Assembly: GCA_002104905.1 (NCBI GenBank)
Contig: MCFE01000279.1
Coordinates: forward strand, 1 to 64,000
Direction: 5' to 3'
DNA from: Basidiobolus meristosporus CBS 931.73
Taxonomy: Eukaryota > Fungi > Basidiobolomycota
Length of the DNA stretch: 64,000 bases
The notes under the pieces were generated by a model, which saw only the letters and a list, made by a program, of their open reading frames with translations, ran no database searches and was not told the origin of the DNA. Each line of letters opens with the position of its first letter. Position 1 is the stretch's first letter. This document shows, one piece after another, positions 1 through 64,000 of the stretch. A program made the position numbers and the translations under genes.

Positions 1-1075
1 ATGCCTCAAGCTTCTTCATCCATATGTGCAAAATTTCTGGGATAAAGCAAGAATCTACTGTACCATACTCCCCACAGCTAAATGGAGTAGCTAAATGTGC
101 AAGCAGAACTATGATCAGTATGGCTAGATTATTGATCCATGATCAAAAATTATCATATGATTTTTGGTTGGAATCAGTTGCCAGAGCAGTACACAGTAGA
201 GATAGGAGTATATAACAGATTACTTTGAGACTCTACCCCACTAAGCATGGTATGGATATAGACCAAATGCATAACTTATAAGAATATTTGGTCACAGCAT
301 ATGCCAATCAAGTGCCAGGGAATCAATCAAAAATTGTACCAAAAATTGTAAGATGCATGTTTTGGGCTACTGCAATGAGTAAAGGGTAAACCATTTCTCT
401 AATCTCAATTCAAGGAAGCTGACAATGTCCAGGGACTTGCTGCTTGATGAAATATAAGATTTCTTAACAAATGACATTGGCTCATGACAAATATCTGATC
501 TCAAGTTCACCATTAGTGAGGATTCAAACAGAACTACAAGTGAGAGTTCTTCCACCCCAGAGGACTCCACAACTGTGTTTCAGTCTGAATCAGTGCCCCG
601 GAATATCCCAGAAGTGATCATTCCGGTATCACAAACCAGGAGAACCCACTTGCCAAAGATAGCTTAAATTACTATATCAATGAGGGTACAAACTTAGCCT
701 ATCCCTATTCAGTCCCTATTAATGAGCCCCAGGCAGGGAAAGAGGCCCTTAATAGCACTCAGACAGAGTCTTGGATATCAGCAATGAGTGAAGAATAGCA
801 GGTGATGATGAAAAATTTTACTTGGGACTTAGTAAAATTACTGATCAACTTAAATTCAATTGGATGCAGGTGGGAGTTCAAGTCAAAACACAAGGCTGAT
901 GGTACAACTCAAATATACCAAGCAAGAGCTTGTGGCCAAAGCACACTCTCAAACAAAGAACTTGACTATACAGAGAGCTTTGCACTGATAGCCAAGTTTA
1001 ATTCCACCAGATAAATATTGGCTAGTGCAGCCAAATAAACTTTCTTATATTAATTAAAATGAATGTACAAACTTC
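1..1075 (+). mobile_element. Ty1/Copia pol fragment (integrase C-half to start of RT), decayed; same family as 55705-60310
   Basis: Translates to integrase motif TVPYSPQLNGVA and RT start (TWDLV..L, IGCRWEFK.K.KADG, FALIAKF). Nucleotide blocks match 57.8-58.7 kb (e.g. ccagaggactc.acaac...cagtctgaatcagtgcc). Many stops and frameshifts. Confidence 0.9.
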
Positions 1076-1084
1076 ATCTTTGTG

Positions 1085-3468
1085 CAACATTTTGGCTCAC
1101 CTTAGCCTTCTAGATATGGCCTGCAGGGATATAGCTTGAAAGACAAAGGCTCACTGCTGGATTATGAGTATAAATTGCCTCTTAGCAGTACCCTGCATAA
1201 GCCCAGCAAAATCCTAATAAGCAATGGGATCCCACCCACAAAAAGGGCCAACAATACTTGATTGGCCAAGTGATACCAGTAATCCATTTATTGGTGAATG
1301 ATGTGATATTGTAGCCAGAGAAGGGGCATACTTCCATCAGTGTTGATAATAAGTGCTCTAGGACTTACTACTTCTTCTTGCCAAGATCATTATGGAGTGC
1401 AACTCACCATGTACTTGGTATAAGTGGTAAGCTGTCATGCAGCTGGTAACATATGACCAAGAGACTATTTTGAAACCTGCATGTGCTAGCAGTTGCATGG
1501 TACTCATACCAGAAAAGGCCACCATTGGAAGGCGCCAAAGTTATCAGGAATCCACCACCACATGAGGAAAACATTGATTACACTCAAGAATTAATCCAGT
1601 AATACCCTGTCTAAAGAAACTCATGCAGCCAATTGGATATTATGAGCTATAAAGTACAGTACTCAGTATCAGTCCAGCTCAAACATTTTGACTATATTTG
1701 ACAGTAAATACTAGAAACAACTAAGAAGTAATGGTTACTCTGAAGGTATGTATAACCATGACATTACCTTGCCACCTGATGAATTCTTAATAAACAAGCA
1801 CTCTAACAGCAAATCCTGCTGGCCACTGATTCTCATCATCCCAAATCTGCCACCTATCCTACAGTATCATAGCAGAAGTTGGATGAAAGTCTCACAAATA
1901 TTAGGGTCTAGATCACTGTCCAGCCCAGATAGCTACCTGTGGCCATTGCTGGATGAATCTTGTATGCTCTCCAGTGGGACACTAGTAAATGTCTGTTGTG
2001 CAAAAATGCATATTAGTATTTGAGTTGGATATAATCCAGCCATCAGCAAGACAGTCAGCTTTCCTGGGCACCATGGACAGTATTGCCATCAAATATGACT
2101 GATCTATGGGGTTTACTCCATAACACATACACATGATTATTATCTAAACTCCAACACTGAGAACATAATCTTCCCACATAGAGAACATACATATGTCAGC
2201 ATGCAACTGCAACAATGTTGATAAGCTTTAAGCTCCCAGCCAGAAAAAGGAATTAGTAAGAAGTTGGATATACTCAAGATAGAGGTATTCTGTTGGAGCA
2301 AAAGCTTTCCACTGGGAGCACAGCATTTGCTCTTTAGCAATATACCTAAACTAGTGACCAAGTTGCACTTGGGGCAAAGCAAGCTGAATGAGCCCTTGGA
2401 GATACAAGAGAAATTTGAAGTAATTGGCAAGATGTTACAGATAACCTGCTACCCATAGTATTTTCACAAGCTCCAATCAATATTCCTCTGCATATGCATC
2501 AATAAAAGTAAATGGACTGGATGAGTTGGGTATGTACTTCCTCAAGTGACCTTTTGATGCAATTTCCACCCTGAGAAAATAGAAAGCATTGGGACTAACA
2601 CATTGACATTCAAGGAATATATTTTCAGAAGCAGATTGGCAATGCTAATTTGGCTCATCTACATTTTTTATGCAGGGTTTGTTATAGGATTTAAGCAGCT
2701 ATACTACAAGTATTAAGCTAAAAATATAAATCTCTGCAGCTGTTTTTTTCATTGTCTACTGCATTGTTCTTAGTATGTGTCAATTATTGGTCCATACTTC
2801 AACTTTTGTGAGTTTCCTATAAAGCAGATGTATGGGGAAATAGGAAATCAAATAAATTGCAAGTACTGCCATTTCCAACCTTATCAATAGCATAACCTTC
2901 AGGTCTGGTATGGATGTGATGAATTAGCACATGGTGGACAGCCAGAAAGAGCTAGAAAGCTTTGACACCTGATGTGCTCATGAAGACAGCTATGCCTTTG
3001 GTATCAGGTAGCAAAGCAGCCCTGAAGTATAGTTAGTTGCCCAAGTTATGCAAGGTTGAGTTGGTTGCAACCTGCAACTAATATTTGCTAGAACAACCTT
3101 ACCAAAGTGTGTTTGGTTTTGAATGTGTATAGGTCAATTTCTACACCATTCAATACATAAATCAGATTAACAAGACACAGCACCTATATATGAAGGGGTC
3201 TAAAATACAGCAGGGAGAAGGAAGATATTGGCCAAGTACCAAAAGTATTTTGCAGATATTTTAGAGGTATGTATGGTAAAGGTGGGGCTACCAATCATAG
3301 GTTTGCAAGATGTATATGTTATCAGTACCACAAGGTGTATTTAACTTTGCAGGTATCATACAGAAAATCCATAAGGTAAGTTTATATATGTATGCTAATT
3401 GCAGTAAGTGGGTGTGTATTTAGAGGTTAGTAAGCATGAGGCTATAGTTTGTTTTATTTATGCCATAC
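1085..3468 (+). mobile_element. CACTA/EnSpm-like (Tnp2/Transposase_21-type) transposase pseudogene, 5'-truncated copy
   Basis: Peptides D.F.INK.S.SKSCWPLIL..NLPP, P...DSYLWPLL and a C-terminal FxxxEFP motif. Colinear with the better-preserved copy at 38.0-42.7 kb. Ends at the CCCTGTG terminus of another copy at 3469. Confidence 0.8.
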
Positions 3469-4039
3469 CCCTGTGAAAAACAACTGTGATGATCCTATCA
3501 AAAGGCCATCACAAGGATCAAGTCCCATGACTAAAAGGTATTGATGCCATCAGGATATTGTGCAATATAACCCTCACCCACCAGATTTCACAAAAAACTT
3601 TGTCAAAATTTTTCATCATAAAATACCTAAGTGGTTTTTAATTGGTCCCTTACCAATACTGTCCCTTTCTGATCCCATACACTTAATGACCTCCAACACT
3701 TGTGTACATTGATTACACATAGCCACTTTTCAACACTTCTTACTTCCTGACTCAACCAATTTTCTTACTTTTCATGCATAAAATTATTTGTTTCCATTAA
3801 AGCTTCAGTTGTGCTTCAATTGCCAATTATGTTAGCCTACACAAGTCCCTATATTCAACAGTGACATTTGGTAAAGACCCACTTTTAACAAGTAACTCCA
3901 TTAAAATCCGCCATTTGCTATGTGTTTTGGTAATAACATGGTTTTCTCATTACTTTGACAGGAACCCTATGAATATATGCCACTGTTTGTTCACTTGTTC
4001 CCATACATCTTGGTCTCCAGCCAGCACTACAAGGTCTAG
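3469..4039. mobile_element. Terminal segment (accessory-ORF side) of a CACTA-like copy, interrupted by a Gypsy LTR
   Basis: Starts ccctgtgaaaaa..tgatgatcc, matching the termini at 11578 and 35438. Sequence is colinear with 11578-11920 and 35438-36020. Confidence 0.7.
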
Positions 4040-4405
4040 TGTTACAAGTCTTGGTAAAAGTGTTGTAGAGGAATAGGGAGTTTAGTTAGTATTGAATTCA
4101 CTAAAACTTGATCTGATTTTTATTGAGGTACCAGCAGCTCCTTAGATATATTTTGCCAGATCAACTGCTGACAAAATGTATTTCTTAATGTAGGCTGTGG
4201 CTGATGACTTGTTTAATTGCATTATCATCACCCAATATGATCCTACTTAATATCTATTTCTGTCTGGTAAGGATCTGCAGATTCATTTGCTGACTAATGC
4301 TACTGATTTGATATATAATACTGATATACTGATAAGCTATGCCTAAAACTAATTGATTTGACTAAGGACTGATCTAACTGAAACATTCAAGCAGTAGATC
4401 ATAAC
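4040..4405 (-). repeat. 3' LTR of Gypsy copy A (366 bp, TG...CA)
   Basis: tgttacaag...gatcataaca. Homologous to 19749-20116 and to the split LTR 12473-16277. Purine tract TAGTAGAGGAGAA (reverse complement of 4406-4418) is adjacent. Confidence 0.85.
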
Positions 4406-7095
4406 ATTCTCCTCTACTAAATTTGAGAGGGCTGTCTTGAATCTCTTTACTTGTGATATGAATATCTTGATGGTTCATTATTATCAGCAAGTCTTGCAAT
4501 CTTTAGTCTGTCCCTATGCAATAAGTGTTCCCAGATATTGCCTTGTTTGTCCACTAGTTGGTAAGTTGCAAATGGATATTCTCTGATAATCTTGAATGGT
4601 CATGTCCATTGTGCCTCAAGCTTCTTCCAAGTGTTGTTTCTCAGCCATACAAAGTGTCCAACTATCAATGCTTCTGGTGCATTAGTCTTATAAAATCTCT
4701 GCTTCATCTTTTCTGCACCTTGAGAGGCTTTTGTCTCTGCCTCTTGACATCCTTGTTCTAGCTGCTGGTGTCAACTTGGCTGACTGAGTTCATCTTCTAA
4801 GGTGTCTGTAAGCTTTGGTTGTGTGAGATCTCCTGGAGTCCTTAGTTCACATTAATACACTAAGTAAAATGTCAATTATTGGGTGGTGTTGGGTACTCTG
4901 ACTCTGCATGCAGAGAGTGCTTGGTCTACATACTCATCCCATCTACTGACAACTCCATTTGCACACTTGGTCAGCAGTTTTCCAAATAATCCATTAAACA
5001 ATTCAGTGACTCCATTAGTTCTGGGGTGATATGCCAAGGTTTTCAAGTGTTTGATCTGCTGCATTTCCAGGTAAGCTTCCAATGTCTTTGCCATAAAGTT
5101 TGCACCTCTTTTGGATAGAATCTCTACAGGGCATCCAAACCGCATAAGGATCTCTTGGTAGATGAAACATGCAACTTCTAGTTCACTGGCTATAGTTACA
5201 GCTTTAGCCACAGGCCATTTGGTGGCATGGTCAATTGCTACTAGGATCCAACAGCTGCATTTCCTGGTAGTTGGCAGTCTTCCAATAAAATTGCTTCCCC
5301 ATCATTCAAATTGTTTTACAGGCTCCACAGGAAAGAGTTCAGCAATTCTCTGTGGTTGGCCTTGGTTGATTTGGCAATTTGGGCATGCTTCACTAGCTTC
5401 TCAAGGTCATGATTCATTCTGGGCCACCATGCTCTGGCTTTCACAAGGCTATAGGTTCCTTCAATTCCAAGATGTCCATATCCATTTTGTGGCTTATGTA
5501 TTAAATCCAGGCAAGTAACTCAAGGGCAATAGGCAATAGGGCTCCCATCAACAATTTGTTAGAGTGTTTCATCCTGTACTACAAATTTGCTGACTTCATC
5601 ACGGATTATCTTCTTGATATCTTCATCCACCTCAATAGGAATGGCTTGGTCCTCCAAGTACTTTGGTAATAGGCTAGGCCAATCTGATTCATGCACCAAG
5701 TTGAGTTGTGCAACATGTTCTAATCTTGATAAGGCATCAGCAACAGTGTTTTTTCCCAGGGCAGTAGACAATCTCCAGGTCAAATTGCTGAATGTATTCA
5801 CTCCATCTTGTTATTCTTCTAGAGAGTACTTTCTGAGTAAATATATACATGAGCAAGGCATGATCAATCTTTGCAGTGCATTTGACTCCTTCATTATAGC
5901 ATGTCCATGTCTTCTCTGTTAGCTTCTTCAAGACCTGTTCAATGTGCACCATGTGATCCTCTTCTGTCTTGCTGTATATCAATATGTCATCTAGGTAGAT
6001 TATCAAAAACTTGTCTAAGTACTCCTGGAAGTCAGTCTGCATAAGAGTAATGAATGTTGCAGGGACATTGGTGAGGCCCAGACTCATGACTATGTACTTA
6101 TAATGTCCATATCGGGTCCTGAATGCTGTCTTAGGGATGTCTTCTGGCTTCACCCTAATCTGGTTGTATCCTGACATGAGGTTAATCTTGCTGGAAATAG
6201 TGGCTCCATTAAGTTGGTCCAAAAGCTCATCAATCCAAGGTATGGGGTACTTATTCTTCATGGTAACTGAGTTGGGGGCTCTGTGGTCAATGCATATCCT
6301 AAGTCCTCCATCCTTCTTCTTCACAAAAAGACCTGGTGCTCCCCAAGGTGACTTGCTTGGTCTGATATATCCTAGCTCCAGTAACTAATATATTTGTCTC
6401 TTCATCTCTTCCAACTCCAATGGACTCATTCTGTAAGGTGTCTTACTCACTGGAGGGCTATCTCCTGTTTCAATGGTATGATCCACACTCCTGACTGGTG
6501 GTAGGCTTACAAGCTCATCTGGATATTTGTCTGAATATTCCTTCATAAGAGTGTGGACCTTCTGGGGTACTGGAGTAGAGGAATTCTCCTGTAATACTGC
6601 AATGAGGATCATTGGGGTACTTTTAATTAGTGCTCTACAGAACTGTGTCTTGCTAAGTTCACATGTTTCACACACACTGGAATTGAGCAAGTTGATATCC
6701 AGTCTGGCAGGTAATAGCTCATAGGTCTTGTTGTCCTTTTGGATCTGAGTAGTATGAGTTCTCCAGTTGATTGATGGATTACAACAGAATAGCCAGGTTT
6801 TCCCAAGTATAAGGTCAAACTTGCAGTTCCCAAATATATAGGCCTTTATATCTTCTTCTTAATCATTGATCTTCATCCATACTGGCTCAGTAACACGGTT
6901 GATTATGTGAGAGTTTCCATCAGCTGTTGAGACTGCAGTTGATTTGGTGGGTTCCAAGTTGATTCCAGCTTTCAAAGCAACTTGCCCTGACATGTACTCA
7001 TGCAATGCTCCTGTGTCAATCATGCTCTTGGCAGGTACTCCATTGATTACTCCATCAAGTACAATTTCATTTAACCAGCTTTTGGATGCTGAACT
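4040..7095 (-). mobile_element. Ty3/Gypsy retrotransposon copy A: 3' LTR, integrase, partial RT, protease; 5' half missing
   Basis: Minus-strand peptides: RT ([45 protein letters not shown]), integrase (AYHPRTNG), protease (AMIDTGA-like at ~7020). Domain order PR-RT-IN. LTR at 4040-4405 with PPT next to it. Confidence 0.9.
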
Positions 7096-7426
7096 GCCAT
7101 TATAATGCTAGCAGAGGTCTGCAATGATTATGAAGCACTGATAAGTTTCTTGTCATATAAGGCAGTTGAATGTATTGACTGGTTAGGTCAGCTCAAGGAG
7201 ATGTAGAGCAAATCAAGACTGCCAGAATGCCATGCTATTCTTGTCAAATGTCCACTAAAACATGGTCAAGCTTGTAATTTTATTTATGAGTCAATTCAAC
7301 AAAATGCCATCACAATCCTGCCATAAGACCATGTAAAGGTTCAATAATTCCAAGCTGCTGGCATTGCAATGGCCTGGTTGATCCAGATTGGATCCATCTA
7401 TGGGACCAAATTTTGTTTCATAGGGG
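7095..7426. mobile_element. Transposase-side terminal segment of CACTA-like family
   Basis: Colinear with 43240-43596 and 48760-49103. Ends ...tttcataggg (reverse complement CCCTATGAAA). Confidence 0.65.
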
Positions 7427-7559
7427 TATTGCTTTGGTGAAAACCTTAACTAATGTATTTCCTAAGATCTATGGTACAATCAATTATCAGGGGTTATTGC
7501 ACAATGTATTGACATGATCAATCTCTCTTTGTCTTAGGATTTTGATCCGGTGATGACAT

Positions 7560-8105
7560 TTTGACAAGATCATCACAATAATGTCTTCTAGGGGACTACA
7601 CTCAAGTGAGATACATGAGCATGCAGAGAAAGGCAATTTTTCTATTATTGCCACTACATCCTCCATTGTAGACAGAGTGAATATCCCACTGACAAACCAA
7701 GCAACAACATCAAGTGCTACAAGACTATCACAGCTAAAAAGTTGCACTTAGAACACTGATAGGTACACCAAGAGGTTGCAACACTTCATCAAGAGCAGTG
7801 CTAACATATATGAATTTGAATACTGCTAGGGTTTATTGCAAAGACTGGCAGATGAAGTGCCATGTTTTGCAGTGCCAGCTGAAGACCAGGACATATGGTA
7901 ACCAGTAAATGAGCAACAGAATCAACCCTATATAGAAATGATCCCATCAAAAGGCTGTCACAAAGCTAAAGTCCCCTGACAAAATGGTATTGATCACATC
8001 AGGACACCATACAAAGACTATAAAAATATGCACTCCAGATTATACAAAATACTTACTAAAAATCTCTCATCACAATAGTGTATAGGTGGCTTTTAACTGG
8101 TCCTC
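7560..8105. mobile_element. CACTA-like family fragments (end of accessory ORF, then another left terminus at ~7926)
   Basis: 7560-7920 matches 10560-10860 and 47270-47510. 7926 onward (ccctat...atgatcccatcaaaaggc) matches the termini at 3469 and 35438. Confidence 0.55.
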
Positions 8106-8109
8106 CCAT

Positions 8110-11100
8110 CAGAAACTCCCAAAAGATGAGGTATGCATCACACTCTCCACACACAAACCATGATGGAATAGAGAAAGGATGCCATAGTAGAAGAGATCTA
8201 CATGATCAGCTTTATGCTTGTGGTATAGCTGCTCAGATCCCATCACAAACTCCCTGCAGAAAGGCTGTAGATGTTACAAGTTGGCAATGGTGATCCACCT
8301 CTGCATAAATATTCCTACAATGTCAACATAAAACCTCCAATGCTTCCAATGAACTATGGGAAAAATTGCTTCAGAAGGCCACCTGAATGAATACATATCC
8401 AGTTCATTCAGTCCAGCATATAACTAGTTGCATAAATGTATAAATATTGATTGGAGTCTGTGAGAAGTATTTTGGGTAGCAGATACTTTGTGATATTTAG
8501 ATGATTCTTTGGACCAAATTACCAGTGAGACTAACATCAGATCTCTGCTCTGATGCTATAAGATTGCTGGCAGATTAAGGTGGCCATGAATAAGCAGCCA
8601 GCAAGATTTGCTGGTAGAGTGCTTCTACAGTGAGAATGCATTAAGTGCCAAGGCAAAGGCATGATTGTACATACCTTCAAAGTAGCCCTAGCATCTTGGT
8701 TATCTCTAATGTATGCCATTAAATATATTGGAGATAATTGTACTTGATTGATCCTGAGTGCAATACCTCATAGCTTCACAAAGTTTATGAAATTGCATGA
8801 GCTTCTTTATACAGGGTGTATCTAGAATATATATAGAGTGTGAACAGTGTTTTTCTCCTATAATGGTGGATTCCTGAAAAGTTGGACACCATGCAATAGT
8901 GGCATTTTCTGATGCAACTGCCATGCCACTGCTAATGTATGCTGGTATCAGGACTGTCTCTGAGTCTTATGTTGCCAGTCACATGACAACTTTCCACTTG
9001 TACCAAGTATATGGTAAGTAGCATTCTGGAATGCTTTTGACAAGAAGTAGTAGCAACCCCTCTAGGCCCACATTACTGATATTAGTGGAAACATGCCACT
9101 TGTCTGGTCCCAGTATCACATTGTTCACCAGCAGATGGATTACTGGGCCCACTTAGAGTATCTCTGGCATTTTTTTCCACAGGCATTGTCTCATTACACT
9201 TTGAGATTAAGCCATGCTCTTCCAGGGTACTATTGTTAGGGAAGATGGGCTCATAGTCCATCAGTGAGCCTTTTTCTCCAGAGCTATCACATTGCAGGCA
9301 ATATACCAATGGCCAAGGTGAGCTGATAGGTGTCACAAACGCACCTTACTCAGTTTGTCCAAGGCAATAAGTATGGCTAGGTGCCTTTATACTAATATCA
9401 AGTTACTGGCCAGATCTTGTTGGTACAGTAGTGACTGATGAATGGTCAAATATGATTCATATGGCAAAACACAGGCTGTGATCTTTGCAATACCTCCTAT
9501 GCTCTCTGCAAGCTGCTTTGCTGAGCAGCTTATTACAATAGCCACATGGTCTTTTTTCTCTTCTCTTACAGCACTAAATCTAGGTAGTTGTCTATATGGG
9601 TCAAACAGTTTAACACTCTGCAACATAATGCTTTTGTATCACTTTTTTGTAAATACTCATGTGAATTCAATGCAGACTTGTATTTGGGATATGCACCTAT
9701 TTGATTGTAAGACTCCACAATGACCTAACATAGAAAGCATTATATAAAAAGTTTTAGCACCACATGTTCATGTATATGTAACATCTACTCCCCTTTGGTT
9801 TGACTCACTTCCATATATATATACAGCCAAGACATAAAGCAAAGCTGACCATTTCCCAATCAAGCCATACCACTGAGAGCAGCAGAAGAACAGTTTGACA
9901 ACAGCTTGCTTTGATATTTGGTACAACTAGCAGGGCTGCCACCAAAAAAGGTCATGATGATAGTGTGCCCACTTAAGGTAATAATACACACTTTTCAACC
10001 TTTCAGTCAAATAGGTAATTGACAGTTATGGTAGAGCCTCAAGCTGACCATAATGCTTTGGCATATGATGATGTTGCAATCTTGGTACCTTTAGTTATGG
10101 AAAGCAAGTAGCATAATAACATCACTACAACATGTATTAACAACTATGCTGTCTGCTCATACCACAGCATTAATGAAGCAATTAGATGCAGTAGCTGATA
10201 GGATAGATTCACTGGCCCAGAGAAATAAGGAAATAGTCCAGGCACAGAAAGAGCAAGTAACACATGTAGAGCAATCAATATCTCAGGTAGAGAATGCAAC
10301 ATCCTTACATTGAAGAATGAACTCAAGTGGCTCAATGTTGCAGCCTAGAGCTTAGCCATTTCCCAATGTAGCAGCAGAGGATCACACTACACTCTTTGAA
10401 GCATGACAATAGTGCCCAAAGCAAATGCCCACAGAAACCTGTCACAGCATTAAAGGGAGAGACTGTGGCATTTATACCAAAGCCTAAAAGTCAACATACA
10501 TTGAAAATTGGGACAAGAGTTAAGTACAGCCAGTTGAGCTACACCCCAGTGAGGTAGATGAGCTTGCAGATAAAGGTAATTTGTCTATCACTGCTTCCAT
10601 GTTCTCTATTGTAAAGAGAGTGGAGATCCTACTGACAGAAATGTAACAGTGTCAAGAAGTTGAAAGACTTTTACAATGCACACAGTGAAGTTCTTGGGCA
10701 ATAACAGGCACAGCAAAAGATTGCAGTACTTCTTAATAGCATTGCTCACGTGAATGCACTTGAATATTACAAGGATTTATTGCAATGACTGGCAGATGAG
10801 GTGCTAGACATTGTATTGCTGGTAAAAGACTAGGATGAATGGGCATTAGTGAATCAACAACAACATAAAGTCAAGTGGCTCCTGCCAAAGTCATGGAAAA
10901 AGTGTGTTTTGGCAAGTATATTTATTGAATGATGGATTTGAATGGAGTTACTTCTTGAGTTTGAGGCAAGGCTTAATATCAATGCTTGATTCATGGACCT
11001 AAATAGTTCTGTACAATTGTTAATCAGGTTACCACTGATGATTGAATATAAGTATGCCAACTTGTGTCCATGAGAAGTGAAAGCATTACTTGAGTCAGGA

Positions 11101-11383
11101 GGAAAGCAGCACAAAGAAGAGGCAATAACCAGTCAATGTACACAAATATTGAAGGCAATTGGGTATGTGGGATCACAATGTGAGATAACTGGCTGATAGC
11201 CAATTAAAAGCCACTCATGTATTGTTGTAATGAGACATCTTGACCAAGATTTTTGTGAAATCTGGGTAGGATTTTTTTAATGGTCTTTACTTAAAATCCA
11301 TATGGTACCACTACCCCCTAGTTATGGGATTTAAGTTTGGTGGCTGCCTTTTGACTGGATTGCCTCAGTTATTTTCCACAGGG
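8110..11383. mobile_element. CACTA-like copy: transposase pseudogene on - strand (~8110-9630), divergent accessory ORF on + (~9800-10900), terminus at 11383
   Basis: Minus-strand peptides (C.AFAS.NATI..CP..QES, KYFDxIF) match the 38 kb transposase. The plus-strand block matches 43600-44180. Ends ttttccacaggg (reverse complement CCCTGTGGAAAA). Confidence 0.75.
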
Positions 11384-12852
11384 TTTGTATTGTTTGTTGT
11401 CAAGACTACAAAGTTCACTGTTTGAGTTCCAATAGTGATATAAAGAGTAACACTCCTGCTTGCTGAGTCAGGTCCTTGGAATAGGGCTCTCATGCCTGCA
11501 CTTCAGTAACTTGTGGGGGACCATCTTTCTTCCTGGTCAGCAGGCATCTATTAGCATCACACTCTGCAGCTCCATCTCCCTATGAGAAAAAATTTTGATG
11601 ATCCCATTAATATGCTGTCACAAAATATTTCTCTTACTTTTCATGTATATAAATTGTTTTATTAATGTTTAAACTTCAGTTGTACCTCAATTGCCAATTA
11701 TAGTGACCTATATAAGTCCCTATACCCATCACTAACATTTAGGCCAACCCCACACTCAATAAGTAACTCTATTAAAATTCACCACTCAATAAGTATTTCT
11801 GCTGTTATGACCCTTTTCCTTGACTTCTGTAGGTACCCTACTGGTTTATGCCACTTTTCACTCACTGATTCTCATACATCCTGGTCTATAGCTGGTACTG
11901 CAAGGCTGAGCACTTTATCTGCCAGTATTTGCAATAAATTCTTGCTACATTCAAGTATGTTTTCTTAAGCACCACTGTTGAATAAGTGCTGCAACCTCTT
12001 GGTGCATCTATTAATGCTCCAAAATTCCACTGTAGGCACTGTGATAGTCTTCTAAGTTGTTGAAGTTGTTGCTTTGTCCATCAGTGGATTCTTTATTCTA
12101 TCTACAATGGAGGACATGGCAGCAGTGGTTGGCAGTTTCTATTCTCTGCAAGCTCATATACCTCACTGGGGAATGGCTCAACTCACTGGGCTTCCAATTA
12201 TTGAGAAAACAGCTGTTTTCTTGTTGATAATTCTTTGTGCCTATTATGGGATTAGCCTGTTCTGGACTGATGGTGTTAACTGGTGAGAACTGCAGCCTTT
12301 TCTCACATTTCCCTGTCTTTGGATGGGTTAGACTCTTTTCTCTTTACCTTTACCTTTATTACTGGCAAATTGTACACTACCACTTTGACCCAGTGCTTCT
12401 TGAATTGAACTATATTTTTTCTTGATGAATGCAGCATTGGTGCATCAATTCTTGCTCCCTGTCTCTTGCAAGTGTTACAAGTCTTGGTACAAGAGTTGTA
12501 GAGGAATAGGGAGCTTAGCTAGTATTGTATTCACTAAAACATGAACTGATTTTTACTGAGGTTCAAGCAGCTCCTTATATACATTTTGCCAGATCAATTG
12601 CTGAATGAATATATTTCCTGATGTAGGTTGTGGCTGATGACTCATTTGATTGCATCATCATCACCCAATAGACTTGTTCCGTTGGATAGTGCCACATAGT
12701 GCCAGCCTGTTTATGGTGCCGGATTGATCTGGCACTCTACGGCACTATCTAGCACTATAATTTCTACCATGATGCCAGTGGTATGATACAGTTGCTGGTA
12801 ATTTTACTCAATCTTACTTATGTTGCTCAGAATAGTGCTTTCCTTGCTTTAT

Positions 12853-13737
12853 TTACTCTTCATAATGCTCCAGACACATTTCTCTCAGTGGATGTCTTCT
12901 TGTATGAACATACTGTGCATTAATAAGTATCTTAACTATTTTACCTATTCTGCTGCTTTCTCCTATATATGACTTTCCTCTGTATTTACCTGCCAATATG
13001 CTGAATCTCTTCAGATATCCAAATGTGTGCTCTACCCTTACTCTGAAATGATTAAATATCTCATTGTAGAGCTTCTGCTTCCTGCTAAGCACACCATTCC
13101 TTGGCTTCCTATAAGCTGTAATACATCCTAATCTCTGACAATCCTCTCCTATATAGGCTAAGTCTGCCTTACATTTCTCCCCTCTACTGAATTCTGGATG
13201 ATTCTCTACCCAGAGTGCTTTGTCATGCCTACTTCCAGCAAATGGCCCACTAAACCAGATGATATTACCCTCAATGTCAAACAGTGCTTGAAACTTCACA
13301 CAGTGTGCCTTGTACTTTCCAGAATAAAAGTGCCTCTGCCCTCTAGAAGGTCTGTTAATCCTCACTGGGAAGGTATCCAAAATACTACTGATATGGAACC
13401 TGTTGCTGAACACTCTGGGATATTGAAGTCTATTGGAGCTTCTGAACCTAGTATTCCAAGCTTGCTCTGAGTCATTCATACCCTCTGCAAGGTGGTTCTC
13501 CATTGCTATCAGCTGGGAATGAAAGCTTCTAGGACTTTTGTTGCCATGGATGGTGGGATGAAACCTTGTAGGGCAATAGTTCTTATAATAGCAGAGAAGC
13601 TTGACAAGGGATCTCCTTGAGTAGATTGGGGTTGATGGTACACAGTACTTGGAATAGATCTCCTCTAGTGTGTCAAAAGGAAATCCAGTGGTAGTGATGG
13701 GACTGATGAGAAAAGACCATTCAGATGAGTAAGTCAT
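12853..13737 (-). CDS. PIF/Harbinger-type DDE transposase (DDE_Tnp_4-like), 294 aa, open
   Basis: Motifs LDTFPVRI.RP, FYSGKYK.HCVKFQ, GS.HD, ADLAY.G, YN......RVRVEH.FG.LKRF.IL. The DDE triad looks intact. No stop or frameshift. Confidence 0.9.
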   Translation of the reverse strand: MTYSSEWSFLISPITTTGFPFDTLEEIYSKYCVPSTPIYSRRSLVKLLCYYKNYCPTRFHPTIHGNKSPRSFHSQLIAMENHLAEGMNDSEQAWNTRFRSSNRLQYPRVFSNRFHISSILDTFPVRINRPSRGQRHFYSGKYKAHCVKFQALFDIEGNIIWFSGPFAGSRHDKALWVENHPEFSRGEKCKADLAYIGEDCQRLGCITAYRKPRNGVLSRKQKLYNEIFNHFRVRVEHTFGYLKRFSILAGKYRGKSYIGESSRIGKIVKILINAQYVHTRRHPLREMCLEHYEE

Positions 13738-14096
13738 ATTAAAATTGATGGATGATTGTATGGAGGCGGTTAGAATTGATTTGGCGCGATCTGCATTATT
13801 TATCTGATTTTTGATACATTATGGTTATATCTACATCAATTGCTATGTATCCCATCATTATGTTGCAAAAATCATCCGCAAACAATGCCTTAGTACTTTT
13901 ATTGATGCTTTAATCATAGGTCTATAATCAAATAGGAAATCTGCAATTGATGTGATCTGATCCGTGTCAATGCAATCCAAGATGCATCATGCATAATATA
14001 TGGAAAATTCAACAATCACATTAGTTTTCATATATATTTCATATAAGACCAGGTTGATGCCAATATACTGCTGTATAAGTATCCAAATCTGCTGCT

Positions 14097-15359
14097 ATGG
14101 TCCCCATACCAAGCCTCAACTCATCTTTAGTACAACCCAGACAAAACCCATCCCCCAGCTCACAAGCGCGGTCCGGACCAGAGAAGTCAATGTTGGATCT
14201 GTTCAAGTTCTTGCCAAATGATTTTAGTATGGCCCAAGTGTCTATGATGAGCCTTCATACAGATATTTGGGCACTACTGATTAATCTAGCAGAACTAGAT
14301 ACCTCAGAGAGTTGACAAAGATGGAAGAATTTGAGTGGAAAGCTGTGGCATGAGTTCTACATCAAGATGCCAGCCAATGTATGTAAAAAGATATATAACA
14401 AGACAAGTATTGAAATCAAGAATGAGCTGAGAGTGAGGGGATTTGACAAAGAAGCCGTGCGGGAACAATTTTGCACGCAATTTGCACAGTACAGGCCAGA
14501 CGCGTCTGTTTGTGCCTCAACTTTGGGAACCAAAGAGATTTTGAATGAGTTTTTGCCTCAAATGACTAATGCACTACATGATATATTAGTAGAGCTAAGT
14601 GGCTTCCAAGAGCAATATACGCAGGACTCATCCAGGCAACAGCTCCAAAGTATTAGACAGAGGGTAAGTGAATACCTTGAGGAATCAGATGGTGAGCTTC
14701 AGGAGGAAGAATACAGACCGTGAGCAACATCATCCAGATCGCGCCAGCATGCCTTGCTGGACTCCCTACCATCTCTTGCAACCACAGCGCGCCAGCGCAC
14801 GTCAGTCCACACCACGCCAACACCCTTTACCAGAACGCCCCACGTTGAGTCAACGTGCTTTGAGTCAATGCGCATTGGGTCAACACGCGCGCTTCAGAGC
14901 AAAACTACAAGAACTCGCCAAACTGCTCATTGAGACACAAGTCCATTGGAGCGGACCAAGTCGCGTCAACATGCAGCATCACATCAAACTCAGCCATGGG
15001 CCATCTCAACACGTCAAGGCGCACCTGCGCGTGCTGTTTTGCCTGACCATCAGCAAGTTACTTCTGGTGAACTGACTCATGATGACCAACATGAAGTGCC
15101 TCAACCACCGGAGCCCTTGGCAAGTAAAAGAACGCGTCAGCACATGGCACTACAGGCCGGTTCAGTTGGTTCAGTTGGAGCAATTCAGCGCAGCCAAGCT
15201 GCAGCATTGCACTCATCAACTAGGAGGCAAAATACTGACTACAAATACACAAGTAGCCAAGATGATAGTCAGCCAGGAAGTAGTATAGGTGTGCAAAGTG
15301 AGTCACTACCAAATGCTTCAGTAGTAATCCCTGTGAGAAAAAAACCCAGGAGAAGATGA
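14097..15359 (+). pseudogene. Second ORF of the PHIS element (putative Myb/SANT/MADF-like DNA-binding partner), 421 codons with three internal TGA
   Basis: ORF-track pieces 14097-14315, 14331-14723 and 14946-15359 share one frame, separated only by TGA at 14313, 14721 and 14931. W..L.....S.S[R]QRWKNL resembles a MADF/SANT recognition helix. C-terminal RKKPRRR is NLS-like. The domain call is inference. Confidence 0.7.
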
Positions 15360-18300
15360 TGCAATTGCTTTGAATTGCTCACATTTGTAATGATCCCAAC
15401 AACCCTTTTTTTTTGTGATCCAAATCAAGCCATTGCAAATCAGTGATCATCAAATTTTTGATATAAGTAATATCAAGGTTGTTTCACATTTGAGACAAAG
15501 CCCCTATAAATAAACACCCCGCATATATATACGTCATCTGTAATACCAGTGCAGCTATTGGATCTGTTTTGCTCCTACACAATTGCTTGTGTGCTAGCTA
15601 TGACACCTTGTCCAATCACTAGGATCAGGGATTTACTTGCTTAATGGGCAAAATGGGATATTTGATGGCAAATCAGGTAGCTTTTTCAGTAGTCAATGAG
15701 CCAATTGGGGGCTGCCAGCTTCAGGATACTTTTGGACCAATTAACCACTGAGATATCATCCAATTGGAGTCAGGGTAACCAAAATGGTAAGTATCAGTGT
15801 AGTTTATAGTGTGATACACATTTATTTCCATTTACATTAAAGAAACATATCCAAATACCGGATTTTACCTGCCATTATAGCGGTATCCAATTGTGCACGT
15901 GATGCAAACATTACAAGTTGGCGCAATCATCCGTGCCAACCTCATCGTGTCAGATTTTGCCATAGTGTGCAAGATCATCCCGCATAGTGCAAAATTGTCC
16001 AAGAACAATCCTGCCTTCTGGTAGCTATAATATTGCGCCTGATTGTTCTTTACAACCGCGCATTGCGCCGCACACCCTGGCACAGTACAATGGAACAAGT
16101 CTAATAAGTTGCTACTTAACATATCTATATTTGTCTGATATGGATCTGCTGACTCATATGCTGACTAATACTACTGATTTTGTAGATAACACTGAAATAC
16201 AGATAGGCTAAGCATGTAACAAATTGATTTGACTCAAAACTGTTCTAACTTAAACATTCAAGCGGTAGATCATAATATTATCCCCTACTAAAGTTAAAGG
16301 GGTCCTCCTGAATCTCTTTTCTGTGATACCAATATTTTGATGGCTTAGTATTGTTAGCAAGTCTTTCAAGCTTGAGTCTGTCTCTATTAACTAAATCTTC
16401 CTGGATATTCCCTTGTTTGGCCACCTGTTGGTAAGTTGCAAATAGACAATCTCTGATGATCTTGAATGATCCTGTCCATTGTGGCTCAAGCTTCTTCCAA
16501 GTGTTGTTTCTCAGCTATACCAAGTTCCCAACTGTCAATACATCTGGTGATATAGTCTTATCAAATCTCTGCTTCATCTTTTTTGTACTTTGAGATACTA
16601 TGGCCTGTGCCCCTTGATGTCCTTGTTCCAGCTGCTGGTGTCTACTTGGCTGACTGAGCTCATCTTCTAAGGTGTCTGTAAGCTTTGGTTGTGTGAGATC
16701 TTCTGGAATCCTTGGTTTACATCCATACACTAAGTAAAATGGCAATTATTTGGTGGTGATGTGTACTCTAGCTCTGCATGTAAAAAGTGCTTGGTCTATA
16801 TACTCATCCCATCTACTGACAGCTCTGTTTGCATACTTGGTCAGCATTTTTCTAAATAATCCTATAAGCTGCTCAGTGACTCCATGAGTCTTAGGGTGCT
16901 ATGCCTAGGTTATCAAGTGTTTGATCTACTGCATTTCCAGGTAAGCTTCCAATGTCTTTGCCATAAAGTTTGCTCCCCTATTGGATAAAATCTCCACAGG
17001 GCATCCAAACTTTATAAGGCTCTCATGGTAGATGAAACTTGCAACTTCTTGTTCACTGGCTACAGGTTCAGCTTTAGCCACTGGCCATTTAGTGGCATGG
17101 TCAATTGCTACTAGGATCCAATGGTTGCATTTCCTGGTGGTTGCCAGTCTTCCAATAAAGTCAACTCCCCTTCTTTCAAGCAGTCTTAAAGGCTCCAAGG
17201 GAGAGAGTTTGGCAACTCTCTGTGGTTGGCCTTGGTTGATTTGGCAATATGGACATGCTCTCATGAGCTTCTCAATGTCTTGTTTCATTCTTGGCTACCA
17301 TGCTCTGGCTTTCACAAGGCTATATGTTCCTTCAATTCCAAGATGTCCATATCCTTTGTGTAGCTTATGTATTAAATGCAGGCAAGCAACATAAGGGCAA
17401 TGGGCAATAGGGCTTCCACCAATAATTGGATTGAGTGTTTCATCCTGTACCACAAATTTGCTGGCTTCACCCTGGATTATCTTCTTGATCTCTTCATCCA
17501 CCTCATTAGGAATGGCTTTATCATCTAAGTACTTTGGCAATAAGCTAAGCCAATCTAATTCATGCACCATGCTGAGTTGTGCAACTTGTTCTAATCTTAA
17601 TAAGGCATCAGCAACCGTGTTGTTTTTCCCAGGGTAGTGGACAAACCCCAAATCAAATTGCTGAATATATTCACTCCATCTGGTCATTCTTCAGGAGAGT
17701 ACCTTCTGAGTAAGTATGTACCTGAGTGAGGCATGATCAGTCTTGACAGTGCACTTACACCTTCAACATAGCATCTCCAGGTCTTCAAGCAGTGTATTAT
17801 GGAAAGCAATTGCATCTCATGCACTGGATAGTTTTGTTCTACTGCGTTCAGCTTCTTGGATTCAAAGGCAACTGGGTAGTCCTTTCCCTTGTGTTCTTGG
17901 CTCAACACTCCTCCAATTGTATAATCTGAAGCATCTGTGCACAGAGTAAACTCTTTTCTGAAGTCAAGTATTCTTAAGCTTGGCAGCTTAGCAAGTTCAT
18001 TGTTGAGTATCTGGAAGGCAGTCTGATATATCCTTGCTCCAGTAACTGATCTATTTGTCTCTTCATCTCTTCCAACTCCAATGGACTCATTCTGTAAGGT
18101 TTCTTTCTCACTGGAGGGCTGTCTCCTGTTTCAATGATATGATTGACATCTCTGACTGGTGGTAGGCTTGCAAGCTCATCTGGAAATACATCTGAATATT
18201 CCTTCAAAAAAGTCTTGACCTTCTGGGGTGCTGGAGTTGAGGAATCCTCCTGTAATACTGCCATTAGGGACATCTGGATGCCTTTTCTAAGTGCTCTACA

Positions 18301-19738
18301 GAACTGTATCTTGCTAAGTTCACTTGTTCCACACATACTGGAATTGTCCAAGTTGAAATCCAGTCAGGCAGGTAATAGCTCATAGGTCTTGTTGTCCTTC
18401 TGGATCTGAGTAGCATGGGTTCTCCAGCCAATTGATGGATTATAACAAAATAGCCAGGTTTTTCCAAGTACAAGGTTAAACTTGCAGTTCCCAAATATAT
18501 AGGCCTGTAGGTCTTCTTTGTAGTCATTGATCTTCATCCTTACTGGCTGAGTAGTACAGTTGATTATGTCAAAGCTTGCATGAGCTGTTGAGACTGAAGC
18601 TGATTTGGTGGGTTCCAAAGTGATTCCAGCTCTCAATGCAAATTGCTTGACATGTACTCATGCAATGCTCCTGAGTCAATCATGATCTTGGCAGGTACTG
18701 CATTGTTACTCCACCAAGTATAATAGCTTTCCTGAGTTAGAGGTCATCTGGGATGGGTATTCTTCTGCCATGTGGAAGGGGAGCTCTGAGTCTTTGTCAA
18801 GTTCATCCTCCATGTTACTATGCTCAAGGGCTTTATTCTGGCTGAAGGTTCTTGATGACTGGTGTCCATTTCCCCTCTGAGGGCAGTACTTTGTAATATG
18901 TTGCTGCTGGTGGCAATTAAAGCTATGTCCTTTCTTCTTATGTTCTTATGAGGTTGGATTCTTCTGTATAATGTCTAGTTTCACTGGCACTGCTTCTGAT
19001 TGTCTTCTTTCATAATGATTGCAGCCTGTCTGATTAGTCATTGTGGCCTTCCCAACTCCAAGTATAGCTGAGTGATAGTCAATGCAATCTTGATGGCTTC
19101 TTCAATAGTCTGAGTTCTTTGGTAATGCACTTCCTTACCAGTTCTTTCTTTTAACTCATGAATAAAGTAATCCACTTGCTACAGGGGTCCATTCTTTCAA
19201 TTTGTCCAAGTAGACATCTATGTTCATAGATGTACTCTTGAACCATTTCTTTCTGTCTGGGTGTCATCAACTTTCTTCTTAGTAGTGTCTGCTGGTGCAA
19301 AGGTTCAAAAGCATCCTGAATATCCAACACAAACTCATCCCAGGTGGAGATTGTAGAGCATCCCATCATGGTGGCTGACCTGGTCTTGTTGTGGTACCAT
19401 TGTAGAGTTGCATCTGCCAGGTAAGAGGCTGTATAATGTAACTTGCTTTCTGGAGCAATTCCCTTAGCCTTGAATGCTTCTTCAATCTGGAAGAGCCAAG
19501 TTCCCAGGTTTTCATTGACTCTACCATGATACCAGTTGACCTTTGTACTAAAGTTGCTCTTGACAGGGTTTTGCTGGTTCTCCACCATGGTAGTTATTCC
19601 ATGTTGCTGCTGGCTAAGCATCTGGAGTAACTGTTGCCATTGGGCCAGTATTTGCTGCATGGCATTCTTCCATTCTGGATTCTGTGACATATTAGGGGAG
19701 GCTTCTTCTGTCTTCAGCAGGGAGGTTTCTGGTTACTG

Positions 19739-19747
19739 CTGCTACCA
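19739..19747 (-). promoter_or_regulatory. Primer-binding site of Gypsy copy B (TGGTAGCAG), complementary to the 3' end of initiator tRNA-Met
   Basis: Lies 1 nt inside the 5' LTR end (...TTGAAACA t TGGTAGCAG) and matches the ...CTGCTACCA end typical of eukaryotic tRNA-iMet. Confidence 0.7.
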
Positions 19748-19748
19748 A

Positions 19749-20116
19749 TGTTTCAAGTCTTGATATAAGTGTTGTAGAGGAATAGAGAGTTTAACTAGAA
19801 TTGTATTCACTAAAACTTAAACTGATTTTTATTGAGGTTTCAGCAGCTCCATATATACATATTGCCAGATCAATTGCTGACTGAATGTATCCCCCAATGT
19901 GGGTTGTGGCTGATGACTCATTTGCTTGCATCATCATTGCCCAATAAGATCCTACTTAATATATTTACATCCATCTGATATGGATCTGCTAATTTGTATG
20001 CTGACTAATACTACTGACTTGATAGATAACACTGATATACTGATAGGCTAAGCGTACAGCAAATTGATTTGACTAAAACCAATTTAACATAAACATTCAA
20101 GCAGTAGACCATAACA
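19749..20116 (-). repeat. 5' LTR of Gypsy copy B (368 bp)
   Basis: TG...CA, homologous to 4040-4405, flanked by the PBS and the TSD. Confidence 0.88.
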
Positions 20117-20429
20117 CAAGCACTTACCAAACAAGCTGGCATTCCATTGCCACCTGTTTGGAGCTTTCAACCAGGCTTGTGGTGTGCACCTGAGAAAGCA
20201 TTGGGTTTTGATTACTGTCAAGTCCTTCACTAGCACTATGACTGAGTGCTTCTTGTATAGAATTACACTTTCTCCTTGATGAATGCTGCATAGATACATC
20301 TGTTTCTGCCTGCTTGTCCCTTGCCAGCACTCTCATGGCAACATAACATTTCTTTACTGCTTGTTTGAGCTTTCAGCCCTGTTGGTGACAAGCTCTTAAT
20401 GAAGCTGCAGGTTTGATCACTGACAGGTT

Positions 20430-20932
20430 TGTGGAACTACCATAGTAGTAGTGGGTAAGCAAATAATTGGGGTGATTCTGCAAATGAAGGCATCAATGGG
20501 GCAAGGGGAGGTAGCAAAACAAAATACCATTTGGTAAATTGGTATAGTAGCATTGCACAGAACTAGCTGTAGGCTACCACACTGTTGTTGTAATACCATC
20601 ACAGGTCTGCTGATAGGCTGTCAAAGCACCAACAAGTTTTACCATATAAGGCACTTGGATTTATTGCTAAGCTAGGTCCACTAAAACAACTGTTGAACAC
20701 TCTAGGACTGTCCAAATGTTATGCAATACTTGTCAAAGGTCTCTCTAAAAACTGGCATGTTTTTAGCTTTATTTGGCAGTAAAAACAGTAAAATGTCATC
20801 ACATTATCATCATAAGAATGTGTTGAGGGTCAATGATTCCAAGCTGCTAGCATTATGACAGCCTCATTGCAGGATGCAGTTGGCAAATCCAGATTAGATG
20901 CACCTGCAGGATCAGCATATTCTTCATTGGGG
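20430..20932. mobile_element. Transposase-side terminal segment of CACTA-like family
   Basis: Colinear with 43130-43596 and 48610-49103. Ends ttcttcattgggg (degenerate terminus). Confidence 0.6.
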
Positions 20933-21139
20933 AGAGGTAGCCAGACCTTGATTCCTTGTACATCAACAGGGAATTTGTGCACTACACTGCAAAGTGGACT
21001 AGATCCCAAGTTTGCATTAGTCATGTTCCACTCAATATCTCAGTCAAGAGGTAGTAGTTCTTTGCCTTGGAGTGACTTCTAGAGGTCTAGTGGTATTACA
21101 AATATTCCTGAACCACTGTTGCTATGGCAGTCAACAGGG

Positions 21140-22350
21140 TCATCAAATGTATCCTTTCACCACTGTGGTTGCCACTGAGTAAAAGGTCTTATATTCAGTA
21201 CCATCATCATTGTTCTGGTAGTCTTCATGGCTTGTCTGAGTAATATGAGTGTCCATATGTCCAGCTGCCTGACATCTTTTTCTAAGTTGCTCATTAAAGA
21301 TCCTCCTAACAGATGTGGACACACTCATGATCTCTCAAGCCAACAAAGTGAGTTTCTGCTTCAGCAGCTTCTCAGTAATTAGTTGAGGGCTTAGGTAGCT
21401 TGCTATCTCTGAGGTCATCTAATGGTGAGGCAAAGGGTCTAGAGTGTACAGTGTACCAGGCCTCTTGTTGATGACTATTTCAGGCTCTTCAAATTGTTGT
21501 CTTCTATGGTTGGGCTTGACAGGTTATTCAGTAAGGTGTCTTTTGATGCAAAAGGTGTCAACTTTGTACTGTCTATTATCAAGGCTACTAGGACTCACTT
21601 TTTGAGCTCCAATATAGATATCAATAGTAATCTTGCTGATAGAGGAGTCAGAATCCTGGAATATGGCTCTCATCCCTGCTGTTAAGAAATTGGGAGGGAT
21701 CCCACATTCTTCCTTGTCTTCAAGTATTCCATCAGCATCAAACTGCACAGCTCCATCTCTAAGTAGTTGAATAAGCTCCATAAGCACTCCTGGGCTCTTT
21801 GTTCAGTTAGCATGGCAGATTCAACTTTCAAAGTCTCATAAAGGTGGAAGTCTGTTTTGCCTCTTGGAAAACATGTTTCATCTCTGCAAAGCATGGAATG
21901 CCAAACATGTCACCCTTGGATGAATGTAGGTAAACTTTCATTAGCAATTCCTGGGGGATCCTTGGGCAAGGTAAAGTGTCATGGCAAATCACATATAGCT
22001 TGGGACTCTAGGAGTATCTTGGCCATGTCTTCATCCTGCTCAATGAACACCTCATAAGATAGCTTGGAAAGTCTAGTCCTTCCAAAGAGTCTTGGGTCTT
22101 CAATTCCATAGTACATTTGACATCCACCATACTTGTCTAGCCGATTGGTCTTCATTATGGTCCATTCAGTGAGGATATCTCCTTGTCTGAGAAGCTTGCT
22201 GGTGATATCACTGGTGCAGCAGTAGGGGAAGCTGTCAGCCATTTCTTGTGCAAAGACACTGCACATCTTGCAGAGCTTCTCTCACTTGAAAATGAAGCTT
22301 TCTATATTCTTTCCATCAAACTGTGGATTTCATGTGAGAGTGGTATTCAT
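21140..22350 (-). pseudogene. Decayed gag-like ORF, probably from a second Ty3/Gypsy family
   Basis: The minus frame begins ..PQFDGKNIESFIFK*EKLC..EM....PYC..DI...L......W..MK...LDKYG, resembling fungal Gypsy gag N-termini. CpG-depleted with many stops. No pol seen. Confidence 0.45.
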
Positions 22351-25300
22351 GCAATATCAGCTTTAGAGCATAAACTATGAAATGATAACACATTCAATAT
22401 ATGATAGGTGTTAGCCAATCAATATGATAAAGTAAAAGTTAAATATTTCAAGCTGCCGCAGCAGTGTGGCTTCCAACACTTGAAATACCAAGAACATAAA
22501 ACTCAGAGATAAATTTGGTGAAGAGATACAACACCTTATGCCGTAAATAGCTAGATAATGCAGTATATTTATAAGCAGCTAAGAGTTGCATTGGGTGTGC
22601 AAAATGGTATTAAGTACTAGTATGGAGGTATTGTCAGCCACTTCTTGATTCAACATACTTACCTAAATATGTGCAATTGTATATCAGCATCACAAGTGCC
22701 AAGTGAAAGATACTATAGAAGGGCACTTCAAGATGATGAGCAGAATTTGTGCTTGCTTGGACAAGTTCAAAGCTGCCTTAACCTCCAGTACCTTGTGATT
22801 TTGGTGAGCATTAGTCAAAATCTATCATGTGTAGAAATCAGAGTGAGATTGTAACTTTTACTACCTCTACCTATACTTTGATGACTTTTCCATTGATAAA
22901 CAATTATGCTTTTGAAAGAGCTTTAAGAACTGCATTGAAGCTAGGAGCCATTCAGAACAGCATGACTATCTTTAAGCCCGCTGCAAGTAAGTAAAAAGTG
23001 GTAGTATTTGATGGCAATTCATAATAGCTGATTTGCTCTTTCAGTATCCTGAGTGAAAGAGAAGCAGCTCGATGATTACTATATTTAATGAAGAAATATG
23101 CCAAATAACGCGAAACTAATAGTGTGAAATGTAGGTAGTCTTGGCTAAAACGTATAATCAAGCAAAGTTTGTACGCAGATGGGATCGTGATGGACCAAAA
23201 TTCAAAAACCTGGTATCCGCAGGTATTAAAGGGGACTAGACTATTAGTATCAATACTGCCAGTGGAGTATTTTGGAGTGGTATGGATCGTAACGTACTGT
23301 ATGGCCCTTGTATTACGGAAAACACTAGCCGAAATACTTGAAGTTCACTTTCCTTCATGACAACGTGCTATTGTCAGTTGATATCATTTCAAGTCCTCAT
23401 TGTGAATATGATAACTACACTGTCACGATTCATTCATTTCTATCACTGGCTGAATATAGCCAGAAGGAAGCTAGGGCCAAAATTGCAAAACAGCGGTCGG
23501 AATATGGTCTGGTGACCAATAAACTACTAATGGTGCCTCAGGTGATGTTCACACTATTTTTAGTCTGTGTTATATGCTGTATTTATATTTTGTGCGGTCA
23601 AACTTGCAGGTGAGTATACAGTTCTACACACAGAGTGATTCATAAACCTAATTAGTATCTATTTCGAGTGGTCTTTGCTACGGACAAGACAGTTGATTCA
23701 GATTACCTTGCTCTAATCACTATTATAGTAACCTCCTCCACGTAATAAGCAATCCACCCTACGTACCTTGGGACATAAGACAAGTACTGCACCGGATGCT
23801 TGTGTAATTTCCTTGTCAAATGTTTAATTACCATGAATCAAGTGCCTCGCAAGCGGTATAAAGAACCTGCCAACGCTGGCATTCATAGAAGTCCCACCCT
23901 TTGATATTGATCCTTATCTCAAGGCTACAAGCCTTATTGTGAAATTTTGGCAACTTCCGTTGTTCCTGCGGATCAACAGTTTGGAAGTTATGATAGATCT
24001 ATTTTAATTCGAATCTGTCCAGACTTTGTCCGGAGATTTTGGTGCAATCGCTTCACGCATGGACACAAAGGGATAGACCTAAAACCCATGGGTGCAGAGT
24101 GCACCTCGAAGACCTATTGGCTGGCCCTGGCAAACCCTAATCACCATGCCGTTTCACCTGGCTCTTCTTAGAATATCCTGGGCTACCGTCAGCAGCTTAG
24201 CTTCACCACACATCCAGCCTTACAGTACCAGGATGGCACAAATGGCTATATGCGAGTACGACAGCGAAGCTTGTCCACTCGGTAGTGTAGGCGGTAGCAC
24301 AAGAACGCCTGGTTAGCAAATTGCCGGAAGACGGATTTTAGCATTCAAGCTCCATCATAAATCAGGTTAAGCTAATCGGAAGATGCAAATGAAATTCCAC
24401 ACAGCAATCCCTTGCAGGCGAGGACCAAATGAAACACTTGCTGAAGGCTATATGTGGATCAGCCTATACGGGAATACGTTCCCTCCAACATCGGATCTGA
24501 GCTAAAACGCCCGATCGGCAAGCGCCTATGACTAATCTATTCCAATCGGTAACTTTGTGCTTTACCAGGATTCCCCAATCAATCTGCGATGAATATGGGT
24601 ATATGAGACCACAAAAGGAGAACAAAAGTCAGATTGCTTACGATCGATATAAACTACCTATAATAAGCCAGAATCACCTCCGATTGACTGGAATGCAAAA
24701 TTGGTTACCATGCTGAGGACACAACAGAATACATCGAAATGGAACCAGATACTCCGTCTATTCCTCATGCTACGCAGAGAGATCCAGACTGAGGTGGCAG
24801 CACCTCAGAAGTTAGGAATACCTGGGTGGAACGCCCGTCCCACGTTCACTCTAGCAACCATATCCTGTCCAAACCTTGAATACTCTGTATTACTGAGATA
24901 CGGGAGAGGCCGACTCCAATCATTGAAGCTGCTAATTGGCGTAAGGAATAGACTTTTGTAAACTATGAAGGCTCCACGACGGAGCAATTTGGGCATTCAC
25001 ATGCATCCCAGAGATATCGAGTCACCGCCATTTCATCTTGTGCTCCTTCCCGTCCCCTGTCATGTCCAAGCATGCAAGATTGCGATTTCCCCAGCATTGT
25101 TGAAGAGACACTGCCAGTATATTTCTCAACCTCGATCATTAAGCCTCTTGTGTACCTGCAATATTCTTCCTTTTTGAATCTCATAGCTCTCGGCCAATCA
25201 CTACGCCTGATCGAATCAATAGGATAGCGATGTGCATGCGTAGGGCATTTGGCTCGAGAAGATTTCTTTGGGCTGTTTTCGAATAATCATCCTGCCATCA

Positions 25301-26444
25301 CTGCCAAAATTCTTAGCCAACAGTACCAAGTGCCACATGAGATGCAATTATGGAAAAGCAGCCATTCTGCAACGTTGAATGATAATCACGCAGATACCAT
25401 ATCCACCCATCAGCTAAATATTGGCAATCCGAATATGGCTATAATGACAGTAGCGCTCGCCAATCAGAGTGAATCGAGTAAGTTTTTGCAGCTGGCAACG
25501 CATTGATTTCTGTCGGGAAAACTATGGGACTCTTGAGGCTGGTTAGCTTTAACGAAATCCTTCCTGCATAATTGTCGAAATTTTCGCCGGCCACTCAGAT
25601 ACCTTGTTGCTCAGCGGGATGGTTTGTATGGCACCTAACATGGGCGATGGGAAGCCTAATAGCCGTTGCCTTACCAGCGCCAGCAACGCGTCGGTCATGA
25701 CCACCCAGCTCCCCACAGCTACTCGGTGACTACTGCGATGACTGGTCTATACTTACAGCTGCGCGTATTGCCAGTGTACACAAGGCGGGTTTATCCCCAT
25801 TTATTAATACAGAAATTCTTGTTTGTTAACTGGGATTAAAATTACACATTCGCAAGCATGAGTAATGCATGTTTTAAAGCGGAATTTCTCCGAAACATTC
25901 TAATATCAAGTGTAGCTGCCATGCGGCTCCGTAATTCGTGATGGGCCATCACCATCAGCTGACCCGAACATCAGATTATCATAATATATATATTGTCCGC
26001 ATAATCTAGGAGCAATCGACGGATACCGGACCATATGGGGAACATTGAAATTCATGTTCGTTGCTAAGCCACTAGCACATTGTGCTGCTTCGAGTGGGGA
26101 TCACCAACAATCTAGATGTTTCCCGGTCGGGACAGGAAATTTTCGGAATTTCGTTTTATTCTCAATTGATTTATTCAAGTGTGTGTACAAATTAGGATAG
26201 TGTCACGACTACCAAAATTTTCGAAAAACTGTCTGCGTTGAACCAATAGTGATGATATATAGCTGTTATGGCGGAGACAGGCGGCGAACTGTAGCCGAAC
26301 TGGTACGTTCGTACGGGGTAGTCATAATGTGGATTTAAAAATAGACGGCGAATGGGTACTGGCACTAAATATTATCGATGCTGAAAAATAAGTCTAGATG
26401 AAGGGTTGGTAATAAACAATCTTCCAGTTACTGAAGTTTGATCA

Positions 26445-28856
26445 TTACACAACAGAATGGCGATGGTGCGCAGGAGATACCCTCGGCAAATTTGTGCTGG
26501 AGGGGGTTAGATGATTCATATTGTATGATCCGTTACCCTCACGGAAAGTGGGCTCAGGAACATCAACTGCGACATATTCCTTCTCGGTGGATCCTGCTTC
26601 ACCATCAGGACTGGTGTTCGTTGGGCGTGTACTTCCCCAGCTGAAATCATCCATTTTCCATAGACTATACAGCGGTACCACAATAGCCCACAAAGGCAGA
26701 CCAAACAGGAACACAATCCACCAACCAAATTGTGTGCGCCGCCCGGCCATGAGAGCGATTAATCCCGGGAGGCAAAATAGGAATATAGTAAAGGAAAGAG
26801 AAAGCCAAGTGAGATGTGTCCAGAAGCCATATATGGCAATCACAAAGCCAAATGGCAAAAAGAACGGAATGGCGGCTGCTGACCACAGCTCAGACACCAT
26901 GACCAATTTGAACCAGAAGCGCAAGCGGAAAGATGGGAATGCTGGGGGATTGACGAACAAGTCAAAGTGGTTGTGGATAAGCGAGTTGGTCCATCTTCTG
27001 CGCTGGCAAAGAAGTACGCTGAGAGTGTCGGGTACGGTGGTTGTGCATACAGCGGCGGGGATATAGCGTGTTCTCATATCATTCAGATAGCGAATAACTA
27101 GGGTGCATAGATAACGATCTTCACCAATGGTAAGGAGATTGTGTTCTCTCATGAGTTTAGGCTCAGCCATGTAGTCTCTCATAATGCGGGGATCAAGAAC
27201 AGCAGGTTTTATGACCTTCTTGCCTGTTCGTGGATCCTTCTCGTGCCTCTTCAAGCGATAAACGGTAAAGCAGCCAGAGAGAACCAGTACATTGGCATAG
27301 AACGATTCGAAGGATTTGAGTAAGCAATGGGTCAAGAAGTACTCGAATACTTGAATACTGGTAATATAGGTTTGTCTGCGGTTCTCTACTTTAGTCTCGC
27401 CACAAACGCCTGAAAGAGTAGGGTCCGCTTCAAGGGAATGAACCAGGATATCGAGGCCATTTGGTCTGATATAGGTATCGGCATCAGCAACCAGTACGTA
27501 TTCAACATTCTTAGCATTGCAACCAATACGTCTCAATGAGCTATACATTTCAGCAAACATTGGGCAACTGAAGCGAGTCTTTGGACGTCTGTAAGAATTT
27601 CCGGAAATCGATGCGTTGCTTGAGACAGGGGTAGAATCGTAGGCTGATGATAGGGAGGTGACACTGAAGCCAGCACCAGGTCCAGCTCCCCACAGCGATA
27701 GGTCTTGGATATAGGCACTAGTTCTGGCGATTTCTATATTGGCAGCTTTAGCTCCGAGGTTACCATCAAATTCGTAAGCAGTATTCATGAAAGGATTCTG
27801 GTCCTCCGATTCTATCTTCTTCATCACATCATCGAGGAAAAACCCGTTGGCCTCTCTGAAGAAGTTGTAAACAATCAGTTGCGAATCACGCTTAGAACGG
27901 TTTCCTGGTTTGGCTGCTCCTTTCTCGGTCTCCAGACCAACCTTGATGATAAGTAGGTATTTGATTTTTCTATTGGGCTCGTCGTCGGGGGAGTAAAATC
28001 CGGTGTAGACGCAGGCCTTGTTCAATCTGGCATCACCGTGTCCCACGGATTGATACATCAGGGGTTGAGCCTGATCTTCACATTTGAAAATGTCCTCCAC
28101 GAGAATTCTCGGAGTGGATTTGTCATTCCCAGATCCTGTTACATTCCCGTCGGAAACGACGAAGAGTAATTTCGATTCGTCGTCATATTCACTCTGTACA
28201 ACAGAGTTGACGGTCTTGAGAATAACCTCCTTGCTTTCACTGTAGCATGGGATATGCAACGCCAGCAGCTTCTTGGGCTTTTCTGCTTCCGGAAGGGGAG
28301 ACTTGTAAATCTTTCCTGACCGCTGGACAATGATGGCAGCGATCACATTCAGCACCATCACACCGACGGCGCAAACCATGAATACAATGTAAACAACATC
28401 AAGGAAAATGCAGTAAGGCTTATTCACAGTGAGGATCCCCTTCTTCACTCCTTCAGTCTGCTTGCAGATGAAGAATGGCAATACGAACAGGAGAGCAATC
28501 ATAAGCAGCACAAGGAACACCATAGCACGGAAATAACGGATCTTTTCACGCCACGCTTCACGCTTCTCCTTGGTGTCCAGACCGCATGGCTTCAGGAACG
28601 TCTTGATGAAGAAAAAATCCACAACACTGTTAACTTTAATCCAGATGCTTTGGGCTTTGGGGGAGGTGATGGGCTTTTCTATAGGCGGAAGCTGATATTT
28701 CTCATCCCAATAAATCTCGTCATCGTTCATAAGTGTATCGTCGTTGGAACTTATGGAATTTCTGCGTTCTCTTGTTCCAGACATGTCTTGGTATGTGACT
28801 TTTCTTTGTGTCCCGCACTGAGGAGGGGAATGGGTGGAGCTGTTCCCGTTTGACAT
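26445..28856 (-). CDS. chs: Chitin synthase, division-2 type (Chitin_synth_2-like), 803 aa from the first ATG, apparently intronless
   Basis: GT2 motifs PCYSES, VSDG, DADT, VCGET, IQVFEY, LSGCFTVYR, GEDRYL, QRRRWTNS. Two N-terminal and several C-terminal hydrophobic helices. The ORF track starts at a TTG (29015); the first ATG is at 28856. Normal CpG content. Confidence 0.95.
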   Translation of the reverse strand: MSNGNSSTHSPPQCGTQRKVTYQDMSGTRERRNSISSNDDTLMNDDEIYWDEKYQLPPIEKPITSPKAQSIWIKVNSVVDFFFIKTFLKPCGLDTKEKREAWREKIRYFRAMVFLVLLMIALLFVLPFFICKQTEGVKKGILTVNKPYCIFLDVVYIVFMVCAVGVMVLNVIAAIIVQRSGKIYKSPLPEAEKPKKLLALHIPCYSESKEVILKTVNSVVQSEYDDESKLLFVVSDGNVTGSGNDKSTPRILVEDIFKCEDQAQPLMYQSVGHGDARLNKACVYTGFYSPDDEPNRKIKYLLIIKVGLETEKGAAKPGNRSKRDSQLIVYNFFREANGFFLDDVMKKIESEDQNPFMNTAYEFDGNLGAKAANIEIARTSAYIQDLSLWGAGPGAGFSVTSLSSAYDSTPVSSNASISGNSYRRPKTRFSCPMFAEMYSSLRRIGCNAKNVEYVLVADADTYIRPNGLDILVHSLEADPTLSGVCGETKVENRRQTYITSIQVFEYFLTHCLLKSFESFYANVLVLSGCFTVYRLKRHEKDPRTGKKVIKPAVLDPRIMRDYMAEPKLMREHNLLTIGEDRYLCTLVIRYLNDMRTRYIPAAVCTTTVPDTLSVLLCQRRRWTNSLIHNHFDLFVNPPAFPSFRLRFWFKLVMVSELWSAAAIPFFLPFGFVIAIYGFWTHLTWLSLSFTIFLFCLPGLIALMAGRRTQFGWWIVFLFGLPLWAIVVPLYSLWKMDDFSWGSTRPTNTSPDGEAGSTEKEYVAVDVPEPTFREGNGSYNMNHLTPSSTNLPRVSPAHHRHSVV

Positions 28857-31800
28857 ACCACGAATGTTTATCAAAGAGAGAAGAGAATGGAATGCGATTC
28901 TCCGAGGGGGATGGTGTGAAAAGGAGTAGCCAACGCTAGGTTGAGATGCCCTTTTCGCTGAGGTGCAAGCCCACTTATATATGACTTTATCTGATCGTAG
29001 GTAGGACCAAAACACTGATGCGTCCGAAAGTCAATGTATAATTCAGTTACAGAATCACCATTTCATAGCCAGCCTTTGTAAGACAAGGCCGTTGGATCTT
29101 ACCCAAATTTTTGATAGCAATCACTTGGTAATATGATCATGTTTGCCGTTTTTTAAATCTAGAATATCGCATAGTTCAAAAGATCCACCATTGGTAGTTT
29201 CCTCTCCCTCATTAATGATTCAACCCCATCATAGCATCTTAGCGCCTGGCATCTTTCTACAATATCGAATGAATTAATTGTTGTGTGACAAATACCGGGT
29301 TCGGGGCCGTATTAACAAGGCATTTTGATTTAAGGAAATTGATTCTTCGACAAATCTTCATTCACATCAGCATGCACCAGTGCAAAGTTTTCGAGCGAGA
29401 ATTGTATTCCTTGGGAATCCATTCCGAATCACTTCGATGTCAAACCATCCTTCGCTTATATTCGCATCACCACACCGCCGACGGCTTCGAGTCGATCGAG
29501 ATGGGGCGCCTGTGCTCGGGGCAGAGCTACTGGCTGCGAAACAGTATGCTGTAGCCGTGGTTTGTTGGCAAAGCAGTGTGTGAAGCCAGGAATTCTATAC
29601 TCTTGCTACAAGCGGCTGCGTATGTCCTATGAGGATCGCTGCCCTGAGGACAGTGTTGCGCGTCTCTTCTCATCTCTTCCGCGAGTATTCCAGGCAGATC
29701 AGATTGATAAAAAATGCTCTCCAACTCGTTACGAGCATCCGGAATTGCATGGCTTCGATTGAACCTATACTAGTAATCACCTAGTTGGTGATTTCTGTAT
29801 CAGACATCAAAAGATCTGTGTGACCGACACCTCTTGCCATCATGCATGCATCCCCGTGTGTAGTAATTGTTGGCTACTGAAATATCTTCCCTTCTCCCTC
29901 AACATAAATTATGGAAGTCGCACAAAGAGCTAACAATAGATTTGAGGATCCAATATTACGATCAATAGTCAGCAATTATATGTGGCTGAACAGGGACATG
30001 GCTGACCCTATTGCGACATCAGTAAAATGTTCAGTGATTGTATCGTAATGTATGATGAGAGTGCACGTCTCTATGGTTGGGTAATCCAGAAGAGGTGGCC
30101 TTGTTTGGAATATGAATGATGGTGGTGATATGTCATCTGGTTTCATTTTAATCGATGCCATGCAACAACCAGTTTATTCTTGGGTTTGGTGTGGTGTCCT
30201 GAGGCAAGCGATGCGCTCGCCTTGTATTAGATAGGTCATAGCCAGGGTGTCGCCATTTTGGTCAACATCGTAGTCGCCCCAAAGGTGAGCATAGCAATAC
30301 ACCTGCAGCACTTGAACATTGAGCCCATTCACCCTGGTGGTATGCTCAGACCGATCAAGTGGGTGGTCTAATCTGTATATAGTTAACTTCTGATTTGGAG
30401 AGAGCGTACGGTGACCTCGATTTGCCTATGCGGATGGGTGTTTGGGCGGCAATATAATGCGCTGGACTTAAGTGTACAAGAACTGGTTTGTTCACTGCTG
30501 TGCTCGACATATACATACCAATCATGCATTGTAAGTTTAACAGGATATACGCGTTTTCTGTGCACCCACATACAATTCAGATGGTCTCCATTCCAATCAG
30601 ATCCGAAGGCTGAACTTTTTCGATATTTTTCCCAGGTGGAGTGATAGTGCTTCCCCGCTCCTGATTTGTTGGTGAGAACATATATCAAGATATAGTAATT
30701 CAATTCTTGGACATCTATTCCCAAAATATCCATGATAAGCCAATTTCGTACACCCAAATTCTATTATTCAGCTGTAATACCCACAGATATCTATTGAGGT
30801 ATAATTCTCCAGTTGTCTCGTAATCAAGAGTGAGGTAAACTCGTGGTTTGCCACTGGATTATTTCTTAATTCCATCGGTGTCACCTGTCCTGGTGGTCGT
30901 CTGCTTACACCAACCTCCAATAGTTGTGATCAGTGACATCCTGGTTCGGTGTAGCTACAAAATGGATCCACACCAAGCGTTGGATCTCCGATGTCCTCAG
31001 TATCCTGGTGTTGAGGGTATACGTGGCAAGCCAAAAGTAAGGATTAGTAGATGGAAAGGGATTTTAAGGCCCAATACCACGAATAAGTTGCATAGACCAT
31101 GGGTGGGCTCCTATCATGCCACACTTGATCAGTGAAGAGATTGATGTCAATTGGGAAACTACAGCCAAGGCCACTGGTGCTCAGGCATGATCCTAATGTA
31201 GAAAAATCGAAGACGCTGTTGGTGGATGCCATATATTCCTTGGTATGGAGTTATCCGTATGTCTATTGTTAAATGGGTTCTTGCTCACATACGTCAGTCC
31301 CGCAGGCCTGTCCAGCCAGATTGCTGCTTTGAGATATTGCAAACTTCGTGGAAGGATTCGTTGCATACCTAGATGCGGATATTGGCCATGGCTGTGAGGA
31401 ATCAAATCGTTGCACAAGAACGGCACATTTTATATGCAGTGCAGCGTCTACCGGTTTTGTAAAAAGCCTAGACATTGGAAACAAGGGCTCCAACTCTTCT
31501 CCTAGCAGCTAACAACCCCCGCACAGACCCGATGGACTAAGAGAATGAATATTTCATACTAATTTCATTCTGCAGAACTTTTTTGCTGTCAAAACATGAG
31601 TAAGAATACCTTGTAAGCAACCCCACTGATTCTGTCAGTCCATTGTTGCAGTAAGCATTATCTCATTTTATATGTTCAGGGAAAAAGGCTTATTTCTCTC
31701 TATTATCAGTTGCTGAAGGCGTCAAATTGGATATTTATTGCCACGCAGCTAAAACGGAGCCCCAAATACTATACGCAAAAAGCATAAGCTAGTAGCCAAC

Positions 31801-34800
31801 AGGATATCCTCTAATGATGAGAAGCTAAACTAAAGAATACCATATATCACGTTAGTTCTTGAAGACCTTGTGTGAACTACATGCAATATCTAGTTACTTA
31901 CAAATAAAGCAAAACTTGCATTGGATGCTTGGAAAACTGATCAACCTCCAAGCTTGAAGTTGCTTGTTATGCATTGACAGGTGGTACTTCCACTAATATG
32001 TACACCTCATTAAGCCATCCACAAGGTTATGTAGTATATTGCATTTTAAAAATACACAACAGGCATGAAAGCTGCTTTATTACATCAACACTGTCTATTC
32101 AACCCCACATACAGCATTAATCACTAATCATGCCAAATTTCTATGGAACATAAGCCTATGCCATATGCCAAATACCATATTATCATTTGAGCTGCATATG
32201 ATTAGTGTACCTACATAGTCATATAGTAGAGTAAAATAGCATGTAAGTCAACTATGTGTTTGCTCTAGCTGCTAGACTCTTTAAAAGACATTGTCTTATG
32301 TGGATATATCTTACCAATACATTTGCAGCACATCAATGTCTCAGATTGCTTTTCAGCCTTGCATTATCTCTGATGCCTCTTTCAGGTCTCTTGAGCCTTC
32401 AAGGTATGTTTCTTGCCTCTTTAAAATATCACCAGATAAATGATTGGCTAATTTCAAGTTAACTGTTTTCATGTGTAAAACTAAAAGCTCTTTTTTTAGT
32501 ATATAATAGCATTTGTATTACATAGTATAATATATGTAATTAGGGAGAAAGGAGTAATTGAAACCTCATTAGGCTAATACTAGCATTTCATGCCACTGGC
32601 TTTAGCTGCCTAAAAGAAAACATATTTTTCCAAGGTTCATAAAGAAACAAGTGAGCATCATCCATTTCTTCTAGTTCTCCAGGTCACTTATAATACTCCC
32701 TAGAATCCAGCTACAGGTTACAAGCCCCAAACTTGTTGTCTTTGGCTGTCCACCTTGCTTTGGTGAATTGTGCAGCTTGTTGGACTGCCTGGCTAATAGT
32801 ACTACAATGAAAACCAACATTTCAACTGCCATTACATAGACTATGACCAAGGGAAATAGCTGTGAAGACAAAGGCCTTGCCTTTGAGAGGCTCTATAAAG
32901 GTTTATAGTTGTGCCAGAGGGTATAGATCTGATCAAGAGGAGAGCAAAGAAATATGATAGGCTGAGATGCAGCAGGAGTAATATGATGAAGAAAGGTATG
33001 TAATCTCAGCAAAAAGCAATCACAAAGTTACCAGGTCTTTTATCTCTGAGTCAAGATGGTGATCCTGAAATATTAGTCAGTTGAAGTTCTGGATTACATT
33101 TGATTTGAAGGAAATCAGGGACATTATCATTCCCAAGAAATGGATAATAACATTAACAGATCTGCTATCACTCATGATAAATCAAATATTGCACAAGTTG
33201 ACCTGCTAGCCAGAGGAAAGATGAAGCCTATTGATGGAAATAGACTTATGTATTAGTATGCCTGGAATCCAAGGATCACTTACACACCTATTGGAAACTC
33301 CCAAAAGTTGAAGCAAGGCTCAATATTCTCCACACACCAAGCAAGATAGAGTAGCAAATGGGTACAGTAGTAGCAGAGATCTGTGCATTCAGCTTTTTGT
33401 TTGGAATATAGCTGCTCAAGTCCTGTTACAAACTCTTTGCACAAATGCTGTAGATGTGTCATGCTGGCATTTGTCATCTGCTTCTGGATAAATAGTCCTA
33501 CAATGTTGACATATGACTCCTATTGCTTCCAATGTACTCTTGGTAGGAATGGCTTCAGAAGGCCATTTGAATAAACACATATTCAGTTCATCCAGTCCTT
33601 ACACTTTTATTGTTGCATATGCAAATTAGTGTTGATTGGACCCTGTGAGAAGTACTTAGGGTAGCAGATACTCTGTAAATTCTTGCCAATTCTTTGAAAT
33701 TTCTCCAGTATCTCAAAGGGCGCATTTAGCTTGAATGCTCTATGTACAACTTGGTCACCAGTATAGGGATAATGTTGATAACCAAATGCATTTCTCCCAG
33801 TGGAAAGCTTTTGCTTCAACAGATACCCTCTATCTTAAGTATCTCTGGTGTCCAGTTAATGACATATTCCAACCATTGGCTTATAGCTTGCCAACTTTGC
33901 TGCATTTGCATGCTGACTTCTCTATGTTCTCTCTGTGGGAATATGATGTTCTTAGTGTTGGTGTTTGATTAATAATAATGTGTTTGAGTTATGGAGTAGA
34001 TCCCCTGGATCTCACACATATGGGAGCAATACCATTCATTGTGCCCAGAAAGGCTTGCTATCTTGCCAATGGCTGGGGTATCTCCAATGCAGATCATGAT
34101 ATGCAATTTTACATGAAGGCCATTTACTGTTATCCTGCTGGAAAGCATACAAAACTCACCCAGCAATGGATACAGGAAGCTATCCAGGTTGGGTGGTGAT
34201 TTAGGCCCAGATACCAGTGAGAATACCATCAGATTTCTGCTCTGATACTGCAAAACAGGTGGCCAATTCAGGTTGATGAGAATCAGTAGCCAGCAGGATT
34301 TGCTGGTAGAGTACTTGTTTAATGAGAATCCATCAGGTGCCATGGCAAAGGCATGGTGTTACATACCTTCAAAGTAGCTCTTGCTTCTTAGCTGTTTGTG
34401 ATGTTTGCCATCAAATATATTGGATATGTTTGTGCTTGATTGATACTGGGTGTGATACTTTACAGCTTCACAATATTTGTTGGACTGCATGAGCTTCTTT
34501 ATACAGGGTATTACCAGAATATATGGGGAGGGTGAACAATGTTTTCCCCCAATAGATGTGGATTCCTGACAAGTTGGACACCTTGCAATGGTGGCATTTT
34601 CTGATGTGAATGCCATGCAACTGTTAAAACATGCTGGTATCAGGACAGTCTCTGAGTCAAATGTTGCCAGCTGCATGATAGTTTTTCACTTATACAATAT
34701 ATATGGTAAGTTGCATCCTGGGATGATTTTGGCAAGAAGCAGCAGTAAATCCTCAAAGCACTCATTACTGAAATGCACCACTTCTCCAGCCACATTATCA

Positions 34801-37800
34801 TATCATTCACCAGTAGATGGATTACTGGGCTCACTTCACTCAAGAAAGTATCCTTGACATTTTTTTCCATGGGTGTTATCTCATTGCAAAATGGGATTTT
34901 GCCAGGCTCATGCAGGGTACTGTTGTTAGGGAAGATAGGCTTGCATTCCATCAGTAGCCTGCTTCTTCAGAGCTTCCACTCTGAATGACATATTCAGAAG
35001 GCAGGGGTGAGCCTAAAGGCATCCCAAACTCTCCTGACTCAGTTTGCACAGGGTGACAAGTACAGCCAGATGCTGCTATAGAAGTATCTAGTGGCTGGCA
35101 AGATATTGCTGGTACAGTAGTGACTGGTGAACAGTCAAATAGAACTTGTGTGAGAAAACACTGGCTGTGATCCTTGTAATACTTCCTATACAATCTGTGT
35201 AATTCATGGCTGAGAGGCCTACTACAATAGCCACATGGTCTTTTCCTCTTCTCTTACAGCATTGAATCAAAGTAGTCTTGTACATGGGGTAAATAGTTTG
35301 ACACACAACAATATAACACTATTATATTGCTTTTTTGTCAATACTCATGTGAATTTGAGACAAACTTGTATTTATGATATTGCACCTACATGAATGTAAC
35401 ATTAAATGATGACCTACCATAGTAATCATTATAGATACCCTATAAAAAATTATTGTAATGATCCAATCAAAAGGCTATCACAAAGTTAAAGTCCTGTGAC
35501 TAAGAGGTACTGATGCCATGAGAACACTGTCCAGAGACCATTGAAAAATAATGGCACTCCAGATTCCACCAAAAACTTAGTCAAAATTTTTGATCACAAC
35601 AATGTATAAGTGGCTTTTGATTGGTTCCCTGCCAATTTGTTCACTTTCTGATCCTGGACACTCTATCACCTCCCATGTTTGTGTGCATTGATTGGCTATT
35701 GCCTCTTTTTCACACTCCTTACTTCCTGACTCAACTGTTTCTCTTACTTTTCATGCATACAAATTGATATATTTCCATTGAAGCTTCAGTTGTGCCTCAA
35801 TTGCCAATTGTATTGACCTATACAAGTCCCTATACTCTACACTAATGTTAATCCTAACCTACACTCAACAAGTAACTCCATTAAAATCCACCACTCAATA
35901 AGTATCTCTGCTGTAACACAATGGTTCCATGACTTTGGCAGGAACCCAATGGCTTTATGCCACTGTTCATTCACTGGTTCCCCCACATCCTATTCTTCAG
36001 CCATCACTGCAAGGTCTAGCACCTCATCTGCCAGTCTTTACAATGAATCCTTGCAATATTTCAGTCTGCTTTCTTGAGCACTGCTCTTGAAGAAGTGCTG
36101 CTACCTCTTGGTGTGCCTATTGATGTTCCAAAACTCCACTTAAGGCATTGAGATAGTCTTTCAAGGTCTTGACATTTTTGCCTTGTCTGTCAGTGGGATC
36201 TCCACTCTGTCAACAATAGAGGATGTGGTGGCTGTGATTGACAAGTTGCTTTTTTCTGTAAACTCATCTACCTACCTGGAATGTAGCTCAACTGGCTGTG
36301 CTTCCAACTCTTGTGAAAACAGCTGTTCTCCTGTTGGCAATACTTTTTGGCTATGATGGGATTCAGTATGTTTGGGCTAGTGGTGTTAATTGGCAAGAAC
36401 TGCAGTTTTTTTTACATGCCTCCCTGTCTCAGGCTTGGGTAGACATCTTTCCCTTTACCTTTTCCTTTATCACTGCCAGATCTTTCACTGCTACTTTGTC
36501 TGAGTGCTTCTTGTAGTGAACTATATTTCTCCTTAATAATTTCTGCTGTGAAACATTTGTTTTGGCCTGCTTGTCCCTTGCTGTCACCCTTCTGGCAACC
36601 TGATGTTTCCTTCCTGCTTGTTTCAAGCTCTTGCCATATTTGAGATGGGCTCCTGAAAAAGCCACTGGTTTTTATCACTGCCAGGTCCTTCACTGCTACT
36701 TTGACTGGGTGCTTCTTGAGTAGAACTATGGTTTTTCCTTGATGAATGTTGTGCTGGTGCATTGATGTCTGTCTGCTTGTCCCTAATTGGCACTCTTCCA
36801 GCTAACTAACATCTCTTTGACACTTGTCTGGAGCTTTTGGCTCTGCTGGTATTGGGCTCTTGAGGAAGCCACTGGTATTTAGTCAAGGCACCATTGTTCT
36901 TTGGCCTTTGATAGTTTCTACTATTCTTAAGATACTTTCTTGGCATACCAATGCTGGTGCAAAATCTGTTTGCCTATTTTAATTCATGAAAATGCTCATG
37001 GAACAAGTCAAGTGCATTCTGCTTGGCCTTGGGTCCCTGATGGTCCCATGGTCTGTCGGCCTTAAGGTGATGGTGTGCTAAACTTCTAACAGCCTATAGA
37101 ATATTAGCACACTCTTCAGTATTGCACTCAACAGCTTCATAAATCTTCAGTGTCTTTTGATTTTTATACTTTAGTGTAAATATGACATTGTCTCCCTCCC
37201 ACTCTGTGATAGGTTTTTCTGTGGGCTTTATCATTGGCACTGTTGTTGTGCTTTTAAAGACTTTATGGTGTTCTTCTGCTGTTACATCAGGAAATGGCTC
37301 AATTCTTGGCTGTGACATTGAGCTACTTGAGTTTCTTCTTTGCAGCAAAGATACTGCTTTCTCTACCAGGGATATTAATTGCTCTACATGCATTATCTGC
37401 TCATCCTGCTTCTTGACAATATCCTAGTTTCTCTGGGCCATTGCATCTATCCTGTCAGCCACTGCACCTAATTGCCTCATTAATGCTGTTGTATGAGCTG
37501 ATAACAGACTTGCCAATATGGGTGGTGGTGATGTTATGACAGCCACTTGCTGGTCTTCAACTGAGGGTACTGCATTTGCTATATTCTCATCTGCCCAAGT
37601 ATAACAGTGAGCTTGTGGCTCTGCAGAGGTTCTCAATTGCCTACTTGACTCAGAGCCTAAGGAGTCCGCGTTATTACCTTCAGTGGGCAAACTGTTAGCA
37701 TGGCCTTTTTTGGATGTAACCCTGCTTGTTGCACTAAATGTCAAAGCAAGCTGTTGTCCATCTGTTCTTCTGTTGCCATCAGTGGTTGGGTTTGATTGGG

Positions 37801-39899
37801 ATCCTGACAACTTTGCTTTATTTTTTGGTGGTATATATATTGAAGTGGGTGAAACCAAAGGGGAAATAGTGTTATATATATGTGTGTACGTAGTGCCACA
37901 ACTGTATTTATAATGCTTACTATGGTGGGTCATCATTGAATCTTACATTCATGTAGGTGCAATGTCTCAAATACAAGACTGTCTTAAGTTCACCTGAGTA
38001 TTGACAAAAAGGTGATATAGTAGCATTATGTTGTTGAAGGTCAAACTGTTTGCATCATGGACAAGACCAGTTTGACTCAATGCCATAAGAGAAGAGAAAA
38101 AGACCATGTGGCTATTGTAGCAAGCCTCTCAGCCATGAAGCATGCAGACGGCGTAGCAACTATTACAAGTATCATAACCTGTGTCTTGCCACACAAATCA
38201 TATTTGACCATTCATTGGTCACTACTGTACCAACATTATCTTGCTAGCAAGTTGATACTCTTATATTGGCACCTGGCCATATTTGTCACCTTACGCAATC
38301 TGAGTCAGGTGAGTTTGTGATGCCTTTAGGCTCACCTCAGCCTTCTAAATATGGCATGCAGAGTGATAGCTCTGACAAAGCAGGTTCACTGATGGATTGT
38401 GAGCCTATCTCCCCTAACAACAGTACCACCTATGAGCCTGGTCAAATCCCAATATGCAATGTGACAACACTCATTGAAACAAATGCCAAGGATACTTTAT
38501 GGAGCCAAGTGAGCCCAGTAATCCATCTCCTGATGAATGATGTAATGTTGTGGCTAGAGAAGTGGCATGTTTCCACTAATATTAGTAATGGTGGCTTTGA
38601 GGATTTATTACTGCTTCTTGCCAAGATCATTCCAGGATGCAACTCTACATGTACATGGTACAAGTGGACAACCATCATGCAGCTGGCAACATATGATCCA
38701 GAGACTGTCCTGACTCCAGCATGTGTTAACAGTTGCATGGCATTCACATCCAAAAATGTTACTATTGCAACATGTGCAAATTGTCAGGAATCCACCACCA
38801 TTTTGGGAAAACATTGCTCATACTGCAGATATATTCCAGTAATGCCCCATCTGAGGAAGCTAATGCAGTCCAACAAATATTGCAAAGCTATACAGTACTG
38901 CTCTCTGTATCATTTAAGCATAAAAATATCCAATATATTTGATGGCAAGCATTACAAACAGCTAAGAAGCAAGGGCTACTCTGAAGGTATGTATGACCAT
39001 GCCTTTGCCTTTGCACTTGATGGATTCTCATTAAGCAAGTATTCTACCAGCAAATCCTGCTGACCACTGATCCTCATCAATCTGACTCTGCTGCCCATCC
39101 TATGGTATCAGAGCAATAATCTGATGGTAGTCTTACTGGTATCTGGGCTTAAATCACCATCCAACCTGGATAGCTACCTGTATCCATTGCTGGAAGGATT
39201 TTGTATGCTTTCCAGCAGGATAACAGTAAATGGCCATAATGTGAAAGTGCATACTATTATCTACATTGGAGATACCCCTGCCATCAGCAAGAAAACTGGT
39301 TTTCCAGGCACAGTGGAGGTATTGCTGTCAAATGTGTGAGATCCAGGGGATTTACTCCGTAATACACACACATTTTTATTACACAAACACCAGCACTAAA
39401 AACATCATCTTTCCACAGAGAGAATGTACAGAAGTCAGCATGAAATTGCAGCAAAGTTGACAAGCTATTAGCCATTGGTTGGAATATGGAATCAATTAGA
39501 AACCAGAGATACTCAAGATAGAGGGTATCTGTTGGAGCAAAAGCTTTCCACTGGAAGTAATGCATTTGCTTTTGAACAACATCCCTATACTGATGACCAA
39601 GTTGCACATGGGGCATTTAAAGCTAAATGCACACTTTGAGATACTCATGAAATATCAAATAATTGGCAAGATATTACAGAGTATCTGCTACCCTAAGTAC
39701 TTCCAATGGGCTCCAATGAATATTCATTCACATGTGCAACAATACAAATGCAAAGACTGGATGAACTGGATATGTATTTATTCAAGTGGTATTCTGAAGC
39801 CATTCCTACCAAGAGTACAATTGAAGCATTAGTAGTCATATGTGGACATTGTAGAAATACTTATCCAGAAGCAGATCACTAATGCCAACTTGATGCTTC

Positions 39900-41113
39900 T
39901 GTGGTAATGGAAAGTATTCTATTATTACAATATCTCAAAACCAATATTGCACTCATTTCTTTATTTTGCTTTTTGCTATTATAACACACAGGTAAAAGAT
40001 CAAGAATTTACAACTTTGAAGGACAAATACTCCAGACCCTAACAAGCAATCCACCCAAGAATATTATGTCAAGCAGAGCACGCAGTACTCAGCACATGTT
40101 GCAAATTACAGCTCACTTGATGAAGTACCTAAGGAGTTACAACCAAAAGAGTCCAATTATTATATATACTTGGTCTCTATTGCTAAAATTACTATGGTGA
40201 CTTTGATTGTGTATAATTTCTGAGCCAGCCAATCAAATCACATGATATCTTTACAGGCACTGCGCCTAAGTTCAATCTGCACTGCTGCAAAATTTTAGCT
40301 TCATATCACCTGCATTGCTTGCGCAATTGCCCAAAAACTTTGATTCTTCAGAAATTTCTTATATATGACTTCCCCAGCTGAAAGTTAAAGGGGAGCCTCT
40401 CTTTCCAGAATCTCCACACTACGATTACAAGTTTAAAGGTTATAAGACCTCCCCTGCATCACTTGCACTGTTGAGTATTCTGACTTTGATTGGTACTACA
40501 TCAGTAAAGAGAATGCAAAGCTCACAAGAATCCAATCTAAGTTCTACAATAAACTACCACTTTTCTGTTGGAAAAGTCCCCTCTAAGAAGCCCCTTTACT
40601 CTAAAGACACCCCTTTAGAGACCCCTTTAAGAATCCCCTTTACTCTAAAGAAGCCCCTTTAGGCACCCCTTTGGTGTAAAGTCCACTTCAGAGACCACTA
40701 CAAGAAGCCCCTATAGTCTAAAGACACCCCTTTGGACACCCCTTTAGGTCTAAAGACCCCTTTAGAGACTTCTACAACACACCCCTCTAGGTTAAAGGGG
40801 AGTTCAGAATTTCCATATTAGGAAATATTTTCTCACAAAGGAAAGTGACTTCCAAATATGGAAAAGTTACTATAAAAGTAAATAAGCTCATTAGTTGACA
40901 GAAGGTCAGAACATTGCTGTAAAAGTGACAAACACTGCCTATAGTATATTTTGAGCCCAAAATTGAAGATGTTAGTGAAAGTTATATCTTCTATTGGCAT
41001 ATCAAACTCCCAATAAACTATTTCAGTATTAGCATTTTGAAAGTTGTTGTATATTGTTGATTAGCCTCTACATTGTAGAACAGGCCCCAAACTAATCTTA
41101 ATACAACACAACA
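39900..41113 (+). repeat. Solo LTR family S1, copy 1 (1214 bp)
   Basis: TGTGGTAATGG...ACAACACAACA with a near-identical 4-bp TSD (cttc/catc). Interrupts the transposase reading. TATAAAA at 40871-40877. No coding capacity seen. Confidence 0.75.
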
Positions 41114-41307
41114 CATCTACAGCTGTTGTACAAGGAGTTTGTGGCAGGATTTGAGCAGCTATACTACAAACATAGAGCTGAGAACATAGATCTCTGCTGC
41201 TACCGCATCCATTCTCTACTCTGTCATGCACAGCATATGGAGAATATTGGGTCTTGCTTCACCTTTTGGATGTTTCCTATGGAGCAGATGTGTGGGGAGA
41301 TAGGAAT

Positions 41308-42458
41308 TGTTGTGTTGTGTAATGATTAGTTTGGGGCTTGTTGTACAATGTAGAGGCTAATCAACAATATACAACAACTTTCAAAATGCTAATACTGAAA
41401 TAGTTTATTGGGAGTTTGATATACCAATAGAAGATATAACTTTCACTAATTTCCTCAATCTGAGGCTCAAAATATACTGTAGGCAGTGTTTATCACTTCT
41501 ACAGCAGTGTTCTGACCTTCTGTCAACTAATGGGCTCATTTACTTTTATAGTAACTTTTCCTTACTTGGAAGTCACTTTCCTTTCTGAGAAAACATTTCC
41601 TAATATGGAGATTCTGAACCCCCTTTGACCTAAAAGGGTGTGTTGTAGAAGTATCTAAAGGGGTGTCTAAAGGGGTGTCCTTAGAGTAAAGGGGCTTCTT
41701 GTAATGGTCTCTAAAGTGGACTTTACACTAAAGGGGTGCCTAAAGGGGCTTCTTTAGAGTAAAGGGGTTTCTTAGAGGGGACTTTTCCAACAGAAAAGTT
41801 GTAGTTTCTTGTAGAACTTAGATCAGATTCTTGTGAGCTTTGCAGTCTCTTTACTGATGTAGTACCAATCAAAGTCAGAATACTCAAAAGTGCAAGTGAT
41901 GCAGGGGAAGTCTTATAGCCTTGGAACTTGTAATTGTAGTGTGGAGAATCTGGAAAGAGAGGCTCTCTCTTTATTTTTCAGCTGGGGAAGTCATATATAT
42001 GAAAACTCTGAAGGATCAAAGTTTTTGGGCAATTGCGCAAGCAGTACACGTGATAAAAAGCTAAAACCTTGCAGTGGTGCAGATTGGACATAGGCGCAGC
42101 ACCTGTGAAAATAGCACGTGATATGATTGGCTGGTTCAAAAGTTACATGTGATCAAAGTCACCATAGTAATCCTAGCAATAAGGCATAGTAAAGATAATA
42201 ATTGGACTCTTTTGGTCATAACTCCTTAAGTACTGCTTCAAATGAGCTGTAACCCAAAACATGTGTTGGCTACTACGTGTTCTGTAAGACATAATATACC
42301 TGGGTGGATTGCTTGTCAGGGTTTGGAGCATTTGTCCTTGAAAGTTGGAAATTCTTGATCTTTCACTTGTGTGTTACAATAGCAAAAAGCAAAATAAAGA
42401 AATCAGTGCAATATTGGTTTAGAGATATTGCAGTAATGGAATACTTTCCATTACCACA
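41308..42458 (-). repeat. Solo LTR family S1, copy 2 (1151 bp), inverted relative to copy 1
   Basis: Reverse complement aligns end to end with 39900-41113. Flanks gaat/gaag. Transposase sequence resumes at 42459. Confidence 0.75.
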
Positions 42459-44181
42459 GAAGACAAGTCAAGTTGCAGGTATTACCACGTCCCAATCTCA
42501 TCGTGAATATTACCGGCAAGTCCATCACAGATGTGATGAGTTGGTGCATGGAGGACAGCCAGGAAGAGTTAGAAGTTACTGGGGACAAATGTGAACACGG
42601 AGACACCTATGCCTATGGCATTAAGAAGCTAAGCAGCCCCAATGTGTGAGTAATCAGTTAAGTAATGCAAAGTTAGGTTGGGTGCAACAAGCAACTAATA
42701 TCTATTATGAAAACTCTACCAAGGTATGCCAGATTTCTCATGGTCACAAGCCAACTTCTACACCATTCAATATGGAATTCACACAAACAAGAGCCAGAGC
42801 ACACCTATATGGGGGACTAGAATCCAGCAGGGAGAAGGAATATATTGGCTAAATAACAAGAAGTTCTTTGCAGATATTCAGGAGGTATTCATGGCAGAAG
42901 TGGCAACAACCAAGCATATATTTGCAAGATGTATATGATACCAGCAGTATAAGGTATATGACAGCTCTGCAAGTATCACACTAAAAAGCCATAAAGTTGA
43001 GGTGATAGAAGTATGTCAATTGCAGCAGGTATGCACATTTGTAGAGGTTAGTAAGCACAAGGCCATATTTGTTTTTGATTCAAGCTATGTGCGGAGTAAC
43101 CAGAGTAGTAGTGTATAAACAAATAAAGAGGGTGGTTCTACAGTGAAATATATGAATTGCACCAGGGGAGGTAGAAAAAGGAAATACCGTTTGGTAAATT
43201 GTTACAGTAGCATTATACAGTACCAGCTGTAGGCTGCCATGCTGCCAATATAATGCCATCAGAGTCTTGTTGTGGGGCTGTTAAAATACTGTCAAGTTTC
43301 TTGCCATATAAAGCAATTAGATGTCCTGGCTGGCTGGGTCCATTTAAAATAGTTACAGAGCACAATAAGACCACAACAATAACATGTAATTAATGTCACA
43401 GCACTAATCAAGTCTTAACAAGTTTTATCACTTTATTTGGTAGTAAAATTAGCAAAACACCATTGTGATACTGTCATAAGATTGTCAAGAGGGTCACTAA
43501 TTCCAAGCTGCTGGTATCATGATGGTCTCTTAATGGGATCTTAACAGCTGATCTGGATTGAATCCACCTGCAGGACCAAATTATTTTTTATCAGGAATAC
43601 AGTTGTGGCATCACATACATATGTATATGTAACACTATATCCCCTTTGGCTTGACTCACTTCCATGTATATGCTGCCAAAAAATAAAGCTAAGCTTTCTG
43701 GTTCCCAACCAAACCCCACTGCTGACAGCAGCAGAAGAACAATTGGACAACAGCTTGCTTTGGTACTCAGTGCAACAACCGGGGCCACAACCAAAAAAGG
43801 CCCTATCAACAGAGCACCTACTGAAGGAGATAATGCAGACACCTCAGGCTCTCAGTCAAGTAGGCAATTTGGAATCTCTGCATAGCCACTAGCTGACCAT
43901 AATGCTAAGGCAGATGAGAGAGTAGCAACAGCAGCACCTTCAGTTAAAGACCTACAAGTGGCCATTATAACATCACCACAACCTGTATTAGCAAGTATGT
44001 TGTCAGCTCATACAAAAGCATTAATGAGGCAATTAGGTGCAGTTGCTGATAGGATAGATTCAATGGCCCAAAGAAATCAGGAAATAGCCAAGAAACAGGA
44101 TGAGCAGATAAAAGGTGTAGAGCAATCAATATCCCAGGTAGAGAAAGCAGTATCATTGCTGCAAAGAAGGAACTCAAGCGG

Positions 44182-44984
44182 TGTGGTAGGGTAAACATAC
44201 CTCCCACAGACAAGTTTATTCATATAGTCATTATGATATACTTATCCATATTTTATCTTATCAGTATTATCCCATTCTTCTTTTGCGCATATTATCAGTA
44301 TTATCCCCATATGATGTTTACCCTGATTAGTTATTAGCATTAGTTATCCCAGATGTTATTCAGCTTTGTGATCAGTAGATGTATCTATATAAGGCAAGTA
44401 CCCGCGTCAGCACCTGTGACACATGACCTAAGTCTGTGTTACCATCCCTACCATTTCAATACCATATATGGTATTTCTATGTTGCACAGGTTTCAGACTA
44501 CTGATTCCTGATTGGTTGGATGTGCTGTGCCCTTTAGAACCTTCCAGGACATTCTTGGCATATTTTAGGTCATTGTGATGTCATCAAGAATTCCACTGAT
44601 ACCTAGAATCTTCTAGAACCTTGTCATTAGTAATCACTTGGCAATCAGGAAAAGTATTTAAGGGAAAGCAATCCCTCATCAATAAATCATCCCTTCTATC
44701 AGTAACACTTCTACCTAATTGATTAGCAGTTGATCACTGCACCTGCCTTCAGCAGTACATCTCAGACCTGCCATCAAGGAGCTTTTCAGGGTAGTGCACA
44801 AGACACACAGAGGCCTTTGGAGACACTTGGAGCACCTAGGAAGCTAGAGAAGCAGGAGCTTTTACCATAGTGACATATTGACAAAGACACCAGCAGTTTA
44901 GACACAGAGGTTATTGCACCCATCAGACACCTCACACACCTTGAGTTGTGTAGCTTCTCCCAGGAGTACCTCTACACCACCATA
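44182..44984. repeat. Solo LTR-like insertion, family S2 (803 bp)
   Basis: TGTGGT...ACCATA (a CA end mutated to TA). Perfect 4-bp TSD GCGG at 44178-44181 and 44985-44988. Splits the accessory ORF at aactcaa[gcgg]ttcaatg, which is contiguous in other copies. Confidence 0.7.
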
Positions 44985-46111
44985 GCGGTTCAATGTTACA
45001 GCCAAGAATTGAGCCATTTTCCAATGCAACAGCAGAGGAACACCATACAGTCTTTGAAGCACAATAACAGTGCCCAAAGATAAAGCCCACAAAAAAATCT
45101 ATCACAGCATGGGAGGGAAAAGATGTAGTGTTTATAACAAAGCCTAAAAATCAAAAGATATTGAAGATCCATGAAGCTGTGCAGTGCAATGATGAAGAGT
45201 GGGCTAATATTCAAGAGGCCGTCACAAGTCAGGTACACCAATGCCTTAAGGCCTGCATACCATGTGACCAACAGGAACTCAAGGCAAAGCAGAATAAACT
45301 GACTTGCTCCATGAGCATTATCCTGGATTTGAACAAGCAAACAGATTTTGGGCCAGCATTAGTAAACTAAGAACATATCTCAAAAATAGCAGAAACAATG
45401 GCAGAAGAACAAGGGAGCAAAGGCTAAAAACTAGTGGCATCCTTGCAAGTCCATGACAAGCAGGGCTGAAAGCTCCAAATAAGCAACAAAGAGGCATCAG
45501 GTAGCTGAAAGAGTGCCAATAAGGGAAAAACAGGCAGGCACAGATGCACTAGAACCACATTTACCAAGGAAAAAGCATAGTTCTACTCAAGTAGGACTCA
45601 GTCAAAGTAACAGTGAAGGACCTGGCAGTGATATAAACTTGCAGCTACCTCAGGAGACTTTCACAGCATAGGCTGAGAACTTGAAGCAAGCAGGAAAGAA
45701 GTGTCAGGTTGCCTGCAGAGTGCCAGCAAGGGACAAGCAGGCCAAGACAGATGCATCAGAGCAGCATTTATCAAGGAGAAAACATAGTTCTATACAAGAA
45801 GCATGCAGACAAAGTTGCAGTGAAAGACCTGGCAGTGATAAAGAAAAAGGTAAAGGGGAAAAAGTGTACCCAAGCCAGAGACAGGAATGCATGTGAAAAA
45901 GCAGCAGTTCTTGCCAATTAACGCCGTAAGCCTGGAATAGACTGAATCCTATCATAGCCAAGATGAATTACCAACAAGAATACAGCTATTTTCACAAGAG
46001 TTGAAAGCACCGCCAGTTGAGCTACACTCCAGTGAGGTAGATGAGTTTGCAGAAAAATGCAATTTGTCTACCACAGCCTCCATGTCCTCCATTATTAACA
46101 GAGTGGTGATC

Positions 46112-47268
46112 TGTGGTAATGGAAGGTACTCCATTGCTACATATCTCAAAACCAATATTTCTCTCATTTCTTTATTTTGCTTTTTGCTATTGTAACACAC
46201 AAGTAAAAGATCAAGAATTTCCAACTTTGTAGGACAAATGCTCCAGAACCTGACAGGAAATCCACCCAAGAATATTATGTCATGCAGAATACTCAGAAGT
46301 TAACACATGTTTCAAATTACAGCTCATCTGAAGCTGTACTTAAGCAGTTATGATCAAAAGAGTGCAATTATCATATATACCAGGCCTCTATTGCTAGAAT
46401 TACTATGGTGACTTCAATCACATGTGACTTTTGAGCCAGCCAATCATGTCATGTGATATTTATGCAGGTCCTTTGCCCATGTCTGATCAGTGCCACTGCA
46501 AAATCTTAGCTTTGTATCACAAGTATTGCGTGTGCAATTGACCAAAAACCTTGATCCTTCAGAAATTTCATATATGTGACTTCCCCAGCTGAACAATAAA
46601 GGAGAGCCTCTCTTTCCAGAATCTTCACCCTAAAATTACAAGCTTAAAGGTTATAAGACCTCCCCTGCATCACTTGCACTGTTGAGTATTCTGACTTTGA
46701 TTGGCACTACATCAGTAAAGTGACTGCAAAGCTCACAAGAACTCCAATCTAAATTCTACAAGAAAACTACCACTTTTTTGATGGAAAAGTACCCTCTAAG
46801 AAGCCCCCTTACTCTAAAGACACCCCTTTAGACACCCCTTTAGTCTAACAACCCCTTTAAGAAACCCCTTTACTCTAAAGAAGCCCCTGTAGGCACCCCT
46901 TTTGTGTAGAGTCCACATTAGAAACCACTACACCACACCCTTTTGTGTTAAAGGGGAGATCAAAATTTCTATATTAGGAGATATTTTCTCAGATAGAAAA
47001 GGGATTCCCAAATTAGGAAAAGTCACTATAAAAGTAAATAAGCCCAATAGTCATCAGAAGGTCAGAACACTGCTGTAGAAGTGAGAAGCACTGCCTATTG
47101 TATATTTTGAGCCCAAGATTGAGGATATTAGTGAAAGTTATATCTTCTAGTGGTATATCAAGCTCCCAATGACTATTTCAGTATTAGCATACTAGAAGTT
47201 GTTGTATATTGTTGATTAGCCCCTATATTACAGAACAAGCCCTGAACTAATCATGATACAACACAACA
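46112..47268 (+). repeat. Solo LTR family S1, copy 3 (1157 bp)
   Basis: Same termini as copy 1. TSD gatc/gatt. The host sequence gtgg.gatc..ctgacag is contiguous at ~10620-10640. Confidence 0.75.
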
Positions 47269-47707
47269 GATTTCACTGACAGGCAAAGTAACAATGTCAA
47301 GAACTCATAAGGTTATTACAATGCATTTGGTGAAATTTTGGAACATTAATAGGCACACCAAGAGGTTGCAGCATTTCTTCAAAAGCAGTGCTCAAGAAAA
47401 AACATTTGAATATTGCAAGGACTTATTGCAAAGACTGGCAGATGAGAAGCTAGACCTTGCAGTGCCAGCTGAAGACCAGGACATATGGGAACCAGTGAAT
47501 CAACAATGACATAAATCCATAGGGTTCCTGCCAAAGTTGTGGAAACAGAGCATTGCAGCAGAAATACTTGTTAAGTAGTGGATTTTAATGTAGTTACTTG
47601 TTGGATGTGGGGTTGAGCTTAATGTTAGTGTAGGGAATAGGGACTTTTATAGGTCTATACAGTTGGCAATTGAGGTACAACTGAAGTATCCATGGAAGTA
47701 ATTCAAT

Positions 47708-48161
47708 AGACTTGTTCTGTTTATAGTTCCACATTGAGCCATGAGTGCCAAATGATGCCATGGTGTGCCAGGAAGGCCAAGTGAGCCTATACTTGGCCAC
47801 AGTGTGTGAAACATAGCTCTGCATCTTCATGCAAAGCAGCCCCTGTGTTTCACTCATTATGCTGGAGAAAATTCATTACTAGACCTTTTTTTGGGACCAA
47901 GATAGTGCCATTCATTTTTGTGACATGATACAAGCAACAGGAGCTAGATTCAGAGTGCCATGGGCATTGAGCACCAGATTCATGTCTTCAGTCCTTCTGT
48001 GCTCCAACACAATGGGTGAAACACAGGGCTGCTTTGTATGAAGATGCAGAGCTATGTTTCACACACTATGGCCAAGTATAGGCTCACTTGGCCTCCCTGG
48101 CACACTAGGGCATCATTTGGTACTCTTGGCTCATTGTGGCACCATCCAACAGAACAAGTCT
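47708..48161. mobile_element. MITE (454 bp) sharing termini with the PHIS element at 12670-16102
   Basis: Ends AGACTTGTTCTGTT...; AAT TSD at 47705-47707 and 48162-48164. ~160-bp inverted arms (47708-47867 and 48002-48161). Confidence 0.88.
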
Positions 48162-48488
48162 AATTAGTATGCAAATAAAAATAAGAGCAACAGTTGAATC
48201 AGGGAGTGAAAAGTGTGAAAAAGAGGCAATAGCCAACCAATGTACACAAACGTAGGAGGTGATAGAATGTCCAGGATCAGAAAGTGAGAAAATTGGGAGA
48301 GAACCAATCAAAAGACACTTTTGCATTGTTGTGATGAAAAATTTCGATTAAGTTTTTTGACATCTGGGGTGCAATTATTTTTTTGGCAGTCTTTGCACAG
48401 TGTCCTGATGGAATCAATACCTCTTAGTCACAGGACTTAAGTTTTTGATGACCTTTTGATGGGATCATCACAATAATAATTTGTAGAG

Positions 48489-49103
48489 ACTATAAAGCTC
48501 TAAAGTTGTGTAACAGAGGTATGTTTATTGTAGTGTGTGTATGTATGCAGAGGTTGGTAAGCAGGAGGCCATAGTTTGTTTTTGGTTCAAACTATATGCG
48601 GAATACCCAAGGTAGTAGTGGGTCAATAAATAAAGAGGGGTAATTCTACAGTGCAATATATGAACTGTGCAATGTGAAGTAGAAAAAGGAAATACCATTT
48701 TGTAAATTGGTATGGTAGCATCAAACAGAATTAGCTGTAGGCCCCCATACTGCCTTAATGATGCCATCAGAGGCTTACAATGAGGCAGTCAAAATGCCAT
48801 CAAATTTTTTGCTATAAAAGGCAATTGGAAGTACTGGCTGTTTTGAATTCACTCAAATAGCTGTAGAGTGCACTTAGACTGCAACAATGACATGCCACCC
48901 TTGGCAAAACACCGGTTAAGCACTGCTATGTTTTTTAACTTTATTTAGCAGTGAAATTAGCCAAAGGCCATTGTGATCCCAATGTAAGATTGTGTTGAGG
49001 GTCATTAATTCAAAGTTGCTTGTATTGTAATGGTCTCCTGACAGAATTTTGACAGCTGATCCACATCTGATCCACTTGCAGGACCAAATTACTTCTCATA
49101 GGG
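48489..49103. mobile_element. Transposase-side terminal segment of another CACTA-like copy
   Basis: Colinear with 43000-43596. Ends ttctcataggg (reverse complement CCCTATGAGAA), the mirror of the terminus at 11578. Confidence 0.7.
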
Positions 49104-49329
49104 AAGATGGAGCCTGTCTGGTGTGATACCTCTCTTATTTAAGTACCAGACAAGTGGAAAAACATTGGATTTATTTGTTATGCATGTATCAGTCTAAAGA
49201 GCAAGCAACAGCCAATAAGGGGAGGTTCCTACTGCTCTTGCTTGGGATATGCTCAAGTTCAGTAGCTACTATACAACTACTCAAGATCCATATGATAATA
49301 ACTACTTCAATCAATATGCTTAGAGAAGT

Positions 49330-49740
49330 CCAGTAAAATACCAGCATTATGCTAGTCAAGTTTAAATTTCCCAAGCTGACAGATCTTAACAACTCAGGCA
49401 CTAGGTGATTGGCAGGCAAGCAGACAAGATATCCATGAGGAGATTAGGTCTGCTGGCATTCATAAAGATTAGGAAACTAGTGGCTCACTACTTCCACCTA
49501 AAATAGCAACAAGAAATTTGAAGGCAATATAAAGGTTTGTATTGAACCTAAATATTCACTGGTCAATAAGATCATTGCCTACTAATCTCAGAGAGCTCAA
49601 ATTACCTTTTTTTTGGGACATACTTGGAACATTCTCACCAAGTCAGGTACCAAGAACATGAAATTTCTTGGAGTTGTCCAAACAGCCACAAGCTTCACAT
49701 GTGTGATCCTTGTACATCACTGAATGTATTCTACAGTTTT
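49330..49740 (+). mobile_element. Highly decayed Copia-like remnant (gag-start-like peptide and LTR fragment)
   Basis: 49570-49720 (ccaagaacatgaaatttc...gtccaaacagcc) matches the LTR interior at 55830-55890. The FPKLTDLNN-like peptide upstream is only suggestive. Confidence 0.35.
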
Positions 49741-50149
49741 ATTTTGGTAAAGACCATGGCAATGTATAAGTACCACTTTTGCATTCAATGAGCTGCTTAG
49801 TAAAACCACATAGTCTACTGTTCTCACAATCACTTTGGATATCTGCAAAGCTAAGGAAAAGCTTTAGTGGAATGCAAATATTATACAATTAAAACAATAG
49901 CTGAACTAACTTGTGTTGCATTGTGCCATATCAGGCCATGAGTACCAGTGAAATGTAGCCAACCTATACTTAGGCACAGATAGTGAAATACCAAGGCTAC
50001 TTTGCATGCATTACATTGCTGAATATCAAGCTGTCTGCCCCATGAGTAAGCTAACCATAATAAAGCACCAGAAGAAAAAAGAAAAAAGGCTATGTGGTTA
50101 TTGTATAAGATAGTACTCCTCAGAGTATTGCAACAGGTTATGACACCCA

Positions 50150-52000
50150 AGCTTGCTGTCCTCTTGGTGTCTACTTTGCCTTGGATCTTCTTCTACCAGG
50201 CTAGAGAAAGACCTTCTGCACTATTGCTCTGCTAAAGTTAAAGATTATTACCTCAGCTAAAAGTACAATGCTCATGAGAATATTGCTGTGAAGAAGAAAG
50301 CCTTGGCTTCAATAGACTCATTCAGTAACTACTCAAGCTAATTATGAAGGAGAGTCTATCATGCTGACATGTAAATATGCCACAAAATATAGTATGTTGG
50401 TGCTATACCACTTTGAAGACAATTGCATAATTTCAGAAATTAGGAGTCCAGATCTGCAGTGAATATTTTGCTATATGTATTCTTATGAGCTCAATTGGCT
50501 TTTAGGCAAGCTTTTAGATAGGATATTATCCTGAATTGCCAAAAGAAATGGATTATAATGGAATGATTGCTGGAGGAAGATTTTACCAAATATGTTCTGC
50601 TCAAAATAAGGCTGAGAATTCAAATACTGGAGCTATCAGCCTCCATTTTGAGCTACCTATTAGTGGTAGAAGATCTCAGAAACAAGCTCCCTGAATTGTA
50701 AGAATCCTAGTGAAGTATAATACATATATATCCACCCAGAGTACAGATATGTGCTACACAATCCAATGGAAGAAAGCTATATTTGTATCAAGTGTTTTAA
50801 TACTGAAAGCAGTGTACCAGGACCCAAATATAGAGCTTTTAGATGTGCTGGCACTCTGCTTAAGTCTCACAACAGTGGGAGAAAGTATTGTACAAATTTA
50901 CCAAAATCAACTCATGAATGTTCTACCACCAGCCAGAGAGAGTGAAGCAAATGATTGCAAGCCTGATTGGAGTATACAATCAAGCCACAGATGGCCAGTA
51001 TACAACTACAACCCATTCAGAAGATAACATAGTACTTTATACTTGCTATACATATATTGCTCATTACCAGGGGAGAAATTACTTGGTGATGTTTGATTCT
51101 CTGGATCAGATCAGAAGAGTTGTGATTGATCAAGTCTCTGCCAAGCTTTGCAACTCAAGAAACCAATTTATTGGGGATTTATACCAAAGTACTGATGAAA
51201 CTAGCTTTCAAATGTTGTCTATTTGATTGAATTTGGTCAACTCTGTCAAAAGTTAAGATTGAACCAAGTGGATGATGATTTTGATTATATGACTCTCAAA
51301 TAGTCATATATTCTGGACCAGTGATATCACAAGGACCTTTATGCTAGAACACACCATGGTACTGCCTGTAAGGAAGTCCAGACCCATCCCACATGAGAAA
51401 TTTCCCTTGGATCATCAGCAGAAAAAGAAGAAAAATGGGAAAGTACTACTACTTCAAGTTAGGGTACTTCCTAAATGGAGCTAATACCTATGTAGGCTAT
51501 ATTTGGACTATCTAGCAATGCATATATGCTCCATGGAGCCCCTTGTACAACGTTCTTATGGCAGAAACCCCACAAGAGCCTTGAAATCTGATCAGAATCT
51601 ATGAGATATTGTGGTATATATTGGAGCAGATTATTTAAAGCAGCAGTTTGATGTCTGCTGTCTATGGAGCTGAAATAAAACTGTGTAAGTATCAGCTAAA
51701 TGGCTTTTATGAACTCTAAAGATACTGAGAAGCTTGGTTGGCCTTGCAAACCAAGCTCAAAGATGGAAATAACCATCAGGAGAATAAGGATAATCAAAGC
51801 CCTTGTCAAGGAGAATCTTGCTTCTAGAAAAGCACCAATATCTACTCTATTTGTGTATTCTGATAAGACAAAAGCAGCTGTATCAGTCCAAGTCAGTAGA
51901 AGAGCTTTAAAAGTAGCTACCAAAACAACCTATGGTACATTCTGATACCAATCTAGGTAAAACAAGAAGCAGATGGACCTTGAATCTGCTATAAATGAAG
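50150..52000 (+). pseudogene. Decayed coding-like repeat, possibly a MULE-type transposase remnant
   Basis: CpG-depleted with frameshifted peptides. TDGQYT......VLYTCY loosely resembles the first catalytic D region of MULE transposases (DGT...QLYT). Cys-rich N-terminal pieces. Weak. Confidence 0.25.
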
Positions 52001-52733
52001 TAATCAGTCCAAAGAAAGTTACTGCTACCTAAGGAAGTCATAGATGACCACTTTATATGATTTTTTGTGGAACTGAATCACTAAACACACGTGGTTCAAG
52101 TGGGAGTAGGCCATCACAGCGCAGAGTAGAGCAAAAACCTTTTTTTGGCCATGTGGTATGTCCCACAGTGCCAGGGAATGATGATAATACAGATCTGGCG
52201 TAAATGACAAAACCTCAACTTGGCCCAGTATAGGTCATTTATTTTACTTCATATAGAGTCTATATGATGGAAGTAACTGTCCCTGAGCCTAATATGAGCA
52301 TACAGTGGAGTTATCTAAATGAATTAGACTTTTGCCTGGAAATAGGGAAACTCCAGATCTGCAGTAAATGATAAATCCTTAACTTGAACAAAAGTGGATC
52401 AATTTTGCTGAAATAAGAAGCATTGAATAGCCCAGCAACTATTCATCATTATCACAATCTGACAATTAGACCTAGCTCATCACTGAAGCCCTTTCAACTG
52501 ATCAAAGATGATGATTAGTATTTTGATCAGATCATTTTGATTGTTAGCCCAAATTGAGTAGAAGTGCTTGTTAAGTTGCAAGTTACTTGTTCAATTAAGT
52601 TGAACACAAATGCATATACTGTTGGATATTATATTAGTCAAGTATGCATCACATTTAATTTCTTGTATGCTTATTACTGATTGCACACTCTCAATAGGTA
52701 TTTATTACTTATGGATATTATGTTGGTTAGGAG

Positions 52734-53081
52734 TGTGATGATTATTAAGTTGTCACCTAAATATTCATGCTAACTTAGTCATATGGATCTTATTTTTTGA
52801 TTAGCATTCTGTCCAGACCAATTTTGTATTGGGATTTACTTGGAATATTTTCACCAAATTATCAGGTATCCATATTATGATCTTTCTCAAAGTTGCACAA
52901 AAGCCCCCAAACTTTGTACACATATTCTTGGAACCTTCCTTAATAGACTCTACATGTTTTTTTGCTCTACTGCATCAAAAGTATAAATACCATACTTTTG
53001 ATCAATAAATCTACAAGTGAGTAACATGTAAATCCTCTAGTTCTCAACATCACTTCTAATACTCCACAGAATATTCTAACA
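52734..53081 (+). repeat. Diverged Copia-type LTR related to 55705-56054
   Basis: TG...CA, preceded by the purine-rich ggttaggag. Shares ttgggatttact, caaactttg.acaca..ttcttgg.accttcc and aaaagtataaatac blocks. Confidence 0.6.
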
Positions 53082-53619
53082 GTATATAGCTGGGTTTGGC
53101 TATAAAGGCAACCAAGTTAGTTTGCTATGCAGGCTAGGCTTGGTGTTCTTGGGAGTGCTAGATATACTAGGCTTGGGTAGAAACTAGAACATAATTGTTG
53201 AATACTTGATTTTGCTGAGGCACAATCTTAATTTTGTTGAGACACACACTAAATCAAAAGGTTCAGTAAGCTTTATTTATACTTTTCTGATCAAGTTAGA
53301 CTAGTGAGATTCAAGAGATTGGTTTAATTGAAATCAGTTTGAGTGTTCAAAGGTGCATAAGATATATGAGAAATGCATCATAAATCATCTTATGTCTTAG
53401 CAACTGCTTAGTGGTTGGGTAGATCCCAGATGACTAATCACTTGGATAGGCTTAACAGATCAATTGAGGACATAATGGCCACATCAAGATTGACCATGGG
53501 TACCAGTCAAAGTAGATTCTGAGAAGTGATTGAATAAACTAAAACTGGCATTAGGTATGTTTGGGTCAGGGGAAATCAGTTAGGGTACTAGATTCTCTGA
53601 CAGAGTAGAGTTACCTAAG

Positions 53620-55704
53620 TTTGAAATGTTGGTACACAACACTACTCCTAGATTGGACAACTTGAACTTCTTAGAAGGGCTGAATTTGATCCCTTCTAAG
53701 GTTTCTTGGTTTTTGGTAACTATAATAAGATCCTCTGCATACAGAGCTAATAGAGTTGGACATGCTCAATCTGGCTTAAAGTAGATACTATAGTCAGCAG
53801 AACCCCTGTGAATACTGAAAGATTCCAAATACAAATCTATTTACAATTTCAGGCTCTTAGTGATTGATGGAAACCACATGCAGATTTTTTAAGCCTTCAT
53901 ACTTTTTAAGCTTGCAGACCAAATGGGGGTTATCTTGGGCAATAGGCCCATCAGGCTTGCTCATGTACATCTCCTCATCTAGTTCCCCATTCAAGAATAC
54001 ACCTATACATCCATTTGATTTACAACAAGCTTAGCAATAGCCAATATTAATCTGGTGGAGTTAAACTTGGCTACTAGTGCAAAGGTCTCATTGTTATCAA
54101 GTCCTTTTTTTTTGAGAGTATTGTTGGGCCACAAGACTTGCTTAGCATTTCTCAGCTGTACCCTCTGCCTTGTATTTGACTTAAAGTCCAATCTGCACCC
54201 AATCAATTTCTTGGTTGATTGGTAATTTGACTATGTCCCAAGTTTGATTTTCCATCAAGGCATGCTTCTCCTCAATCATTGCAGATCTCCAATACTTTAT
54301 CTGAGAGCTATTTTGGGCCTCTTTGACAGTCTGGGGCTTGTCAGTATGGACCAAATGGGCAAATGCTAGGTTTGAACCCTCATTGATATTGTAATCTGTG
54401 CCATTCTGGTCTGGTTGGATCTCCTGGTTAGTGATACTAGAGTGATCACTTTTGGGTTATTCCTGGGCACTGATTCAGGCAGAATTACAGTTGAAGAGTT
54501 CTCTGGAGGGAAAAAACTACAGTGTTCTGCTCTTATTCAATTTTGACCATTGGTGGACTTGAGATCACATTTTCATCATCAACCCATGTCAGTTTTTTTT
54601 GCAAAGCTTGAACTGTCATCAAACAGCACATTCTTGACCTTGATCAGCTGCTTTGCTCTGGTATTGCAGAATTTGTGTGCCTTACTCACATTATAGTAGC
54701 CAAAAATATGCATTTTACACATTTTGGCTCAAATTTTGACTACATTCTGGGCAGTTCTGGCCATGTGCAGTGCACCTAGATACCCTTAGATGTTCTACAC
54801 TTTGTTCATCCATACCATGCCTTAAATGGAATAGAATCATGAAGAGTTCTGCTATTACTCCTATTCTTAAGGAATACAGCTGTGGCAACTGATTTTGCCT
54901 AAAATTTGTAGAATATCTTTTGATCATGGATCATAGATCTTGCCATATCAATTATTAATCCATCTGCATGATCTGCCATTGCATTTTGCTGTGGGGACTA
55001 TGTCACAGTAGTCTCTTACTTTATCCCACAAATCTTGCAGAAGCAGATGAAGAGTTTTGAGGTATATCCTTCTCCATTGCCAGAGTTTATTTTCTTAATT
55101 TTTTCACTAGTTTCTCTCTCCAACATGGCCTCAAGCTCCCTGAGCTTAGACAGAGCTTCTTCAGTTCTTTCCTTGAAGTAAACCAATGTGTATCTTGTAT
55201 AGTCATTAATAAAAGTGATCAATTTCTTCATCCCGCCAAATGATAAATTTTGCACATGTCCACACAGATCTGAGCTCACTAGATCTAAATTTGTCTTTGT
55301 TTGATTAACCAAGAGCTCTCAAATGATTTTATGGCTTTTTTCCATATATACAGGCTTCACAGTGCTCCAAATTAGCTGGGAGACCAGCTTTACTCCGGAA
55401 ATTAGCTGATCTTTCATTATTTTGCACCAATAATCAAAATTGGTGCGTCAAAATACCTGTGCCAAAGCACTTGTGTTTTTTTGTGTAAGTTACTTTCATT
55501 AGCTTCTAAATATGATGGAATTTAAGTCAGCTTATATAGATTTTGATCTCTGATACCTGAAGCAATATGAGCACTATTTAGATCAGTGACCCTGTACCCA
55601 GAATTGACCAAGTGGGCACAGAGTCCTTCTGCTATGGCTTTACTTATAGACAGTAGGTTTGTGGCTATATCTGGTACTTAGAGTACTTCTTTGAAGGTAA
55701 GTAT
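53620..55704 (-). mobile_element. Copia copy D, internal part (GAG-pre-integrase, integrase, RT start)
   Basis: Minus peptides LDLV.SDLCG, ITFINDYTRYT.VYF, ETFALVAKFNS.RLILAIA. Inverted homolog of 57.1-59.1 kb. Confidence 0.85.
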
Positions 55705-58700
55705 TGTTGTAAAAATTTGTAATTCCACCTGAATACTTGCCAAACTTAGTCACTTAGATCATTACCTTCAAATCATAGGGAATACTGACCAAATCACTTG
55801 TTGGGATTTACTTAGAATAGTCTCACCAAGATATCAGATACCCAGAACATGAAAATTCTCAAAGCTGTCCAAACAGCCCCAAACTTTGCACACATGTTCT
55901 TGGGACCTTCCTTAACCTATTCTACATGTTTGTAATGCTAAGACCAGGTAAAAGTATAAATACTACTTTTACATTCAATAAATCATTAAGTGAAAACCAC
56001 ATAATCTACTTGTTCTCCCAATTCACTTCCAATATCTCCAATACTCTTACAACAGGCTATGAGCCTCAAGCTGTCACTCTCTGCAATGTCTACTACTGTT
56101 ATTACTGGAATTTTTCCCACTGCTGAAAAGTTGGACAGATCTAACTACCAAGTGTGAAAGGTGAAGATGAAGATGCCACTGCAAGAAAGAGGCCTTTGCA
56201 ATATTGTCATGGGAGTAGAATGTCCTCCTCAAAATGTGGGAGAGTAAGCCATAAAGTACCAGAAGAAAGAACAAAGTGCCTTCATCTGCATTTGCCTTAA
56301 TGTTGAAGATAAATTGCTAACTCAATGCGCAAGAGAATAAATTGCAAAGAGTCCCAGGAAGGCATTAGAAGACACCCACCAGTCATGTTCAGCTGCTAAG
56401 AGAATGCATCCTAGACAAAAAATCTTCACTACAAAGATGCTGCCAGGAGAAGAAATGAAAAATCTAATTCCAGAATTACCCTGCTGGTGGATGAGATGGA
56501 GTCTGTGAGCATACCAACTACTGAAGGGGATGTAATAGTAACCATCCTGAATAGCCTGACAGACAGGTTTCAGGGCCTTGTATCAGCCCTAGAGTCCAGA
56601 GCTGAAGATTAGACCTTAAATAATATATATGGAAGGCTCCTGGGTGAAGAATCAAGAAAATCAAGCACCAATCAGAACAAAGAGAAAATGCTTTAATAAG
56701 CAACAATAATTAATAAAGGAGGTACCCAAGACCTTACAAATCAACAGCAATCCACTTTGCAACTACTTTAAAAGGAAAGGGCACACATCAGACCAGTGTT
56801 TCAAAAAGAGAGATAATCAGCAAAAAAGCCTGAGTATGGAAATGCTGCAACAACTGAAGATAGACTATTTATATCTGCACTAAATATGACCACAAACTAG
56901 GATTCTCAGATGTGGTACATTGACTCAGGAGCATCTCAACACTTTACACACCAAAAAGTACTTTTTACCCAATACCAAGAAATACTATTAAGAAGGTTTC
57001 ATGGGTGATGATAGAACACTTTGATACAGTGGGAGAAGGAACTATCCAAGTAAGCCTTAGAAGCAGTGAAGGAAGCCATACACTGACCTTTAAAGTAGTA
57101 CTCTATATACCAGAGATAGCCAAGAACCTACTATCTATAAGTAAGGACACAGCAGAAGGACTCAGTCTCAGCTTTAACAAATCTGGATGCAGGATCACTG
57201 ATCAAAATGGTGCCCATATTGCTTCAGGTATCAGAGATCAGAATCTTTACAAGTAGACTTATATCACATCATATCTGGAAGCCAATATAAGAAATTGAAT
57301 GAAGAAACACCAATGCTTTGGCACAGGAGATTTGGGCACATCAATTTTGATTATTTGTGCAAAATGATCAAAGATCAGCTAATTTCTGGAGTAAAAATTG
57401 CTCCCCCAGCTTATTTGGAGCACTGTAAAGCCTACATATATGGGAAACAGACCATACCACCACTCAAGAGCTCTGGGTTAATCAATACTAAGAAAAAATT
57501 AGATCTAATTCACTCAGATCTGTGTGGACCTATGCAAAGTTTATCCTTAGCCAAGATGAAGTACTTAATCACTTTTATTGATGATTATACAAGATACATG
57601 TGGATCTACTTCATGGAGAGAAAGGAAGAAGCTCTGTATAAGCTCAGGGAGCTGAAAGCCATGGTGGATAGAGAAACTGGTGAAAAAATCAAGAAAATAT
57701 GCTCTAAAAATGGTGGAGAGTATACCTCAAAACTCTTCATCCACTTCTGCATATTCATAAGATAAAGCAAGAGACTGCTGTACCATACTCCCCACAGCAA
57801 AATGGAGTAGCAGAATGTGAAACAGATCAATAATTGATACGGCCTGATCTGTGATCCTTGATCAAGAATTATCCTATGATTTTTGGGTGAAATCAGTTGC
57901 AACAGCTGTACACCTTAAAAATAGGAGTTATAACAGATTACTTGTGTATACAGCATATGCCAAGAAACTGCCTGGAAATCAGTTAAATTTTGAACCTATA
58001 AGCGTAAATTCCATATATTTGGGCTATTGCAGTGAGAGTAAAGCATACAGACTCTACAATACCAAAGCAAAGAAGCTAATTAAGTCCTATGATGTGCTGT
58101 TTGATGAAAACTCAAAATTCTTACAAAAAACAACATCAGATGATGATGAAAATCTGATATCAAGTCCACCAGTTGTCAGAATTGAATTAGAGCAAAACAA
58201 TGAAAGTTTTTTCACTCCAGAGGACTCTACAACCATGGTTCAGCCTGAATCAGTGCCTAGGAGTATCCTAGAAGTGAATATTCCAGTATCAGATTCCTGG
58301 AGAACCAACTGGACAAGAAATAGCCCAAATTACTATATCAATGAAGGTACAAGCTTAGCCTATGCCTATTCAGTCCATATTGATGAGCCCCAGACTGTAA
58401 AAGAGGCCCTAAATAGCCCTCAGACAAAGTTTTGGAGATCTGAAATGACTGAGGAATATCAGGCCCTGATGGAAAATCAAACTTGGGACTTGATCAAATT
58501 ACCAATCAGCCAGAAGTCAATTGGATGCTGATGGTTCTTCAAAACAAAATATAAGGCTGATGATACAATTGAAAGATAAAAGGTAACTCTTGTGGCCAAA
58601 GAGTACTCTTGAACAAAAGGACTTGACTATACTGAGACCTTTGCACTGGTAGCCAAGTTTGATTACATCAGATTGATATTGGCTATTGCAGCCAAATACA

Positions 58701-60310
58701 AGCTTTTTATACATCAAATGGATGTAGAAACTGCTTTTTTGAATGGAGAACTGGATGAGGATGTGTATGGACCAACCTGATGGGTTTGGTGACCAAGATA
58801 ACCCTGATTTGGTCTGCAAGCTTAAAAAATATATACATGGTCTTAAACAATCACCAAGAGCCTGGAATTACACAATGGATTCATACTTGGATTTTTTAAG
58901 TTTCAAAAGGAGTAATGCTGACTATGATATATACAATAAGCCAGGTAGAGCAAATCCAGCTCTCTTAGCTCTATATGTGGATGACCCTATTATGGCCACC
59001 AATAATCTAGCAACATTGGAAGATACTAAATCCAGCCTATCCAACAAGTTCAAGATGTCCAATCTAGGAGAACTCAGTTACTACTTAGGAATAAAGCTCT
59101 CCATAGACAGAAGTACCCAGACTATTACCCTAAGCCAATCCAAGTATATTCCAGATATACTAAAGAAGTACCAAATGGAAGACTGTAAACCAGCAGCTAC
59201 CCCAGTGGTGACAAACCTTAACTTGGTCAAAACTCAACCAAATCAAGAGAGCTTAGTGCCATCTGAAAGCCCTGCCATTCCTTATCAATCTATGGTTGGT
59301 AGTCTAATGTATATCATGCTTGGAACATGTCCAGATATCTCATATTTGGTGGGAGTTGTCAGCCAACATAATCAGAACTATGGATCTGATCATATTGCAG
59401 CAGTTGAGCAAATTTTTAGATAGATAAGGAACTGCTGATATCTGCTTAAGATACATTTATAAGGATTCAGAACAGGATCTTTTGGGATACTCTGATGCTA
59501 ATTGGGGACAAAGTTTGGAAGACAGATGATCCACCACAGGATACACCTTTCTTTACTGTAAAGGAGCAATATAATGGAATTCAAGAAAGCAACCAACCGT
59601 AGCACTTTCCACCATGGAGGCAGAGTATATGGCAGCCTGTGAAGCTAGAAAAGAAGCAATATGCTTAAGAGAGCTTTTTACAGATTTAGGCCTATGTCAA
59701 AAAACACCTATTAATTTATTTCAAGATAATCAAGGATGTATATGATTAGGTAGAAATCCAACTTTTAATACTAGAACTAAGCACAAAAGTATTAGACATC
59801 ATTTCATACGTGAAGCTATGAAGAATAAATAGGTAGCTTAGTTTACTGCCCTTCAGATGAAACAATTGCCGACATATTTATCAAATCATTGGCTAGAGAC
59901 TAGCTTGAGTATCTTAAGTCAAAATTAGGACTGTAAGTATGAGCATTTAGCTGAGTGGGAGTGTTGTAAAAATTAGTAATTCCACCTAAATATTCACCTA
60001 ACTTAGTCAATTATATCATTACCCTCAAATCCTAGAGAATACTGACCAAATTCCTTGTTGGGATTTACTTAGAATTTTTTCACCAAAATACCAGGTACCC
60101 AGAACATGAAATTTCTTAAAGTTATCCAAACAGTCCTAAACTTTGCACACATGTTCTTGGGACCTTCTTTAGCCTATTATATGTGCTTGTAATGGCAAGA
60201 CCAGGTAAAAGTTTAAATACTACTTTTACATTCAATTAATCATTAAGTGAAAACCACATAATCTACTTGTTCTCCCAATCACTTCCAATATCTCCAAGAC
60301 TCTTAAAAAA
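55705..60310 (+). mobile_element. Ty1/Copia copy C, near full length (4.6 kb), decayed
   Basis: LTRs at 55705-56054 and 59962-60310. Gag start MSTTVITGIFPTAEKLDRSNYQV at ~56078, protease WYIDSGASQHFT, LWHRRFGHIN, integrase, RT (ALYVDD), RNaseH (YSDANWG, RTKH...RHHFIRE). Order PR-IN-RT. Many stops. Confidence 0.93.
56055..56067 (+). promoter_or_regulatory. Copia PBS of the GGTTATG(A/G)GCCC type (tRNA-iMet half-molecule priming)
   Basis: ggctatgagcctc immediately follows the 5' LTR. The antisense copy at 60389-60401 reads ggttataagcccc. Resembles the internal-tRNA PBS of copia-type elements. Confidence 0.65.
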
Positions 60311-60747
60311 GTTAGATCCATCCAACTTTTCAGCAGAGGAAAAGATACTAGTAACAGCACTAGTAGGCATAGCAGAGAGTGACAGCTTGGGGCTTATAAC
60401 CTCTTGTGAGAGTCTTGGATATTTGAAAGTGATTGGGAGAACAAGTAGATTATGTGGTTTTCACTTAATGATTAATTGAATGTAAAAGTAGTATTTATAC
60501 TTTTACGTGATCTTGGCACTGCAAGCTCATAGAATATGACTAGAGGAGCCCCTAGAACCTCTGTGCAAAAGCTAGGGCTGTTTGGACAGCTTCATGATAT
60601 TTTATGCCCTGGGTACCTGGTATTTTGGTGAAAAAATTCTAAGTAAATCCCAACAAGGAATTTGGTCAGTATTCTCTCAGATTGTGGATAATCATCCAAG
60701 GAACTAAGTTAAATGAATGTTTGGATGTAATTACAAAATTTACAACA
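60311..60747 (-). mobile_element. Copia copy D 5' end (LTR 60402-60747, PBS, gag start)
   Basis: Reverse complement matches 55705-56140. Stops exactly at the end of the copy C 3' LTR. Confidence 0.85.
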
Positions 60748-61516
60748 AAGAGAAGGTAGTCTATTTACAGACCAGAGGCAGCTTTGAAAAAGGTAAGGTA
60801 GACAACTAGGGATGGCAATCTCAGGATTTTAAGGAGTACTGGAGGTGACTTGGAGAACTTACATGATATCAATATAGCATAGTGAGTTCACAAAGGGTAT
60901 GCACAGTGATATTAGTTTTATATAGCTTCCCTTGGATAGATGTTCCAAATGTCAACAAAAAATTTGGGCAGGAAATGAAAAAGTCCATATACTATGCTAT
61001 AATTGGCTAATTTAATGTGAATACCCTGGTGTAAATACAAATTTTACAGCACAAATAACATGAAGAAAATTTCTATTGAGACTTTTGATGAGGGAAATAT
61101 CCTAGAAAGCAACGTACAAGATTGAAGGGCATCCAAGAGCTTTATGGTCCCAAATAATGCTCATTTGTAAGGCGATGCTCCAGACAGGGCTGACTACACT
61201 GCCGCATGAGATATGTAGATATATATGTTATACTTTTTGCTTATCAGAATGGATTCAGCTGCCATGCCGACAGCCTTGGAGCAGTACGAAAACCTCCACG
61301 CCCCCCCGCACACATTTTGAAATGGTGGACCTGGCTCACGTGTATATGCAGCCAGCATCTTGAGTTTCTAGTCGAGTATATGCGTAGTGTAAAGCAAGTA
61401 TTATGCTCATCGCTCGTGGTACATATCGACCGCACGGCACATGAATCAAGGCGAAGCTAACACTTCTGACACCCTACTGTGCGTAATTCCACCACCTGTG
61501 ATCCAGATCTTGACGG

Positions 61517-61523
61517 TATAAAA
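61517..61523 (+). promoter_or_regulatory. Possible TATA box of KEX2
   Basis: TATAAAA about 65 bp upstream of the likely ATG (61585). Motif only. Confidence 0.35.
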
Positions 61524-61584
61524 TTCGCGAGTGTATATGTGTCGTTGTTCACAAGTGGTAATTCTGGGACTGGTACTATTGTCC

Positions 61585-64000
61585 ATGTGGTCGTCACCTA
61601 ATAAACTCTACTCTCTCATTTTGATTTTCGGCCTTGGTGAGTGCACCTTGCCTATCTGGTATTCGGCCCGCAATCACTTCACACATCAACACTATGCCAT
61701 TCGTATCAACAATGCTATCAGCCCACCAGAAGTGTCTGCGTTGTTAGGGTTACGGCACGTAGGCGTGATCAATGGTCTTCCCGACTACCACCTGTTTGCC
61801 GCGGCCAAAGAAGATTTCATGGTACACGATCGGATCGAAGGATTTCTCGACAGCCCGACCCCATTCTCTTCATTGCACAAGCGAGGAATACCTTCATTGG
61901 AGCACATAGACCATATTCATAAGGAGGAATTGCGCCAGAGAGTTAAGCGAGAGCCTACACCATCTCACCAGATGCGGCCCAACATCTCCACCCGTCAAGC
62001 CAGCATCCTCAATTTGGTGGACCCCGGATTTCGTAGACAGTGGCATCTGGTAGGCTATACGCATCCATTCGAGGAGGAACCTATTGTCGCTAACTATTCA
62101 ACCATCGAACTTCTTCCAGAATAATCAAGAAGACGTAGGCAACGACCTGAATGTGCTGAAGGTATGGGAAAGCGGTAAGTTGGAAACCACGTGGTTTGCC
62201 TGGAGAATTGTTCCTGACGGGGTCTTAGGAATTGTCGGTAAGGATGTGGTTGTGGCCCTGTTGGATGATGGACTGGACATGGACAGCGAGGATTTGACGC
62301 ATAACTATGTATGTAACTTTGAGCAGTGTTTGATAGAGCCTCATTATTGACTTTCGCGGGAAGTTTTCCGAGGGATCGTATGATTTTAATGACCATAGTT
62401 TAGTGCCGAATCCAAAGCAGCCTGATGACTACCACGGAACCAGATGTGCAGGGGAGATTGCTGCGGCAAACAATAGTGTTTGTGGGGTGGGAGTAGCATT
62501 TGGGTCCAAAGTATCTGGTAACAAGCTTCGATGCACTCATGCTTGACATCCCCTTGCGCTAAACTCATTCTACCGCTTACAGGGATACGGATACTTTCCG
62601 GGGCCATTAGCGATGTGGATGAGGCACTAGCCTTGGTTCATGAAAATCAAAAGAACCACATCTATTCATGTAGCTGGGGGCCACCGGACGACGGCAGATC
62701 CATGGAAGGCCCAAGTCAGGTTATTCTGGATGCTATGATATCTGGGATTACCAAGGGAAGAGGCGGGAAAGGTAGCATCTTTGTGTTCGCTACCGGTAAC
62801 GGCGGAGAGTTCGAGGACAATTGCAACTTCGATGGGTACGCCAACAGCATCTACACAATATCTATCGGAGCAATTGACCGGTTCGACCAACGACCCGCCT
62901 ATTCAGAGAAATGCTCTGCACAATTAGCAGTCACCTACAGCAGCAATACCAACGGCGATGGAATTGTAATCTTTCCCTTGAGCAATCTTGCAGACAAACG
63001 CTAACCATCTCTCCAACTAGTATACCACGGATGTGGGCAAGGATGCGTGTACCAATGCTCACGGTGGAACTTCTGCCGCCGCACCTTTGGCTGCGGGGGT
63101 GTTTGCACTGGTACTATCTATCCGGCCAGACCTTCACTGGAGAGACATTCAGCATCTAGCCGTGCGTACCGCACAGCCTTTCGCCCTAGATGATCCAGAT
63201 TGGCAGCCAACCACAGCGGGACACCAGTTCAATCATAAATTTGGCTATGGCAAACTGGATGCTTTTCGAATGGTAGAAGCAGCAAAGGAATACCACTCAG
63301 TTGGTCCTCAGGTGCAATACAACTCTGGCGTGATGGAGGTTAACCAACAGATACCCTCCTCCAGTGCCGGGTTAAAGCATGCATTCATTGTATCTCCCAA
63401 GATAGCACAAACCCATTTCCTGAATCTCCTGGAGCATGTGACCGTTACGATCAATATGGTGCATCAACGGCGCGGCGATGTTGAAGTTTATCTAATCTCC
63501 CCAAACAACGTGACGTCCGTGTTGTCCCCAGGCCGAGAATATGACGACAGCGAAGAAGGATTTAGAGGCTGGACATTCATGACTGTAAAGCACTGGTAAG
63601 TGTGCAAAGAGAGTAACCACATTACCGACACTAACCGGTATCAGGGATGAGCCAGTTGTAGGGGAGTGGTCGCTGCTGGTCATGGATCAAAAGAATCCTG
63701 AGAAGGTCGGAACACTGCAGTCCTGGAGTTTGACATTTTTCGGGGCAAAATCTGAGCCAGTAACGCCTAGCCCCGGAGAGAAACCCACGAATAATGCATC
63801 AAGCACAATCTCTAGCACCATAACCTCCCCTACAAGCCTTAGGTATCCACTAATTGCAATATTTGGGCTTGTAGTGCTTGTCGTAGCTACAACTTGTCGA
63901 CTGAACAGAGCTAATCCTGAATCTGCGAAAGCATATCTAAAATTACAGGACAATGATCGAGGAACAGAGACTGGCCCTGCCGCGGACCAACTTTTAGACG
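61585..64000 (+). CDS. KEX2: Kexin (Kex2/furin-like S8B proprotein convertase), 3' end beyond the window. Exons 61585-62049, 62120-62174, 62229-62308, 62364-62517, 62583-62965, 63021-63595, 63645->64000
   Basis: Six GT-AG introns of 49-70 nt whose phases give one continuous frame. Signal-like N-terminus, propeptide ending RVKR, triad LDDG / YHGTRCAG / GGTSAAAP, oxyanion GNGG, P-domain (HQRRGDV), Ser/Thr-rich linker, TM helix, cytosolic YLKL. An upstream in-frame ATG exists at 61537. Confidence 0.95.

Follow-up and report, generated by a model that had tools for sequence, protein, structure and literature searches.

Transposable elements (TEs) that shed the target sites of a host mutator have been described in Microbotryum, whose TEs show a paucity of TpCpG target sites in the face of RIP-like hypermutation, and the variants that shed these sites are proposed to evade the defence (Horns et al., 2017, PMC5381629; Hood et al., 2005, as cited in PMC3318451). 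Among non-Dikarya fungi, a single report of RIP-like or CpG-directed repeat hypermutation was found, which is tentative and derived from dinucleotide indices (PMC10515909). Basidiobolus genomes are reported to carry huge expansions of PIF/Harbinger transposons (PMC5751038). Nothing specific on methylation or CpG in Basidiobolus was found in the literature, and no description of a CpG mosaic within PIF/Harbinger elements was found in the literature searched. The usual target-site duplication of PIF/Harbinger elements is TWA. CG/CHG-poor plant retrotransposons (such as ONSEN) and the CpG-poor coding regions of vertebrate retroelements are also poor in the dinucleotide read by host silencing, and these represent escape from methylation-based silencing, not from mutational destruction.

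Here, we analysed a PIF/Harbinger element in a 64-kb window of DNA from Basidiobolus meristosporus (the window being the whole stretch examined), in which a CpG-free transposase gene stands beside a divergent, CpG-containing partner gene, ORF2. As in Microbotryum, C>T changes with a TCG preference are seen in repeats and not in single-copy genes, and target sites at which a hit would alter the protein are scarce in TE lineages. In contrast to Microbotryum, a basidiomycete, the host is a zoopagomycete and the element belongs to the cut-and-paste DNA transposons; no CpG context is spared in the end, whereas the target reported for Microbotryum is strictly TpCpG; and the purge leaves no CpG over 1 kb, is stable across subfamilies, and is confined to one of two genes. 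Classical RIP in Neurospora and other ascomycetes shares with this locus the repeat-restricted C>T hypermutation and the inactivation of TE genes by stops, but it prefers CpA and raises TpA, whereas at this locus CpG is the target and TpA falls below expectation (0.81).

Identity and anatomy of the element

Both ORFs lie inside one insertion bounded by TIRs and a target-site duplication (TSD) (12670-16102; Table 1). The shared TIRs and the AAT duplication enclose both, in agreement with the preliminary description, according to which they arrived in one insertion event. The element boundary was corrected, with the right TIR ending at 16102 and the AAT duplication at 16103-16105. Like other PIF/Harbinger transposons, the element has a DDE_Tnp_4 transposase (PF13359, E = 1.5e-22), TIRs, a 3-bp duplication, a divergent second gene, and a high copy number in Basidiobolus, whereas its duplication is AAT, not the usual TWA, and its ORF2 lacks a detectable Myb/SANT match. 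AAT or ATT also borders the TIR ends in the related contigs L006 and L008 and at 48138-48161, and TWA was not seen. A domesticated HARBI1-like host gene was ruled out by the TIRs, the target-site duplication, and the thousands of copies.

Table 1. Positions of the features of the element and its borders within the window.
Feature	Coordinates	Strand	Remarks
Left TSD copy, AAT	12667-12669		Same AAT after right TIR
Left TIR, AGACTTGTTCCGTTGGATAGTGCCA, 25 nt	12670-12694	+	CpG at 12680
Subterminal region	12695-12852	-	ATAGTGCC-type repeats (CpGs 12720, 12740), then CpG-free part past transposase stop
CpG-free tract, 1025 bp	12742-13766		ORF + 111 bp past stop + 29 bp before start
Transposase ORF, 294 aa, DDE_Tnp_4	12853-13737	-	0 CpG; Arg all AGA/AGG
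Intergenic region between divergent genes	13738-14096		5 CpGs
GATCGCGCC conserved motif, first copy	13783-13791	-	In intergenic region
ORF2, accessory gene, 421 codons	14097-15359	+	37 CpGs; three in-frame TGAs
Conserved ORF2 N-terminal domain	14214-14357	+	PNDFS..DIW.LL.NLAE..S[R]QRWK.LS..LW.E; holds first TGA
GATCGCGCC, second copy	14737-14745	+	Inverted relative to 13783-13791 copy
15-nt tandem repeat, 3 units	14845-14889	+	Consensus TTGAGTCAACGCGCA
Right TIR, 25 nt	16078-16102	-	CA where left TIR has CpG (CCATTG vs CCGTTG)
Right TSD copy, AAT	16103-16105		

A total of 29,456 contigs of one sequencing run align to the stretch, and for 6,022 of these the identity is at least 99%. Other copies of the flanking repeat show empty-site joints (12668/9 to 16112/3). 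Only one further TIR, which is decayed, is present in the 64-kb window, and no relatives of the window's own family were found in two metagenome scans. The element thus belongs to a PIF/Harbinger DNA transposon that is present in B. meristosporus in very high copy number and, under the explanation of the CpG mosaic favoured below, it is probably a young copy.

Several cis sequences are shared with the related contigs. The AACGGAA core of the left TIR is kept in L001, a contig of the sister subfamily, and has decayed to TG/CA in L006, L007, and L008. The ATAGTGCC and CCGGCAC subterminal motifs are common to the window element and L001, and GATCGCGCC, which contains a CpG, is invariant in the window element, L001, L006, L007, and L008. 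The intergenic region that holds its first copy is presumably a bidirectional promoter. The units of the 15-nt tandem repeat in ORF2 are set apart by CG>TG and CG>CA changes.

CpG content of the transposase gene and its relatives

The dinucleotide count bears out the absence of CG across 12742-13766, including the whole 885-bp transposase ORF, with the nearest CGs at 12740 and 13767. All 27 Arg codons are AGA (16) or AGG (11), with no CGN; NCG codons are absent as well, as are C|G pairs across codon boundaries. The Arg content is normal (27/294). As the preliminary description had stated, the frame is open and the catalytic and conserved residues are retained: D121, D172, and E236, which are invariant in a 15-sequence alignment, as well as the invariant R97, R129, and R232, are all present. 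An open frame is no proof of an active enzyme, and the protein is regarded here as a putatively active transposase.

Under host codon usage, 43 CpGs would be expected in the 885 bp, against 0 observed. Synonymous shuffling of the transposase's own codons yielded 12 +/- 2.6 CpGs, and zero was never reached in 5000 trials. For the CpG-free tract, the expectation is 41.6 CpGs without depletion, 20.7 at the context-specific CpG content of the element's remainder (Poisson P of zero = 1e-9), and 1.6 at the CpG content of the surrounding old TE DNA (P of zero = 0.19). The window contains 17 CpG-free runs of at least 1027 bp. These runs and the P value of 0.19 indicate that CpG-free stretches of a kilobase are commonplace in the TE DNA of this genome; the oddity of this one is that it holds an intact, conserved gene and contrasts sharply with the rest of its own element. 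Sequence context alone was rejected as the cause of the mosaic, as ~21 CpGs are still expected in the tract after context correction.

The TE DNA of the window has a CpG observed/expected ratio (o/e) of ~0.03, with TG and CA at 1.35 and TpA at 0.81. A loss of CpG together with a rise in TG and CA is the footprint that deamination of 5mC in methylated transposons would leave. In the host-gene regions of this one window (23.5-31 kb and 61-64 kb), the o/e is 0.7-0.9 for CpG and 0.81-0.91 for TCG; the chitin synthase and subtilase regions are at ~0.8 for CpG. For TCG, the o/e within 13767-16103 is 0.08, compared with 0.91 in host genes; in this segment, ACG and CCG are at 0.46 and GCG is at 1.22. 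The corresponding values for old TE DNA are 0.01 (TCG) and 0.04-0.06 (other contexts). In this one window, CpG depletion is restricted to repeated DNA and spares single-copy genes, with an excess of C>T at TpCpG. The CpG-free state of the whole TE compartment and the context bias of the remaining CpGs (TCG gone, GCG kept) are additional observations, absent from the preliminary description.

The transposases of the window and of L001, both 294 aa long, share 61% amino acid identity (dN 0.30, dS ~1), a divergence that has reached synonymous saturation, and 31 of 54 fourfold sites differ between the two subfamilies. L001 has 1 CpG in the ORF and 9 in 365 bp of flanks. The ORFs of L006, L007, and L008 are devoid of CpG, and the 667-bp 5' flank of L006 carries 24 CpGs (o/e 0.96). 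The limits of the CpG-free tract are alike in both subfamilies, from 29 bp before the transposase start to the subterminal repeats. Where the window transposase and that of the sister subfamily share an Arg, AGR is used in both at 20 of 21 positions; unshared Arg positions pair with K, S, L, N, T, or A, and never with C, W, H, or Q. The preliminary description had proposed a comparison with homologous transposases of genomes that lack CpG depletion. The more distant homologues use mostly CGN: in the outgroups L002-L005 (CpG o/e 0.83-1.5), CGN is found at 26 of 38 matching Arg codons, including that of the invariant R232. At the level of sequence, these comparisons show that CpG-free transposase coding is a trait of the lineage, older than the split of the two subfamilies and still maintained, and that the protein is under purifying selection.

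Between L006 and L007, the flanks differ at 19/294 positions, 12 of them CpG-type at 12 CpG sites, and the coding sequences differ at 1/885. The proposed immunity of the transposase is thus visible in the three sister contigs, in which flank CpGs differ almost everywhere and coding sequences at 0-1 of 885 bases. CpG-specific divergence of the flanks is observed beside an unchanged coding sequence, together with the hierarchy of contexts described above. Since the flanks also exceed the coding sequence in non-CpG differences (2.4-3.4% against 0.1%), part of this contrast is due to ordinary constraint or to consensus-like contigs assembled from repeats. The window transposase itself has two private non-synonymous changes relative to the bulk of copies, K190 (M in the others) and S90 (L in the others), one of which falls on a conserved hydrophobic position. 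Among 40 of the 1023 variant positions, three majority differences from other copies fall in the transposase gene, none involving a CpG.

ORF2, its CpGs and its stop codons

The estimate of ~37 CpGs in ORF2 proved exact. Fourteen of them lie in CGN Arg codons (none of which is CGA), 16 in NCG codons, and 7 at codon boundaries, and silent loss is possible for 23 of the 37. The in-frame TGAs reported at 14313, 14721, and 14931 were confirmed in the frame that opens with the ATG at 14097 and closes with the stop at 15357, and this frame, from 14079 to 15357, contains no other stop.

The three TGAs may have derived from CGA, as proposed in the preliminary description. TGA 14313 aligns with a conserved Arg, but the codon at this position in the sister contig L006 is AGA. 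Because none of the three sites is among the private changes found in 40 of the 1023 variant positions, the TGAs may be inherited rather than fresh hits. In addition, TGA 14721 could lie inside an intron, since splicing of a candidate in-frame intron of 84 nt (14664-14747, GTAAGT...CAG) would remove it. An alternative frame is open over 14668-15075. An alternative genetic code was ruled out, as the transposase stop is TAA and ORF2 itself closes with TGA.

No Pfam family was found for ORF2 when four pieces were tested (E up to 1), no homologues were found with a 135-aa piece as the query, and BLASTP gave no match between ORF2 and the partner ORF of L003. An Atlas feature search on ORF2 gave low recognition, with unrelated dynamin-like and DUF matches only. 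With regard to a Myb/SANT partner, a second divergent, conserved gene with a Trp-spaced N-terminal domain is present; the Trp spacing is only suggestive of a Myb/SANT-like domain. This domain can be aligned with the N-terminal part of ORF2 on L006, from which it differs at many synonymous sites, and its L006 counterpart is CpG-rich, TCG sites included. The C-terminal end of ORF2 is NLS-like (RKKPRRR).

Origin of the CpG mosaic

The explanation that we consider probable is that a lineage-wide synonymous purge of CpG makes the transposase unhittable by CpG-directed mutation. According to this explanation, TE DNA, and not host genes, would lose CpG by C>T and G>A, starting with TCG, followed by ACG and CCG, while GCG persists longest. 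The transposase lineage would have been purged of every CpG by synonymous change while the protein stayed under purifying selection. Under CpG-directed mutation, new copies could then not be hit in the transposase, because it offers no targets, and the damage would fall on the CpG-bearing promoter, ORF2, subterminal repeats, and TIRs. In the window copy, ORF2 is broken at least at 14313, where the stop stands on a conserved Arg.

Passive decay of the window copy after insertion, with the frame remaining open by luck, is hardly credible and is already contradicted. It is true that the tract is statistically like the surrounding old TE DNA (P of zero CpG = 0.19), and that CpG decay makes stops only via CGA>TGA, so that a scarcity of CGA codons can keep an ORF open. 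However, the Arg content is normal, the conserved Args and the DDE triad are intact, and the sister subfamily is equally CpG-free in its coding sequence. CpGs also persist elsewhere in this copy, in the left TIR and the subterminal repeats, and the three majority differences in the transposase (among 40 of the 1023 variant positions) include no CpG-related change. The preliminary conclusion that the transposase is no product of passive CGN decay is thus upheld by its Arg content and its intact conserved residues. Regional methylation or mutation is quite improbable as well. In this case, only the transposase gene body would be targeted in propagating copies, and the promoter and ORF2 would be CpG-island-like until silencing, which would fit the start of the tract 29 bp upstream of the transposase start and its end in the subterminal repeats in both subfamilies, as well as the conserved CpG motif GATCGCGCC in the promoter. 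However, the CpGs at 15134, 15136, 15899, 16057, and 16069 have decayed in 10-22% of copies, and the CpGs of ORF2 and the right end decay in L007 and L008 too, indicating that these regions are not intrinsically protected.

It is also conceivable, although we think it unlikely, that the modules of the element differ in age or turnover. The transposase would then be slow, long-resident, and at CpG equilibrium, with no selection for robustness, and the promoter and ORF2 would evolve fast, swap between families or gain CpG motifs by duplication, and never equilibrate. The GC-rich 3' half of ORF2 is least conserved and holds the 15-nt tandem repeat of a CpG motif, the read depth at 14678-15213 is halved in X1 and X2 and nearly gone in X5 and X6, and the leftover CpGs are chiefly GCG, the slowest-mutating context, all of which would be expected from such turnover. 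The same mosaic, however, recurs in a second subfamily dS ~1 away, the N-terminal domain of ORF2 is conserved between subfamilies yet CpG-rich in L006, with TCG included, and the context-corrected expectation for the transposase tract is still ~21 CpGs.

CpG was removed synonymously, but the pre-emptive recoding put forward in the preliminary description implies selection for robustness, and mutation pressure combined with purifying selection would lead to an indistinguishable end state. The purge, which held over dS ~1 in two subfamilies, may have been driven by more than mutation pressure, with copies or families being selected for mutational robustness; the un-purged ORF2 fits neither selection nor mutation pressure cleanly. 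One process would be expected to purge ORF2 and the promoter as well, yet both keep CpGs, and their L006 counterparts show no depletion. Since they are unpurged even though so many ORF2 CpGs are silently losable (23/37), uniform pressure plus selection leaves the mosaic unexplained. As a whole, the earlier interpretation is partly supported.

More tentatively, and as a possibility that we do not hold to be the likelier outcome, an early-diverging non-Dikarya fungus may possess a repeat-restricted, TCG-first CpG hypermutation defence, to which a Harbinger element has counter-adapted by purging its catalytic gene. If so, every copy would stay a potential source of transposase, however mutated elsewhere, and the unpurged partner gene and cis sites would be the real battleground, perhaps because the CpGs there belong to motifs needed for function.

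If the purge is adaptive, this transposon would be a clean case, found in nature, of a mobile element that evolves mutational robustness to a sequence-specific genome defence, and RIP-like or CpG-directed repeat hypermutation would be extended to the Zoopagomycota. As one gene is recoded and the other is not, each element carries an internal control. If the purge is only a mutation-selection equilibrium, it would still be a useful marker of the duration and strength of the CpG loss to which TE lineages in this genome have been exposed. The system is testable, as the fungus is culturable, its genome holds copies of graded age in the thousands, and the element pairs a CpG-free gene with a CpG-rich one.

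An intact CpG-free transposase gene in CpG-depleted DNA

The CpG content of the window is sharply bimodal, with compartment boundaries less than 1 kb wide. Most of the window has a CpG observed/expected ratio (o/e) of ~0.03, with TG and CA at 1.35, and three stretches are exceptional: 23–32 kb, 61–64 kb and part of the PIF/Harbinger element. The host-gene blocks, at ~23000–32000 and 61000–64000, have a CpG o/e of 0.7–0.9 (0.7–0.85 for the chitin synthase and the kexin-like subtilase), against ~0.03 in all TE-derived DNA.

Features of the window and of the element (coordinates on the contig)
Feature	Position	Strand	Remarks
Left TIR	12670–12694		AAT flanking
Right TIR	16078–16102		AAT flanking
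Transposase ORF	12853–13737	−	294 aa
ORF2 frame	ATG 14097 to stop 15357	+	TGA at 14313, 14721, 14931
Chitin synthase ORF	26445–29015		Host gene, CpG-normal block ~23000–32000
Kexin-like subtilase	within 61000–64000		Host gene, CpG-normal block
Broken retrotransposon genes	5737–6324, 19151–19690, 57295–59423		Ty3-type RT/RNase H, gag, Copia integrase + RT over three frames

The TIRs with AAT at both ends and the two enclosed genes are the anatomy of a PIF/Harbinger transposon, in agreement with the proposal in the preliminary description that both ORFs arrived in one insertion. Logan contigs from four runs were compared with 12400–16400; in one run, 29,456 contigs matched at ≥80% identity, 6,022 of them at ≥99%. 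In many contigs 12668/9 is joined directly to 16112/3, and these joints correspond to the unoccupied site in further copies of the repeat that received the element. Huge PIF/Harbinger expansions have been reported for Basidiobolus genomes (PMC5751038). The host repeat (12400–12669 and 16106–16400) is another very high-copy repeat and is CpG-free. At 48138–48161 (−) there is an isolated, decayed TIR belonging to this family, with two mismatches, its CpG read as CA and AAT after it. It may represent either a MITE or one end of an older copy; close by, at 47900, are ATAGTGCC-like motifs.

The transposase gene lies between two consecutive CG dinucleotides, at 12740 and 13767, and its 27 Arg codons are AGA (16) or AGG (11), never CGN, so that the described CpG-free tract (12742–13766) and its restricted Arg codons are borne out. 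The protein matches DDE_Tnp_4 of Pfam (E = 1.5e-22). Alignment to 14 relatives shows that it has the DDE triad (D121, D172 and E236) as well as R97, R129 and R232, all of them invariant, as had been claimed. Two non-synonymous differences of the window copy, at 13169 and 13469, neither of them CpG-related, give K190, where nearly all other copies and the L001 contig of the sister subfamily have M, and S90, where nearly all other copies have L.

The window contains 17 CpG-free runs as long as this tract, indicating that, in depleted TE DNA, a CpG-free kilobase is normal here. At the rate of old TE DNA, 1.6 CpGs are expected in the tract (P of zero = 0.19), and at the context-adjusted rate of the rest of the element, 20.7 (P = 1e-9). 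What is truly anomalous is the intactness of the gene in this tract and the contrast between the tract and the rest of its own insertion. Shuffling of the synonymous codons of the gene itself left 12 ± 2.6 CpGs at codon boundaries and reached zero in 0 of 5000 trials, indicating that CpG avoidance exceeds codon choice; the same protein encoded with host codon usage contains 43 CpGs.

CpG-free coding in the sister subfamily

P0001, encoded on the Logan contig L001, is the closest database relative of the window transposase, with 61% identity and the same length of 294 aa; the near-identical P0152 is encoded on three other contigs, L006–L008. The window element and these contigs have in common the TIR end (AACGGAACAAGTCT), ATAGTGCC subterminal repeats and the upstream motif GATCGCGCC, which places them in the same transposon clade. 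The L001 ORF has 1 CpG and 25 AGR against 1 CGC Arg codons, with nine CpGs in 365 bp of flanks, and each L006–L008 ORF has 0 CpG, with 24 CpGs (o/e 0.96) in the 667 bp upstream in L006.

Between the window transposase and L001, dN is 0.30 and dS ~1, and 31 of 54 fourfold sites differ. Both use AGR at 20 of the 21 shared Arg positions, AGA and AGG being swapped at 13. The lower dN and the retained AGR codons indicate that the transposase has long been under purifying selection while CpG-free. As a rough estimate, about one turnover of the synonymous sites would have restored ~5 CpGs per lineage if unopposed. Where only one of the two sequences has Arg, the residue in the other is K, S, L, N, T or A and in no case C, W, H or Q; this finding and the AGR coding of the CpG-free sister subfamily uphold the view that passive decay of CGN codons is not the cause.

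Homologues from other sources at 33–42% identity are CpG-normal (o/e 0.83–1.5), with 12–30 CGN Arg codons; in columns where the window transposase has Arg, 26 of their codons are CGN and 12 are AGR, and the invariant R232 is CGN in all four. Together, these comparisons argue against the alternative that this one copy decayed by luck from a CpG-rich consensus. Small partner ORFs also lie beside the transposase in two of these distant Harbinger relatives (L003:22–825 (−) and L005:1305–1550 (−)), whose elements are CpG-normal throughout.

The predicted immunity of a CpG-free transposase is visible in L006–L008. In these contigs, which come from high-copy repeats and are partly consensus paths, so that their comparison gives sites polymorphic among copies rather than a clean pairwise history, the coding sequences differ at 0–1 of 885 positions, whereas 19 of 294 upstream positions differ between L006 and L007. 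Twelve of these 19 differences fall on the 12 CpG sites of this region, as CG versus TG or CA. The same site is changed in differing directions across contigs (ACGCC/ATGCC/ACACC; TCGA/TTGA/TCAA), and the TIR CpG reads CG, TG, TG and CA in the four sister contigs. Non-CpG differences are also more frequent in the flanks (2.4–3.4%) than in the coding sequence (0.1%).

ORF2 and the uneven loss of CpGs

ORF2 contains exactly 37 CpGs and three in-frame TGAs, matching the preliminary counts, and no other stop interrupts its frame from 14097 to 15357. Its N-terminal domain (~14214–14357) aligns to the divergent partner ORF of L006 with many synonymous differences, indicating a real gene; its C-terminal tail is the NLS-like RKKPRRR. 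The TGA at 14313 falls within this conserved domain, where L006 has an Arg (S-R-Q-R-W), and is therefore a genuine interruption rather than part of an intron. The TGA at 14721 could be spliced out with a candidate intron of 84 nt that keeps the frame (GTAAGT at 14664, CAG ending 14747). Another frame is open over 135 codons (14668–15075) where ORF2 is GC-rich, and avoids two of the three TGAs; it could be an alternative exon frame or a chance product of the high GC content. Two ACGCGT sites, the sequence of the fungal MluI cell-cycle box, lie inside ORF2 at 14500–14505 and 15132–15137.

The suggested CGA>TGA origin is plausible but unproven for 14313: a conserved Arg is replaced, but the L006 codon there is AGA. 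If derived from CGA, the contexts would be TCGA (the fastest) at 14313 and 14931 and GCGA at 14721; none of the 14 CGN codons of ORF2 is CGA. The three TGA sites are not among the at least 10 apparent private changes of the window copy at the variant sites listed, which weakly indicates that other copies have the TGAs too.

Within 13767–16103, o/e is 0.08 for TCG, 0.46 for ACG and CCG and 1.22 for GCG, and GCGC is the top surviving tetranucleotide in the element (16/59). The commonest CpG context in host genes is TCG (o/e 0.91), and in old TE DNA all contexts are at or below 0.06, TCG being lowest at 0.01. The order of loss in 13767–16103 and the depleted compartment is TCG >> ACG = CCG > GCG. 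A 15-nt tandem repeat at 14845–14889 consists of three units that differ by CG>TG and CG>CA. At 15976/7 and 16040/1 the window copy has CA and TG where most copies have TG and CA, opposite readings that point to an ancestral CG at both, and the right TIR has CCATTG versus CCGTTG in the left. The repeat units, these two sites and the TIR mismatch are internal sequence evidence of CpG decay.

If uniform CpG pressure and purifying selection had caused the purge, ORF2 and non-essential promoter positions should also be purged; 23 of the 37 CpGs in ORF2 could be lost silently, and the L006 promoter and ORF2 N-terminus show no CpG depletion, with TCG sites among their CpGs. Sequence context accounts for only part of the difference between the transposase and the rest of the element. 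The motif GATCGCGCC, at 13783–13791 (−) upstream of the transposase and again, inverted, inside ORF2 at 14737–14745 (+), holds two CpGs, one in TCG context. Its upstream occurrence is invariant in both subfamilies (window, L001 and L006–L008), and selection may be preserving it as a promoter or binding site. CpGs in the motifs found across subfamilies (GATCGCGCC, the TIR core and CCGGCAC) are probably kept by function. The remaining mosaic may reflect CpG-bearing modules that are younger or turn over faster, regional methylation, or family-level selection on the catalytic gene alone.

Comparison with other fungi

A TpCpG preference is described for Pucciniomycotina (PMC3318451), which the early loss of TCG in the B. 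meristosporus element resembles; unlike that pattern, all CpGs are eventually lost in B. meristosporus TE DNA. For RIP in non-Dikarya fungi, only a tentative, index-based suggestion was found (PMC10515909).

Overall, the preliminary observation is confirmed and its interpretation is supported in part. The idea that TEs shed mutation target sites already exists for Microbotryum, whose TE lineages are reported to be poor in TpCpG where change would be non-synonymous, and selection for target-site-shedding variants is proposed (PMC3318451, PMC5381629). The B. meristosporus case differs in host phylum, element type, and completeness and age of the purge, which is here confined to one of the two genes of the element. 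The broken Ty3, gag and Copia fragments in the depleted parts of the window are also CpG-free, with AGR as their only Arg codons, and CpG-free coding may be general for the TE genes of the B. meristosporus genome.
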